A stretch of DNA of 64,000 nucleotides from Gammaproteobacteria bacterium. GTDB taxonomy: Bacteria; Pseudomonadota; Gammaproteobacteria; Pseudomonadales; PIVM01. Location of the stretch: assembly GCA_003353945.1 (NCBI GenBank), contig PIVM01000007.1, positions 5,127-69,126 of the forward strand, read 5' to 3'. Under the pieces are notes generated by a model. It was not told where the DNA came from, ran no database searches, and saw nothing but the letters and a program-made list of their open reading frames with translations. The position numbers and the translations under genes are program-made. Positions 1 to 64,000 of this stretch are shown piece by piece; position 1 is the stretch's first letter, and every line of letters begins with the position of its first letter.

Positions 1-3000
1 TCAATAACGGCAAGCCAATCTGGATCAAAACCAAATTGCGCCAATTTCTTGTTGATCACCTGTTGCAAAGCCTCTCCACAGGCTGCTGGAAAGCTGATCT
101 CTTCAAACACACTGTGCATAAAGCTGCCGGCCTGTGCACCACGGGGAAAGGTAAATATCGAATACTGTGGCATCACACCATTTGCCTCTTCCTGTAAAGG
201 ATCTCTGCTGAGCTTGTTCAACACGCTTTTCGACACGCCTTCATCACGATCGGCAAAGCCCTCATGCACTATCTCCCCCGCTGCAACGCCCTGATGCTGT
301 GTCAAGGCACTGTAACTGGTAATGCTCCAGTCATTTTCAATATACCCACTGAACTGCCTTGCTTGCAGCTTGGCTGCATCGTATTGCTGCTGACCTATAC
401 CGTCAGGCGAATTGATAGCCCTAGCTGCATCATCACTATCACCCAAACAGAAAAACTCTACTCCCAAGGCGGACTGTTGCTCCGAACACTCATTGCTAAT
501 CGAATTTAACTGTTCGCACAAGCGATCTTCATCCACCTCCTGATCTTCACCTTGCAGCAATAAATAACCGAGCGCCGACATATGCAACACACTGGTTTTG
601 CGATTGCCACTGGCTTTGAGATTACACAACCCCACTTTGCAGCAATGTATAGAACGCGTTAGCGCGACGTATAACAATCTCAAATCTTCCGCCAAGCGTT
701 CTTTATCAGCCAAGCGCACATTTTCTGGACTTGCATCAAGATCGACCAACAGCTCCTGTGAATCAGGCAGATGGAGCTGCGCCTGTTCTGCAAGGCGATA
801 GTTCACCGCAAAAGGTAAATAAACAATGGGATATTCCAGCCCCTTGCTTTTGTGAATGGTGACAATCTGCACCAGATTCTGATCGCTTTCCAAACGTATC
901 TGATGCTCTTCCTGGCTGGCTTTCAACACCGAAAGTCGATGTTCGCGCAACCAGTTCAACAACGACTGAGGCCCATGCAGTTCAACACTGGCCATCTGCA
1001 GCAATTCTGCAATATGTAAATAATTGGTCAGCGCCCTTTCGCCACCGAGTTTTTCGAGCAAGCTCTGCGCCAGTTGATGCTCTTGCATGATGCCGTGCAA
1101 CATCGCCATAACCCCTTGCTGCATCCAACACTGATGATAACGAGCGAATGCATTCAATAGGCGATCCCAGCGAATCTCGTCATGCACCAGCTGATCCAGG
1201 GCCTCAGCCTGCAAACCAAACAGACTGGTTGCTATGGCCGCTCGTACATAGCGTTCATTACCTGGCTCAGCGCAAGCCGATAACAACATTTGGATATCCA
1301 TGGCTTCATGGCTTTGTAATACACTGTCATCACTGATAAAAGCACTGGGAATTTGATGCTTGTTCAAGGCCTGCTGCATCTCCCGCGCTTCATGCCTGTC
1401 CCGAACCAGCACGGCAATATCACGCGCCTGCAGGCTATTGTCACCCATCTTTGCAAAACCTTGCGTTGATTTATCCAGCAGTTTTGTGATGTCTTCAGCA
1501 AAATGCGCGGCAAAAAAACGTCGATATTCCGCTTTGGCCACAGGCCGCTTGTCTTCGCTCAACAGACAGTCCAATTGCAAACCATCCCGACATTGACTGT
1601 CGACAGTTAACACGTTCTTGTCGTCGTTTGACGCAGCGTTCACAGGACTAAAGGGAATGTCCTCGTCATAAATAAACGCAGAGCTGGCAAAGTTAAACAG
1701 GGTATTAACACCCTCCACCATCGGCTGGGAAGAACGGTAGTTGGTTGATAAGGTATGAATACAAGAATCCTGCAGGCTTCTTCGCGCTGCAATATAGGTA
1801 AAGATATCCGCCCCTCGAAAACCGTATATTGCCTGTTTCGGGTCACCTATCAGCAGCAGCGCCGTTCCCTGAGCACCGGCATAAATCCGTTGATAAATTT
1901 CATACTGCAGCGCATCGGTATCCTGAAATTCATCAATCATGGCAACCGGATACAGTGTGCGAATACACTGCGCCAGCCTGTCACCCTGCTCAGAGCGTAG
2001 CGCGAATGACAACTGAGATAACAGGTCATCCGGTGCGAGAGTCGCAATCTGCTGTTTATGTGCAGACATCAATTGCCGCACCGTTTTGACCGCCAATTGC
2101 AATACCAGCGATTTTATTGTGGGCGGGTTCGAAAGCAATTCATCAGCAGCATCGAAGACCCTATGCTGCGGTGTTACGCCTTTAGCTGTTTTCTCGCACA
2201 ACGCTCGCTGGGAGAACTTCTCTAACTTGTCGGGCAGCTCATAGCTTTCAAGGGGATTGCTGGCAAAATCGTTGATCTGGGCAAGCCAGCGTGGCAGATT
2301 GGCCTTGTTGTACACTTTTTTACTGACGTCAGACTGCTGAACCAGTGGCAGCAGATCGCCTGCTGCCGCCAGCCATTCGGCCTTGAACTGTAGAATACGC
2401 TGGCAGTTGGCTTGATGAACAACTCCGAGGTCCTGTTCATCCAACTGCGGCAAAAACCGTATCTGTGGTTTTGCCAGCCAGCCGTTGATATCTTTCAGCA
2501 AGTCCGCAGGCGAAGCCCAGTGACGTCGAATCTCAGACGCTAACACGTCATCTGCTGAATAAAAATACTGGCGCCAAAAATCGGCGCAAGCCTGTAACTT
2601 CACCTGCTCCTGATCCAGGATAAAAGCCGTTTCAAACAGCACGCCACTTTCAAATGCATGTTGCGCCAACATACGCTGACAAAAACCGTGGATGGTATAA
2701 ATAGCGGCCTCATCCATTCGCCCTAATGCCGCCGCCAAACGTTGCGCATCAGCAGCACAATCCAGCGATCTTTCAAGCAGCTCATTGATCAAGCTGTCCT
2801 TGCAAGCACTCTTGCAGACACTGCCAGCACGAACCCCGCGAACAAAAACCTGGTAAGCCTGATCTATGCGCTGGCGAACCCTCTCCCGCAATTCCTGTGT
2901 TGCCGCTCGTGTAAACGTGACTACCAGGATTTCGTCAACTGACAAGGGGCTGCGATCTTCTCCATCACCCAACAATAAGCGTAGATATAAACTGCTAATG

Positions 3001-3080
3001 GTATAGGTTTTTCCCGTACCTGCGCTGGCCTCAATCAGGCACATACCCTCAAACGGCAAGGACAATGGATCTAAGGGCAT
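1..3080 (-). CDS. recB: Exodeoxyribonuclease V beta subunit RecB; C-terminus runs off the window edge
   Basis: Absent from the ORF track because it has no stop inside the window. Manual minus-strand translation from the ATG at 3080-3078 gives MPLDPLSLPFEGMCLIEASAGTGKTYTISSLYLRLLLG..VVTFTRAATQELRERV. This is the UvrD-type helicase motif I/Ia N-terminus of RecB. It starts 5 nt after the recC stop. The frame still reads sensibly at the window edge (..ALQQVINKKLAQFGFDPDWLAVI). Confidence 0.85.
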   Translation of the reverse strand, partial: MPLDPLSLPFEGMCLIEASAGTGKTYTISSLYLRLLLGDGEDRSPLSVDEILVVTFTRAATQELRERVRQRIDQAYQVFVRGVRAGSVCKSACKDSLINELLERSLDCAADAQRLAAALGRMDEAAIYTIHGFCQRMLAQHAFESGVLFETAFILDQEQVKLQACADFWRQYFYSADDVLASEIRRHWASPADLLKDINGWLAKPQIRFLPQLDEQDLGVVHQANCQRILQFKAEWLAAAGDLLPLVQQSDVSKKVYNKANLPRWLAQINDFASNPLESYELPDKLEKFSQRALCEKTAKGVTPQHRVFDAADELLSNPPTIKSLVLQLAVKTVRQLMSAHKQQIATLAPDDLLSQLSFALRSEQGDRLAQCIRTLYPVAMIDEFQDTDALQYEIYQRIYAGAQGTALLLIGDPKQAIYGFRGADIFTYIAARRSLQDSCIHTLSTNYRSSQPMVEGVNTLFNFASSAFIYDEDIPFSPVNAASNDDKNVLTVDSQCRDGLQLDCLLSEDKRPVAKAEYRRFFAAHFAEDITKLLDKSTQGFAKMGDNSLQARDIAVLVRDRHEAREMQQALNKHQIPSAFISDDSVLQSHEAMDIQMLLSACAEPGNERYVRAAIATSLFGLQAEALDQLVHDEIRWDRLLNAFARYHQCWMQQGVMAMLHGIMQEHQLAQSLLEKLGGERALTNYLHIAELLQMASVELHGPQSLLNWLREHRLSVLKASQEEHQIRLESDQNLVQIVTIHKSKGLEYPIVYLPFAVNYRLAEQAQLHLPDSQELLVDLDASPENVRLADKERLAEDLRLLYVALTRSIHCCKVGLCNLKASGNRKTSVLHMSALGYLLLQGEDQEVDEDRLCEQLNSISNECSEQQSALGVEFFCLGDSDDAARAINSPDGIGQQQYDAAKLQARQFSGYIENDWSITSYSALTQHQGVAAGEIVHEGFADRDEGVSKSVLNKLSRDPLQEEANGVMPQYSIFTFPRGAQAGSFMHSVFEEISFPAACGEALQQVINKKLAQFGFDPDWLAVI

Positions 3081-3085
3081 CACCA

Positions 3086-6000
3086 CTATTCCTTCACCTC
3101 CGATAGCAGATCCGAAAATTCTCCATAGACAGACTGTGCCAAGGTCACAAACTCCGCAGGCCATTCATCCAGCTCAACAAAACAGCGTTGTACATAGGGA
3201 TCAGCCCCCTCCCCTGGGATGTTGTTATAGGGCAGGCCATGAAATGCGTTATGCATCTCACGCAGGCGTTTGTCATCCCGATAGTCGGGTTCATAGGCGT
3301 GATAACTGCTGTCAGCAAAAAATCGTAACGGCTGCTGCAAGCCCTTCTGAAAATGGAAAAAGAGCACTGACAGCCTCTCCATAGCCTTATCTGAGGGAAG
3401 CGGCTCCAGTCGATACATTGCACCTTGCCCGACAAATACTGCCGGTATTTGATACCCTGCAGCGCATAAAGCCAAATGATAAATCCACAAACCAATTTTA
3501 TCTTTACCCTTAAACTGCGCCGGCCGATAGCGAAGCAAACAGGACGGCATCACTTGATGAACGCGTCCACCCAGCACCGTATCCTCCAATGAAATCTGCA
3601 GATCAACGCTATGCAGCCCAGCAGAACGATAGGGTTGCAGGCGCTGTATCATGGGGGCTAGGTCATCAATGACACGTTGCAATTGAATCCTGCCAAATTC
3701 ACCACAGGGTAATTGTCCGCTTTGCAGATAATTGCTGATAAATTCTTCCGAATTGGGCTCTTCACCTTCACTTTCCTGCAGACAATAATCCAGCCAATCT
3801 TGCTTAAGCTGGTAATTCTGCAGTGCATCCAGAGCGAAGGGCTCTTCATCCGCCAAGCATTGATCTTCAAGCGGAAAATAAACACCCAGACGTCGATTAA
3901 AAAAATATCGGCTGGGATTGCGATAAAAACGCAGCAGCTCGTCAAGCTCAAGGTAGTCTTGAGCGTCCCGTTCAGAATCCTTCTCAGGCGCCAAAAGAGG
4001 CTGAGGACAGAAATCCTCGGTATTTGTTCTTCTCTCACACTGTCCGTTTAACTTGGCAGCCGCATCACACCAATTTTTTGAATAACTGAAAAGTTCGCTA
4101 TTTTGCTGAAAATAGATGGGATTAAATGCCTGCAAGGTATGCTCTACTACCAAGTAGTTTCTGAGTTTTTGCGCAGACTTTTCTGGTTGAATTTTTTCAT
4201 CGCCCGGCAGTACAAAAGACTGCTCACAATAGGCGAGTAATTCGCTAACCAGTACGGAAGGAAGACTGGCTTTATTGTCGTGAATATTACGCCCCTGATA
4301 ACTGATAATCAGTTTTTCCCGCGCTGACAGCACCGCCTCTAAAAACAGATAACGATCATCATCGCGTCGTGAACGATCACCCTGGCGAAATTCCCTGGCC
4401 ATCAAATCAAAGCCCAATGGCTGAATGCTGCGGGGGTAATCACCGTCATTCATACCCAACAGATAAACCACCTTAAAGGGAATGCTACGCATGGGCATCA
4501 AGGTGCAAAAATTGACCTGCCCTGTTAAAAAGCGCTGACCTCCGGATTGTTGCAACAATAAATCCTGCAATGCATCAAGCAATACAGGCTGACCAACGGG
4601 TTCTTCGAAACAAGCCTGCTGTACATCATCATACAGACCCGTCACCGCATCGCGTACAAGCTGCAGAGCACGAACATCCTCCTGCGATGGCAAAAACAAG
4701 TCATCAAGCAGTTGATTCAGCAAATCCCGCCAATCCGACATTGAACGCTGTTGTTGCAGACAGGTACGCCAGAAAGTCAGGCGCTCAACAAAGCCAAGCA
4801 GTTTCCCCAACACCACAGCATCACTGCCTTCGACCGCATCCAGCGGCAGCACACCGGCAAACACTCCCTGCGCCTGTGGCATAGCATAACCCATTAACAA
4901 ACGCTGCAAACCAAACATCCAGGTATTTTGCTCCGTTTCAGGTAACTGCCAAAGCTGCTTGCTACGCCCGTCAAGCCCCCAGCGTACTCCTGCATCCCGC
5001 AACCATGGCTGTATCGCTTCCAGCTCCGACTCAGCAATATCACATTTTTCTGCAATAGCCGGCACCGATAGTAAATCCAACACTTCACTTAAGGTAAAAC
5101 GGCTATCGGGTAGTGCCAATAAAGTTAAAAAGGCCGCAATGACTGGATTTTCAGCTTTTGCAGTCCGATCAGAAATAGACCAAGGAATAAAGTGCTCAGC
5201 TGGAGCATTGGCAAAAACCGCTTGGATATGGGGAGCATAACTATCGACATTCGCCATCATAACGACGACATCCCTGGGCGTCAGCTGCGGATTCTCATCA
5301 AATAAGGCCAGCAACTGATCATGCAGTACTTCAATTTCACGTACGGCGCTATAACAACTATGAACAATAAAAGATCGATCATCCGGTGAAATACAGCTTT
5401 TATATTCGCTGGAGTGATCGTGGTGTTTGTCATGATGTATGCCAGCACTTCCCCGATTATTCAAGGTTAAGATGTCATACTGCAAGGTACTCAGCAGGTC
5501 ATTCGGTTCAATCATGGTGAAGGCATCAATATCCTGCGCCTCACAAGCGTGCAGCAAATCCAGATAATCACGCCCCTGCTGAGCCATGGATGCCAGTAAA
5601 GGATTGCTATTGGCAATACCCTCTTCTTCCGACTGCGAAGGCTCAATACCGTGACTGCGCCAAACTGATTGCATTTTGGCGCAATAACGAGAATCCATAA
5701 CATCGCCCCAATAATGCATACAGGGATTAAACACCATCATATGGACATCGATGTGACGGCCCAGTGCATCTAGCAGCTGCAGATAATTCGGTGCCAGCGT
5801 GGTTATGCCAAACACAAACAAACGCGATGGAAGACCGGATAAATCCGGCGCCCGATTCAGACGGTGATGACACTCGGCAAACAACTCTGCCCGATGTTGG
5901 GTAGACTGCTGTAGTGCCTCTGACTGCTCAACAAGCGCACACCATAACTCAGCCTGCCATTGTTGCTCACTCTGTTGTTCATCCTGATCATCAAGACCGC

Positions 6001-6469
6001 TTATTGCTACTGTTTTATTTTGTTGCCAGGCATTTATCCAGTCCGGCCGGTACACCAAATATTGATCATAAACATCAGCAATCTTGCGAGCCAGTTGAAA
6101 CTGTTTTCGCTGGTCTTTATCATCACTCAGGTAATGGCGCAAAGGCTCAAAAGCAGATTTATGCAGCTGCTCGGGCAGCACAGCCATCAGCTTCCATACC
6201 ATGCTTGGCTTGGCGAAAGGCGTGCATTCCGGCAAATCATGTATCAACTGTCGGAATAGATGCCAAATAAAACTCGAAGGCAGCGGAAACTCGACATTGG
6301 CCGTCACCGAAAACATGCTGGCAATTTGTAACTTCAGCCAGTGGGCCATCCCTGGATTCTGCACCAGAATCACCTCGGATCGAAACGGGCTCGACGGTGC
6401 ATCAACCAACTCTGTCGCCAAATGGGGCAGCAGGTGTTCAAGCCGATTGGCATGATAGATTTTCAACAT
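3086..6469 (-). CDS. recC: Exodeoxyribonuclease V gamma subunit RecC
   Basis: ORF of 1127 aa. The N-terminus MLKIYHANRLEHLL and the size are typical of RecC. It lies directly upstream of recB on the same strand. Confidence 0.9.
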   Translation of the reverse strand: MLKIYHANRLEHLLPHLATELVDAPSSPFRSEVILVQNPGMAHWLKLQIASMFSVTANVEFPLPSSFIWHLFRQLIHDLPECTPFAKPSMVWKLMAVLPEQLHKSAFEPLRHYLSDDKDQRKQFQLARKIADVYDQYLVYRPDWINAWQQNKTVAISGLDDQDEQQSEQQWQAELWCALVEQSEALQQSTQHRAELFAECHHRLNRAPDLSGLPSRLFVFGITTLAPNYLQLLDALGRHIDVHMMVFNPCMHYWGDVMDSRYCAKMQSVWRSHGIEPSQSEEEGIANSNPLLASMAQQGRDYLDLLHACEAQDIDAFTMIEPNDLLSTLQYDILTLNNRGSAGIHHDKHHDHSSEYKSCISPDDRSFIVHSCYSAVREIEVLHDQLLALFDENPQLTPRDVVVMMANVDSYAPHIQAVFANAPAEHFIPWSISDRTAKAENPVIAAFLTLLALPDSRFTLSEVLDLLSVPAIAEKCDIAESELEAIQPWLRDAGVRWGLDGRSKQLWQLPETEQNTWMFGLQRLLMGYAMPQAQGVFAGVLPLDAVEGSDAVVLGKLLGFVERLTFWRTCLQQQRSMSDWRDLLNQLLDDLFLPSQEDVRALQLVRDAVTGLYDDVQQACFEEPVGQPVLLDALQDLLLQQSGGQRFLTGQVNFCTLMPMRSIPFKVVYLLGMNDGDYPRSIQPLGFDLMAREFRQGDRSRRDDDRYLFLEAVLSAREKLIISYQGRNIHDNKASLPSVLVSELLAYCEQSFVLPGDEKIQPEKSAQKLRNYLVVEHTLQAFNPIYFQQNSELFSYSKNWCDAAAKLNGQCERRTNTEDFCPQPLLAPEKDSERDAQDYLELDELLRFYRNPSRYFFNRRLGVYFPLEDQCLADEEPFALDALQNYQLKQDWLDYCLQESEGEEPNSEEFISNYLQSGQLPCGEFGRIQLQRVIDDLAPMIQRLQPYRSAGLHSVDLQISLEDTVLGGRVHQVMPSCLLRYRPAQFKGKDKIGLWIYHLALCAAGYQIPAVFVGQGAMYRLEPLPSDKAMERLSVLFFHFQKGLQQPLRFFADSSYHAYEPDYRDDKRLREMHNAFHGLPYNNIPGEGADPYVQRCFVELDEWPAEFVTLAQSVYGEFSDLLSEVKE

Positions 6470-6538
6470 AGATTTTTCTGTGAGTGCAAATGACAGTCAG
6501 CGGCTGCCAGAATCGTTATCGTTATCGTATTCAAGAAA

Positions 6539-7522
6539 TTAATGGTACTGTTTACTCAACTCTTTCACCATAGTATTTGCAGTTTTGTTGCCTACTTTGA
6601 GCCTGCCTTTTGCTCCCGTATTATTCGTACCGCAAGAATTCGCCACACCATGGGGTACATGACCGGTTGCCACATAAGCTCTGGCAGATTCACAATGACA
6701 ATGCTGATCATCAAAGAAAATATCCGCGGCAAAAACACGCAGAAATTCACCCTTATTCATACCCCCAAGAAACACGGCCTCATCAATACGAATATCCCAG
6801 CTACGCAGGGTGCGAATAACACGCTCATGCGCTGGAGCGGAGCGAGCGGTTACCAAGGCTGTGCGAATGGGGCAATTTTCGGGCGTGTAATGTTTTTGCA
6901 GACGATGCAAGGCCAGTAAAAAATCCTTGAATGGGCCGTCTTTCATGGGTCGGCAAGCCTGGCTCTTTTCATGCGCCACAAATGCATCCAAACCTTGTTG
7001 CTTATAGATCTTTTCCGATTCATCGGAGAAAACCACCGCATCACCATCAAAGGCAATACGCACCTGACCAGCACTGGCACCATTTTTCGCAGCAGAGGGC
7101 ATCACCATGGCAGCCGCCATCTGATTGGCCAATGCCCGCTCAACATCTTCGGCATTAGTTGATAGCAACAAATGACAGCCATAGGGTTTGGCATAATGGT
7201 AGGGAGACTGGCCACTGCAAAATGCTGCGCGGCTAATTTGCAGGCCATAGTGTTCTATAGACTGGAATACCCGTAATCCTGTGTCTGCACTGTTGCGCGA
7301 TAACAGGATAACCTCAACACTGTCGGCATGGCACTTGTTTAACTCCAGCAGCTTTTTTACCAATCCAAATGCCTCTCCCGGCTGTAACACCTCACTTTCC
7401 CGGCTGATCTGGTACTGAGCATAGGCCTTAACTCCATGTTTCAGATACACCTCATTAGAATCATGCATATCAAACAATGCGCTGGATGTAATACCAATAA
7501 CCAATTTTCCACTTTTGCTCAC
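6539..7522 (-). CDS. Cytosolic 5'-nucleotidase family protein (PF06189-like)
   Basis: 327 aa. KLVIGITSSALFDMHDSNEVYLKHGVKAYAQYQ and VILLSRNSADTGLRVFQSIEHYGLQISRAAFCSG match my recollection of the bacterial 5'-nucleotidase (PF06189) family. Same strand as recC, 69 bp upstream of it. Confidence 0.6.
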   Translation of the reverse strand: MSKSGKLVIGITSSALFDMHDSNEVYLKHGVKAYAQYQISRESEVLQPGEAFGLVKKLLELNKCHADSVEVILLSRNSADTGLRVFQSIEHYGLQISRAAFCSGQSPYHYAKPYGCHLLLSTNAEDVERALANQMAAAMVMPSAAKNGASAGQVRIAFDGDAVVFSDESEKIYKQQGLDAFVAHEKSQACRPMKDGPFKDFLLALHRLQKHYTPENCPIRTALVTARSAPAHERVIRTLRSWDIRIDEAVFLGGMNKGEFLRVFAADIFFDDQHCHCESARAYVATGHVPHGVANSCGTNNTGAKGRLKVGNKTANTMVKELSKQYH

Positions 7523-7565
7523 TGCATATCCCTCAATGTTTTTCTGTGTTATCTCTATGATACAA

Positions 7566-7594
7566 TCTAAAGCGTCAATTATTGTCGCTTTAGA
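7566..7594. promoter_or_regulatory. Perfect 9-bp inverted repeat (TCTAAAGCG-N11-CGCTTTAGA), candidate operator in a divergent promoter region
   Basis: Read directly: tctaaagcg at 7566-7574 and cgctttaga at 7586-7594. It lies between the nucleotidase start (7522) and the WYL regulator start (7653). CAATTATT recurs at 7577-7584 and 7606-7613. Confidence 0.4.
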
Positions 7595-7652
7595 GACAAC
7601 TCAGACAATTATTTTGCTAAAACCAGTAAATTGGGCAAATGTAAGGTAAATC

Positions 7653-8774
7653 ATGAAATATCGCGATGAAGCTCTACGCACATTCTGCCGACGCCTGGAA
7701 ATACTGAACTTCATTAAGCAACACCGGCAGGCCTGTTCGGTCATGGCCATCACTGAGCACCTGATTGATTCTGGCCTGCTCGATCTCCCAACTCGGGACA
7801 GTAACAGTCCAGACAAATCTCAATTGCGCAAAATCCAACGTGACCTGCAATTTTTGGCAGGCGACGAGAGCTCGCAAAGCGAAGAGGGAGATAACTTCAA
7901 TGAATTCGGACTGACAAAATGCGCCGGAGGCAGGCACAGCTATCGATGGCAAATAGCGCAAGATCCTGATATCGATTTCAACTGGTCAACCATGCCAGAT
8001 CATATGGCGGTCACCCTGGCGCTGGCAGAAAAACACCTGGCATCGGCGATGCCGTCGCGCTATCACCAGCTACTCAGACAACACTATAAAACAGCTCGTC
8101 ACAAACTTGTCCAAGCTTCCAAAAAATATCAACCCAAACAGTTACAACATCTGGTGGACAGCGTAGCGGTAGATCAACGCGGACTAAGACTAGAAGCAGC
8201 ACAGATTGACGAACAAATTCTCGATACCATTTATGAGGCACTGATTCTGCGGCGTCGGCTACAAATACGCTATAAAAACAAACTGATAATCATTCACCCT
8301 CATGGAGTTGTTATTGCCAGACCCAAAATGTACCTTCTGGCTTTAAAAGACGTGGGACCTGGTAATGAGAAATTACGTAGCTATCTGATACACCGCATCC
8401 AGTCCATCAACCTGTTAAAACAAAGCGCCCAGCTCATAGCGAATTTCAAGCTGCAGGATTATTTGGCTGAAGGTCTAATGGATGTCATGATTGACAAGGA
8501 CATTGGTGTATATCAACTGCAGATCAAACTTCAGCCTGACGCTCAAAGCAATCTCTTGCTGGACCTGTATGAAACACCTATCGCCCCCGATCAACAAATC
8601 ATGAAAAGTACCGATGGTAGTTATCTGCTAACTGCGAACGTACATCGGAGCTATCAATTATTGAACTGGATCATCAGCTTGGGACAGGTAGCTACGATTC
8701 TAAGGCCAGCCTGTATACGCAAGGACGTTATTCGGCATGTACAGCAAATTGCTGCCAATTACCAAATAATGTGA
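7653..8774 (+). CDS. Transcriptional regulator with N-terminal winged HTH and a WYL-like domain
   Basis: 373 aa. The N-terminus LRTFCRRLEILNFIKQHRQACSVMAITEHL looks like a DeoR/HTH_11-type wHTH. The central LILRRRLQIRYKNKLIIIHPHGVVIARPKMYLLALKD resembles the WYL beta-strand core. Transcribed divergently from the nucleotidase-recC-recB genes. Confidence 0.55.
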   Translation: MKYRDEALRTFCRRLEILNFIKQHRQACSVMAITEHLIDSGLLDLPTRDSNSPDKSQLRKIQRDLQFLAGDESSQSEEGDNFNEFGLTKCAGGRHSYRWQIAQDPDIDFNWSTMPDHMAVTLALAEKHLASAMPSRYHQLLRQHYKTARHKLVQASKKYQPKQLQHLVDSVAVDQRGLRLEAAQIDEQILDTIYEALILRRRLQIRYKNKLIIIHPHGVVIARPKMYLLALKDVGPGNEKLRSYLIHRIQSINLLKQSAQLIANFKLQDYLAEGLMDVMIDKDIGVYQLQIKLQPDAQSNLLLDLYETPIAPDQQIMKSTDGSYLLTANVHRSYQLLNWIISLGQVATILRPACIRKDVIRHVQQIAANYQIM

Positions 8775-9142
8775 TAGGCCGAGCACACAGCAGCTATGAA
8801 GCATGAAAAAACGAGCGCTGTTGGTAATTTGTACTTATTTATCAATAAACTATAAGTAAAACCCAGCATATGATCAAAATTTAATGCACAGCATCTTCTT
8901 ATTGCATAATAATTAAGACCAGCCCTCTCATTATGTCTACATTTTTCAGTTTTTATCGCTATTATTAATGTTCAGTAATAAGCAAAATTCGAGGGAAGTT
9001 CTATACTTGCAGTTACTGCGTGTAATTTTCCCGGTAAAATAGTAAGGACTTATAAACTTTGACAGTGAAGGTCTGGTAATTCCTTACTTAAATGTTAGAA
9101 TTCCTTTACAGTTATATAAGAACGGATGGGTGAGACTCAACA

Positions 9143-9418
9143 ATGAAAAGAACTGTACTTGCATTAACGACAACGGCACTTATGACAGTCTCTTTTTGTG
9201 CCATAGCGGCTAAGCCAGTTAAGATCACACCCGGGGCCAAAGGCGTTGCCTCCGATGGGGCGGCATTTAGAGGCTATGTTGTACAATGCAGTAATGGCAA
9301 AAAGCAACCTTTGACCGCTTGGAACAATGGCAGGAAATGGTGTATCGGTCAGGAATCGCAAGAAAACTGCTCAAAGAAGCAAATTAAGGCCGCAAAAAAA
9401 GCCTGTAAGTTAAGTTAA
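9143..9418 (+). CDS. Small secreted cysteine-containing protein, unknown function
   Basis: 91 aa. Signal peptide MKRTVLALTTTALMTVSFCAIAA, four Cys in the mature part, and a lysine-rich C-terminus. Followed by a strong terminator. Confidence 0.5.
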   Translation: MKRTVLALTTTALMTVSFCAIAAKPVKITPGAKGVASDGAAFRGYVVQCSNGKKQPLTAWNNGRKWCIGQESQENCSKKQIKAAKKACKLS

Positions 9419-9491
9419 GCTTTGTCCTGTATTTGTTGGTAGTTATTGGAAATCATGTAACTGCATCTGAAGAGACTCAGAGTAAATTCCT

Positions 9492-9527
9492 GAAACAAAG
9501 GTGTCTAAAGGCACCTTTGTTTCTTTT
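9492..9527 (+). terminator. Rho-independent terminator
   Basis: Perfect 12-bp stem: gaaacaaaggtg (9492-9503) pairs with cacctttgtttc (9512-9523). The loop is 8 nt and a TTTT tract follows. Confidence 0.65.
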
Positions 9528-9998
9528 CGCTCCTAGAATTCCTCAACACTAAAACGCTAACTTTGCGCTATACTGTCTTGTGACTGCTCAATCACAGGAT
9601 AAGTCGACCCTTATGCCAACCACTCCCAAGCTCTTCACTTCGGCCCCTCAAGTAACTGTCAAAACGACAGTCTACGATCATGCTTTGAGCAACGAGCCCG
9701 ACATTTCAAACCCTGGTGCTTCAAACACATCGTTTCACTACCTCTGGCTAACCACAATACAAAGAGATAAGCTCGAATCTAAACCTCTTAAGAGCGCCAC
9801 ACTGTCTCAAGCACGCAACACCGTCGAATCCACCAGTCCAAAACGGCAAATGTCTCGACGCTTGCAACGCCGCCAAGAGCATTAGGGCCGCGGAAAGAAT
9901 AAATTTTCCCATATGGCTTGTTTATTACTCCCTCTTCTTCGTTGCTCCAATAGTTGCGTATGTCCAATATACCCAAAACGTTACACGGGACTCTGCGC

Positions 9999-12854
9999 CT
10001 ATTGAAGTTTAGCGGACACCGTTCCAGACCATAATTCCGAATAAGGCATAGGTCTGGCCAAATGGAATCCTTGTGCGTAATCGACACCCAGTTGTTTCAA
10101 GACCACCATAATCTCCTCGTTATCAACAAATTCTGCGACCGTCATCTGCCCGAACTGCCTGGCAATATTAACTAATGCCTGCACGAGAATACGATCTTCT
10201 TTATCTACATGGAGACGAGAGATAAAAGAACCGTCAATCTTGAGAAAATCAACTGGCAGCCTCTTTAGATAATGCAATGAGGAAAATCCAACACCAAAAT
10301 CATCTAACGCAAAACGACAACCTATCGCCCTTATTTCGTTTATCACCTCAACAGCTGACTCAACATCTGCAACTGCTGCCGTTTCTGTAATTTCAAAAAT
10401 AATATCTTCAGGATCAATATCATATTTCTCCAGGCAGCTTCGAATATGAGAAATCAGATTATCATTACGAAAAGATAAACCCGAGAGGTTGATAGTGAAT
10501 TTTACCTGTACGCCTTTGTCAATCAACTGTGATTGATACAACATGACTTTGCTAATAATTTTCTCATCCATACTTTGCATCAACCCCCCTCTTTCGGCCG
10601 CAGAAATAAACTCATAAGGGGGCGCCATCTGTCCTTCTTCATCTGGCACACGCAATAGTGCTTCATAGTGCACTATTTCGTTATTAGACACACATACGAT
10701 GGGCTGAAAATACACATCAAAGGATTCATCGCTAATAATCTGTTTAACCTGCTCATTCCAATAAACACGCTCATGAATACGCTCCTTACCGTGTTGATCT
10801 TCATTGAAGATGCTCCACGTATTTCTCCCAGCAGCTTTAGCCTGATACATGGCAATATCTGCATGAGCCAACAATTCCGTTGGGTCTGCTCCGTGTTCAG
10901 GGAACATGGCTACGCCAATACTGGCAGATATGCGATGAACCCGATTAATACCTGGCACCGCAATTTTTATCAAAGCCCGACAAAACCTATCTGCCGTTTC
11001 TCCTGCCGAGTACTCATTCGCTTCCTGTAATATAATGGCAAACTCATCACCCCCGAGGCGAGCGACAACATCAGCTTCTCTGGCTGTTTCCTGCAATGAT
11101 TCAGCCACTCGTTTTAACAGCTCATCTCCAACTTGGTGACCACTAGTATCATTAACGTCCTTAAACTCATCCAGATCAAAAAACAATAGAGCTCCCGCAT
11201 GACCATAACGCTGGGAAGCCACCATAATATGATCTAGCTCATCCTCAAAGCGACGACGATTCAACAAACCAGTTAAAGGATCGTGATTAGCCAACCATCC
11301 CAGATTTTCTTCCGCAATACGCCGCTCACTGATATCAATTGCAACCGTTAAAATATGATGCTCTCCATCATCACGATCCGGCAGTCGGGAATGAAACCAA
11401 GACATAAACCGTGACTCACCTTGTTGATTTGCAATTATTGATTCATGATGAAAATCTTCGACATCTCCTTTCAACAACAACTTTAATTTGCCTGCAATCT
11501 CCTCTGTATCCTGCTCTCCCTCTAACAAATTGACAAATTGACTACCAACAACATCCTCGACCTTTGCACCGATCAACTTCTCACCATGATGATTAATCAT
11601 CAAAACTTCGCCCTTGCTGTCCTGAGTCAATATCAAGGCATGCGCAGTATTAAGTAACCCCATGACAAAATTTTTCTCTGTCTCCAGCTCAACACCACGA
11701 GCCTCCAACTGCACTGCCCTATTATTCAACAGGGAATGCAACGCTTCCAACTGGTAGGACAAATTGAGCGATGTTGCCTTTAAAATATCACTCTCATCAG
11801 TGACCAATGCTTCCTTATCAAAATCACGAAAACTGGCCCGGGCTTGATCAAAATTGTTTTCTGCCAACATAGGTAACACATCCACAACACGTTGTAGCTG
11901 CGTGGTTGGTTTCCACAAAATCGCCAATAAAATAAGTTCACTCACCAGCAGACCAAATATTGCACCCAGTAGTGTATTTCGAAATATGCGATTCGCCCCT
12001 TCTATATCCGCAGTTACATTACTGACAATTATGATGCGGCTATCATCACCTGTTTCATCCCGGCTAATGGGCAGCATGGAAATCTCGTATGTATTGGGAT
12101 TGCGAGTGAATAACACATGCGTCTTGGGAGCAATTAATGATGGATGCTCTACTGCAAAATCGTTAAGTAACGGAGTATTCTTTTTCGCATCCGTCATTGC
12201 GATCAACTTTCGCTGCCAAAAAGACTTCTCCGATACAACCCTCGATGTACGCGGCACATCCACCAACACACCAATATCCGATCCCGTTATGGAATGAAAA
12301 TTTAATATTACATCAGTAAAGGAAGTGCTAAACACAACTACTGTATGAAACTGGCCATCCACCAACAAAGGCAAAGCCGCTAAAATCTGGCAACTTTGTT
12401 CACATCTGACCTGCCATTGCGGGCTTTCTGTTTCAATCGTTTTTTTGACCAAGCCCGATTCATTAACCGGCATACCCCATCGCACTAACAAGTCACCATT
12501 GTCAATATAAAATGCGGCTGAATCTACTGCACTATCTATTTCAAACTTCCACCAATGATTCTCAAAAGCATCCCTAATCTGCTGTAAATCATTTGTACTA
12601 AGTGCAGCACCCATACCTTCCATATTGACAACCGTGCCTGCCAACTGGTGCAACTGCTGCGCAGACTGTTCAACCAACACTCGAAGCTCATTACTATACT
12701 GCTGATTAGCAGTATCCCGCTTAACTTGAAATTGCCGATCAATATAGGCCTTTCCGGATAATAAATAGACAACCGTGAGCAACACAAACAAAAAGCTGGA
12801 TAAGTACAACGCCTTCCATTTCAGACTTAAAAATCGCTTCGGTTTCTGGTTCAT
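9999..12854 (-). CDS. Membrane sensor with periplasmic domain, PAS, GGDEF and EAL domains (c-di-GMP synthase/phosphodiesterase)
   Basis: 951 aa. An N-terminal TM segment and a second TM (LLGAIFGLLVSELILLAILW) flank a periplasmic region of about 270 aa. Motifs RLGGDEFAI (GGDEF) and HYEALLRV (EAL) are present. Confidence 0.9.
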   Translation of the reverse strand: MNQKPKRFLSLKWKALYLSSFLFVLLTVVYLLSGKAYIDRQFQVKRDTANQQYSNELRVLVEQSAQQLHQLAGTVVNMEGMGAALSTNDLQQIRDAFENHWWKFEIDSAVDSAAFYIDNGDLLVRWGMPVNESGLVKKTIETESPQWQVRCEQSCQILAALPLLVDGQFHTVVVFSTSFTDVILNFHSITGSDIGVLVDVPRTSRVVSEKSFWQRKLIAMTDAKKNTPLLNDFAVEHPSLIAPKTHVLFTRNPNTYEISMLPISRDETGDDSRIIIVSNVTADIEGANRIFRNTLLGAIFGLLVSELILLAILWKPTTQLQRVVDVLPMLAENNFDQARASFRDFDKEALVTDESDILKATSLNLSYQLEALHSLLNNRAVQLEARGVELETEKNFVMGLLNTAHALILTQDSKGEVLMINHHGEKLIGAKVEDVVGSQFVNLLEGEQDTEEIAGKLKLLLKGDVEDFHHESIIANQQGESRFMSWFHSRLPDRDDGEHHILTVAIDISERRIAEENLGWLANHDPLTGLLNRRRFEDELDHIMVASQRYGHAGALLFFDLDEFKDVNDTSGHQVGDELLKRVAESLQETAREADVVARLGGDEFAIILQEANEYSAGETADRFCRALIKIAVPGINRVHRISASIGVAMFPEHGADPTELLAHADIAMYQAKAAGRNTWSIFNEDQHGKERIHERVYWNEQVKQIISDESFDVYFQPIVCVSNNEIVHYEALLRVPDEEGQMAPPYEFISAAERGGLMQSMDEKIISKVMLYQSQLIDKGVQVKFTINLSGLSFRNDNLISHIRSCLEKYDIDPEDIIFEITETAAVADVESAVEVINEIRAIGCRFALDDFGVGFSSLHYLKRLPVDFLKIDGSFISRLHVDKEDRILVQALVNIARQFGQMTVAEFVDNEEIMVVLKQLGVDYAQGFHLARPMPYSELWSGTVSAKLQ

Positions 12855-12901
12855 TTTTCCACTAATAATCTTCTACTAGCGAACAATATGACTTAAATTT
12901 A

Positions 12902-13357
12902 TCATTTATCAATCACCAATTTTTTTACACCCTGTCCCTGTTTTAGCTCGGACACATATCCAATCGCCCCCGGTGTGGTCGCGATCAGGTTAAGCATTTC
13001 CTCTTCATTTGCAACTTCTGTTGGCGCAGCCCCACGGCCAGAATAGACCAACCTATCCCAACCTGTTTGCAGTTGATGCGGAAATAAGCGCAAAATTTCT
13101 TTGCAAAAACCGGCATGTGTCGAATTGCTGGCTTTAAGCACAAACACCGCGATAGGCATGGAATCGTGCCAACGTTTTCGCTTCATCGTATAGATAGCCC
13201 GCAATTCACGGATGCTGATTTGATCCACAGGCACCGCCGAATTAGCAATAAGCTCTACCCCAAACGCTGATGTTGGCCTAAGAGCTAGAGCAAGCAATAC
13301 AATAACAGCGGTCGCCACCGATATAGCAAGCTGCTTTATTGTTAGTCGTTTATACAA
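12902..13357 (-). CDS. Small periplasmic PBP-like (PstS/PBP_like_2-type, half-size) protein, paralog 1
   Basis: 151 aa with a signal peptide. ELRAIYTMKRKRW..PIAVFVL..LFPHQLQTGWDRLVYSG..TPGAIGYV resembles one lobe of phosphate-binding-protein-like domains. Paralogous to 14789-15214. Confidence 0.6.
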   Translation of the reverse strand: MYKRLTIKQLAISVATAVIVLLALALRPTSAFGVELIANSAVPVDQISIRELRAIYTMKRKRWHDSMPIAVFVLKASNSTHAGFCKEILRLFPHQLQTGWDRLVYSGRGAAPTEVANEEEMLNLIATTPGAIGYVSELKQGQGVKKLVIDK

Positions 13358-13434
13358 AATGGGGAAATACCCTTTTATCTATTTAGTTCTTTTGCTTTGA
13401 GTCAATTCGATAAATACACCCTCTTCGCTATTCG

Positions 13435-14820
13435 TCAAAAACGATAGGATACCTGTGTAGCAATCATATTCCAGTAACGCGACGAATCATCGCGATCAGG
13501 ATTATCCGCTGATGTCACCCAGCCTGTACCGTCAATATAGTGCCATTCAAAACGGACCAACCAATCAGGATTAATATACCAACCTGTTCCAATGGTTAAG
13601 TCCTTTGCGTAATAAGCATGGTTTGGATATAAAACAAAATTAAACTTAAAATCTTCCGCCAGTTTCTTGCCATTCTTCTTGTCTTCGTCAAAGTGAAAAA
13701 CGTCATAGCGTAATAGAATATCCCAACTAGCTCCTGCCCGATAAATCGTTTGGAAATAGTAAGCCAATGAATCGACTTTCTGATCGAAATTCAAGCTTGT
13801 CAAATTGGCAAACTCTGCTGGTAATGAAGTAGCTAAATCAGGATCATCCAACGCAAAAGGCTCTGCACTACCAAAAGCCAAAAACACGTCTGAAGAATCC
13901 TGATTCATATCAATATCGACATCCACAAACGTCCTGGACAATTCAGCAACAAAAGACCAGCGTTCAGTATTATATTCGGCAGATAATACAAAGCGTTGGT
14001 TATTAAGTTTGAAATTTCTAAACAGGTTTTCGATGGTTAAATCATTAGCCTTGAAGGGTGTTCCTGGTATCCCGATCTGCGGAAACTTGATCCGGTCGTT
14101 AAAAATCTCATCAAAATTCTTATCTTCCAAAAACAGCCCAAGGCGAAATTTGCCTGCATCATAATCGTAAATTAGCCCGGCACTCCAGGAATCCTTGCTC
14201 TTTGTCTCGTCAATACCCGGAATCGGAGAAACATCGACAAATTCGTCTTCATCCACATTGGGACGATGATAACCGAGATGCCATGATAGGGTATCCAGAT
14301 TAAAACGGTGTTCTCCCCGAAGATGAATACCATCCTGAAAGTAATAGCTGTTACGTACCCGATCAGTGTAAATGGACTGTGCAATAAAAATACCTGGCCG
14401 GGTAAAAGGCACGTCTCGTGTCTCGTTATACCAACCATAAGATGATTTGAGTCGCCCTGCTCGCACCCCCACCGTGTGATCGTAACTATTAAGGAAGTTA
14501 TAGTTAACTAGCAGGTGGTCGACCTTAAGTGAACCATCGGAGTTATGCCCTGCTTTACGAGATAGAACTAGCGTGGAAAAATGAGTGTTTTCCCATACAG
14601 ACACACTTAAAACCGCACCAACCTCTCGATAATCAAGACTGACATCATCATCACTGTTACCAAAATAGTTATTATCACTAGTGTGAATAGCCGCCTGGGA
14701 AACAAATCCACTAAACCGCAATTCTTCGGCTAATTCCACCGAATAGGCTAGTGGCTGCCACAGCAACAATAGCGCGAATACACTACGACTAACGCCGTCT
14801 AATAATATTGAGATTTTCAT
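13435..14820 (-). CDS. Putative outer-membrane beta-barrel (porin-like) protein
   Basis: 461 aa with a signal peptide. Rich in Y/G/N/D with an alternating pattern. The C-terminal ..ATQVSYRF ends in an aromatic residue, as is typical of OM barrels. Confidence 0.6.
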   Translation of the reverse strand: MKISILLDGVSRSVFALLLLWQPLAYSVELAEELRFSGFVSQAAIHTSDNNYFGNSDDDVSLDYREVGAVLSVSVWENTHFSTLVLSRKAGHNSDGSLKVDHLLVNYNFLNSYDHTVGVRAGRLKSSYGWYNETRDVPFTRPGIFIAQSIYTDRVRNSYYFQDGIHLRGEHRFNLDTLSWHLGYHRPNVDEDEFVDVSPIPGIDETKSKDSWSAGLIYDYDAGKFRLGLFLEDKNFDEIFNDRIKFPQIGIPGTPFKANDLTIENLFRNFKLNNQRFVLSAEYNTERWSFVAELSRTFVDVDIDMNQDSSDVFLAFGSAEPFALDDPDLATSLPAEFANLTSLNFDQKVDSLAYYFQTIYRAGASWDILLRYDVFHFDEDKKNGKKLAEDFKFNFVLYPNHAYYAKDLTIGTGWYINPDWLVRFEWHYIDGTGWVTSADNPDRDDSSRYWNMIATQVSYRF

Positions 14821-15214
14821 GTTTTATGCTCTTATCTATATAACCAATAGCACCAGGAGTTACTGTCAGCAAATACTGCATTTCCTCCTCAGACTTTACC
14901 ACTGTCGGTGCCTTACCCGTTCCTGAATAGACCAGCCGGTCCCACGCTGTCTGTAATTGATGCGGAAATAATTTCAGCACTTTTTTACTAAATTCCTTGT
15001 GGAGAGGATGTCCACTGGGTAATACAAACACGGTGATAGGTGTAGAGTCTGACCAGTGAGTCAAACGCATACTAAAAATGGCTCGAAGTTCTGTAACTGA
15101 TAATCGACTCTTATTCACCGCAGGGTGGCTGGCTATTTCTAAAGCCATAGAGCTGGCTGGCGGCAGCCAGACCAACGTCAGGACGAGTAACAGCAGATAT
15201 AACCTATGTCGCAT
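14789..15214 (-). CDS. Small periplasmic PBP-like protein, paralog 2
   Basis: 141 aa with a signal peptide. ELRAIFSMRLTHW..PITVFVL..LFPHQLQTAWDRLVYSG..TPGAIGYI is collinear with 12902-13357. The two genes also share an identical DNA stretch, ttgatgcggaaataa. Confidence 0.6.
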   Translation of the reverse strand: MRHRLYLLLLVLTLVWLPPASSMALEIASHPAVNKSRLSVTELRAIFSMRLTHWSDSTPITVFVLPSGHPLHKEFSKKVLKLFPHQLQTAWDRLVYSGTGKAPTVVKSEEEMQYLLTVTPGAIGYIDKSIKHENLNIIRRR

Positions 15215-15613
15215 TGTTTGTTGTCGTAATCGTATTACAGCAATCGTATGGAACGGCGTGCAAATTCAACCATTTCCCTGACTGACGCACAATTGTTCTC
15301 ATCCGACAATTTATCACTTTAGCATCAGAAAGTCGGCATTTTCATCCCATACAAGTTGTTATCTAGACGGCCAGTTGTAGTGGTTCTAACCGCTAAGTAT
15401 AGACCTACCCATGAGTTTCGCCCGCCACCACTACAAATTTTAAACAATTGATTAAAAAAACAATTTGCAATATATGAAAAGGAAAATGTTACCAAGACCA
15501 ACAAACAAAGCAAAAGTCCACAGAAAATAGCAGAGAATTATAGTCAAACTTCTTTAAAGTAAAAACTATTCAGTGGAAAACAATGTTTGTTCGAATATCT
15601 GAAAGCCAAAATA

Positions 15614-16297
15614 TCAGACTCCTTCATCATCACTTTCAGTATCACTCTGTATCGACAAAAGCGTTTTTCGATCATCATTCTCCCACACAGATCGAATAAG
15701 AGTGCTGATAAACGCCGCTTGCTTATCGGCAGATTCATCAGTAAAAGGGTCTAATCCCAGAATATCCTCATAGAGCGGCGCCATCGTCACGTATCCCATT
15801 ACCACATTATTAAAACCCATGATAACCCACGGCAGTAACTCACGTTGATGTGTAAATATGGCTGCTTCGCCATTAGGGTTTGACATAACCCCTTCAATCA
15901 AGGGCATAAAGAGGTGTTTAATAAACTCCTGTGTATGCGGGCTGTGTGACAAGGCTGCATGCTGTAGAAGTCGTGCCAAATTGGGGTTTTCGATATACAG
16001 TTTGGTTAATTTTTCCTGCCACGAGAGAATATTCTCTCGTGTGAGTTCTCGCTCCATTAATTCATTCAAGGGTTGGTTGAATTTACGGAATAAGCGGTCC
16101 AGCACAGCCAGATATAAAGCTTCCTTGTTCTTAAAATGATTATAGAGACTAGGAGATCGAATCCCTACCTGATCAGCCACCTCTCCCAGGGAAGTCGCTT
16201 CAAAACCTTTTTCCGCAAAGAGATTCTCCGCAGCATCCAGCACTCTTTCAGCGGTAGACTTCATTCGCTCACTCCCAATATCCTGTTTTATCATCAT
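15614..16297 (-). CDS. TetR/AcrR family transcriptional regulator
   Basis: The N-terminal HTH ERVLDAAENLFAEKGFEATSLGEVADQVGIRSPSLYNHFKNKEALY is the canonical TetR_N domain. The true start may be the internal MKSTAERV. Confidence 0.8.
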   Translation of the reverse strand: MMIKQDIGSERMKSTAERVLDAAENLFAEKGFEATSLGEVADQVGIRSPSLYNHFKNKEALYLAVLDRLFRKFNQPLNELMERELTRENILSWQEKLTKLYIENPNLARLLQHAALSHSPHTQEFIKHLFMPLIEGVMSNPNGEAAIFTHQRELLPWVIMGFNNVVMGYVTMAPLYEDILGLDPFTDESADKQAAFISTLIRSVWENDDRKTLLSIQSDTESDDEGV

Positions 16298-16790
16298 TTT
16301 TTATTCTACTACCCCATCAATTCCCATCAATTCTAATCGGCTAAAAACCACAGGTAGCGGGATACGCAGCCGGTCATTATAAGGGAAAAGCCATTTTCTA
16401 ACCTCCCTCATTTGTATCAAACTAAAGCCCTTTGCCAAACCCCATATTTATACTGTGCACCGCACCAAACTTAACCAAAAGGATATAAACAGTCTAAAAT
16501 CAACAAAACAGATCACACTTATGGTATGCAGCTAAATAGAGAATCTTGACAGATGGATCAGTGTAACTTACTGTTTACATTAGTTATTGCCTAGCCTATT
16601 TAGCTAACCATACAACGAGTTCGACTACTAAGCAACAAAACAGCTACTTCTTCCACCTCAGCAAACTCGACTGTAGAAAGGGGAAAATATGAACCCAAGC
16701 AATTGCACATACCCTCACGAAATGCAATGACATGTAATTGTACGCACTTCCATTGCAGCATCGTACACCAAAAGGCTTTTAAGCATCATA

Positions 16791-18473
16791 ATGACGACTG
16801 ATCATCTGAAATACGAAAGCAGCGGCGCTTTATCCTCTGCTCCGCAACAAGCACAGTCCATTCTCAAAATCTATGCTTACTACCGCATGGCATTGTCTCT
16901 GATAATGATAATGCTGTTTTTCGGAGATTACTCCTGGAAAGTAGCAGGGACATTTAACCCTCATCTCTATTTTGTTACCTGCCTGTGCTACGGCGGTCTG
17001 AATCTAGCTTCCTTATGTTACTTCATCAGAAAACAATTCAACTCTAACAAGCAGCAACAACTATTTATTTTCGTGGTGGATATCATCGCTATCGTCATGA
17101 TTATCCATACGAGTGGCGGTATTGATACTGGCCTGGGAGCATTGTTGGCCATTACCGTTGCAGCCGCAGGCATCTTTTTCGAAAGTATTCTGGCCTTTCT
17201 TGTAGCTGCACTCGCCACAGTCGGGCTCATTCTGCAAAACAGCTACATCAGCTATCTTGAACCCAATCACATCAGGGAATTTTTCGGCGCCGGCCTTCTG
17301 GGTATTTTGTTTTTTGCCACTTCCGCCGCAATGCAGTTACTGACAAAAAGAATACGCAGCAGTCAACTATTGGCTGAAAGCAAAACAGCCGATGCAGCAG
17401 ACTTACAAAGACTCAATGAACTCATTGTACAAAGAATGCAAACCGGCATCATTGTAGTCGGTGAAAACAGCCAGGTACAAATGATGAACAGGGCGGCTGG
17501 ACGAATGCTGGCCATACCTGTAAACACTGCAGAACCAATCCCTATGCGGGACATCAATGTCAGCCTTGCCGAGCAAATATCACATTGGACCGCCGACCCC
17601 AATATGCGCCCAAAGCCTTTCCAAGCGACAGAAAATGCACCCGTAATACAGGCCAACTTTGCCCCTCTGCAACGATCAGCCACTCGCCGCAATCAAACCC
17701 TGATTTTTCTTGAAGACACCAGCAAATTGACTCAACAGGCTCAACAAATCAAGCTCGCTTCCCTTGGCAGATTAACCGCCAGTATCGCCCATGAAATTCG
17801 CAATCCTCTTGGCGCCATCAGTCATGCAGCTCAGTTAATGCAGGAATCTGATCAACTGTGTACTGCAGACCTCAAGCTCGCCAGCATTGTTCAAAAGCAC
17901 TCTCGACGAATGAACCAGATTATCGAAAATGTGTTACAACTTTCCCGTCGACGACCCGCACATCCCGAGAAACTCTCCGCCCCTGACTGGCTGCAGCAAT
18001 TTGTTGAGGAATACTGCTCCCACCACCCTGGTGATACAGAAATTCGCCTCGATCTACATACAGATGTCAGTACTTTGCCCTTTGATCCAAGCCAACTTCA
18101 GCAAGTACTTACCAACCTATGCCAAAATGGTTTACGCTATAGCCAACAGGCCACTGGAAACGCCAGCTTATTGTTAAAAACCCACCCTGACGAGAAAACC
18201 TCACTCCCTTGCCTGGATATTATCGATGACGGCAAAGGAATCAGCGATGAAGCCAGAGAAAAGATTTTTGAACCATTTTATACTACTGAAAGTACTGGCA
18301 CAGGTTTGGGGCTGTATATCTGCCGTGAGTTATGCGAAGCTAATCAAAGTCGCCTTGATTATTTTACACAAAACGGAAAAAGTTGTTTTCGCCTAAGCTT
18401 CTCTCACCCGGACAAAAATATAGCCTCTATAATCAATGATGAAAACGAATCAAATAATTCAACAATACTATGA
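16791..18473 (+). CDS. pilS: Type IV pilus sensor histidine kinase PilS
   Basis: 560 aa with a polytopic N-terminus. H-box SIAHEIRNPLGAISH and HATPase G-boxes (DDGKGI, GTGLGL). Its stop overlaps the pilR start in an ATGA junction. Confidence 0.85.
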   Translation: MTTDHLKYESSGALSSAPQQAQSILKIYAYYRMALSLIMIMLFFGDYSWKVAGTFNPHLYFVTCLCYGGLNLASLCYFIRKQFNSNKQQQLFIFVVDIIAIVMIIHTSGGIDTGLGALLAITVAAAGIFFESILAFLVAALATVGLILQNSYISYLEPNHIREFFGAGLLGILFFATSAAMQLLTKRIRSSQLLAESKTADAADLQRLNELIVQRMQTGIIVVGENSQVQMMNRAAGRMLAIPVNTAEPIPMRDINVSLAEQISHWTADPNMRPKPFQATENAPVIQANFAPLQRSATRRNQTLIFLEDTSKLTQQAQQIKLASLGRLTASIAHEIRNPLGAISHAAQLMQESDQLCTADLKLASIVQKHSRRMNQIIENVLQLSRRRPAHPEKLSAPDWLQQFVEEYCSHHPGDTEIRLDLHTDVSTLPFDPSQLQQVLTNLCQNGLRYSQQATGNASLLLKTHPDEKTSLPCLDIIDDGKGISDEAREKIFEPFYTTESTGTGLGLYICRELCEANQSRLDYFTQNGKSCFRLSFSHPDKNIASIINDENESNNSTIL

Positions 18474-19852
18474 CTGAAAACCCTATTGCTCTGATCGTGG
18501 ACGATGAACCTGACATCAGGGAACTACTCGAAATTACGCTGGGTCGCATGTCAATCGACACCCGTTGCGCACCCGATATTCAAACCGCCAAATCGCTGCT
18601 TTCAGCTCAAAAGCCCTATTTTAATCTTTGCCTGACGGACATGAATCTACCCGATGGCAACGGCATAGACCTGGTCAGCCATATTCAGGAAAATTATCCG
18701 CAAACTCCGGTCGCCATGATCACAGCCTATGGCAATATGGAGACAGCGGTAGAAGCTCTTAAGGCTGGCGCCTATGATTTTGTCTCCAAACCCATCGAAC
18801 TTGAACGGCTTCGCAGCCTCGTTGACAACGCACTCAAACTGGAAAAAACCCCGATCAATACAGCTGATTGTCAAAATGAAGTTCGCCTGATCGGTAAGAC
18901 CAGAGCCGTCGAAGCACTGCGTGCACAAATTATCAAACTCGCTCGCAGTCAGGCACCGGTTTTTATCAGTGGCGAATCCGGCAGCGGAAAAGAACTGGTA
19001 GCACGCCTAATTCACGCAAACAGCCCTCGTAACAACGGCCCGTTTATCCCAGTAAACTGCGGCGCCATCCCTTCTGAATTAATGGAAAGTGAATTTTTTG
19101 GTCATCAGAAAGGCAGTTTTACCGGTGCCAGTGGTGATAAAAAAGGCCTGTTTCACGCGGCCGATGGTGGCACCTTATTTCTTGATGAAGTCGCAGATCT
19201 CCCCCTGGCCATGCAAGTCAAATTGCTGCGAGTGATACAGGAAAAGGCTGTGCGTCCAATCGGAGGCCATGAAGAGATCCCCATTGACGCCCGTATTCTA
19301 AGTGCTACGCACAAGACCCTTTCAGCTGAGGTTGAACGTGAACGATTCAGAAGCGACCTGTTTTATCGCATCAATGTTATCGAATTAAAAGTACCCAGTT
19401 TACGTGAGCGCATCGACGACATACCTTTACTTGTAGATAAAATGCTGGACAAGCTGGCCGCAGATTGTGAGACGGAAAAGCCGGAAATTGATGATAATAC
19501 GCTCTCTGAACTGAGTCGCTATCATTTTCCCGGTAATGTTCGAGAACTGGAAAACATCCTCGAACGCGCTTACACGCTGTGTGAAGACAACACTATCAGA
19601 GCACAAGATTTGCAGCTATCCCATCAATCACCAACGCCAGTTTCAACGCAAATCAACGATAACGCTCTTTATCCGACTATTCAAACAGAAGATGCCTTTG
19701 GATCACTGGAAGAGTTTTTGGAGAATATTGAAAAGGAAGCTATCACCAACGCACTGGAACAATCACGCTGGAATAAAACTGCAGCGGCAAAACTATTGGG
19801 CATATCCTTTCGTGCTTTACGCTATCGATTAAAAAAACTTGATCTCGAATAA
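18470..19852 (+). CDS. pilR: Sigma-54-dependent response regulator PilR
   Basis: REC domain (IVDDEPDIRELL), AAA+ Walker A GESGSGKE, a GSFTGA loop (a GAFTGA variant), and a C-terminal Fis-type HTH (AAKLLGISFRALRYRLKK). Confidence 0.9.
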   Translation: MTENPIALIVDDEPDIRELLEITLGRMSIDTRCAPDIQTAKSLLSAQKPYFNLCLTDMNLPDGNGIDLVSHIQENYPQTPVAMITAYGNMETAVEALKAGAYDFVSKPIELERLRSLVDNALKLEKTPINTADCQNEVRLIGKTRAVEALRAQIIKLARSQAPVFISGESGSGKELVARLIHANSPRNNGPFIPVNCGAIPSELMESEFFGHQKGSFTGASGDKKGLFHAADGGTLFLDEVADLPLAMQVKLLRVIQEKAVRPIGGHEEIPIDARILSATHKTLSAEVERERFRSDLFYRINVIELKVPSLRERIDDIPLLVDKMLDKLAADCETEKPEIDDNTLSELSRYHFPGNVRELENILERAYTLCEDNTIRAQDLQLSHQSPTPVSTQINDNALYPTIQTEDAFGSLEEFLENIEKEAITNALEQSRWNKTAAAKLLGISFRALRYRLKKLDLE

Positions 19853-19909
19853 ACACAAGATTACAGTAACCCCAACCAACAAATTGGTTTTATTGACAAG
19901 GAGGTCAAT

Positions 19910-20428
19910 ATGCAACGCGGATTCACTCTACTGGAAACACTCATTGTTATTTCTCTACTGGCCATTCTAAGCACACTAGCCATACCCAGCTTCCAACATA
20001 GTCAGAAAAAAAACCAAGCCGACAGAGCTATCTCTCAGTTACAAAATGCTCTTTCGCTGGCACGTCAGACAGCCATCAATCAGAGAAGCCGGACTATTGT
20101 TTGCCCAAGCATTGATGGCCGGCAATGCGAACAACAGTCCGACTGGCTACCAGGCTTTATCGCTTTTATCGATCTAAACCATTCGAACCAGTACGAACCC
20201 GACGAGGAGCGAGCAGGCTTGCTACAACGTCACTATAGTATGCGTGGCGCCCAGTTTTATTCCAGCCGTAACTTAGTCAGTTTTAACAGCTACGGCCAAA
20301 CCAACGGCACACCACAGACATTTAACTATTGTGACCAAAGCAGTAATCCGCTTTACGCTCGTCGCCTACGAATAAACCTACAAGGACGATTAGCGCTGGA
20401 TCACGATGCGACTTGCCAAGTCGACTAA
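19910..20428 (+). CDS. fimT: Type IV pilus minor pilin FimT (GspH family)
   Basis: Prepilin leader MQRG/FTLLETLIVISLLAIL. 172 aa. Its position after pilSR matches the Pseudomonas arrangement. Confidence 0.7.
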   Translation: MQRGFTLLETLIVISLLAILSTLAIPSFQHSQKKNQADRAISQLQNALSLARQTAINQRSRTIVCPSIDGRQCEQQSDWLPGFIAFIDLNHSNQYEPDEERAGLLQRHYSMRGAQFYSSRNLVSFNSYGQTNGTPQTFNYCDQSSNPLYARRLRINLQGRLALDHDATCQVD

Positions 20429-20901
20429 CCTGCCTCACAATCCTCGTCACTCAATTCCTGATAACTTGATTGCAAATTCCAACATTGTCCTTCAATGTTA
20501 TCAGAACCTCGTTCACCGGCATGATTCAGTACCAGCGTGCCACAGGGATCATTTATCTGCCGACCGTCTTCAACGGGAATTGCCTTCAACTCAAAACATT
20601 TTTCACCCGCACGCGATATGCTGAGGTCATAGACTTTTTCAGTGCCAGTAAATGGCACCTGCTGAGCAAAAAAACGTGGCGGACCCGTATCTCCACTTTC
20701 AGCTGCATCACGATAGCTGTAGCGTTTGGCATAATGTCGCTCCATCGCCTGGCGCAACAACTGCAGACTCTGCTCTGCCTCTTTTCGTCGAGTCTTTCGC
20801 TGTATATGCTCATAACTTGGAACAGCTATTGTGACCAATAATGAGACAATGGCAATTACAACCATCAGTTCCACTAATGTCATGCCCAATAATAATTTCA
20901 A
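20425..20901 (-). CDS. pilE: Type IV pilin-like protein PilE (set 1)
   Basis: The longest ORF extends to 20958, but a TTG at 20901 gives a classic short leader, MKLLLG/MTLVELMVVIAIVSLL. That start also removes the overlap with pilY1. Confidence 0.7.
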   Translation of the reverse strand: MKLLLGMTLVELMVVIAIVSLLVTIAVPSYEHIQRKTRRKEAEQSLQLLRQAMERHYAKRYSYRDAAESGDTGPPRFFAQQVPFTGTEKVYDLSISRAGEKCFELKAIPVEDGRQINDPCGTLVLNHAGERGSDNIEGQCWNLQSSYQELSDEDCEAG

Positions 20902-20921
20902 ACACACAACACTATTGACAT

Positions 20922-23900
20922 TCACTCTTGCAACACTTTCCACCGCCATCGTCCCCACCGTATTCCTTCACTAACCTTAATCAACCCATCAGCGTCAATA
21001 CACAAGCCACCGTCACAAGCAACACTGATAACATCATTGCTTGTAATAGATCGCTTCAAACCAGCCGTTGACAGCCCCCCAATCGAATCATGCCGATCAA
21101 ATTCACCGTCACCATTATGATCGAAAGTTTGAGATCGTGTCCTACCCCCCGTTGTTCTATCCAAAGCCATTAACCAACTATCACCACCCGATTTACAAGC
21201 ATCCTCAGACGGGACGATGCTATTAATAAACAACAGCGGGCCAAGCAGTATGGGCTGTGCAATAATTTTTTCACCCTGTTCGTGGTTTAGATCAAGAACC
21301 CAGCCCTGATGTTCATCCCAGTCAATGGAACGCTCACTGACCGATCGCCTATTTCCCTGCTGCGCGCTGATGTATTGTGCTAATAAGTCGGCTCTGTCTA
21401 CGCTCGAAGGCACATGCATCAAAGGCGCTTGTAGCTGCTCACAAGGAACGGTTTGACGATTTTCTCTGCATTGGTTTTTATCCCATATAGCGTATACGCT
21501 TTGCACACTCGCATCACTCTGATCGCCATATTCAAGATATTGGCCAGTACCAAAATACACCATCAATCCACCCAAGCCGGCCGGATGCCCACCAACAACT
21601 GGGGCTGCCGTAATAGGCTGAACAACACCGTCAACCCGTGCTGTAAATAGGGGGCCTGCCCGATCAGACAGCGATCTCCCATTAGCGACACGCCAATCCG
21701 ACGGATTATCAGAGCTAATATCAAACTTCCAAAGATTGCCACGCAGATCGCCCGCATACACATAATCGGCCTTGTAATCGGCGTTGTTATACACCGCCGC
21801 CGGCGTTGCCAGCCCATTGGGGTTGAGCCGATCACCCATTCCCGTTGTGATCTTTCTTAGCAATTTTCCGGTTTCAATATCAACGACAAATAACACGGCC
21901 TGGCCACTGCCCACCTGCCCATCGTTCTGTGTCGCATTGTATCCATTGCCAAAAATGACCACCCAACGACCATTACTACCACTACTTTGATAGTTCGATT
22001 TCACAATAACAGGCTTTGAAAAACTGAAACCCAAATCAGGATCATCTCTATCACTGAACTCCCAACGCACTACCTTACTGAATCGGTCGGAACGAAAATT
22101 TCCTGGTTCAGTAATATCCAACCCGAAATAAGCCTGACCACCAGTGCGCAAACCACCGACAAGCATCGTATGCCACTGGCCTCCATAAAAAACATCCGCA
22201 GCATTGAGAACCCCGTCCACCATGGCTATCGGAGCAGTTTGGCGGGCAGTTAATTGTGATAGCCTGGAGATAAGAGCATTGGGTACGTAGCTGAACAGCT
22301 CACGCCCCCCCGTAAGCGGATCAGCATCATAAGCGTGCAACATACCATCGTTGCTACCGATATATACCAGTGGAAGTCGCTGATAGATTCCCGCATCACA
22401 TGACTCGATCAAACCATCCTGATTACTGTCGTGTGGAGAACTGCAAATAAACTCGCTATGAGACTGGCCGCCACTCTCCATATCATCCGGATAACGCAAC
22501 TGCCATGCACCCTGCGGGGAAAAACCATTGCCAACCAATAGCGGCGTCGAATTGATAATCGGCCCCAGCGATGCCGACTGGCGATCTCGAAAAGGACCAC
22601 CGAATTGTTGTTCCTGGGCTCTTTCTCCACGAATATAACGGACTCGTTTTTCACCAAGCCCATCCCGATCAAGTATTCTCTGCTGCTCCAAATTTAGACC
22701 ATCAGTCATCCATTGAAACTGAATACCTCGCCGGCCCAACTCTTTCGCCGGATCATAACTGGCCACTAGTCTCTCAGAGGATCGTAGTGATTGATTGACC
22801 TCCATCGCATCCCAATAGGCTGCGCTTTGTTGATCGACTTGTGTCGCTGCTACCGACGATAAAGCCAGCAAATGGCCGCTATTTTCTTGAGTATTAAATT
22901 GCGCTTGGTATAACACGTCTCCTGTTGAAAAAGAGCTTGTATTCAGCACTGATGATGAGTACTCGCGTTGAAGATCCATGACTGGCAAGCCAGTTTCCCT
23001 CAAGCGGCCAAACTGCTCTCGATGATAAAATCCACCTCGACTATTAATTGCAGCATGTAACAAATCATCAACACGTCCCAGGGAAGTATCAGGACCATTC
23101 TCTACCGCCAGCTCCGTCCATCCATTCTGACGGTCTCCCCGCTGATTGCTAAAGGCCTCACCCCTCGCCATAGACTGAAACACGGACTCATCAATCGGCA
23201 CCAGTCCACTAGCACCCGGCGAGATAATATAGTTTGCCATGTGTTGCCAACTTGCCGGATCGTTCTGATAGTGCCAATAAGCACTATCAGAATCACTCAA
23301 TTCAGAAGCCGAGTGTCGCATAGAAAATCGAACATCGTTTGGCAAGTCTTCGCGTAAATCTTGCGCCCAATAGGTAAAAGCCAAATCAGCAAGTGTCGAT
23401 TGTTGTGCATCTGCAAAGAGCAACTGCTCCTGAGGCTGATAGACCGTACCATCAGGCAATAGAGTGGTTTTATGATCGGGATAGTCGGCGCTTTGCAAAG
23501 TCTGATAATTGGACTGTCCATCACTGATCAATACATGATAGTTCGCTCGACAACTCACTTCTTGTCCGCTGTCCTTTCTGTCCCATGGCCGTTCACGATA
23601 AACACTTTGCGAGCCACTACCTCTGAAAAATTCTCCGGCCGATTCAAACAGTCCACTGACATGCCTATCATTAGCAACCTCAAGACTATAAAACCACTGA
23701 AACAGATTAGCTCTTTCTGACTCACTCAATCGTTGCAACGCATTTGGTGCTTTTGTTTCGGAACCGGAACGAGATTGCATAGCATCCATACTTTGGTAAG
23801 CGACCCGAACAACACTCGACAATTTTTCCGGTGAAAACAGATAACTACTTATCGCCTTTGAGGCAAGAATTTTTAGTGAATAGTACTGATACCAATTGGC

Positions 23901-24572
23901 AAAATTGACTCGTTCATCCCGACTGAGTTGCCCGCCCAGTTCCGGTCTACTGCGCATGTCACCTGAAATTTCAGTGACTGGCACAAATCGGTAACAAGCA
24001 TTATTAAGCGATTTTTCCTCTTCCGCACCAACACAAGCCGCAGGATTTAACGCCACATCAAAACGATAATAATATGCCGCACCATCTCTGTACGCATCAC
24101 TTTCATCCGGTGCATAGCGCGGATGTAAACCTAATCCATCCTCACTCCAGCGTGGATTATATTCACCAGACAAATCAATCCCCGCCGTAGAAGCAAGCCG
24201 TTTTTGCGTAGCGTTCAAATAGTTATTGTTGTAACTGTTAAGAAAATCCGCAGAAGGTAAATCATTGCCAAACGCATCTTTTGGAGGGAGGTAATCTATA
24301 GAGGGATCATAATACATGACATTATAATGGCTGGACTTCACCGCCCTAAGCGCATACTGCCCCTTTGTACCCAGGCTGTCGGGCGAAAATCCACGAAACA
24401 TACTGGGCGAATTGTCAAAACTAATCAAAATGTTCGGTGCAACCTTCGGCACAATATGCGGTGGCACGGAAAAAAGGGACATTTCCTCTGCCTGCAAATT
24501 GATTATCCCAAAACACACCACAACGGCTATAATCCCTATCATCCTTGATAGTCGATTCATCATAAATCCCAA
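20922..24572 (-). CDS. pilY1: PilY1 pilus-tip adhesin / biogenesis factor (set 1)
   Basis: 1216 aa with a signal peptide. N-terminal DxSxS (FDNSPSM, nt 24402-24416). C-terminal PilY1-type propeller region with an EF-hand-like DHNGDGEFD (nt 21096-21122). Confidence 0.85.
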   Translation of the reverse strand: MGFMMNRLSRMIGIIAVVVCFGIINLQAEEMSLFSVPPHIVPKVAPNILISFDNSPSMFRGFSPDSLGTKGQYALRAVKSSHYNVMYYDPSIDYLPPKDAFGNDLPSADFLNSYNNNYLNATQKRLASTAGIDLSGEYNPRWSEDGLGLHPRYAPDESDAYRDGAAYYYRFDVALNPAACVGAEEEKSLNNACYRFVPVTEISGDMRSRPELGGQLSRDERVNFANWYQYYSLKILASKAISSYLFSPEKLSSVVRVAYQSMDAMQSRSGSETKAPNALQRLSESERANLFQWFYSLEVANDRHVSGLFESAGEFFRGSGSQSVYRERPWDRKDSGQEVSCRANYHVLISDGQSNYQTLQSADYPDHKTTLLPDGTVYQPQEQLLFADAQQSTLADLAFTYWAQDLREDLPNDVRFSMRHSASELSDSDSAYWHYQNDPASWQHMANYIISPGASGLVPIDESVFQSMARGEAFSNQRGDRQNGWTELAVENGPDTSLGRVDDLLHAAINSRGGFYHREQFGRLRETGLPVMDLQREYSSSVLNTSSFSTGDVLYQAQFNTQENSGHLLALSSVAATQVDQQSAAYWDAMEVNQSLRSSERLVASYDPAKELGRRGIQFQWMTDGLNLEQQRILDRDGLGEKRVRYIRGERAQEQQFGGPFRDRQSASLGPIINSTPLLVGNGFSPQGAWQLRYPDDMESGGQSHSEFICSSPHDSNQDGLIESCDAGIYQRLPLVYIGSNDGMLHAYDADPLTGGRELFSYVPNALISRLSQLTARQTAPIAMVDGVLNAADVFYGGQWHTMLVGGLRTGGQAYFGLDITEPGNFRSDRFSKVVRWEFSDRDDPDLGFSFSKPVIVKSNYQSSGSNGRWVVIFGNGYNATQNDGQVGSGQAVLFVVDIETGKLLRKITTGMGDRLNPNGLATPAAVYNNADYKADYVYAGDLRGNLWKFDISSDNPSDWRVANGRSLSDRAGPLFTARVDGVVQPITAAPVVGGHPAGLGGLMVYFGTGQYLEYGDQSDASVQSVYAIWDKNQCRENRQTVPCEQLQAPLMHVPSSVDRADLLAQYISAQQGNRRSVSERSIDWDEHQGWVLDLNHEQGEKIIAQPILLGPLLFINSIVPSEDACKSGGDSWLMALDRTTGGRTRSQTFDHNGDGEFDRHDSIGGLSTAGLKRSITSNDVISVACDGGLCIDADGLIKVSEGIRWGRWRWKVLQE

Positions 24573-24579
24573 TCACTTT

Positions 24580-25191
24580 TTAATACAATCGCTTGATAAA
24601 ATGACTTTGCAGTACAACTGCCAGCGACTCGTTTTCTGTTCGATTGAAAGCACTGCCAACCGAGCGCGCAGTAATCCTGAAGTGATACACACCTGCAGCT
24701 CGTTGCGCATCACCGCTGCTATCCGCCATTACATCATCTACACCAGCGTGATAAGCATAAAACGACTGCATCCCCTGTTGCTGGCTTGATGACGTATTCA
24801 ACAGCTCTACGTAACACTGTGGCGCTTGCACGAGCGCTCCGGCCTGTTCATCATCAGCAAACGCCAATTCCTCAACCGCCATACCGTGATGTAACCAGAA
24901 TTGCGTATCCTGCCACCATCGTTCACCAAACGCTGATACTGCTTCAGCCTGATGATGCACATCAGGCATTGCTTCAATATCAATAGCGAAACGTAGTCCA
25001 TCGATTTGTTTTTCACAGAAAGCCAGTGCTGACTCAGCACCTTGAAAAGCTCTGTTATCATCGTTCAGACTGCTGACCATCTTTTCCTGCAAAATAGTAC
25101 TGTTAAGACTGCTGCTCGCCAGAAAACCCAACATTAACAAAATCATCAGCGCAATGACCAAAACCACTCCCTGCTGGCGCTGATAATTCAC
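24580..25191 (-). CDS. pilX: Minor pilin PilX (set 1)
   Basis: 203 aa. The N-terminus QRQQGVVLVIALMILLMLGFLASSSL is a typical PilX_N hydrophobic segment. The gene sits between pilW and pilY1. Confidence 0.7.
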   Translation of the reverse strand: MNYQRQQGVVLVIALMILLMLGFLASSSLNSTILQEKMVSSLNDDNRAFQGAESALAFCEKQIDGLRFAIDIEAMPDVHHQAEAVSAFGERWWQDTQFWLHHGMAVEELAFADDEQAGALVQAPQCYVELLNTSSSQQQGMQSFYAYHAGVDDVMADSSGDAQRAAGVYHFRITARSVGSAFNRTENESLAVVLQSHFIKRLY

Positions 25192-26060
25192 AATGAAAAG
25201 CTCTGATTACGTAGTCGTATTCCCTGAGTAAACACTGCCCTGATTTTTCCATCGTGAAAAGACAGTGTCTCATCCAACAACTGATAGCTTTGTTCCTGCG
25301 CACCCGTTTCCTCCGTCCTTGCACCACCATTCACAAGACCACTGTTCACCAATAGCGCAAGCCGCAGCGATGTCACATTTAACCACTCACTGTCACCGTG
25401 CTCATCTTCGCTGATGTCGGAGGCTGTTATATACTTGTCTGTCGCATTGTCATGATTATTATCAACGCCATAGAGTAACTGCATATCCTCAATACCTTCC
25501 ACTAGTGCAGCAGATACCCGACGTCCACCAGCGTTACGAGCACCACGACAGCGAAGCACATCATCAGTATCGACATAAAAAGAAATAATCACTTCCAATT
25601 CGGCATCAGCATCCAGATTGGTATTCATACAGTCTTTAAATAAACCCGATTCATTTTTCTGGTAACGAATATGCAACACATCTGTTTGCTCTTTGACACC
25701 ACGCACCATGCTGCCATCAAGACCGGTCACAACCGCTCCAGCCACAAAACTGGCCTCAGTCACATCAAAATCGCTTAACGTTAGAAAATCGTTCTGCGCA
25801 GACTGGTTACTGCTGACGTATTTTGAAAGATCAATCTGATTAACATATCCGGCACGACGAACCTGTTTTTCGATAAACTGCAGTGCAAAGCGACCGTTCT
25901 GCTGCAACAAAGCCTGTTGTCGCTGCACTGAGAAGCTAGCAACACCCGCCAAATAAGCCTGAACCACAGCACTCATTAGCACTAAGGACAACGCCATGGC
26001 AATCAGCAGTTCTACCAAGGTATGGCCTTGAAGTTCCCGATGGACTCCTCTAAGCAACAC
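25188..26060 (-). CDS. pilW: Minor pilin PilW (set 1)
   Basis: The longest ORF extends to 26108. A GTG at 26060, preceded by GGGGGAAG, gives the leader MLLRGVHRELQG/HTLVELLIAMAL. C-terminal ..RAVFTQGIRLRN is PilW-like. Confidence 0.75.
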   Translation of the reverse strand: MLLRGVHRELQGHTLVELLIAMALSLVLMSAVVQAYLAGVASFSVQRQQALLQQNGRFALQFIEKQVRRAGYVNQIDLSKYVSSNQSAQNDFLTLSDFDVTEASFVAGAVVTGLDGSMVRGVKEQTDVLHIRYQKNESGLFKDCMNTNLDADAELEVIISFYVDTDDVLRCRGARNAGGRRVSAALVEGIEDMQLLYGVDNNHDNATDKYITASDISEDEHGDSEWLNVTSLRLALLVNSGLVNGGARTEETGAQEQSYQLLDETLSFHDGKIRAVFTQGIRLRNQSFSL

Positions 26061-26074
26061 TCTTCCCCCAACAT

Positions 26075-26590
26075 TCAGTCTCCAACAAACAACAGCAACA
26101 CCAAACAACTGCGTTCCAGCATTTCACCCCGAATACATGATTCTTCTTCTGACACTAATTCTGATTCATGACGCGTCTGCTTTTCATGCCAGTAAATACT
26201 TATCTCGTAAGCACCCGCTTGTGCCAAGGCGATGATTCTGGCACGACCTTCAGGCAGCATCCTTGTATCGGTTATTCTTTGTGTCCAATCTGCCAAATCA
26301 GATTCCGCCAACACCGCCGCATCACAGGCTGCATTTGATCCTGTGCAATCCTGTGGATCTCCGCCGGACGGTCCACCGTCGTGTAGATAATATCCTTCAT
26401 GGACACCCGCAGGATTATTGCGCATACGCTCAGCCATATCTCGCAACAGCAAATCAGCCTGCGTACGGAAATAGGTATTATGGGATTGTTGCAGTGCAAC
26501 AGACTGCATGCTGGCCACCCCTAAAAAACCGATGGACAGCAAAAAAAGAGTGATGACAACTTCAAGTAGAGTAAAACCGCTATTTACCAT
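26075..26590 (-). CDS. pilV: Minor pilin PilV (set 1)
   Basis: Leader MVNSG/FTLLEVVITLFLLSIGFLGVASMQ is a classic PilV N-terminus. 171 aa. Confidence 0.8.
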   Translation of the reverse strand: MVNSGFTLLEVVITLFLLSIGFLGVASMQSVALQQSHNTYFRTQADLLLRDMAERMRNNPAGVHEGYYLHDGGPSGGDPQDCTGSNAACDAAVLAESDLADWTQRITDTRMLPEGRARIIALAQAGAYEISIYWHEKQTRHESELVSEEESCIRGEMLERSCLVLLLFVGD

Positions 26591-27015
26591 ACCAATCCCT
26601 GGTTATCTTGGGTCTACTATCAACAATAGTGAAAAACTATTTTGGCATTCCATTCGCCATGCGCTTACACCGCCGCTTATCATACTTATCTAACGATGAA
26701 ACTCAATACATTTTTTGTGGATGACTAATCCGATTTTTTATCGGGATGATCCAGAAATGTCTAGATGACTGATGATTTCTCGAATCCTATCCGTGCCTCC
26801 AATATCAAACAGAGCGTGACCCAGTTCTCACTGTAAACTTACCCGACAACTCTAAATACACCTACATCCATGAAGAAAACAGCTCAGACCTCCTTTCAGC
26901 CACTAAAAAGCTCCGATTATCCGATACACCAACTATCTCCCGTTTTGGCTGCTATTGTATATATTGAGGGTGTCCCTCTTTAGAACTTTATCTGGATTTC
27001 AAAGTGAGGCAAGAG

Positions 27016-27672
27016 ATGAAATCACTGGGCTCATACCGCAAAAGCATGGCAGGGATGACACTTGTGGAGCTTATAATAGCTGGCGCCATGGCGGCCATTA
27101 TGATGACCATAGCTATTCCTTCAATGAAGACCTGGAGCGCAAAACGCCAGATTAATGCAGAGTACCGTGAAATCAAAGAAGCATTTAGGTCCGCCCGTGA
27201 CCTGGCTCGATCCAATGAGGAATTTCCGTTTGCCTCGATATGTCCCAGCGCTGATGGTACTGCTTGCAATGGTACAGGCTGGAAGGATGGCTGGATTGTC
27301 TTTGGTGATCTAAACGGCAATGGTACTTTCGAAGACGCTAACGACCGGATATTTCTGGTTCAGGATAAACTCTCCAGTGGTAGTTTAATTAAGATTGAAG
27401 ACGAGGATCGTAACACCCGCAGTGGTGCAGTTACCTATAACTCTAATGGATATACATCAGCTTTGAGAAGATTTAACAATGCAGATGCAGAATCTTTGAT
27501 TGTGACTTTCTGCAACAGCATCGCCCTCGGATCTGACGGCAATGCTGACGCAAGCTATGCCCGTGGCGTTATATTAGCACCTGCGGGCATTGTTAGAAAT
27601 ACCATTGATTATGATGGCAACGGGACCCATGAATTTCCAGAAAATGAGGAATTGACATGCCCAGCAAGCTAA
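27016..27672 (+). CDS. fimU: Minor pilin FimU (GspH family)
   Basis: An ATG at 27016 follows GAGG (the track starts at a GTG at 27004). Leader MKSLGSYRKSMAG/MTLVELIIAGAM. First gene of the plus-strand minor-pilin operon. Confidence 0.7.
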   Translation: MKSLGSYRKSMAGMTLVELIIAGAMAAIMMTIAIPSMKTWSAKRQINAEYREIKEAFRSARDLARSNEEFPFASICPSADGTACNGTGWKDGWIVFGDLNGNGTFEDANDRIFLVQDKLSSGSLIKIEDEDRNTRSGAVTYNSNGYTSALRRFNNADAESLIVTFCNSIALGSDGNADASYARGVILAPAGIVRNTIDYDGNGTHEFPENEELTCPAS

Positions 27673-28238
27673 CAACAAAGCAAGGTGGTTTCACGCTGAT
27701 AGAGATGATGGCCTCGTTTCTCATTCTCGCTATTGGATTGTTAGGCATGATGAGTTTGCAAAATGCCAGTATTACCAGTGGGCGAGACGTATTCTATCGT
27801 CTGCAGGCAGCCCAATTGGCCCAGGATATGGCTGATCGCATCAGAGCCAACCGTCTCGCATCAGCAGATGCTGCAAGGGATTATGATCTACCAAGCCCGG
27901 CAGATCATGGCTGTAATGCAATAGACAGTAACTGCACACCTCAGCAAATGGCTCAAACTGATTTTTCTACTTGGACTGAACGAGTAGCACAGCTATTACC
28001 CAATGGCACAGGTACCGTATGCATAGACTCGAGCATGAATGATGGGCCTGATGTTGATGACGCTGCTTGTGATGGGACTGGAAACGCTTATGCCATCAAA
28101 CTGTGGTGGTATGAAGGGGATACGGAAGAAAATTTGGCTGCCGCTGCCGCTGCGGGAGGCGGTGAAATAACAACTGCCGACCTGGTGCATATGGATATTA
28201 CAGACGGCCCTTCAATGGTTGTTGGAATTGTTCCTTAA
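27657..28238 (+). CDS. pilV: Minor pilin PilV (set 2)
   Basis: Leader MPSKLTTKQGG/FTLIEMMASFLILAIGLLGMMSLQ. 193 aa. Confidence 0.8.
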   Translation: MPSKLTTKQGGFTLIEMMASFLILAIGLLGMMSLQNASITSGRDVFYRLQAAQLAQDMADRIRANRLASADAARDYDLPSPADHGCNAIDSNCTPQQMAQTDFSTWTERVAQLLPNGTGTVCIDSSMNDGPDVDDAACDGTGNAYAIKLWWYEGDTEENLAAAAAAGGGEITTADLVHMDITDGPSMVVGIVP

Positions 28239-28249
28239 TTTAGTGAGTA

Positions 28250-29371
28250 TTGATGATGAAAAAAATGCAATCCGGATTTTCCTTACTCGAACTGTTAGTG
28301 ACGATGGTCATAAGCATCATCATCTTGACCGGTGTGATCAATGTGGCATCGGGCTCATTGGGCTCTAATAAAGCGCTGGAAAATATGGCTGCTATGCAGG
28401 ACAGTGCGCGGTTTGCCGTTGACATGATGGCACGTGATATTCGTCAAGCGGGTTATACCGGTTGTCGCGCGTACGCCAGTTCTGATAGTGAGGGTTCAAT
28501 GCGCGCTATTTACAGCAAAAGCGATATTTTTCAGGATCAGATACTAAAAGGGATCCAGGGCTGGAATGCTAATGCATCACCCAATGCGGGCATGGTGACG
28601 GCTAGTACAGTTAGAGCGTCAACCGACGGTTCTAGCTGGACGTCTTCAGGAGACAATGTCTTTACTGATGCCTATCCTCAGGCTCTGGCAAGCAGTGATT
28701 TGCTGCGGCTTTGGACTGTGGAAGAGGGGGTAGAGCTTGCACAAGAAAACGCGATAAAAAACGAAGATGGAACGATCATCCTAACAACTGCGCGAGCAAC
28801 TAACGAATTTTTAGCCGGGGATATCATTGTATTTGCCAATTGCGCCTATAGAGCCATAGCGCAGGCGTGCAGTGTCAACAGTGCTGCTGGCAGCACAACC
28901 ATTACGATCCAAGACGGCAGCTCTGAAACCTGTGCAAACACCATTGAAGGTGAATTTGACACTTCGCAGGTGGGAGCTGTGGTTACTCGATTTGCAGGCA
29001 TTAGTTACTTTATTGGAAAACGCGATGAGCACGAAAAAACACAGCCGTCACTTTATCGTGCTGAAGGTGACGCAGTGCGCGAGCTGGTTGAAGGTGTTGA
29101 GAGTATGCAGATACTATACGGTGTTGATACCGATACAGGTGATGACATCCCCAGCGTCAATGTGTATGTAACCGCCGATCAGGTAGGTGATCGATGGAAC
29201 GATGTGGTCAGTGTACGTATCTCATTATTGATGCGCAGCTTCGAAGAAAACGTGGTTCCTGAAGACACCACTTTCACTTTTTATGGCGCCGACGGCACTT
29301 CTACGGACGGCAGAATTCGGCATGTTTATTCAACGACGATTACCCTGCGTAATCGTGTGTCAGGCGTATAA
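28250..29371 (+). CDS. pilW: Minor pilin PilW (set 2)
   Basis: Leader MMMKKMQSG/FSLLELLVTMVISIIIL. C-terminal ..RHVYSTTITLRNR is PilW-like. 373 aa. Confidence 0.8.
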   Translation: MMMKKMQSGFSLLELLVTMVISIIILTGVINVASGSLGSNKALENMAAMQDSARFAVDMMARDIRQAGYTGCRAYASSDSEGSMRAIYSKSDIFQDQILKGIQGWNANASPNAGMVTASTVRASTDGSSWTSSGDNVFTDAYPQALASSDLLRLWTVEEGVELAQENAIKNEDGTIILTTARATNEFLAGDIIVFANCAYRAIAQACSVNSAAGSTTITIQDGSSETCANTIEGEFDTSQVGAVVTRFAGISYFIGKRDEHEKTQPSLYRAEGDAVRELVEGVESMQILYGVDTDTGDDIPSVNVYVTADQVGDRWNDVVSVRISLLMRSFEENVVPEDTTFTFYGADGTSTDGRIRHVYSTTITLRNRVSGV

Positions 29372-29410
29372 CTGATCAATGCAATTCAGTAAAAAACGAG
29401 TGATATTATT

Positions 29411-29971
29411 ATGAACGCAATACCACGATTTCAAAGTAAGCAAAATGGTGCCGCATTGGTCATTAGCCTTGTTATTTTGCTTGGTGTGACTGCGATAGCT
29501 GTTAGCAGCATGCACGGTAGTTCAGTGCAGCAAAAAGTAGTGGCAAATTATATTGATGACGATCTGGCATTTCAGGCTGCCGAGATAGCCCTGCGCGAAG
29601 GCGAGACCTGGATTATGGACCAGAAGGCAAACGGGGAGACTCTTGGGCCTGGTGACACATTGCCCAATGGAAACGTGCTGGGTGTAGAGGAAGCGTCCTC
29701 AGGCTGGTGGGTAGATGATGACAGCACGGCATGGGATAAAGGCACGACAATTTCTTCAGCGGTCTTTTCATTAGTCGATGACCCGCCGCTGTATGTGGTT
29801 GAAGCTCTGGGTAGAACGGCCATTGCGGGGGGCAGCAAAGATGCAACTGAGGACTCAGGAAAACTGTCCTTTTACCGTATCACTTCCCGAGGTGTCGGCC
29901 TAGCAAAGCGTAGTGATAATACGGCTGTTCATGTGGTGGTTTTGCAAACCACATTCAGTATGCCGTTATAA
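29411..29971 (+). CDS. pilX: Minor pilin PilX (set 2)
   Basis: 186 aa. NGAALVISLVILLGVTAIAVSSM is a hydrophobic N-terminus. C-terminal FYRITSRGVG matches the FRITARSVG of set-1 PilX. Confidence 0.7.
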   Translation: MNAIPRFQSKQNGAALVISLVILLGVTAIAVSSMHGSSVQQKVVANYIDDDLAFQAAEIALREGETWIMDQKANGETLGPGDTLPNGNVLGVEEASSGWWVDDDSTAWDKGTTISSAVFSLVDDPPLYVVEALGRTAIAGGSKDATEDSGKLSFYRITSRGVGLAKRSDNTAVHVVVLQTTFSMPL

Positions 29972-30018
29972 AATATTATTTTTCTCTCCTTATAAACAGG
30001 CATTGCGGAGAAGTTGTT

Positions 30019-33000
30019 ATGAAAAAGTACAATCGACAAGCGTTAGGCTGTTGTGCCTTTGTGTTGTTTAACATCGCCGGGGGGGTAGCTCCCGCATATT
30101 CAGCAACAATGAATATAGCCACTGAACCGTTGTACCTTGGGTTTAATGTTGACCCCAACGTATTTTTTGAACTGGATGATTCCGGTTCGATGGACTGGTC
30201 GATTACAACCGTGCCTTATTGGGATCAGTGTCGTTATGACAAGGCTCACCCTAGTGCAGACAACTGTTCCAGCTCATTGCAAACGAATGGTATTTGGCGC
30301 TCCTATGTAATACGCTATCAAGAAAGCGGTAATAACTGGGCAATCCATAATGAGTTTTACGCTAACTTTGCTTATGTATTCGATGTTGATAATGACAACA
30401 AGTACGGTGACTGGTGTACCGATAGCAACACAACCATTGCTTCGTGCCAAATAGACTACGAATATGATGGAAAAGATCGCCGCTACAGAATGGCCTACAC
30501 GAAAGATTGGCGAATCTATTCCTCTGATTTTAATGTGACGTTTTACAACCCCGTATTAACGTATCAACCATGGAAAGCCACAGACCTGGGAAATGCAGAT
30601 TTTTCCGCAGCGCGTAGTAATCCACAGCAGGGTCAAACCGGATACAGCCTTAAGCGAGATCTCGCTGATGATAATGCCATGTTTCCCATAACCGGCAACG
30701 GTTTTGTTTATGAGGTCTGGAAGGATACCCATGGCTATGATTCGAATGATGGCAAGCCAAACTTCACCAACCGGACAGACAAACCTAACGAGTTTGTTGA
30801 TGTGTGGGATTCCCATAATCGTTTTGTCATCACCTCCGCAGGCGGCGGTTATGTATTAACAAAATATGAGGTAAGCTATTCCCTGGAAGATGTTGCCGGC
30901 GACGGTATTAACGATAAGGTTTTGGTCGAACAGGTCAGCAACGGCTTAACTGTAACGACCGACGGCTCCCTAAATAGTGATGGTTCTGCCAGATCCATTA
31001 CTGAAATAGTCCAGAATATTGCCAATTGGTATCAGTACGGACGTCGGCGTATGTTTGTAGCAAAAAATGCCATTTCACGTGTTGTAGACGAAAATTCAGC
31101 ATTCCGTTTTGGAATGACCGTCTTAAATAAAACTGGCGATGGTAGTGACGAATTATTTGCAGAAATGCCCGACCGTGATGATTTTGATTATTCTGACAAC
31201 AATCGAGCCATGTTAGAGTCTTTGTACAAATTTCCTCAACCCGCCAAAGGCACACCATTACGTCGCGGATTGGATAATGCAGGTCGATATTTTGCTCACA
31301 AAACTGGCTACGACGACAAACAGCGTACTAGCCCAATAATAGAAGCCTGCCAACAAAACTTTACTCTGCTATTTACCGATGGCTACTGGAACGGCAGCGA
31401 CCCTTGGACAAGTGTTAGCGACCGTGACGATGACAATATCCCAAAGACTCTTGCTGATGTTGCTAAATATTGGTCTGATCATGATATTGATGAAAACCAG
31501 GCGAACACAGTGCCTGTTCCAGGATCGGCCGGAGAGCATACATTTCAGCATATGGTGACCTATAGCGTTGCCTTTGGTGTGCAAGGGCGCTTGTCTGATC
31601 AATCAGGCAATGACAACGTACCGGATAAAATCATGAACTTTGCCAATAATGGGGCAATCTCCTTTAGTGATTTTGATGCAAGCGCAGAGGGTGTCCGGTG
31701 GGGTGACAATCCCTTCGATTTTTCTACAGGAAAAATTGATGACATGTGGCATGCTGCTTATAACAGTGGAGGCGAGTTTATTTCGGCAAAATCACCGGAA
31801 GAATTATTGGAAGGATTAAATTCTGCTATGGACTCTATCACTGATGCCACAGGTTCATCCTCATCCGTGGCAGCCAGTACCGGTATGTATCAAACAGGTA
31901 CCGCAATCTTTTTAGCACGCTTTAATAGTTTGAATTGGAGCGGTGACATCTTCAAAATTGGGATTGAAAGTGATAACAACGGTGTTTTATCGATACCTGA
32001 TCCAAGTGACTCCGGTGATAATACCGCGTGGGGGGAAGGCGCTGCAGCGAAACTAGATGATTTAGTTGCACTAAACAGTGGCACTGGCTACGACACGAAG
32101 CGCCAAGTGCTAACGTATAATCCTGAAAGCCGCATGGGCATACCGTTCAGATTCCCAAATAATTACACTGCAACGCTAGGAAATACGGACCTGACAAAAA
32201 CACAGATATCAGCGTTGATTCCCAATAGTTTTTCCACTACAGACTCTGAAGAAATTGCAGAAAACAAAACAAAAGGTAAGAATTTAGTTAATTATATTCG
32301 TGGTGATCGGAGTAATGAAATTTCGGGGACGGATGGAGAGTACAGGGCAAGAGATCACGTTCTTGGCGATATTGTGGAATCCAGTCCACGATATGTAAGC
32401 GGGCCGGAGCGATTTTATCCAGACAGTCTTGAAAACGCGGAATATTCAGCCTTTCGCCAGAGCCAGGCCAACAGAAAACCCATACTCTATTTTGGCGCCA
32501 ATGATGGCATGCTTCATGCGGTAGAGGCTGGGGTAGATACTATCAGTATTAGTGGTGATGGAGAAAGAACCGTCAATCTAAGCGGTGGTGGTGAGGAGGT
32601 TTTTTCCTATATACCCTCTGCCGTCAATAAGAATCTGCACAAGCTGGCGAAAACGGATTATTCCCATCTATATTACGTTAACAGCACGGTTTCAGTCAAT
32701 GATGCCTATGTCGGAGGTGCATGGCGAACGGTGTTGGCTGGCAGCTTAGCTGCGGGCGGCCAGGGTATTTATGCGCTAGATATTACACAGACTACAAATA
32801 TGAATGAGAATGATGCCGATAAAATCGTCTTATGGGAATTTAATGACAGCGCGATGATTGCCGGCATTGGTAGTTCAGACGAAGATGACGACAGAGTTGG
32901 GGCTGATGGAGACAAACACCTTGGCCACTCCTATAGCAGACCGCAAATCGCTAAGATGCACAATGGTAAATGGGTTGCCGTTTTTGGTAATGGCTATAAC

Positions 33001-34002
33001 AGCACTGATAATGATGGAATTGCGAGCGATACCGGTGATGCCTACCTCTATATTGTTGACTTGTATACTGGCTTGTTGATTAAGCGGATTAGGATTAGTG
33101 ATGGCTCATCAAGCATCGACAGCCCCAACGGGTTATCGACACCCACATTAGTGGATCTGGAGGGTGATTATGTGGTTGACTATATTTATGCGGGTGACAT
33201 AAAAGGTAATATGTGGAAGCTTGATGTAACGTCAACGTCAACGAGTGGCTGGACTGTGGAAAAATTGTTTGCGGCTGGAAGCGACAAACCGATAACGGTG
33301 AAGCCTGCTGTTGGATCGCACCCGAATGGCTCTGGGCTGATGGTCTTTTTCGGTACGGGCAAGTATATTGAAGCAGCTGATGCCGACCCAAGCACCAATA
33401 CAACACAATCCTTTTATGCGATTTGGGATAATGTGTATGATGCTCAATACAGCCTCCCTGTCAGTGAAAGTAAACTCAACGAGCAGACAATTCTCAATCA
33501 AGTTACGCATTCGGAAAGCAATATGGATGTTAGAGTGACCAGCAATGACCCAATTGATTGGGCCAGTGATAAAGGCTGGTTTATTGATATTAAATACAAC
33601 GGCAACAACTACGGTGAGTTAATTGCGACAGATCCATTGTTAAGACAGGGGCGAGTGGTGTTTATCTCAATACAACCGATGGACGATGCTTGCGCAGCAG
33701 GTGGTGATAGCTGGATCTGGGAATTGGATTCTGCTAGCGGACAGCGCTTGGCTGATAGCCCCGTCGATGTAAATGGTGATGGCGTTATTGACAGCAGCGA
33801 TTATGTTAGCCATGGAGGTGATAACGTAAGTGGTGGTGCTTTCAAATTGCCTGGTATTATGACCATGCCGACCATCCTGGCAGATGCAGATAATTCAGGG
33901 AAAGAGCACAAAATACTGACCTCATCGACGGGTTCTACAACGGAGATGACGGAGAGTAGCGGTAAGAATATGGGGCGACGCTCCTGGCGGCAGTTACGCT
34001 AG
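30019..34002 (+). CDS. pilY1: PilY1 pilus-tip adhesin / biogenesis factor (set 2)
   Basis: 1327 aa with a signal peptide. DxSxS at LDDSGSM (nt 30175-30189). C-terminal propeller region with an EF-hand-like DVNGDGVID (nt 33766-33792). Confidence 0.85.
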   Translation: MKKYNRQALGCCAFVLFNIAGGVAPAYSATMNIATEPLYLGFNVDPNVFFELDDSGSMDWSITTVPYWDQCRYDKAHPSADNCSSSLQTNGIWRSYVIRYQESGNNWAIHNEFYANFAYVFDVDNDNKYGDWCTDSNTTIASCQIDYEYDGKDRRYRMAYTKDWRIYSSDFNVTFYNPVLTYQPWKATDLGNADFSAARSNPQQGQTGYSLKRDLADDNAMFPITGNGFVYEVWKDTHGYDSNDGKPNFTNRTDKPNEFVDVWDSHNRFVITSAGGGYVLTKYEVSYSLEDVAGDGINDKVLVEQVSNGLTVTTDGSLNSDGSARSITEIVQNIANWYQYGRRRMFVAKNAISRVVDENSAFRFGMTVLNKTGDGSDELFAEMPDRDDFDYSDNNRAMLESLYKFPQPAKGTPLRRGLDNAGRYFAHKTGYDDKQRTSPIIEACQQNFTLLFTDGYWNGSDPWTSVSDRDDDNIPKTLADVAKYWSDHDIDENQANTVPVPGSAGEHTFQHMVTYSVAFGVQGRLSDQSGNDNVPDKIMNFANNGAISFSDFDASAEGVRWGDNPFDFSTGKIDDMWHAAYNSGGEFISAKSPEELLEGLNSAMDSITDATGSSSSVAASTGMYQTGTAIFLARFNSLNWSGDIFKIGIESDNNGVLSIPDPSDSGDNTAWGEGAAAKLDDLVALNSGTGYDTKRQVLTYNPESRMGIPFRFPNNYTATLGNTDLTKTQISALIPNSFSTTDSEEIAENKTKGKNLVNYIRGDRSNEISGTDGEYRARDHVLGDIVESSPRYVSGPERFYPDSLENAEYSAFRQSQANRKPILYFGANDGMLHAVEAGVDTISISGDGERTVNLSGGGEEVFSYIPSAVNKNLHKLAKTDYSHLYYVNSTVSVNDAYVGGAWRTVLAGSLAAGGQGIYALDITQTTNMNENDADKIVLWEFNDSAMIAGIGSSDEDDDRVGADGDKHLGHSYSRPQIAKMHNGKWVAVFGNGYNSTDNDGIASDTGDAYLYIVDLYTGLLIKRIRISDGSSSIDSPNGLSTPTLVDLEGDYVVDYIYAGDIKGNMWKLDVTSTSTSGWTVEKLFAAGSDKPITVKPAVGSHPNGSGLMVFFGTGKYIEAADADPSTNTTQSFYAIWDNVYDAQYSLPVSESKLNEQTILNQVTHSESNMDVRVTSNDPIDWASDKGWFIDIKYNGNNYGELIATDPLLRQGRVVFISIQPMDDACAAGGDSWIWELDSASGQRLADSPVDVNGDGVIDSSDYVSHGGDNVSGGAFKLPGIMTMPTILADADNSGKEHKILTSSTGSTTEMTESSGKNMGRRSWRQLR

Positions 34003-34032
34003 CATACTACAAATTTGAAAGAGGTATTGAAA

Positions 34033-34365
34033 ATGAAACCTGTAATTTTAAGTATTGCTCTGGCCATGCTAAGTGTTACTGCTGTTGCTGAGTCGCAATA
34101 TAGTGGCATCATTGAGGCCGTGGATAAGAGAGCGGGTAGTTCTGTCACTATTAAAGGAAAAACCTACAAAGCTAACCATCGGACTGCAGTAAAATATCAG
34201 GGCCAGGTATTGAGTGTGCAAGATCTGAGAAAAGGTTTGCCTATCCGCTATTCACTGTCTCATGAAGGAGGGGCAACGACTCTTGGTGCTGTTGAAATTA
34301 CAGGAACGGCTGGCGTTCAAGCGGATGAGCGTCAAGCAGATGAGCATCAATATGAAGCACATTAA
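34033..34365 (+). CDS. Small secreted protein in the PilY2 position
   Basis: An ATG at 34033 follows AAAGAGG (the track starts at a TTG at 34015). Signal peptide MKPVILSIALAMLSVTAVA. The gene lies between pilY1 and pilE, like pilY2 in P. aeruginosa. I could not verify sequence homology. Confidence 0.45.
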   Translation: MKPVILSIALAMLSVTAVAESQYSGIIEAVDKRAGSSVTIKGKTYKANHRTAVKYQGQVLSVQDLRKGLPIRYSLSHEGGATTLGAVEITGTAGVQADERQADEHQYEAH

Positions 34366-34390
34366 CAAATAGAGTTAGGAGTTTACACCT

Positions 34391-34798
34391 ATGAGAATTG
34401 ATAAGCAGAACGGTTTCACCTTGATTGAAATCATGATTGTAGTAGCGATTATTGGGATTCTTGCAGCGATTGCGGCGCCTGCTTATATGCAATATGTATC
34501 GAAAGCTAAGCGTTCTGATGCGATCGCAGGATTGCAGCAAGTAGCGGCGTATCAAGAAAAACAATTCGTAGCAAATAAAAAATACACTGCTGACGCGACC
34601 GGTTATTCAACGCCTGACGGAGAGTATACAGTAACGGTGGCAATCCAAAATGCCGGCATGAACTTTGTTGCTACCGCCACACCACAGAGTGGATCATCCC
34701 AGGAAGGTGATACTGAGTGCACAACATTTACTCTGTCGAATACCGGCAAAAAAGGTTTTGCTGGAACGGCCACTGCTGTATCTGATTGCTGGAAGTAA
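34391..34798 (+). CDS. pilE: Type IV pilin-like protein PilE (set 2)
   Basis: Leader [34 protein letters not shown]-terminal Cys pair (ECTTF...SDCWK) is typical of the pilin D-region. 135 aa. Confidence 0.8.
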
Positions 34799-35014
34799 GT
34801 GGATGGTGATGGGTATTACTGATCCCTATCAACAATAGGTGACCAACGCTCAAATGAACGACAGCTGTGATGCTTGTTATAACTAGCCAGCACGAAGTGT
34901 TGCCGAAGGAACTTGTTACTGAATGTTGTTGAATAAAAGGTTAAGCTTATAAACTTATCAGGTAAGATACGCCTCAAAAAAACCGTGTTTTTTTCAAATT
35001 TATAATACAGAATA

Positions 35015-35953
35015 TCACCTGACCCTGAGTTCCTTGGGTAAGGAAAACGTAACGTTTTCCTCTTCGCCCAACATTTCCTCGGGTTGCTCAGCGCCTAATT
35101 CACATAATCGCGAAATAACGCCTTCCACCAGCACCTCCGGTGCGGAGGCGCCCGCAGAAACACCAACCAGCTGTTTGCCTTCAAGCCAATGCGCCTGAAT
35201 TCCCTTGGCATCGTCAATCAGATAAGCGTCTGTACCAATACGCTCGGCCAACTCGCGCAGGCGATTTGAGTTGGAGCTGTTGGTAGAACCGACGACTAAT
35301 ACCAAGTCACACTCCGCTGCCAGTATCTTGACTGCATCCTGCCGATTTTGTGTGGCATAACAAATATCATCTTTGCGCGGCCCATGAATGGCTGGAAATT
35401 TTTTCTGTAAGGCCTTAATGACCCGTGAGGTATCATCAATTGACAGTGTTGTTTGTGTCACATAAAACAAGGATGAAGCATTTTTAACTTCCAGTGCCGC
35501 TACCTGCTTCTCATTTTCAATCAGGTAGATCTCACCGCCCTTTGATCGATCATATTGGCCCATGGTGCCTTCCACTTCTGGATGACCCTTGTGCCCTATC
35601 AATATGCACTCACAGCCATCCTGGCTATAGCGCGCCACTTCAATATGCACCTTCGTCACCAGTGGGCAAGTCGCATCAAACACTTTTAACTCACGCCGGG
35701 AGGCTTCCTGTCGCACAGCCTGGGAGACTCCGTGGGCGCTAAAGATAACAATCGACTCGTCAGGCACTTCGTCCAATTCATCGACAAACACTGCTCCGCG
35801 CTGGCGCAAATGATCCACAACAAACTTGTTATGCACAACTTCATGGCGCACATAGATCGGCGGCTTATGCACATCCAAGGCTCGTTCGACAATATCGATC
35901 GCCCGATCAACACCGGCACAAAATCCTCTGGGATTGGCCAGCCGGATTTTCAT
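35015..35953 (-). CDS. ispH: 4-hydroxy-3-methylbut-2-enyl diphosphate reductase
   Basis: 312 aa. [19 protein letters not shown].. is the canonical IspH/LytB N-terminus. The synteny ispH-fkpB-lspA-ileS-ribF is preserved. Confidence 0.95.
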
Positions 35954-36447
35954 CCCGCTTCACTCTCGGATTGAGCAGCCCCACTCTCGGATTGCTCAAC
36001 CCGATTGACTTCGATGATCTCAACACGAAACTGAATATCCCTGCCTGCCAATGGGTGATTGAAATCCACAATCACTGTGTCATCGAGCAATTCCTTGACA
36101 ACGCCGGGCATGTCGCCATTTTTGGGATCTGAAAACGAGACAATCAACCCAGGCTGTAATTCCAGCTCTTTATTGAAACGATCACGAGGCACACTGTGTA
36201 CATTAGCGGAATTGTGAGAACCAAATCCCTGCTCAGGTTCTATCGTACTCGTCTGATGATCACCCGCACTGAGCCCTTCCAACATTTTTTCAAAGCCTGG
36301 CAACAGGCTGCCATCTCCCATACAAAAAGTAGCGGGTTGTTTCTCAAAAGTTGAATCAATAATCGCCCCATCGCTTAGGGACAACTCGAAGTTCAAGGTT
36401 ACCTTCATACCTTCAGCAATTACAGCCTGACTCATTGCATTACCCAT
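35950..36447 (-). CDS. fkpB: FKBP-type peptidyl-prolyl cis-trans isomerase
   Basis: 165 aa. [34 protein letters not shown] is FKBP_C with an insert-in-flap. Conserved position between lspA and ispH. Confidence 0.8.
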
Positions 36448-36462
36448 TTAAAGTTTTAATGA

Positions 36463-36981
36463 TTACTTACTTTCAGTTTGTGGCTCATTGCCATGATGGT
36501 GCGGATTAAGAAACACATCGAGCAACATCATGCCAGCACCCACGGTTATAGCGGAATCGGCCACATTAAACGCAGGGAAAAAATGATGATTCCAGTGCAC
36601 GCTGATAAAATCGACCACATAACCCAAAAGCACTCGATCAATCAAATTACCAATAGCACCACTGAGTATCAGGGAGAGACTGGCAGCCAGCCATTTTTGA
36701 TCTGCTTTTAGGCGCAATAACCAGACCACAAGCACCAGACTGACCACAATGGAAATTCCAGTGAAAAACCACCGCTGCCAACCTCCTGCATCACTTAAAA
36801 AGCTAAACGCTGCACCCGTGTTATGTAGCAACGTGAAATTCAGTACCGGCAGAATCGCGTTGGGATGGCCGTAGTCCAAATGGTTGGTAGCAAGCCACTT
36901 GGTCCACTGATCAAGCACAATCAATACAATGGCAAGCAAAAACCAAAGCACATACAATTTTTTTTCTGTCGTCGTTTTCAT
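36463..36981 (-). CDS. lspA: Lipoprotein signal peptidase (signal peptidase II)
   Basis: 172 aa with four TM segments. HNTGAAFSF and FNVADSAI are conserved LspA motifs. Confidence 0.9.
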   Translation of the reverse strand: MKTTTEKKLYVLWFLLAIVLIVLDQWTKWLATNHLDYGHPNAILPVLNFTLLHNTGAAFSFLSDAGGWQRWFFTGISIVVSLVLVVWLLRLKADQKWLAASLSLILSGAIGNLIDRVLLGYVVDFISVHWNHHFFPAFNVADSAITVGAGMMLLDVFLNPHHHGNEPQTESK

Positions 36982-37002
36982 TTTTGTTTTTTGTCTCCTG
37001 AC

Positions 37003-39834
37003 TTAAGCATACAGGCGCTGCTCTCCTTCAGCCTCAACATTACTGATGCAACGCCCACATAATTCCGGGTGTTGCTCGTCTTTACCCACCTCAGTTCGAT
37101 GATGCCAACAACGAACACATTTACTGTGTTCAGAAGCTGTAACCGACAGGCGCAATCCCTCGATGTCTGTTTGTGTCGCATCAGTTTGGGTCGCATCGAC
37201 TCCGTCGGATAACGGTTTTATGTCTGCTTCAGACGTAATCAGCACAAAACGCAATTCATCGCCCAGCAATGACAACAATTGATACAATTTGTCGTCACAG
37301 TACAATATCACCTCGGCATTCAGACCTGAGCCGATACGCCCTTCATTACGCTGTTTTTCCAATTCTTTATTGACCGCTGTTTTCACCGCCATCACTTGCT
37401 GCCAGTAGTCTGCACCCATTTGCTCCTCATCGGGCAAGGCAACAAGACCTTCATACCAGGTTTCCAGAAAGATTGATTCCGTTCGTTGACCCGGAATATG
37501 TTGCCAAATCTCATCCGCAGTAAAACTAAGAATCGGCGCCATCCAACACGCCATGGCTTCGATGATATGGTACATCGCCGTTTGCGCGGACCGTCTCGCT
37601 TGGCTGTCGGTTTGCGTTGTGTACTGTCTGTCCTTAATAATATCCAGATAAAAACCGCCTAACTCCAACACGCAAAAATGATGCAGTTTCTGATAGATCT
37701 GATGAAACTGATACGTATCGTAAGCGTCTATAATCTCTTGTTGTAACTGCGATGCCCTATCAATTATCCAACGATCAAGCTTCAACATCTGATCAGCATC
37801 CAGGCTGTTTACCGCCGGATCAAAGCCATTGAGATTGGATAACAGAAAACGCGCCGTATTGCGTATACGTCGGTAGGAGTCTGCAGTGCGTTTGAATATT
37901 TCGTTAGATACCGTCATTTCATTACGGTAATCCGTTGCCGCCACCCACAAGCGTAAAATGTCCGCTCCCAAATCATTCATGACCTTTTGTGGAGCAATCA
38001 CATTGCCGGTCGACTTGGACATCTTGTGCCCTTTGGCATCGACTGTGAAACCGTGTGTCAAAGCACATTTATAGGGTGCTATACCGTTCATCGCTACAGA
38101 CGTTAACAGGGATGACTGAAACCAACCGCGATGCTGATCAGACCCTTCCAAATAAAGATCCGCAGGATAAGTCAATTTTTCATCCTGCATCAGCACAGTG
38201 GCATGGGTAACACCGGAATCGAACCAAACATCCAGCGTATCGCTGACTTTTTCATAGTGTTCTGCATCCGCACCCAAGAGTTCCTCCGCCTCAAGCTCAA
38301 ACCAGGCATCAATGCCCTGCTGCTCAACACGTTCTGCGACCGTTTCGATCAGTGCTGCTGAATCAGGATGAAGCTGCGCAGTTTCTTTATGTGCAAATAA
38401 GGCAATGGGCACACCCCAGGCACGCTGTCGTGAGATACACCAGTCCGGTCTTTGTTGCATCATGGACTCAATGCGTGCCTCTCCCCAATCAGGCAACCAA
38501 CTGACTTTTTCCACTTCGGACAGGGCATTTTTCAGCAAGCCATTTTGTTCCATGCTAACAAACCACTGTGGCGTGGCACGAAAAATAATCGGGGTTTTAT
38601 GGCGCCAACAATGGGGATAACTGTGCAACAGACTTTCCTTGTGCATTAGCCTGCCTTTTTCTTCCAACACTTCAAGCACATGATCGTTGGCTTTAAACAC
38701 ATGCTCACCGGCAAAAAGTTCGGTATCCGGCAGGAAAACACCATTGCTACCAACAGGATTATAGACTTCCAGGTCATAACTTTGTCCGACATTGAAATCA
38801 TCAACACCGTGCCCCGGTGCGGTGTGTACGGCACCAGTACCGGCTTCAGTCGTCACATGGTCCCCAAGAATAATCGGCACCTGCCGGTCATAAAGTGGAT
38901 GCTGTAAAGCAAGATGTTCAAGTGCTGCGCCTTGGCAACAACCAAGAACCGTGTAATCACTGATGCCGTATCGGCTCATGGACTGTTCGAGTAATGCCTG
39001 CGCTAGTAATAGGATTTCACCAGATGCTTCCACCAGCACATATTCCAGATCCGGATGCAGACAAACCGCCTGGTTAGCAGGTAACGTCCAGGGAGTAGTG
39101 GTCCAGATAAGCACTGATACAGAAGCATTATCGGCAATATCGACCTGATCAAATGATGCTGCCAATGCAGCCTGGTCTACCACCGAAAACCGCACATCAA
39201 TAGCGGGCGATGTCTTGTCCTTATATTCCACCTCAGCCTCTGCCAATGCAGAACCGCAATTACTGCACCAATGCACCGGCTTGAACCCCTTGTGCAGGTG
39301 TCCATTGGCCGCGATCTTACCCAAGGAGCGGATAATATTGGCTTCAAAGTGGAAATCCATGGTCAGATAGGGTTTCTCCCACTCACCAAACACTCCAAGG
39401 CGCTGAAAGTCCTTGCTTTGCCCGTTAACCTGCTTGCGGGCATATTCCCGACACTTCTTGCGAAATGTTGCCGCATCGACTTTCACACCGGGTTTTCCCA
39501 CTTTCTTTTCAACGTTCAATTCAATCGGCAAGCCGTGGCAATCCCAGCCTGGAACATAGGGCGCATCATAGCCACTAAGCGATTTAGACTTGACGATAAT
39601 ATCCTTGAGAATTTTATTGACCGCATGTCCAATATGAATCTCACCATTCGCATAGGGAGGTCCGTCGTGCAGAATAAACTTATCCCGCCCCTCCGCCAGC
39701 TTCCTCTGCTGGTGATACACGTCAATCTCCTGCCATCGTTTTAACATGGCGGGTTCGCGCTGGGATAAATTTGCCTTCATGGGAAAGGCCGTTTTGGGTA
39801 GATTCAAAGTGTGTTTGTAATCAGTCATAATCAC
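37003..39834 (-). CDS. ileS: Isoleucine--tRNA ligase
   Basis: 943 aa. HIGH region [20 protein letters not shown] motif [10 protein letters not shown], and a C-terminal zinc knuckle CVRCWHH..CGRC. Confidence 0.95.
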
Positions 39835-39893
39835 TTGGTATGTTTGGGTTGTTTAATCTGGTGTGTTTTCATCGGGCAGTTTTTAACATGTCG

Positions 39894-40826
39894 TTACAAT
39901 AAACCAAAGTAACGTTTTCCATAGTCAACATCTGCCGCTATATTGGTTTTCAATTCATCCAGCGATGAAAACTTTTTCTCATCCCGAATCTTTTTCTTAA
40001 AGCTGACACTAATCATTTTACCATAGAGGTTTTCGTTGAAATCCAACAGGTGTACTTCAAGAATCGCTTTTACACTGTCATCGACCGTGGGCCTGGTGCC
40101 TATATTGGCAACTCCGGGAATGGTGCGCTCATCAAAACCGGAAACCTCAACAGCATAGACACCGGACAAAGCCGCCCGATAACGCTTTAGCCGTAAATTT
40201 GCTGTGGGTACATCCAGCGTTCGGCCCAGTTGCTGGCCGACAATAACCTTGCCACATATCGTATATGGCCTTCCTAACAAACGTTCCGCCAATTCAAGGT
40301 CATCCGACTCAAGCGCTTCACGCACACGGGTACTGCTAATACGCTCGCCATCCTCTTTCTGTGTCCGTGTATCGACAACGTCAAATCCATAACGATCACC
40401 GGCTGTTTTTAATAAAGAGAAGTCTCCCTCACGATCTCGACCAAAACGCAAGTCGTCACCGACTACGATATAACGAATATCGAGTCCCTCAACAAACACC
40501 CGTTGGATAAAGTCCTGCGCGGGCATGCGGCTTAGCATCTCATCGAATCGAATTCGTAGCAGACTGTGAATACCGCAATCGCTTAACGCCAAGTAACGTT
40601 CGCGAAAACTCATTAACCTCGCTGGCGATTTCACTGGCGCAAAATACTCACGCGGCAATGGCTCAAACACGATAACAACTGAAGGCAAGCCCAACTCTTT
40701 GCTTTTTTGCAGCAACTGGCTGAGCACCTTTTGATGGCCATGATGAACACCATCAAAAGCGCCCATGGTCGCCACACATCCACGGTGTCGAGCACGAAGA
40801 TTGTGTAAGCCGCGGATGAGTTCCAT
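39894..40826 (-). CDS. ribF: Bifunctional riboflavin kinase / FMN adenylyltransferase
   Basis: 310 aa. MGAFDGVHHGHQKVL matches the nucleotidyltransferase motif, and a riboflavin kinase C-terminal half follows. Confidence 0.9.
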   Translation of the reverse strand: MELIRGLHNLRARHRGCVATMGAFDGVHHGHQKVLSQLLQKSKELGLPSVVIVFEPLPREYFAPVKSPARLMSFRERYLALSDCGIHSLLRIRFDEMLSRMPAQDFIQRVFVEGLDIRYIVVGDDLRFGRDREGDFSLLKTAGDRYGFDVVDTRTQKEDGERISSTRVREALESDDLELAERLLGRPYTICGKVIVGQQLGRTLDVPTANLRLKRYRAALSGVYAVEVSGFDERTIPGVANIGTRPTVDDSVKAILEVHLLDFNENLYGKMISVSFKKKIRDEKKFSSLDELKTNIAADVDYGKRYFGLL

Positions 40827-40972
40827 ATGCTTTGTCTGGGTATTCCCGAATCAATCAAAAGCGAACGATTATAACTCAGTCCATGCAGGGAAAATACAGT
40901 GAAATGCACCCGCCCAAGCCAAAGTAATCCCAAGAGCCGAGCAAGTCGGGCGAAATCCCCCAAAGCCGGGTC

Positions 40973-41839
40973 TTAGTCGATAATCTTACTGATAGGCAGC
41001 TCGACGATGGACCGTGCACCTTCAGCCTTCAGTTTTGGTAGCACATCGCGCAAGGTGTTTTTGTCAATCACCGCCGTAATATCCACCCATTCACCTTTGG
41101 CCAAATGAGACACTGTAGGATTTTCGCAGGGTAACAACGATAAAATCCGTTGAACATGGTCTTCTGGTGCATTGAGCATCAGACAAGCCTTCGGTACTGC
41201 ATTGATCACGGACTGCAGCATCATCACGATATCATCAATCTTTTTACGCTTGGCGGGATCATTGTAAGCTGCTTTATTGGCAATAAAGCGAGTCGTAGTT
41301 TCTAGGACTGTATCAATAATCTGCAGATTGTTCGCTCGCAGTGAAGAACCTGTCTCCGTAATTTCAACAATGGCATCAGCCAGATCCGGTACTTTGACCT
41401 CCGTCGCCCCCCAACTGTATTCCACATTGGCGGTCACTCCGTGGGATGCCAGATAATCAGTAGTAAGATTTACTACTTCGGTGGCAACCGTCTTGCCCTG
41501 CAAATCCTTGGCGCAGCATATGGATGAACCTTCCTTGGCCGCCAATACCCACTTCACCGGTCGGAAACTGGCTTTGGCGTAGACGAGTTCACATACCTCA
41601 ACCACATCGGCACGGTTCTCCCTGATCCAGTCCAATCCAGTCAAACCACAGTCAAGCTGCCCTCCTTCTACATAACGAGCCATTTCCTGTGCACGAATCA
41701 ACATGCAGCTGATTTCCTTGTCATCAATGGTGGGATAATAGTTACGACTGGCAACTTGAATATTATAACCGGCCTGTTTAAAAATATTGACTGTTGATTC
41801 CTGCAAGCTGCCTTTGGGAATGCCGAGTTTAAGTTCCAT
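40973..41839 (-). CDS. hisG: ATP phosphoribosyltransferase, long form
   Basis: 288 aa. [14 protein letters not shown].., ..[14 protein letters not shown].. and a C-terminal regulatory domain align by eye with long-form HisG. Confidence 0.8.
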
Positions 41840-41949
41840 AATGCTTGTCTTTACCTGTGTATTGTTATGAAAACGATTGTTGCGTTATAGAAAGGAATGT
41901 ATTTCCACGAAGGCGATAATTGTACACGCTTAACCGCACATTTCATCAA

Positions 41950-43494
41950 TCAATGAACACCACGAAAATCTGCAATACTGACGCCGGTCAATCTCAATAT
42001 CAGAAAATAACACCCGGCACCGGCCAGACACAGTTTGGTCATTTCTATCACTCGCTCCCACCAGCTCATCACATACCAGAGATCAGCATCTGTCACCATC
42101 CATAAAAGCAGCACAATCATACCCGCAAGAGCCAACAGATAGCGCAGCAGTACAGCATAAAACCCTGGCTGAAAACGGAAAATGCCTGGGCGATACAAGC
42201 CGTGGAATAACAAACCCGCATTGAGAAACGCCGCCAGCGTTGTGGCCAGGGCCAAGCCAACATGGCCAATCTGCCAATAATGGTGCAAGGGCACAACCAG
42301 CATGACATTGAGCACCATATTCGCCACCATTGCCTTGATGCCAATTTTTACCGGCGTCATCATATCCTGGCGTGAGTAATAACCCGGGGCCAGTACCTTA
42401 ATCAACATAAAGGCCAGCAATCCCAGGGCGTAGGCCCTTAAACTCAGGGAAGCCATCAAAATATCCCGCTGTTCCAATTCGCCGTAATGGAACAGCGTGA
42501 TCAAAATCGGTTCGGCCAGAATAATCAAAGCCACAGACGCTGGCAGGCTAATCAACAAGACCAGACGCAAGCCCCAGTCCAATGTCGAAGAAAACTGCTG
42601 CGTTGACTGGGTCGCGTGTTTACGCGACAGGCTTGGCAGTATCACCGTACCAACGGCGATAGCAAATACGCCTAGCGGCAACTCCGCCAAACGGTCAGAG
42701 TAATACAGCCAGGACACACTGCCGGTGGGAAGAAACGAGGCCAATATGGTATCCAGCAACAAATTAATCTGACTGACTGACACACCAAATAAGGCCGGTA
42801 CCATCAGTTTCATGATACGCCGCACGCCTTCATCACGCGTATCAAATACCGGTTTTGGCAGCAATCGCAGCTGATAGAGAAACGGTGCTTGAAAAAAGAA
42901 CTGTACGATCCCCGCAGTAAACACGCCCCAAGCCAAGGCAAATACAGGTTCGGCAAAATATTGCGATGCCCACAGTGCTGCTGTAATGATGGAAATATTG
43001 AGAAATATGGGCGTAAACGCGGGAACCGCAAAACGACCGTAGCTATTAAGAATCGCGCCGGCAAAACCGGTCATCGAGATAAAAAACAGATAGGGAAAGG
43101 TAATACGGATCATATCGCTTGTTAGCTGGTACTTAAACGGCTGCGATACAAAACCGGGCGCAAAAATCGCTGTCAAAACCGGGGCACTCACAACGGCCAG
43201 CCCCGTCACGACGAGCAAGGAGCCACCCAGCGCCCCCGCCACCCGGTCGACCAGGGCTTTGACATCCGTAAAACTGCGCTGACTCTGATATTCGGACAGT
43301 ACAGGCACAAAGGCTTGGGAAAAAGCCCCTTCAGCAAACAGTCTGCGTAAAAACTGCGGGATTTTAAAGGCGATAAAAAACGCGTCCGCATTCGCGTTGG
43401 CGCCGATAAATCCTGCCAGCACAATATCCCGAATAAGCCCTAGGACACGCGATAACATCGTCATCGCGCCCACCACAGCACTCGACCGCAACAA
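41950..43494 (-). CDS. murJ: Lipid II flippase MurJ (MviN)
   Basis: The track ORF (575 aa, ending at 43677) overlaps thpR. A TTG at 43494 follows AAGGAA and gives MLRSSAVVGAMTMLSRVLGLIRD, which matches the MurJ N-terminus, at 514 aa. Confidence 0.85.
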   Translation of the reverse strand: MLRSSAVVGAMTMLSRVLGLIRDIVLAGFIGANANADAFFIAFKIPQFLRRLFAEGAFSQAFVPVLSEYQSQRSFTDVKALVDRVAGALGGSLLVVTGLAVVSAPVLTAIFAPGFVSQPFKYQLTSDMIRITFPYLFFISMTGFAGAILNSYGRFAVPAFTPIFLNISIITAALWASQYFAEPVFALAWGVFTAGIVQFFFQAPFLYQLRLLPKPVFDTRDEGVRRIMKLMVPALFGVSVSQINLLLDTILASFLPTGSVSWLYYSDRLAELPLGVFAIAVGTVILPSLSRKHATQSTQQFSSTLDWGLRLVLLISLPASVALIILAEPILITLFHYGELEQRDILMASLSLRAYALGLLAFMLIKVLAPGYYSRQDMMTPVKIGIKAMVANMVLNVMLVVPLHHYWQIGHVGLALATTLAAFLNAGLLFHGLYRPGIFRFQPGFYAVLLRYLLALAGMIVLLLWMVTDADLWYVMSWWERVIEMTKLCLAGAGCYFLILRLTGVSIADFRGVH

Positions 43495-43585
43495 GCCCTT
43501 TTCCTTCAGCTCTGCCCCTGACGGTTGTTCAGACGCCTTTATTTCACAATCAGGTTTGTTTCCAGGCGCATTCTTAGGCTTATTT

Positions 43586-44182
43586 TTAGACAAGTGGCGA
43601 CTCCAGCGAGGAATCACCAACATCTTCACCACACAGCGTTTTTTGGCTGATAACAGAGTAACTGGCACCCTTTGCACTGAGTTGACTGCGCAGCAAACTC
43701 AAGCAGCCTACTTTTTCTTCAATATCGGCGACATCGGGCATTTTACAGGCCCAATCAATTGATCGGGACTTAATTCGCGCCAGGGTGATATGTGGTCGAA
43801 ATCGCTGCTCACCACCGACCATACCCGCAAGCCGTAAATCATCCGTCAAATCATTTCGAAGACTTAACAAGCTTTTGCATTCTTGTGGCACAACAGCCAG
43901 CGCTTTGGGTCGCCGACACCCTGGAAACCAATCAGCACACTGCAATCTCAGGGTAAACTGCTGATGTTGACTCGCCACTTTATTTGCCACATCATCCAGC
44001 AGATCAAGTTTATCGCTATCGACATCACCGAGAAAAGCCAGCGTGATATGGTAATTTTGCGATGGCACAAACCGCAACTCACCGCTATTGTAGTGTTGTC
44101 GCAACGATTCAGTTCGCTGGGCGATCTGCCGTTGGCAGTGTTTGCCCAGACTCACTGCAAAAAAAACTCTCAATCGGTCCAC
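43586..44182 (-). CDS. thpR: RNA 2',3'-cyclic phosphodiesterase (2H phosphoesterase, ThpR/LigT)
   Basis: Two HxT/S motifs, HITLAFLG and HITLARI. The start is probably the GTG at 44182 or the TTG at 44173, either of which overlaps the nudF stop. The track ORF extends to 44218. Confidence 0.75.
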   Translation of the reverse strand: MDRLRVFFAVSLGKHCQRQIAQRTESLRQHYNSGELRFVPSQNYHITLAFLGDVDSDKLDLLDDVANKVASQHQQFTLRLQCADWFPGCRRPKALAVVPQECKSLLSLRNDLTDDLRLAGMVGGEQRFRPHITLARIKSRSIDWACKMPDVADIEEKVGCLSLLRSQLSAKGASYSVISQKTLCGEDVGDSSLESPLV

Positions 44183-44784
44183 AGGGTTTTTATCCGCGCA
44201 TGGTGCAACTGCAACCATTGCAGCCCAATCAGCGTGTGGGCATTATTGATACGTCCTTCGGCCAGCAGGTGAAACGCATCGTCAAGCGAATAAACTGTTA
44301 CGCGAATATCCTCCGCTTCACTATCCAAACCATGGATACCGCCTACGCCATCCGTACTGACTTTGCCGCAGAACAGAGTGAAACGCTCAGAGCTACCGCC
44401 TGGGCTGGAATAGTACTCAGCAATCCGTTCAATCCGGGAAATAATACAGCCGGCCTCTTCTTCACTTTCTCTGCGTGCCACTGACTCAGGTGATTCACCA
44501 AGCTCAAGAACACCTGCCACCATTTCCAGCGACCAGGGTTGCTCGCCTCGCACATAAGGCCCAATTCGAAACTGCTCAACCAACGCCAATTGCTCACGAT
44601 CAGGATCATACAGTAACACACCAACCGCATCCCCGCGTTCAAGCAGCTCCCGCTCGATGGTCTCGCTCCAACCACCCGCATACAAACGATGCTTTAAGCG
44701 ATAGGCCTTGAGTTCAAAAAAACCCTGGTAAACACTGTCGCACTGCAGTAATTCGACGTCATCTTGCGAAAAGTGTTGAGACAT
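44170..44784 (-). CDS. nudF: ADP-ribose pyrophosphatase (Nudix hydrolase)
   Basis: Nudix box GVLELGESPESVARRESEEEAGC. The start MSQHFSQDDVELL at 44784 lies 1 nt after the pyrB stop. The track ORF extends to 44850. Confidence 0.8.
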   Translation of the reverse strand: MSQHFSQDDVELLQCDSVYQGFFELKAYRLKHRLYAGGWSETIERELLERGDAVGVLLYDPDREQLALVEQFRIGPYVRGEQPWSLEMVAGVLELGESPESVARRESEEEAGCIISRIERIAEYYSSPGGSSERFTLFCGKVSTDGVGGIHGLDSEAEDIRVTVYSLDDAFHLLAEGRINNAHTLIGLQWLQLHHARIKTLWTD

Positions 44785-44785
44785 C

Positions 44786-45799
44786 TTAAAACCGCCCGCT
44801 GGTATACCAAGGCACATCACGAGCATACTTATCCACCTGTTCAACCACATCCAGTATCAATGCAAACAGGGCCATTCGCATCAGGACACCGTTGTCAGCC
44901 TGTCGAAAAATCGCCAGGTTGGGATTTTCATTCAGGTCATCGTCAAGCTCTCTGGCAGCCGATCGTGAATCACGAGGCAATGGATGCATGATCACGGTAT
45001 TGGGTTCACAAAACTGTGTATAGATTGCTTGATTAAGGCGAAAACGCCCGCGATAAAGATCCGCTTCTTCTGGCGAACTGAATCGTTCCTCCTGAATCCG
45101 TGTGGAATAGGCAATATCCACATGCTGGATATTGTCCTCCAGATGATCACTGATAATCACCTCATGGCCTACTTCACGCAGGCTTTCCACCAATTCCCCG
45201 GGCATCATCAGCTCTTTCGGTGAAATCAGCACAATTTTGATATTTTTGTAAAGTCGTAAGAGTTTGCATAAGGAATGCACGGTACGGCCATATTTCAAAT
45301 CACCAATCATGGCAATACGCAGACCATCAACTGTCTTGCCCTTGCTCTGGATTTCTTTTCTGATCGTATAAAGATCCAGTAAGGCCTGGGTCGGATGCTC
45401 ATTGCTGCCATCGCCGCCATTGATCACCGGCACACGGCTGGCGACAGCAAATTCAGCGACCGAACCTTCTTGCGGGTGGCGCATGGCAATCACATCGCTG
45501 TAACCGCTCAACACGCGCGCCGTATCATAGAGAGACTCCCCTTTGGCCAGCGCCGAATTTTGCAGGCCCGTGGTTTCGCGCACATCGCCACCCAACAGAT
45601 TAAAGGCGCAACCAAAACTAACACGGGTACGGGTACTGGGCTCAAAAAACATATTGCCCAAAATGGCACCCTCCAACACGCGGGTCGCTTTGCGGCGATG
45701 GGCATAGGGCGCCATACGATCGGCCACATCAAAAACGGCTTCAATGTCACCACGCTCAAAGGGTTCTATGGATAGTATATGACTGCCTTGAAATTCCAT
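44786..45799 (-). CDS. pyrB: Aspartate carbamoyltransferase catalytic chain
   Basis: 337 aa. The motifs FFEPSTRTRVSF, NEHPTQALLD and MHPLPR are ATCase signatures. Confidence 0.8.
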   Translation of the reverse strand: MEFQGSHILSIEPFERGDIEAVFDVADRMAPYAHRRKATRVLEGAILGNMFFEPSTRTRVSFGCAFNLLGGDVRETTGLQNSALAKGESLYDTARVLSGYSDVIAMRHPQEGSVAEFAVASRVPVINGGDGSNEHPTQALLDLYTIRKEIQSKGKTVDGLRIAMIGDLKYGRTVHSLCKLLRLYKNIKIVLISPKELMMPGELVESLREVGHEVIISDHLEDNIQHVDIAYSTRIQEERFSSPEEADLYRGRFRLNQAIYTQFCEPNTVIMHPLPRDSRSAARELDDDLNENPNLAIFRQADNGVLMRMALFALILDVVEQVDKYARDVPWYTSGRF

Positions 45800-45801
45800 G
45801 C

Positions 45802-47589
45802 TTATTCCCCTTCACTAATGTCAGCACTGGATTCTGAGACCCGTGCCGCTTGATCAAATTGTAGCTTAGCCCAGTGCGCATATAGTGGTGACTTGCCAAG
45901 CAATTCCTTATGTTTACCTATTTCTACTAGCCGTCCATTGTCTAAGACAGCAATACGATCCACATTGATCACGGTCGCCAATCGGTGCGCGATCACCAAG
46001 GTGGTACGATTGGCCATCAGGCGCTCCAAGGCCTGCTGTACTCGGAATTCACTCTCGGCATCTAGTGCACTGGTTGCTTCATCCAAGAGCAAAACCGCTG
46101 GGTTTCTTAATAATGCTCTGGCGATAGCAATGCGCTGGCGCTGGCCACCGGATAAACGCACGCCACCTTCACCCAAATCGCTGTTATAGGCATCGGGTAG
46201 GGTTTCAATAAACTCATGGGCATAGGCCGCTTTTGCAGCATCAACTATTTCCTGATCACTCGCCTCGGGATTACCATAACGAATATTGTCCCAGACATTG
46301 CCGGTAAACAGTACCGGCTGCTGTGGCACAATCGCGATATGGCGGCGCAATTCGAAAGGATCGAGTCGACTGATATCCACACCATCAAAACAGATACTGC
46401 CCTGCTGTGGATCATAAAACCGAAGGAGCAAGTCAAATAGCGTTGATTTACCGGCTCCCGATGCGCCAACCAAGGCCATACTCGATCCTGCCTGCACAGA
46501 CAAATCCAGACCATCGATAGCCGCTTGCGCAGGTCGTGAAGGATAACTAAAACGCAAGTTGGCTATTTCCACCTGACCACGCACATTATTCGACAATTGT
46601 TGAAGCTGTGTCGACTCCGGTGCCGTAATCAGGCTTTTTGCCGCCAACAATTCCATCAGGCGCTCAGTGGCACCTGCCGCTCGCTGCAATTCACCCATCA
46701 CTTCACTAATAGCACCGACCGACACTACCACCATCAAGGCATAAAACAGAAATGCCGCCAGTTCGCCTGCCGTGATCTCACCACGAATCACATCACTACC
46801 ACCCACCCACATCATGCCGCCGACTGAGCCAAGCACCAAGGTAATAGCGATAGTGGCAAGCCAGGCGCGCAGGGTAATACGGCGAACCGCCACACGAAAA
46901 GCGTCTTCGGCATAATCGGCAAATCGCAGTCGATCCAAGGGCTGGTGATTAAACGCCTGTACTATCTTGATATTTTGCAAGGCTTCACCGACGTAACTAC
47001 CGACATCGGCCACCCGGTCCTGACTGACACGAGATAAGCGACGCACTCTGCGACCCAAAAAGATAATCGGCACTAAAACAAAGGGCACGCTGATCAATAC
47101 AATGGCCGTCAGTTTGACATTGGTTATCAGCAACAAGATAACACCACCAATAAACATCAGCAGGTTGCGTAGTGCAATCGACACTGAGGAGCCAATCACC
47201 GACTGCATGAGTGTTGTGTCGGTCGTGATGCGGGACTGAATTTCACCACTGCCATTGTCTTCAAAAAAACTCGGGTGTAGATCGATCAAATGATTAAATA
47301 CCGCTTTTCGCAAATCCGTACACACACGCTCCCCAACCCAGGACACCAGGAAAAACCGCACAAAGGTGCCCACCGCAAGCAACACAACCAGAATCATAAA
47401 CACGCCGATTGCCTGTCCCAACGCCTCGGTTGAACCGGAAAAGCCCTGATCGACCAACAAACGCAAACCCTGGCCCAGTGACAAGGTCAGCGCCGAAGTA
47501 AACAGCAGTGCTGTCACTGCACCGATCAGCTGCCAGCGATAGGGTTGTAGATAATCGACAATGGGCCGTAGCCTCTTCAATTTGAACAC
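45802..47589 (-). CDS. ABC transporter, fused permease/ATPase (ABCB/MsbA-like exporter)
   Basis: 595 aa with six N-terminal TM helices. Walker A GASGAGKST, signature LSGGQRQRIAIARA, and Walker B LLLDEATSALD. Confidence 0.85.
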   Translation of the reverse strand: MFKLKRLRPIVDYLQPYRWQLIGAVTALLFTSALTLSLGQGLRLLVDQGFSGSTEALGQAIGVFMILVVLLAVGTFVRFFLVSWVGERVCTDLRKAVFNHLIDLHPSFFEDNGSGEIQSRITTDTTLMQSVIGSSVSIALRNLLMFIGGVILLLITNVKLTAIVLISVPFVLVPIIFLGRRVRRLSRVSQDRVADVGSYVGEALQNIKIVQAFNHQPLDRLRFADYAEDAFRVAVRRITLRAWLATIAITLVLGSVGGMMWVGGSDVIRGEITAGELAAFLFYALMVVVSVGAISEVMGELQRAAGATERLMELLAAKSLITAPESTQLQQLSNNVRGQVEIANLRFSYPSRPAQAAIDGLDLSVQAGSSMALVGASGAGKSTLFDLLLRFYDPQQGSICFDGVDISRLDPFELRRHIAIVPQQPVLFTGNVWDNIRYGNPEASDQEIVDAAKAAYAHEFIETLPDAYNSDLGEGGVRLSGGQRQRIAIARALLRNPAVLLLDEATSALDAESEFRVQQALERLMANRTTLVIAHRLATVINVDRIAVLDNGRLVEIGKHKELLGKSPLYAHWAKLQFDQAARVSESSADISEGE

Positions 47590-47792
47590 GTTCGTACTTT
47601 TCCTGTTGAGCCTTTTATAGACGGCTGTAAAAATTGCAATTTTCGTGGCGGTGCAATGCGCGGGGCTTATTGCAGAGCCTACCTCATGAGCGTAGCGATT
47701 GCCCAGCGCGGCCCACGGAGTGTTTTGGCCATTGGGTATCCTACGGGTGATTTTAGTTGTCTAACAACATATCCTACAACACAGAGTTCGTC

Positions 47793-49217
47793 CTAGAGCA
47801 GCTGATCACCCCATGCCAATAGTTGATCCAGTATGTTGTTCTGCTCGGTATTGGCTTTTGCACGTAGTTCATCAATTTCTTCCTGATAGGATTCCAGCGT
47901 AATACCTGCATCACCCGCCTCTCCGCTTAAACGCTGATAACAAAAATCGCTCCACTGTTCTTGTTCCTGCGCATCGAGCGTGCCGGGGAAATTTCGACCC
48001 CGATAGCGAAATAACATGTCGTTAAAGCGCTCCTCTTCAAACACAAATTGAGATTGTGTCAACTGGCCAGTTTGTGCTGTGCGCAATTGTGCCATCGTCA
48101 TCCTGTCCTGGTCACTGGCAAAACCACCGCTGTACAGCATACGATCAGGGTCTGTTATCGCCGGGTGTTCATGACTTGCGAAGACGTCCTGAATTTTGGC
48201 CGTCATGTCCAGAGCCTGCAGCAGACGATCATAATGTCGACGACATTGGCGCGTATCAATCTGCAAGCGTTGTGCCTGAGCATCATCAAGCATCGCCACC
48301 GGTGCAATCACGGGGCAGCGGTTTAGATGTACTGTCTTTAGTGGAATACGCGCCATCCCTTCAGGCAAATCCTTACTGGCAATAAAGATGCGTTGCGCTA
48401 TCTCATCGACGCCCAGCTCAATTAACGGCTGCGGATCAGCGCTCAGGTCATAGACGATAACGCCGTTTTTATTGGTCGGATGAGGTGCCAGCGGTAATAC
48501 CAATGCCGTGCAACCGTGCTCAGCGGAATATTTGGATGACACATGAAGCAGCGGCTTTTTGACTGCCACCCCTAGCTGCTTGGCCACTTGGTGTTTGTTG
48601 CGTTGCGCCAGTACATAATCATATAAGCGTGGCTGACGCGACTTGATCAGCTTTGCCACCGCAATCGTGGCATGCACATCAGATAAGGCATCGTGTGCAG
48701 ATTCATGACCAATACCATTTGCCGCCGTGAGCTCCTCCAAGCGAAAGCTGGGTTTGCCATCTTCATGGCGCGGCCAGTTAATGCCATCGGGACGCAGGGC
48801 ATAGCACATGCGTGCCATATCAATAATATCCCAGCGCGAATTCCCGTTCTGCCATTCGCGGGCATACGGATCATAAAAATTACGATACAGGGTAAATCGC
48901 GTTATCTCATCATCAAAACGCAAATTGTTATACCCCACAACACAGGTACCTGGCTGGACCATCTCATCGTGTATGCGCCGGATAAACTCGCATTCAGGCA
49001 CTCCCTTTTCCTGAGCTAACTGGGGTGTGATCCCAGTAATTAAACAGGCTTGCGGGTGCGGCAGCATATCCATGGTCGGCTGGCTGTATATCATCAGCGG
49101 ATCGCCGATAACATTCAGATCCCAATCCGTACGTATTCCAGCGAATTGCGCGGGTCGATCCCGACTGGGATCAGCACCCCAGGTCTCATAATCATGCCAA
49201 TAGAATGTTGATTGCAT
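47793..49217 (-). CDS. sbcB: Exodeoxyribonuclease I
   Basis: 474 aa. The N-terminus FYWHDYETWGADPSRDRPAQFAGIRTD and the DEDDh exonuclease motifs are typical of SbcB. Confidence 0.9.
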   Translation of the reverse strand: MQSTFYWHDYETWGADPSRDRPAQFAGIRTDWDLNVIGDPLMIYSQPTMDMLPHPQACLITGITPQLAQEKGVPECEFIRRIHDEMVQPGTCVVGYNNLRFDDEITRFTLYRNFYDPYAREWQNGNSRWDIIDMARMCYALRPDGINWPRHEDGKPSFRLEELTAANGIGHESAHDALSDVHATIAVAKLIKSRQPRLYDYVLAQRNKHQVAKQLGVAVKKPLLHVSSKYSAEHGCTALVLPLAPHPTNKNGVIVYDLSADPQPLIELGVDEIAQRIFIASKDLPEGMARIPLKTVHLNRCPVIAPVAMLDDAQAQRLQIDTRQCRRHYDRLLQALDMTAKIQDVFASHEHPAITDPDRMLYSGGFASDQDRMTMAQLRTAQTGQLTQSQFVFEEERFNDMLFRYRGRNFPGTLDAQEQEQWSDFCYQRLSGEAGDAGITLESYQEEIDELRAKANTEQNNILDQLLAWGDQLL

Positions 49218-49270
49218 TCTTCTATCCTTTCTCCTGTCCCTTATATCTTCAGCATCTATACGGTCTGTGC

Positions 49271-49300
49271 AAAAAAAAGCCGCAAACTAAGCTGCGGCTT
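49271..49300 (-). terminator. Rho-independent terminator downstream of the fumarase gene
   Basis: An 8-bp stem: aagccgca (49277-49284) pairs with tgcggctt (49293-49300). On the minus strand it is followed by a T tract, seen as the A8 run at 49271-49278 on the plus strand. Confidence 0.6.
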
Positions 49301-49350
49301 CATAATCTATACTAAATAGTCTATGAAAAAAATCATCTATGCAACACCGG

Positions 49351-50868
49351 CTACTTAACCTCCAGCGCCTGCTCCGCTATTTTTTTCTGCCAGATGGCTG
49401 GCCCAGTTTGGTGAACCGACTCACCATTGACATCCACGGCCACGGTCACGGGCATATCCTTCACCTCAAATTCATAGATGGCTTCCATACCCATATCGGG
49501 AAAGGCCACCACCTCAGCGGCGATTATCGCCTTGGACACCAAGTAGGCAGCACCACCGACCGCCATCAAATAGACAGCTTTGTGTTTTTTGATCGACTCA
49601 ATCGCGACAGGGCCACGCTCAGCCTTACCGATCATGCCAAGCAAACCCGTGTTCGCTAGCACTGTATCAGTAAATTTATCCATCCGTGTTGACGTGGTGG
49701 GCCCGGCGGGCCCAACCACTTCATCGCGTACCGGATCAACGGGGCCAACGTAGTAAATAAATCGGCCTTTAAGATCGGCTGGCAACTCTTCTCCCGCCTC
49801 AATCATTTCAACCAGTTTTTTATGTGCCGCATCTCTTCCCGTTAACATTTTGCCCGATAGCAAAACGGTTTCGCCGGTTTTCCAGCTTTGTACGTCCTCA
49901 GCGGTGACTTCATTCATGTTGACACGGCGCGTATTGGAACCGACCTCAAAAGTGAGTTGAGGCCAGGCATCCAGATCCGGTATCTTCTGCAAGCTTGGGC
50001 CATTACCGTCCAATTCAAAATGGGCGTGTCGGGTCGCTGCACAATTGGGAATCATACAGATAGGCAATGAGGCTGCGTGAGTTGGATAATCCTTGATCTT
50101 CACATCCAGCACCGTGGTTAATCCGCCCAAACCTTGAGCACCTATACCCAGATTATTGACCACTTCCATCAGTTCCAGTCGCAATTCCTCAATGCGGTTG
50201 CTGGGGCCTCGCGCCCGCAGTTCATGAATGTCGATAGGATCCATCAGGGCTTCCTTGGCAAGCACAGCCGCTTTTTCCGCAGTCCCGCCAATACCCAGAC
50301 CCAACATGCCGGGTGGACACCAACCCGCGCCCATGGTGGGTACCGTTTTCTTTACCCAGTCGACAATACTATCGGAAGGATTCAGCATCACCAATTTACT
50401 TTTATTTTCCGATCCACCACCTTTGGCCGCAATCTGAACTTCCACCTTATCGCCCGGTACAATTTCATAATGAATCACCGCCGGCGTATTGTCTTTGGTA
50501 TTCACTCTGGCACCAGCAGGATCTGCCAGAATGGATTTGCGCAGCACATTATCAGGGTGACTGTAGGCACGGCGTACACCTTCATTCACCATGTCGGTGA
50601 CACTGATATCGGAATCCCACTGAACATTCATGCCCACTTTTAAAAATGCGGTCACTATGCCAGTATCCTGGCAGATTGGCCTATGACCTTCAGCACAAAG
50701 GCGGGAGTTAATCAGAATCTGAGCAATCGCATCCTTGGCAGCAGGCGATTGTTCTTTCTCGTAGGCTTCGTGCATGGATTGCACAAAATCCAGTGGGTGA
50801 TAGTAGGAAATATATTGCAGCGCATCGGCCACGCTGTCGATAAGATCATCTTTACGAATTGTAGTCAT
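49351..50868 (-). CDS. fumA: Class I (Fe-S) fumarate hydratase, single-chain type
   Basis: 505 aa. ..GHRPICQDTGIVTAFLKVG.. is the conserved Fe-S fumarase N-domain, followed by the C-terminal beta-type domain. Confidence 0.9.
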   Translation of the reverse strand: MTTIRKDDLIDSVADALQYISYYHPLDFVQSMHEAYEKEQSPAAKDAIAQILINSRLCAEGHRPICQDTGIVTAFLKVGMNVQWDSDISVTDMVNEGVRRAYSHPDNVLRKSILADPAGARVNTKDNTPAVIHYEIVPGDKVEVQIAAKGGGSENKSKLVMLNPSDSIVDWVKKTVPTMGAGWCPPGMLGLGIGGTAEKAAVLAKEALMDPIDIHELRARGPSNRIEELRLELMEVVNNLGIGAQGLGGLTTVLDVKIKDYPTHAASLPICMIPNCAATRHAHFELDGNGPSLQKIPDLDAWPQLTFEVGSNTRRVNMNEVTAEDVQSWKTGETVLLSGKMLTGRDAAHKKLVEMIEAGEELPADLKGRFIYYVGPVDPVRDEVVGPAGPTTSTRMDKFTDTVLANTGLLGMIGKAERGPVAIESIKKHKAVYLMAVGGAAYLVSKAIIAAEVVAFPDMGMEAIYEFEVKDMPVTVAVDVNGESVHQTGPAIWQKKIAEQALEVK

Positions 50869-50901
50869 GCCGGGTCCAACTCCTTCGTTTTAATAAATGA
50901 A

Positions 50902-50917
50902 CAAGCAGTCAAGCAGT
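50902..50917. repeat. Tandem octamer CAAGCAGT x2
   Basis: Read directly: caagcagtcaagcagt, 34 bp upstream of the fumarase start codon. The same octamer recurs at 51135-51142 and 51154-51161. Confidence 0.9.
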
Positions 50918-51134
50918 AATTGGCGGTCGGGTAGTTTACACTAAAACAGGTTTCGCTGCGCCCGCCCATTAAGGACCAAAAACACTAACGTTGATCAAAA
51001 ACAGACCTGAACCAAAAAAATAATAGTTTCAAACGAAAATTTACTCATTTCAAAAAAAACTAAAAAATCAGCTAAGAAAACAGCCGCGTCACTGGTAATT
51101 TTCTATTCAGCATCTAAAATGCTTAACAAACAGC

Positions 51135-51161
51135 CAAGCAGTAGGATCAAGCCCAAGCAGT
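51135..51161. repeat. Two further CAAGCAGT octamers
   Basis: caagcagt at 51135-51142 and at 51154-51161. This makes four exact copies within 260 bp of one intergenic region. Confidence 0.9.
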
Positions 51162-51249
51162 GAACGTTACTGAATTCTGGGCTGCAACAGCACCTGCCGT
51201 AATGGAGCTTGTAGCCTGTCGCCCCCACATACCGTGGTGTTTAATTCGC

Positions 51250-51291
51250 ACGGCTGTGCCCCCGTCACTAACGGCTGTGCCCCCCTCATTA
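51250..51291. repeat. Tandem 21-bp direct repeat (2 copies, 19/21 identical)
   Basis: acggctgtgcccccgtcacta (51250-51270) and acggctgtgcccccctcatta (51271-51291). A degenerate third copy, cctgtcgccccc, lies near 51215. Confidence 0.9.
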
Positions 51292-51382
51292 ATAACACCA
51301 AGCCCGATGGAGTATTCAAACTACTCCGAGCTGCAGTTAATCCAAATTTGTTTAACTCAAACATATCGTGCAGGAGACTGTT

Positions 51383-51661
51383 ATGGCGTCGCATATTGAA
51401 GCTTGTCCGTTTTGCGGTACAGAGCACAACCACATATCCCACAATATGATGACGTTTTTTGTCGTTTGCCAGCGCTGTAGTTCTTCTGGACCACGGCGCA
51501 GAAAGGTCGATATTGCTATCCAGGACTGGAACCAGCTCTCGACGTCACAACAGCAGTCGAAGCACATTACCAATAAAACACAACACATCAAAGTGCTGCT
51601 GAGCCAACTAAACCAACTGGAACGGGAGGTGAAAAACGTATTGGCCAACAGCAAGCGCTAA
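51383..51661 (+). CDS. Lar-family (restriction-alleviation-like) zinc-ribbon protein with a coiled-coil tail
   Basis: An ATG at 51383 follows AGGAG (the track starts at a GTG at 51368). MASHIEACPFCG..VVCQRCSSSGP..DIAIQDWNQ matches the CPFCG...C..C...A...WN pattern of Lar-like proteins. Confidence 0.5.
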   Translation: MASHIEACPFCGTEHNHISHNMMTFFVVCQRCSSSGPRRRKVDIAIQDWNQLSTSQQQSKHITNKTQHIKVLLSQLNQLEREVKNVLANSKR

Positions 51662-51756
51662 CGGAAAAAAATATCCCGGGGGTAATAGGGTGAAAACGCC
51701 TGCTTATTTGCGAGCCAGAAGGTGCTCAATAGCTCTGAAATACAGCACGCTTTTTA

Positions 51757-52581
51757 CTATTTTACATTTGTTGGTGCAGCGCTTTGCATTCGGTTAAACG
51801 ATTTTTGCAATTTATCAAGGTTGGCATTAACTTGTTTACGGAATGCATTGATTGACTGCACCCACTCTTCATTAGTTTGTACACGCTTGGACAATTTACT
51901 TTGCTCGTTGCCAAGTTTATTTATCTTATCCGTTACTTTTTGTGATCGTGCATCTAATGATGTAAGCTGCTTTTCAGCTTTTTTTAAGCGCTTAGTCATA
52001 TCACTGTAGGCAGAAAGCTTTTTATTTTGGCTCTCAAGACTTGTTTTCACTTCCGACACGCGAGTCTGCAACACGGCCGTTTCATCACTTTGCTTATCCA
52101 TAGCCTGCTGCAGGGCCTTCAGTTGTTTGGTATGCCCAGTCAATTCCTTCTGATTTCTCCGCCAGGCCGATGCCCACAATTTATCCATCTGATCCCACAG
52201 TTTTTCAGTCTTCCCCTGCAATTCCTTCAGTTGCACCTGCATGACAACACCGGATTTGCTCATACTTTCATCAGTATTGGACAATTTGGATTCCAACTCG
52301 CCAATACGCGCCTGGGATTGAACCAACACATCGTGCTGTTCGTATATGTGCTGCTGTAATACATAATTCCAGCCAGCCAACCCACCCATTCCTAGCATCA
52401 ACACCAGTATCACCAATATCATGCCCCATGGCGTCGCTGGTTTATCGGTTACAGCAGCCTTTTTTTTGGCGGAGCGTTCCGCCTCATAATGACTTGACTG
52501 GCGCAAAGCCAACTCATCCTCGTCAGGGACCATAGTGGGCAAATCATGGTCATCCAGGTCTTCATGATCTCTTTGGGGCAT
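51757..52581 (-). CDS. Membrane-anchored coiled-coil protein, unknown function
   Basis: 274 aa. Acidic N-terminus, one TM segment (WGMILVILVLMLGMGGLAGW), then about 200 aa of heptad-like K/E/Q/L-rich sequence. Confidence 0.5.
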   Translation of the reverse strand: MPQRDHEDLDDHDLPTMVPDEDELALRQSSHYEAERSAKKKAAVTDKPATPWGMILVILVLMLGMGGLAGWNYVLQQHIYEQHDVLVQSQARIGELESKLSNTDESMSKSGVVMQVQLKELQGKTEKLWDQMDKLWASAWRRNQKELTGHTKQLKALQQAMDKQSDETAVLQTRVSEVKTSLESQNKKLSAYSDMTKRLKKAEKQLTSLDARSQKVTDKINKLGNEQSKLSKRVQTNEEWVQSINAFRKQVNANLDKLQKSFNRMQSAAPTNVK

Positions 52582-52727
52582 AATATTCGGATTTCCAGTC
52601 AGTAATAGCAGGCGGGCTATTATACATGGGGACGTTGGACATGGCAGTCAATCACACGGAGAAGAAAAACTTTGTGCGATTAGAGACACTGAAAAGAGAC
52701 GGATATTATTTTACAGCCTCCAGGCAG

Positions 52728-55088
52728 CTACTGTAGTCGTGTATAGCGCTCTAATGCACTTTCCAGATCACCAATTTTCACTGGCTTGCTGATAAAATCA
52801 TCCATACCTATTTCCAGACAGGTTTCTTTTTCCCCTTTCATAGCATTCGCTGTCAGAGCAATGATCGGCATGTGCTGCCCCGTTCTTTCTCGTTGCCTGA
52901 TCTGGGTTGTTGCCGTATACCCGTCCATTAAGGGCATATGACAATCCATGAAGATTAGATCATAGGGAGACTCTTCCCACATTCTAATTGCTTCCTTTCC
53001 ATCGGCCGCCACATCAATTGTGCAACCCAGCTTTTCCAACATCCGGGATGCCACCTTCTGATTAACAATATTATCCTCAGCCAACAATACCCTCCGCCCA
53101 GTGAAATCCGCTCTTGGTTTTGGTTTCGATAAGCTGTAAGTCATAGATGCATGAAATGGCAGTTGCTGCACGCCACCTTCCGATAACAGGCATTGCTTCA
53201 AAACCTGCTGCAGATCTCTTTCTCGCACCGGGCGCGTGATATAGGCATCAAATCCCACGTCCCTGATCATTCGGTCTCGGTCCGCATGAGGCACTTTCTC
53301 TAACAACAGGAATTTGCAATGTTCAAACAAATCCAGGTTTTTTACTTGTTCCATAAAGCGTTTAAACTGCAAACTGCCTATACAGTCATCAACGACGACC
53401 AATCGACAAGGCGCATCCTGCTGCTGCGCTACCTGCATTTGCTTTAATGCCTGTGACACATCACCATAGTATTCAGCACTAAAACCCCACTGCGTTAACC
53501 ATTCTACGCTTAAATGATATTCACTAATACATTCACCCAACACCAGCGCTTTCTGCCCTTGAAACACGGCATTCGAATCGATTTCTCTTTCCCTCGTGGA
53601 ACAAGTGCCCGGTGTTAATGTCACTTCAAAACCAAAAACTGAGCCTAGCTGCTCTTTGCTACGAGCAAACACGTTTCCGCCCATCAGATCGGATAACTGT
53701 TTACAGATACTCAAACCCAAACCAGTGCCACCATAACGCCGCGTGGTTGAGGAATCCGCCTGTGTAAATTCCTCAAAGATGCTTCCTATCTTGTCGCCAG
53801 GAACACCGATACCCGTATCCAAAACCGAAAACTCCAACCTGACACTAGACTCACCCTGATCTAACACCTCAACATTCAACAGCACACCACCAAATGAAGT
53901 AAATTTAATGGCATTTGTAACAAAATTAATCAATATCTGGCGAATACGTCCAGGATCGCCAATCAGCAGCAGTGGCGTACCGGGTGCAATGCGTAATTGG
54001 AGGTAGATTTTTTTCTCAGCTGCTCGATATTTAACCAGCTCAATGAGTTCATCAAGACATTGATGCAAGTCGAACTCAATACGCTCCAGATCCAATTTGC
54101 CCGCTTCAATTTTAGAAAAATCCAGAATATCGTTAATGACAGTCAACAAAGATCCAGCCGAACTTTGAATTGCTCGGATATATTCCATTTGCTCTGTCGT
54201 CAAGGTCGTCTCGGCCATCAGCGATGCCATACCAATGACACCGTTCATGGGGGTGCGAATTTCATGACTCATTGCAGCAAGAAACTCAGACTTACTGTGC
54301 GTGGCACGCTCTGCTTCGTCCTTGGCAGCTTTTAACTCATGTGTTCGCTCTTCAACCCGCTTCTCCAGATTAGCGTGAGATCGCTCCAGAGAAGCATCAC
54401 GCACCTGGACTTGCAGAAGCATCTCATTGAACACATCCGACAATCGACCCAGTTCATCATCACTATACTTATTGACTCTAATGGCATAGTTGCCCTCGCT
54501 GGACACTTCCCTGGCCACTTTACTTAATTCATTAATAGGGCGTGTAATGCCCCGCAAGAACCTGGATGCCATTAATATTGCCAAAGCCATAGTCAACAAT
54601 CCCACCAAGGCATTAATCAGCAAGTCTTCACGCAGTAGTTTGTAAAGGATATTCATATCATAACGGATATAAATAGTACCCAAACGCTCCCCTTCCAGCT
54701 CAATATCATGCATAAGATTGATATAATCAGCTGTATATTGAAATCCTCGCCATACCTGCATGCCGGGAACTTGCTGCTTGTTTTTCGGTGCCTGATAGCT
54801 GGCAAACAATTTGCCGTCTCCAGTATAAATAGCAGCTAATAACAGACCATCGACATTTGACAGGGATGCCAACGATTCGGTAGCAGACACAGCATCCTCA
54901 AATGCCAACGCCGCAGTATTATTGCTACCGATCACTCGTGCATGACTGAAAAGCAGTTCAGCCGCATCTTTTCTTTCACTGAAATAGGACCACACCGCAC
55001 TAAAGGCAGTGACGGAAATAATCGCCATACTAACAACCGTAACGATTAAAAAATTGAGTTTATGTCCTACTGATCGCTGGTTTTTCAT
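52728..55088 (-). CDS. Hybrid sensor histidine kinase / response regulator
   Basis: 786 aa with an N-terminal periplasmic sensor between two TM segments. HAMP domain, H-box [17 protein letters not shown], HATPase domain, a degenerate receiver, and a C-terminal REC ([23 protein letters not shown]). Confidence 0.85.
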
Positions 55089-55189
55089 ACTGCCAAGCTA
55101 ATAGTTAAATTCCATATTGACTCTCAAACACATCAATCCCAAAAGATCATACTTGATTTGCAAATTAGGGAGGGAAGCAATGAACCATA

Positions 55190-55822
55190 TCAATCTCCCA
55201 CCAAATCGGCAAATTTCAATAGCTTTGAGCTGATGGATATAGGGCTCTCTCGTAGCACTTCCATATTGACAATAAATTTCACTCGCTTGCGTTGCTTGTC
55301 AAACAAGATACCGACCATACCTCCCTGTCCAATAAAGTCTTCGCTGCCACCAACCAATAAGGTATTACTGCCTTTCATCTTGGCAATAATGTGCGCTTTA
55401 TTGTTAACCAAAGACTGACTGAGATACACCAGTTGGCAACTTTTCAGCTTGCTCCATAATTCAGACTCATTCCGACCTAGCTCATCATAATCAATTTTCA
55501 GAACCTCAATGCTGCGATCCTGCGCCTGACGGCCATTAAAACCTTGCATTAAGAACGCAGCAACCGTGTCTTGCCCAACAATACCCACACGAATGACATT
55601 ACTCGCACTCATATCAGTCTCAGGCCAGCGTGTAAATTTCAGAACATTATAGACATAAGCGGCTTTTACCTTGGCAAGTCGCTCATTATCGGCAGCCTGT
55701 GCGGAAGATCCCAGCGCTATGACAAGCGACATCAACAGGCTAAAAATAGCTAACAATCGCCATCTGCAGCTTGTCAAATAATTGATCAATCTGGCCACAC
55801 AATATTTCGCATCATTATTCAA
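55190..55822 (-). CDS. YfiR-family (DUF4154) periplasmic protein
   Basis: 210 aa with a signal peptide. AKVKAAYVYNVLKFTRWPE is the hallmark N-terminal motif of DUF4154/YfiR. It lies directly upstream of the hybrid kinase. Confidence 0.65.
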   Translation of the reverse strand: MNNDAKYCVARLINYLTSCRWRLLAIFSLLMSLVIALGSSAQAADNERLAKVKAAYVYNVLKFTRWPETDMSASNVIRVGIVGQDTVAAFLMQGFNGRQAQDRSIEVLKIDYDELGRNESELWSKLKSCQLVYLSQSLVNNKAHIIAKMKGSNTLLVGGSEDFIGQGGMVGILFDKQRKRVKFIVNMEVLRESPISISSKLLKFADLVGD

Positions 55823-56202
55823 GCAGCTGACTCCGTATTAACTGCATCATCCATCTAAACTGCAAATCTATTCTCTAGAGAGTATAGATTAATACCACAT
55901 TAACGCCCGTGTATAGGTGCCCCCAAATAGCCCTTATTTGCACCATACTATCGATAGTTATCAAAATGCCGGCGCCGTGTATTTGCGCTTTACGCTGTTG
56001 TGTTTACTAACTGCATTCAGTCAATGCTTAGACCTCTTTTGATATAGTTTTCAATAAGAATATCAAAACTGCCATTGCGTATGACCGCCTTAATTAAGCC
56101 GGCTTGATTGTTACTGCGAGCTATTCGCTCCACGTCCAAGACCTTTTCTCGGACAAGGATTTTCGGGTCATCACGCAACATGCCTGCAATGCCAAGATTG
56201 TT

Positions 56203-56414
56203 TAGCCCGTATTTCTCACAAGGATTTCACATTGAAAGTGAGGGCCGACGCTCTGTAAGGTATTTTAGGAGGGATTCAGGTATTGTGTATACCTTTGACC
56301 GAGTAAAATGCTTTACAGAGTGTCAAAACCAGTTTCAAGCGAAATAGGCAAAATGTACAGAACTTTCAGTGCAAAACAAGAATCGAAGCTCAGTCTTGTG
56401 AGATATGCGGGTTA
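56203..56414. repeat. Nested imperfect palindrome of about 210 bp (MITE-like or structured RNA)
   Basis: Outer arms 56203-56222 and 56395-56414 pair at 17/20. Middle arms are 56228-56240 and 56360-56372. Inner arms 56251-56267 and 56304-56320 pair at 15/17. The tip hairpin is aggtat (56278-56283) with atacct (56289-56294). Confidence 0.6.
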
Positions 56415-56878
56415 GGGCCTCCTCACTGATGCCAATGTGACACCCTAGAGTAACCGCCAGAAAAGCATCATTGAGGGAGTACTCCAAAGCATGCTCATCT
56501 TTTTTTGCGTATTTTGGATATCCACGTCATGGCATCAGGACTGCGCAAAAATTACGAGACCGCAGCATATCGAATACGGCGTATTCACAAGTCTATTAGT
56601 AAATGATTCACTCATCAACTTCGCGATATGTCATAGGTATCGGGCGGAGGAACAACTTATATGGCAATCAGAAATATAAAGTATTTTGAATCGCTAGTAA
56701 TTTGTAAAACTACACAGGTCACACTCAGAAAACTACTTAGACTTTAGGAACGTTAATCATCAACATGAGAGTAATTACGTTTTTGTTTTTCTACAAACCG
56801 CTTGAACCCCTCGTAACCGTAACACGCTCGGGACATAAGCTAATTTATAGCAAGTTGGCCCACAGATTACTGATCATA

Positions 56879-57250
56879 CTAGTCTGCCAAAGGTGGCACG
56901 CTCATATGAACTTCACCTTCGTTTCGACCACTCTCTAACATATGCCGTAGACTGGATAAATTGTCAAAATCAATACTCACGCAACGAAAACCGAGGCTGT
57001 GATTTTCAGAATGGGTAAGAACGACGTCCATCTCAATTACACTCCCATCTTCTAATCGAATCGTAGCATGAAAAAGATCAGAAACATTATCTGTCCAGTT
57101 TTCAGGATGTTCTACCAGTAAGCCGTTAAGCGAAAGATCGATAAGCGATGTATTCCAACATCGCTCCCCCTGCTCTAACTCAGTGCAGCAATCATACGCT
57201 GTACGAGACAAAACCCGCCTGCAATCAAGTGAAAATGTTTTGTTGTTCAT
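56879..57250 (-). CDS. PilZ domain protein (c-di-GMP receptor)
   Basis: 123 aa. RRVLSR (RxxxR) and DLSLNG (DxSxxG) are the two canonical c-di-GMP-binding motifs, at the correct spacing. Confidence 0.7.
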   Translation of the reverse strand: MNNKTFSLDCRRVLSRTAYDCCTELEQGERCWNTSLIDLSLNGLLVEHPENWTDNVSDLFHATIRLEDGSVIEMDVVLTHSENHSLGFRCVSIDFDNLSSLRHMLESGRNEGEVHMSVPPLAD

Positions 57251-57364
57251 CCTTAGCGCTCCTCTAATATCGGGAACTCCTCTTATAATTGTAGTCTTTG
57301 TGTTGCTCCAAACAAGGAATTGTTAGTTATAAAAGCCTAGGCTCCTACGCAGATTCCAGCATCA

Positions 57365-57965
57365 CTCATGTGTTGTCAGCACGCCGCACACAACGTGCAT
57401 AGTTATACACATAGCGAATATCTCCCTGGGGGCCATGACTATCAGGATAGTCATTAATGTCACCACTTTTCGGATCGCTACGTTGAGAACCGGCACCGTG
57501 TACATCCATCAGTGTGCCATTCATATAACCCTGTGCTTTGCCAAAGGCAACATAGGCAGCGTAGCTTCCCGGAGTTAGTCCGTCTAGGTGACTCGTACCA
57601 CTCCAATAATATGGATATTGACCTGCATTTCGCTCAGGATCAAGGATTTCAGTGGAGACGAATAATGGATCAATTGCTGGACCACCCGTTACGTCGGGTC
57701 GGGTGTGCGATTGTAGTCAACAATACTTTGTAGCGCCTTTGCGTTGGGAAGACGCCAGTCACCATGTTCCGCCATTGTCAGCGTTTCACACCAATCAATC
57801 GCTTCTTGCCAATTGACTCGGCCATCGCTAAGAGAGCCTGCATTGGGGTAACTGCCGCTGTCATACTGCATCCACATTAAACCCGTTGCTCTGTCGGTAA
57901 TGGTGTTGTCGCCATTGTCTTGAAAACTATTAATGAAATTTTCTGTTCCCTTACGTAACGCACAA
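57365..57965 (-). pseudogene. DUF1566 (Lcl C-terminal domain) family gene, frameshifted and 5'-truncated
   Basis: Minus-strand translation gives ..FQDNGDNTITDRATGLMWMQ..WRLPNAKALQSIVDYNRTPDPT*. After a frame change near 57690 it continues AIDPLFVSTE..YPYYWSGTSH..DVHGAGSQRSDPKSGD..GPQGDIRYVYNYARCVR. No start codon or signal peptide could be found. Confidence 0.6.
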
Positions 57966-57981
57966 AGTAAGCCTTGCCAGC

Positions 57982-58701
57982 TTGAGTGAAAGGATCATAT
58001 TTGGGGTAACCCTTGATTCGATTAGGAGTTTGACTGAGGGGACTCGCCGTTTGATAGGCGGTGATTATAAAACCACTATTATTGTGAAAAGAACTGATGA
58101 GATGGACCAGCTGTCACATGACTTTAATTCACTGGCCAACACCTTAAGCGAGAATGAAAAATCGCGACGCCAGTGGATTTCCGATATCTCCCATAAATTG
58201 AGAACACCGCTCGCGGTATTAAAGGGTGAGATTGAAGCCATTCAAGATGGCATCCGTGAAGTGACGATAGACCGGATTGATTCTTTACACGCAGAAGTGG
58301 AGCAGCTAAGTCATCTGGTGAGTGATTTATACGCGTTGTCGATGTCGGATATCGGTGCACTGAACTACCATAAGGAGCAGGTGGATCCTATCGATGTACT
58401 TAAGGAAACGATAGACTCTTTTCGAGGAAAGTTTGATAAGCAACAGATTACACTGTCTTGGCAATGCGAGAACAATGAGGAAATTGTTTTGTTGGCGGAT
58501 GCTGCGCGAATCAAGCAACTGTTCAGCAATATCATGAAGAACACCTTACGAGATTCCGATACTGCAGCACAGAAAATCACAGCCTCATTTGGCATATCTC
58601 AATATCGCTTGGGGGAATCTATACAGAGTTTTATTAATCGCGCTGATCAAGCACTCTACAAAGCGAAAGTGGCTGGCCGTAACAGCTTTACCGATCTTTG
58701 A
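57982..58701 (+). pseudogene. Chimeric remnant: BaeS-like histidine kinase HAMP/DHp/partial HATPase fused to the last ~40 aa of a GGDEF domain
   Basis: RRLIGGDYKTT..DEMDQLSHDFNSLANTL..ISDISHKLRTPLAVLKGEIEAIQDG, then an N-box-like LFSNIMKNTLRDSD. The sequence then switches abruptly to TASFGISQY..ADQALYKAKVAGRNSF, a GGDEF C-terminus. It has no TM/sensor region and no G1/G2 boxes. Confidence 0.55.
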
Positions 58702-59317
58702 AAATTTGGCTAAGCTCAATATCTACTTAAGCTTCGTTTTCACCTACTGATACACATGAAGAGTATGCAGATCATAATAACTGATGACGATCTCTACAAC
58801 TGTTTCCTTTTTATGATGCGCCACAATAGATGTGTTACACAAAATTGTAAAAAAAGTAAACCCTTGTCACATCGTAACGCTGCTGTTTGTTATCACATTC
58901 ATATTGCTGGACGCCTTAATTTTGAATGAATGTAACTTATTTTTGTAGAAACCAATGACGCATCTGTGTACTTTTTATATACTACATCCAAGCTGCAAAG
59001 ACCTACTTTTTACCACAATTTATAAATCAAGAAACATATAATATGACGCCTTTCCAATTTAGTTGGCACACTAATTTTCCAATAACCTTAAAATTATCAT
59101 AAGCATTATTATCTATGTTAGTTTTTGCTATTACTTCGTTTTGCTCTAACAGAACATGCAGAGCATGCGCACAGTTTGATATTGATAAAAGTAAACGCAC
59201 ACACCATTATTCCTAACTGAAGCTTATATCACGTGATTAATTACAAATAGATACTTGCATATTTCGATAGTTGAGTTGATTATCGCGCATAGTAATTTAG
59301 TAAGGGAGGACTTATAT

Positions 59318-59602
59318 ATGCTAAGGGGAAAGATCAATCAACAAGCATTGGATGATATCATTTCCGGAATGGCACGTGAGTATGAATACAGTGATTGCCA
59401 TACTGATCGAAAACTAAAAGAGGTGCTTCATACGTTAGTTGAACTTAGTTTGAATGCGCCTGGCACTCGATCCATGGAGGTGATCGATATTTTAAGCTCT
59501 GCGGTTCTGATGGCTTTACAAAGAGAAAAAGTCAAAGCGACAAATACTCAACCATTGTTTTTTAGCAACCAACCAAGAGAATACGCAAAGGAAAATAGTT
59601 AG
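59318..59602 (+). CDS. Hypothetical protein
   Basis: An ATG at 59318 lies 8 nt after AAGGGAGGA (the track starts at 59255). 94 aa, with no recognisable motif. Confidence 0.4.
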   Translation: MLRGKINQQALDDIISGMAREYEYSDCHTDRKLKEVLHTLVELSLNAPGTRSMEVIDILSSAVLMALQREKVKATNTQPLFFSNQPREYAKENS

Positions 59603-59959
59603 ATCCGCCATTAACGTTTTTATAAAATAACCTTAATTAAACCTTTCTCTCCCTTCCCATGCACATCCTGCGGGCTAACATGCATTCGCTCGCCTGCAAG
59701 AGCATGAAAAGCTAACAACTGCGACCAGCAATACAATCTTTGCCATTCACGCGAAAAGCATCATATATGCCTCCTTTTACAGCATGAGTAGCAAAATGCG
59801 ACACAACGGTCAATACTTCATGTGAATCTAGACGGAATGTCGGGAATGCCATGCCAATATCTTTTTTATCCATTCTTCACGTCTTATTCATTCCTGCTCA
59901 ATCGGCGCTATGGTGTAACTGTTGATATGACCGAGTTTTTTCTGGAGCATGACTAACTT

Positions 59960-61004
59960 ATGAAATTAAAGCGAATACTGCTTGTACTTTTGGCTGGGGT
60001 AATTGGCGGTATTATGCTTACTCCCACAAACCCAGATCAAGTGCTTCCATATGTAGAAAAAGACATTATTGATTTTCATGTACATGTTGCGGGGCTTGGT
60101 TTTGGCGATTCTGGCTGCTTTATCAATGAGGCGATGAAAAACAACTACCGGTTTGAGTTTTATCTACGTGCCATGGGTGTATCTGTTAAAGAATTGAAAA
60201 AATATGGAGATCAGATTATCCTGAAAAAAATTAGCCACGCTGTCATATTATCCCTTGATGGTGGTCGATGAAAACGGACATCTTGATAAAACACAGACAC
60301 AAGTTTATGTCCCCAACGATTATGTCTTGAGAGAAACACGGAGATACGACAATTTATTGTATGGTGCGAGTATCAACCCATATCGGCATGATGCAATTGA
60401 ACGCCTTGAAAAAGCGGCTCGACAAGGCGCTGTTTTGGTTAAATGGATTCCGTCTATTATGCAAATAGATCCCTCAGATAAGAAATTGATCCCGTTTTAT
60501 CAAAAAATGGTCGAACTTAAACTGCCTCTACTCACGCACACAGGAATGGAAAAATCATTTAGTCATGCTCGCGATGAACTGGCAGATCCAAAACGACTCG
60601 CGCTACCCTTAGAGACTGGCGTCACCGTTATTGCCGCACACATTGCAACTACCGGCGAATCAGAAGGTGAGGATAACTTTGAGCGGATATTGCCACTTTT
60701 CAGACAATACCCAAACTTATATGCAGACATCTCCAGTCTTACGCAAATTAACAAGCGTGGATTTTTGACCAAAGCACTAGCCGCTCAAGTGCTTGAGAAT
60801 AGGTTGGTATACGGCACCGATTGGCCGTTGCAGTTTTTTCCCCTTGTATCGACATGGTTCAATCTCAATGAAATATCATTTTCTGAGGCCAAGTCAATTA
60901 GTCAAATAGACAACCAGTGGGACAGAGACGTTGCCTTAAAGTATTCGATGGGTGCATCAAAAGAAATATTTTACAAAGGCAATGAATTGTTTATTCAGAA
61001 ATAA
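59960..61004 (+). pseudogene. Amidohydrolase-2 (PF04909-like metal-dependent hydrolase) split by a 1-nt frameshift
   Basis: Two overlapping ORFs, 59960-60271 and 60255-61004. The N-terminal part has IDFHVHV (metal-binding HxH). Removing one g from gatggtggtcgatg restores ..VILSLDGVDENGHLD... Confidence 0.65.
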
Positions 61005-61111
61005 CGCGAAAGGTGGTGCGATGCAGCTTTGGCTCATTTTTCCACTATTCATTGATAGCGATGGATCAATGTTGGCGATCGCTAATCAAATGGATATAAG
61101 GGGTCGATAGT

Positions 61112-61798
61112 ATGAAAATCATCACCGTATTGGCTCTGATGCTTTTATCTATCCACGCTCATTCTGCATGTGTTGTACTCCTTCACGGTCTTATACGATC
61201 CGACAGTTCCATGAAAAAGTTAGAAACCGAACTTGTTAACGAGAATTTCACTGTAATCAACGTTAACTACCCCTCACGAGACCACCCCATCGAAGTATTA
61301 GCCGAAAAAGCCATTGATCCTGCTTTAAACCAGTGCGGTTTGGAAAAAGATATTCATTTTGTCACCCATTCCCTTGGCGGCATATTGGTTCGGCAATATT
61401 TAAGTCAACACGAGATCAGAAAACTGAAGCACGTAGTGATGCTAGGCCCTCCGAACCAGGGAAGTGAAGTGGTAGATAAACTGGGAAACTTCCCCGGCTT
61501 TCACTTTGTTAATGGTGATGCCGGATTGCAGCTTGGCACTGGCGAGCTCAGTGCTCCAAACAAACTGGGTAAAGCCGAATTCGATGTAGGCATCATCGCC
61601 GGAACGAGAAGTATAAACTGGATTTTATCAATGCTCATTCCAAATACTGATGATGGAAAGGTTTCTGTGGACAGAACAAAGCTGGAAGGCATGAATGATC
61701 ATATCGAAATGCCAGTTACCCATCCATTCATGATGAAAAATGAAGATGTCATTGCTCAGGTTATTCACTATTTAAGATACGGCAACTTCAAAAAATAG
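61112..61798 (+). CDS. Secreted alpha/beta-fold hydrolase (lipase/esterase-like)
   Basis: 228 aa with a signal peptide. Contains VVLLHGL and the nucleophile elbow THSLGG. Confidence 0.7.
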   Translation: MKIITVLALMLLSIHAHSACVVLLHGLIRSDSSMKKLETELVNENFTVINVNYPSRDHPIEVLAEKAIDPALNQCGLEKDIHFVTHSLGGILVRQYLSQHEIRKLKHVVMLGPPNQGSEVVDKLGNFPGFHFVNGDAGLQLGTGELSAPNKLGKAEFDVGIIAGTRSINWILSMLIPNTDDGKVSVDRTKLEGMNDHIEMPVTHPFMMKNEDVIAQVIHYLRYGNFKK

Positions 61799-61965
61799 TT
61801 GCGTTTGTCATGCCGTCTATCTCTCAAGGCGTTGGATGAAGTTATTATTAATCGTTAAGATGTGTTATCTTTCCGCTGCACAAGCTATGAATTGGTCTTC
61901 GATGATATAACGGCGCACGATGAAAAAGTGAACTAAAATAATGCAAAGATAGCTTGCCACTAAAG

Positions 61966-61981
61966 CTGTAATAATATACAG
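61966..61981. promoter_or_regulatory. LexA (SOS) box CTGT-N8-ACAG
   Basis: CTGTAATAATATACAG read directly. It ends 44 nt upstream of the yebG ATG and matches the gammaproteobacterial consensus CTGT-N8-ACAG with an AT-rich spacer. Confidence 0.7.
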
Positions 61982-62025
61982 TGCCGCAATATATGCATTT
62001 ATAACAGAAACAACGAGGTGACACC

Positions 62026-62307
62026 ATGGCAGTCATAGCTAAGTGGATGTGTGATCGGGATAACTCTATGTTTGATAGTAAAAAAGAAGCTGATGCCTAC
62101 GACAAAATGCTGGAGCTGGCGGGACAGTTCACGACGCTGCTGGAATCTCAGATTGCCGATATCGATGAAGTTAAGGCCGAAGAATTTGGCATTCTGCTAG
62201 CAAAAAATAAGGAGCTGGTTATACAAGCGTGCAAGGGTAATTCAGAAGCGCTGCAGAAAATTGGATCTGATGAGACCAATGTTACGCCAATAGCTGCTGA
62301 GGGATAA
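62026..62307 (+). CDS. yebG: YebG-family DNA damage-inducible protein
   Basis: 93 aa. MAVIAKWMCDRDNSMFDSKKEADAYDKMLELA aligns with E. coli YebG (..MSFTSKKEADAYDKMLDLA..). Confidence 0.8.
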   Translation: MAVIAKWMCDRDNSMFDSKKEADAYDKMLELAGQFTTLLESQIADIDEVKAEEFGILLAKNKELVIQACKGNSEALQKIGSDETNVTPIAAEG

Positions 62308-62871
62308 AAAATCGGCCGGCGGGAAATAGAGAGTAGTTACACAAAATGATTTACAGAACCTATTTTTTGTATTTCGCAATGCGCTGGACACTGCTTGTAT
62401 CTACTCCAACACCTTGAAAACCAATTTCAAGGACTTGCCGGTGCTGCTTTTCAGATAAAAGAAGCTGCCTGAAAGCTTGTCTATCCGCTATTAACGCACA
62501 CCCGACATTGATCAAAGTGTTCAGCTTGGGACCGTGGGGAAAAAAATAAAAACCATGCAAAATCGCTGAAAAATTTTACTCTAAGGCCTTGGAAATAAAA
62601 CCTCACCTGCCCCCACCTATTGACAAATCTATATTTTCTGCAGATCTTTTTATAACCACACCACTTGTCGCAAAATGAAAATGAATTGTTTTTGTTATCA
62701 TCTGATCAGCGCTGACATTAAAATCAGTGGATCCCAACTGACTGCAAGTCGCACCTGAATTTTCAACCTCTGCCATGAAGCGTAAACTCATAGCCGCGGC
62801 TGCGGAAAAACAAATTTTTCAAGACCCCTGAATCCTAATCTGCACCCACAAGTGAAGACGCATTCCCGCAG

Positions 62872-63921
62872 TTATAACTCCCCACTCCCAAGAATTATTT
62901 CAACAGCCACGCTCTCATAGAAAGGTTTAAGTTCTGTCCTAATCCAGCTTTCCAGATATCCGTTCTCTATGACCCACTGGGAAATATGGGGCGCATGAGC
63001 CTGAATCTCTGCTGCCAGCAGGTCCTTATCCAAACCCAGAGAATTCAACAAATCTTCAATGCTCTCATTCCCGTAAATTTCCAACCAAAGTTCAATCATC
63101 TGAGAGCACAATTCAACAATAAATGTACTCTGCCCAAAATCTTCCAAAACGTGGGAAGCGATACACAGCAAATCATCAACATCTTTCTCATCAACACGCC
63201 GGGCAACGCAGGAAAGCGGCTGACTCCCAAAATCTTGCCAAGTATTTTCAGCAATTCCTTCTATTCTTTTTTCATCCAGCGCCCGATTCAACGATGTTTT
63301 ACTCAAACTAATAGTTCGCTTAATATTGCTCTGGATATAGGGCTTCACCGTGTTTTCCACCATCGAATCCAGCTTAGGCATGGATTTGTTAACACCCCAT
63401 TTGCCAGCCTTGAAAAGTGAAGAAACACCACGCATCTTGGCTAAAAAGTTTTCCTCCAGAATATAGTCCTTAATGCCTTGATAAAGAACATCAGAAATAA
63501 GCTCTGCGTATACTTCACTGTCAACTGCGCAACTTATGATCTTGTGTCGAAACTCCTCATAGCCAATAATTTTTTCGATGACTAAGTCATAGCTGTTTTT
63601 ACTAATCAGCTCATCAAAAGAGTTTGTTTTATACAATTCAGATTCAAGCATACCAACAAGAACTGTATACACCATATCCAACAGTTCATCTTTCACAGAC
63701 GCGCTGCTGAGCGCTCTGCTTAAGGTGCTTTTGATTCGCTCCTGATTTAAGCCTTGACCTACCAGGTCTTTGGCGGTTTTGTCCTCTAGCAGCTGATAAA
63801 GTATTTCGATAGCATTCGCTATTTTTGTATTTAGCTTCTCCCCCTCATATTCCTCCAGAATATGCCGTACCTGAGCTTCGAACAGTTTTTCCGCTTTATC
63901 TAACACAGCAAGCTCCTTCAT
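62872..63921 (-). CDS. Hypothetical protein (349 aa, predicted helical, cytoplasmic)
   Basis: A long uninterrupted ORF with no TM segment or signal peptide and no motif I recognise. Confidence 0.5.
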   Translation of the reverse strand: MKELAVLDKAEKLFEAQVRHILEEYEGEKLNTKIANAIEILYQLLEDKTAKDLVGQGLNQERIKSTLSRALSSASVKDELLDMVYTVLVGMLESELYKTNSFDELISKNSYDLVIEKIIGYEEFRHKIISCAVDSEVYAELISDVLYQGIKDYILEENFLAKMRGVSSLFKAGKWGVNKSMPKLDSMVENTVKPYIQSNIKRTISLSKTSLNRALDEKRIEGIAENTWQDFGSQPLSCVARRVDEKDVDDLLCIASHVLEDFGQSTFIVELCSQMIELWLEIYGNESIEDLLNSLGLDKDLLAAEIQAHAPHISQWVIENGYLESWIRTELKPFYESVAVEIILGSGEL

Positions 63922-64000
63922 TGTTTCGAGGATGTATTTTATCCCACAGCTTTCTGGTAGTCGATGCTAATACTGTATGCCCAGCTGTTCCAAGCACCTT

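Follow-up and report, generated by a model that had tools for sequence, protein, structure and literature searches.

A DriD/DdaA-type WYL-domain protein facing a nucleotidase-recC-recB gene string, with a conserved candidate operator between them

The window analysed here, a stretch of 64,000 nucleotides, contains a gene for a WYL-domain transcription factor transcribed divergently from a gene string encoding a 5'-nucleotidase, RecC and RecB. Between them lies a conserved box with promoter-like spacing, which suggests that the regulator switches the nucleotidase-rec string on. We read the locus as a DriD/DdaA-type activator governing a damage-responsive nucleotidase-recCBD operon, and assign this reading as a whole a probability of roughly 55%. 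If true, it would represent new wiring, as yet unproven, of a regulator type that is itself known.

The nucleotidase-recC-recB string and its distribution

The regulator gene (7653-8774, plus strand, 373 aa) is separated by a 130-bp divergent spacer (7523-7652) from the minus-strand string. This string begins with a HAD-type cytosolic 5'-nucleotidase of the cN-IA-like family PF06189 (6539-7522, 327 aa), followed by a 69-bp spacer (6470-6538), recC for the exodeoxyribonuclease V gamma subunit (3086-6469, 1127 aa) and the 5' part of recB (1-3080). The positions and strands of these genes, the 69-bp gap and the divergent regulator had been reported by a sequence-only reading of this DNA, and the checked ORF coordinates agree with them, as do the Pfam and NCBIfam matches. 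RecC is matched by Exonuc_V_gamma (4.9e-104), RecC_C (1.3e-55) and NCBIfam TIGR01450 (1094.7 bits, cut-off 582.9). The frame cut by the window start carries UvrD-helicase (1.1e-48) and UvrD_C (1.9e-22) and is therefore RecB; its ATG at 3080 lies 5 nt past the recC stop, with which a GTG that could serve as start instead overlaps. The window holds a complete recC and a partial recB, with recD beyond its edge, and one orthologous contig (L066) carries nt5-recC-recB-recD with a full-length recB and 4-nt stop/start overlaps. The remaining neighbourhood includes genes for a 91-aa secreted protein, a GGDEF-EAL protein and pili.

The nucleotidase starts with GTG downstream of a GAGGGA ribosome-binding site, and its match to PF06189 (4.5e-129) spans profile positions 5-301 of 302. 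When it is aligned with 11 homologues, the motifs FDGDAV, VTARS, GG..KG and FFDD are invariant, and the catalytic DxDx(T/V) and DD motifs of the predicted enzyme are, on this alignment, intact. The clade represented here has a C-terminal tail of roughly 30 aa ending in KQYH, which other homologues lack. No relatives were found in the PDB by sequence, and the literature, in which a single paper names PF06189, apparently contains no characterised bacterial member. Outside this clade the nucleotidase looks like a housekeeping gene: it is highly conserved, shows no linkage to recC or WYL genes, and has more than 8000 homologues, about 65% identical across orders. It sits in core, non-island contexts, and in the window too it belongs to core chromosome.

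The pairing was observed in the window and in eight orthologous contigs, with regulators 49-59% identical, and the nt5-recC order is kept in every one of these contigs that reaches that far (L002, L006, L022 and L066). The adjacency of regulator and nucleotidase proposed by the sequence-only reading is conserved within a narrow clade and absent outside it, the whole arrangement being limited to a single small lineage of uncultured marine bacteria. Neither the nucleotidase nor recC is present at 41 loci with 35-40% identical regulators, and neither recC nor a WYL gene at 15 loci with the nucleotidase elsewhere.

The same reading had allowed for a terminator belonging to the nucleotidase. A terminator scan of the nucleotidase-recC gap returned nothing, and RNA folds of the gap in the window and in three orthologues (L002, L006 and L022) contained no GC stem followed by a U tract. 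As judged from these gap sequences, the nucleotidase transcript most likely reads through into recC-recB(-recD). A separate recC promoter could also exist, either within the gap or further up in the nucleotidase coding sequence; the orthologous gaps (45-147 bp) are unconserved, and RecBCD needs basal expression. In its strong form this becomes the alternative that survives best: a local activator of the nucleotidase only, with recCBD on its own promoter(s) and unresponsive, and with the adjacency as a clade-specific accident of gene order. We consider this possible, if rather unlikely. It would accommodate the weak resemblances to a -10 immediately ahead of the recC ATG, the many unrelated contexts in which the nucleotidase occurs (e.g. 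beside tauE-cysB-cysH), and the nearest named RecC relatives, in which neither the nucleotidase nor the regulator gene lies upstream of recCBD. RecBCD expression is, moreover, normally constitutive in E. coli. However, none of the four gaps contains a terminator, the nt5-recC order is conserved, and read-through from an induced upstream promoter would add to recCBD expression whether or not there is a basal promoter.

Fold and ligand pocket of the regulator

Pfam matches to WYL (PF13280, 1.4e-7) and WCX (PF25583, 2.7e-8) were identified in the regulator, both exceeding the gathering scores. The PADLOC WYL model also matches (5.7e-21), as do CRISPR-associated WYL models. The N-terminus matches no Pfam HTH model, and the winged HTH is assigned only from the AlphaFold model (pLDDT 76.8) and its full-length Foldseek matches to DriD. 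Accordingly, in the earlier description of a 373-aa HTH-WYL protein the WYL part is borne out by profile, and the HTH part by predicted structure. The model comprises helices at 2-23, 30-39 and 55-69 with a beta wing, a three-helix region at 116-170, and then the WYL and WCX beta/alpha regions. In the Foldseek search, ranks 1-11 were all Caulobacter DriD over the full length (E down to 5.7e-14), whereas PafBC, CapW and BrxR scored lower (CapW/BrxR, 3.7e-7 to 4.9e-5). A profile search of the PDB likewise returned DriD chains as the best sequence matches of the WYL-WCX part (5e-10).

Sequence similarity to DriD was not detectable in the N-terminal domain, so the match of the recognition helix (R59/Q62/R63 here, R37/E40/R41 in DriD) is a positional one. 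In the ligand pocket, the DriD residues that contact ssDNA (PMC9186387) give a mixed picture. Y168, Y192, K202 and R204 have conserved equivalents, aligning with Y207 (invariant in the family), Y227, a lysine and R242, respectively, and W206 aligns with tyrosine or phenylalanine. This clade lacks six residues of the loop that bears R176 and R178 in DriD, and the linker residue Y240 aligns with a methionine.

On the evidence of the model, the regulator is a single-chain DriD/DdaA-type protein (winged HTH, three-helix bundle, WYL, WCX) and not a generic WYL protein; by analogy, it probably acts as a dimer. The WYL fold anticipated by the sequence-only reading is present by both profile and structure, and the assignment to the nucleic-acid- or damage-sensing class holds, in its DriD-type form. 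Two narrower memberships were rejected. The protein is a single 373-aa unit with no second WYL gene adjoining it, and the tandem or paired arrangement of PafBC is absent; nor are the neighbours the phage-defence system that would be expected beside a BrxR or CapW protein.

Operator and promoter geometry

The divergent spacer contains a DriD-type box, CGTCAATTATTGTCG, at 7573-7587, of the form CGTC-N7-GTCG. It is enclosed by an inverted repeat of 14+14 nt (7566-7594, 93% complementary), a near-perfect palindrome that we predict to be the operator. The core CGTCA-N5-TGTCG is present once, and with unchanged orientation, both in the window and at all seven orthologous loci, and the exact core is absent from all 17 other loci compared. 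With its AAA/TTT flanks, the box is the sole conserved element, the orthologous spacers being otherwise unalignable. It fits both the DriD consensus CGXC(X)7GXCG (PMC10853764) and the DdaA box of the recA promoter, CGTCATGTTATGTCG (PMC13010146).

On the nucleotidase strand, TAnnnT begins exactly 10 nt past the box in all six of the different orthologous spacers, as well as in the variant of L066, while on the opposite strand such a hexamer lies upstream of the box in only four of the six. In the window, this places a predicted -10 hexamer, TATCAT, at 7557-7562 (minus strand) and the box at about -37 to -23 of the predicted nucleotidase promoter. A -35 is missing: the hexamer 17 nt upstream of the -10, ACAATA, matches TTGACA at 2/6 positions. 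A scan of the spacer for consensus promoters found no site, an outcome expected of an activator-dependent promoter and not positive evidence for one. In the Caulobacter didA promoter, GTCG is followed after 9-10 nt by the -10, and the box covers an absent -35; the box beside driD activates the divergent operon, not driD (PMC13004042). The combination of box, fixed spacing and missing -35 found here matches, at the level of sequence, the layout of DriD-activated promoters.

The sister clade provides a further comparison. Its box, CGACA-N5-TGTCG, adjoins the regulator, and in all 27 upstream regions that bear the box the order box, 10 nt, TAnTAT leads to a conserved 47-aa ORF. The other side of the box has no gene to serve. 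For this box, the only possible role is that of an activator site upstream of the ORF. Within the orthologous group, L022 and L024 have a better -10 (TATAAT, TATAGT) 10 nt from the box on the regulator side; in these two, the regulator starts about 23 nt away from the box and the nucleotidase 100-200 nt away. In some members, therefore, control may run in both directions or be aimed at the regulator gene.

Taken as an activator of the operon, the regulator would act as follows. Its winged HTH probably binds the box at 7573-7587 when DNA damage, DNA uptake or phage attack generates ssDNA, the presumed ligand. Given a good TATCAT -10 and no -35, RNA polymerase would be efficient at the nucleotidase promoter only with the regulator bound. 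Transcription would start about 28 nt before the nucleotidase GTG and continue across the terminator-less 69-bp gap into the putatively translationally coupled recC-recB(-recD). Such damage-induced co-transcription would raise two activities jointly: RecBCD for processing double-strand ends, and the cN-IA-like nucleotidase, which may dephosphorylate the (d)NMPs freed by DNA degradation.

A BrxR/CapW-like repressor would also use a palindrome of this kind, repressing its own gene and/or the nucleotidase until released by ssDNA, with the nucleotidase as an anti-phage, nucleotide-depleting effector. We regard this as improbable. CapW is indeed a wHTH-WYL-WCX repressor released by ssDNA (PMC11662680), and the regulator's matches to CRISPR-associated models would be in keeping with such a role. 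On the plus strand of the window, moreover, the box has TATGAT or TACAAT immediately ahead of it, so that it could cover the point at which the regulator's own transcript begins. However, the plus-strand -10 is missing in two of the six orthologues while the minus-strand -10 is found in all, the sister-clade box is usable only for activation, and the structural similarity to CapW/BrxR is far weaker than to DriD. The anti-phage role suggested by the sequence-only reading fares no better. The only defence-library match at the locus is that of the nucleotidase to PDC-S08 (2.3e-132), which is a family-level match to an unvalidated PADLOC candidate system named a single time in one paper, whereas the enzyme is a conserved gene of the core chromosome and no further defence genes were seen within about 10 kb. 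Equally improbable is a box serving only autoregulation, or left over, with the real targets elsewhere (recA, ssb, uvrA etc.) and the neighbours unrelated: the DriD and DdaA regulons are dispersed (PMC10853764, PMC13010146) and the box of L022 and L024 faces the regulator at close range, but this would leave the fixed-spacing minus-strand -10 of all orthologues unexplained and would run against the Caulobacter precedent.

Comparison with known systems

The nucleotidase resembles the cN-IA family PF06189 and PDC-S08 in its full-length match and conserved HAD catalytic motifs. BrxR and CapW share with the regulator the wHTH-WYL-WCX architecture, a palindromic operator near their own gene and an ssDNA signal (PMC11662680, PMC9122601). 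They differ as repressors located beside BREX, CBASS or other defence islands, whereas no such island is found here and the promoter geometry is of the activator type. The mycobacterial proteins PafBC and SiwR are WYL-domain activators triggered by ssDNA; SiwR activates its adjacent operon locally, binding the -26 region (PMC10693628). The Foldseek scores are lower than those for DriD. PafBC combines two HTH-WYL-WCX units, as a heterodimer or as a fusion, and its non-palindromic element is bound only with RNA polymerase (PMC10853764), unlike the palindromic box described here.

The sequence-only reading had considered the arrangement undescribed, but it is less unprecedented than that: PafBC controls RecBCD and AdnAB in mycobacteria (PMC8223512), and in Acinetobacter the DdaA regulon covers, besides recA, ssb and uvrA, the gene dgt for an enzyme of the dNTP pool (PMC13010146). 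By its published description, DdaA is a gammaproteobacterial wHTH-WYL-WCX activator of the DNA-damage response, and its recA-promoter box has the same asymmetric CGTCA-N5-TGTCG as the box in the window; the main text of that paper mentions neither recBCD nor a 5'-nucleotidase (PMC13010146). A perfect LexA box precedes yebG in the window, and the organism therefore probably has an SOS system too, whereas Acinetobacter lacks LexA.

DriD is the ssDNA-activated, SOS-independent DNA-damage activator of Caulobacter crescentus (PMC10853764, PMC13004042). It differs from the gammaproteobacterial regulator described here in length (327 against 373 aa, with two wHTH insertions here) and shows 14-20% identity in structural alignments. 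Its adjacent target is CCNA_03891 with a TonB-dependent transporter in place of the nucleotidase-recCBD string, and no didA-like gene was seen. It is nevertheless the best full-length structural match and the best PDB sequence match for WYL-WCX. The two systems also share a CGxC-N7-GxCG box with an AT-rich centre beside the regulator's own gene (PMC10853764, PMC13004042), its location where a -35 would lie, 9-10 nt away from the -10, and the divergent operon that this box serves in Caulobacter and would serve here (PMC13004042). Furthermore, the DriD regulon includes the recombination genes recA and recJ.

Gene layout of the recCB, nucleotidase and regulator locus

The genes under study lie at the start of the window, where the coordinates proposed in the sequence-only reading were confirmed by an ORF and translation check. 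The 5' part of recB (minus strand, start at about 3080, UvrD-helicase and UvrD_C domains in Pfam) runs off the window start. Its start codon lies 5 nt past the recC stop; with GTG as the start, the two would overlap. On the same strand, recC (3086–6469, 1127 aa) matches Pfam Exonuc_V_gamma and RecC_C and scores 1094.7 bits against the TIGR01450 cut-off of 582.9. A 69-bp gap (6470–6538) separates it from the 5'-nucleotidase gene (6539–7522, minus strand, 327 aa), whose product shows an end-to-end PF06189 match (4.5e-129, Pfam). A divergent spacer of 130 bp (7523–7652) follows, and then the regulator gene (7653–8774, plus strand, 373 aa), encoding WYL and WCX domains that each exceed the Pfam gathering score.

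Directly 3' of the regulator, within 9143–9523, a 91-aa secreted protein with a signal peptide is encoded. It has no Pfam family, and it occupies the same position in orthologous loci with 67–72% identity. A strong terminator with a 14-bp stem (9492–9523) follows the gene. The stretch beyond it encodes a GGDEF-EAL protein, PilS and PilR, and two type IV pilus minor-pilin/PilY1 clusters. The two minor-pilin gene sets (19910–34002) stand back to back, each with its own PilY1 (PF05567; 20922–24572, minus strand, 1e-49, and 30019–34002, plus strand, 5e-60), and adjoin pilS and pilR (16791–19852). No Rfam family reached its gathering score anywhere in the window. The surroundings of the locus are ordinary core chromosome; a mobile or defence-island origin was rejected, as the GC content is unremarkable and the flanks are syntenic core genes.

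A DriD-like regulator and its predicted operator

The regulator is rare: a word-indexed search of 5.8 billion proteins yielded just 14 homologues with at least 38% identity. A metagenome scan, with the alignment of 14 regulator sequences as query, yielded 41 further loci with homologues at 28–40% identity. Orthologues with 49–59% identity (clade A) were found on eight contigs (L001, L002, L003, L006, L022, L023, L024 and L066). In a profile search, the best solved-structure relative of the family was Caulobacter DriD (5e-10 over WYL and WCX), followed by PafBC, CapW and BrxR; the family profile was needed, as a single-sequence phmmer search of the PDB with the regulator alone gave no match. 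The AlphaFold model (mean pLDDT 76.8) begins with a winged HTH of three helices that contains two insertions, and continues through a three-helix bundle and a WYL beta domain to WCX. When it was compared with the PDB by Foldseek, ranks 1–11 were all DriD chains over the full length (E down to 5.7e-14), with PafBC (1e-10), CapW (3.7e-7) and BrxR (2.7e-5) below them. The assignment as a WYL regulator, made earlier from the sequence, is thus upheld by both domains and fold.

Several ssDNA contacts of DriD have counterparts in the regulator family by alignment: Y168 corresponds to an invariant Y207, Y192 to Y227, K202 to a conserved lysine, R204 to R242, and W206 to Tyr or Phe (PMC9186387). Because the DriD R176/R178 loop is shortened in the family and Y240 is not conserved, ssDNA is a plausible rather than an established ligand. 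A sequence-level link between the N-terminal domain and DriD was dropped, since PDB searches with one sister-clade sequence (P0009) and with one 10-sequence profile including the window's regulator gave spurious matches only. The predicted recognition helix carries an invariant R59-x-x-Q62-R63, spaced like DriD R37/E40/R41, which read the half-site (PMC10853764); we infer that the two triads are counterparts.

The divergent spacers of clade A cannot be aligned apart from a box, CGTCA-N5-TGTCG, which has complementary A and T runs on its two sides and is present in all of them. In the window, its core (7573–7587) lies inside a palindrome of 14+14 nt (7566–7594). Each clade A locus contains one exact core in constant orientation, and none was found in the 17 other loci compared at that stage. 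The DriD consensus is ATACGAC-N7-GTCGTAT, in its general form CGXC(X)7GXCG around an AT-rich centre, and such a box adjoins 68 of 69 alphaproteobacterial driD genes (PMC10853764). The window box has the form of this consensus and of the DdaA box at Acinetobacter recA, CGTCATGTTATGTCG (PMC13010146).

The copy at 7573 is the only exact core in the 64-kb window, and boxes with one mismatch occur at chance level (6 observed, 2.7 expected). The 91-aa gene has no box upstream. A perfectly symmetric DriD-type box (CGAC-N7-GTCG) in the recB coding sequence, CGACATTGACTGTCG (1588–1602), was rejected, since neither side has a TAnnnT at a distance of 10 nt; chance alone predicts about one box of this type in 64 kb. 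Another match, a relaxed one at 20409, was also rejected, having no -10 element at the right spacing. No further regulon members are visible in the 64 kb.

Promoter direction and the putative nucleotidase-recCBD unit

The six distinct clade A spacers were aligned on the box and read along the nucleotidase strand. In all six, TAT(C/G)(A/C)T begins exactly 10 nt past the box, and no other position is conserved; the variant spacer of contig L066 agrees with this pattern. In the window, the predicted -10 hexamer is TATCAT (7562–7557, minus strand), putting the box at roughly -37 to -23. The -35 position reads ACAATA, sharing two of six positions with TTGACA. Transcription is predicted to start about 28 nt before the nucleotidase GTG, upstream of a GAGGGA ribosome-binding site. 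In the opposite reading direction, TAnnnT was observed upstream of the box in only four of the six spacers. On the regulator side of the box, two contigs (L022 and L024) also carry TATAAT or TATAGT at a distance of 10 nt, and some clade A members may be under bidirectional control.

An independent test of promoter direction is provided by the sister clade, whose regulators are 35–40% identical and have neither the nucleotidase nor recC nearby. Here, a perfect CGACA-N5-TGTCG is located about 230–290 nt 3' of the regulator gene. TA(A/T/G)TAT comes 10 nt after it and precedes a 47-aa ORF, MFRVNAFTQKGTKFRFRIKSDSIHEVRDALSEIFDGQTMRLVLVEPV, which is strongly conserved and convergent with the regulator gene. 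This arrangement was found at 34 loci among L004–L060 (for instance L004, 9143–9382, and L036, 7157–7383). Of 28 distinct regions upstream of the ORF, 27 contain the box, all with a TAnnnT offset of exactly 10 nt, and at L004 the opposite side of the box has no gene to serve. The ORF matches no Pfam family, and the window contains no copy of it. By analogy with didA or aciT, its product may be a damage-induced small effector, although it does not look membrane-bound. A TauE-family gene directly adjoins both the nucleotidase of other gammaproteobacteria (L019, 8001–9779; L021, 8001–9702) and the sister-clade regulator (L004, 7268–9098). An ancestral locus common to the two could account for this shared neighbour, but, as support was lacking, it was set down to coincidence.

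The geometry of box and -10 in the window and the sister clade is that described for DriD, whose box overlaps the site of the missing -35 at a fixed distance from the -10; the didA promoter, as printed in the methods, reads GTCG, 9–10 nt, -10, and it is the divergent operon, not driD, that is activated from the box beside driD (PMC13004042). SiwR of M. smegmatis is likewise a local WYL activator, binding the -26 region of the adjacent operon (PMC10693628). In the comparative data, the sequence of box, 10 nt and TAnnnT amounts to a portable promoter rule for the family, and genome-based regulon prediction becomes possible.

The 69-bp gap contains no predicted intrinsic terminator, and folds of this gap and three orthologous ones (74, 45 and 147 bp) lack any GC stem leading into a U tract. 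On contig L066, the nucleotidase is followed by a 75-bp gap and by recC-recB-recD with 4-nt overlaps, and a convergent gene closes the string. Gene order and gaps point to a likely co-transcription of the nucleotidase with recCBD. The gap sequences are not conserved, and recC may have a basal promoter of its own. We favour activation of the nucleotidase promoter, and thereby of recCBD, by the regulator at slightly better than even odds (roughly 0.55).

Distribution, putative role and relation to known WYL activators

In all eight orthologous contigs, the regulator stands back to back with the nucleotidase, and recC is next wherever the contig extends that far. The PF06189 family itself is large (over 8000 homologues scored), and strongly conserved, identity being about 65% in Cellvibrionales and Oceanospirillales and as far away as Betaproteobacteria; its HAD motifs are invariant in the alignment, and comparison of the nucleotidase with PDB sequences found no relative. 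Neither recC nor a WYL gene lies beside the nucleotidase at any of 15 loci from other lineages, where tauE-cysB-cysH often adjoins it. The window nucleotidase ends in a C-terminal tail of about 30 aa (residues ~296–327, 6539–6640) terminating in KQYH and shared with its two closest relatives (P0020 and P0021). As other homologues do not have it, the tail is apparently confined to lineage members in which the nucleotidase precedes recC; a further homologue of the same lineage, P0022, also does not have it.

The closest named RecC relatives (42–44% identical) come from Neptuniibacter, an Oceanospirillaceae MAG, Marinobacterium and Photobacterium, and RecC homologues put the lineage roughly near Oceanospirillales and Vibrionales. 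Upstream of recCBD in Neptuniibacter caesariensis (L067) and the Oceanospirillaceae MAG (L068), there is no nucleotidase, regulator or box. Both have the same small unannotated ORF pair before recCBD, 77 aa (plus) then 56–58 aa (minus), at 5430–5837 and 5352–5758, respectively. Conservation of the regulator-nucleotidase pair therefore holds across the eight orthologous contigs and is not general, being absent from the 15 nucleotidase loci, the sister clade, L067 and L068. The wiring of regulator, nucleotidase and recCBD is a clade-specific invention within a marine gammaproteobacterial lineage that is poorly sampled.

LexA control of the locus was rejected, as CTGT-N8-ACAG with one mismatch allowed is found in neither spacer. 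The organism probably has a canonical SOS regulon, because a yebG homologue (62026–62307; PF07130, 4e-24) is preceded, at a distance of 45 nt, by a perfect LexA box, CTGTAATAATATACAG (61966–61981). The regulator would then act in a pathway parallel to LexA/SOS, as DriD does in Caulobacter. For an anti-phage role, raised in the sequence-only reading, there is a family-level match of the nucleotidase to PADLOC candidate PDC-S08, itself untested and named just once, in one paper. Against a defence island stand the conservation of the nucleotidase, its core-genome contexts, the lack of other defence genes nearby and the lesser likeness of the regulator to BrxR/CapW.

Vertebrate cN-IA acts on AMP and deoxypyrimidine monophosphates. 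From adjacency, it is plausible that the nucleotidase disposes of dNMPs from RecBCD-driven degradation. In a further-reaching scheme, broken or foreign DNA would be degraded by RecBCD and other exonucleases, and the resulting mononucleotides would be dephosphorylated immediately, protecting dNTP-pool balance in repair or denying recycled nucleotides to infecting phage. The complete scheme, in which a damage- or ssDNA-inducible operon under a DriD-like sensor parallel to LexA/SOS couples a cN-IA-type 5'-nucleotidase to RecBCD so that mononucleotides from degraded DNA are dephosphorylated at once, we regard as rather unlikely.

RecBCD of E. coli is regarded as constitutive and outside the SOS regulon. 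Should the predicted regulation be borne out, DNA damage would induce RecBCD in a gammaproteobacterium by way of a WYL activator that senses ssDNA and acts independently of SOS, and the large, highly conserved, uncharacterised bacterial PF06189 family would gain its first physiological context, dNMP disposal tied to DNA-end processing. The comparison also turns up, in the sister clade, a candidate effector of 47 aa that is conserved. The lineage of the window is both rare and uncultured, and its mechanism would repeat that of DriD, DdaA, PafBC and SiwR, ssDNA-sensing WYL activators whose induction of repair genes is already established. The arrangement had been proposed as undescribed; PafBC already controls RecBCD and AdnAB (PMC8223512), and DdaA controls dgt, a dNTP-pool enzyme gene (PMC13010146). 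What is new is the directly adjacent target joining a cN-IA-like 5'-nucleotidase to recCBD, a separate gammaproteobacterial lineage of DriD/DdaA-type regulators, and a clean promoter rule common to clade A and its sister clade, which in the latter drives the 47-aa ORF instead.
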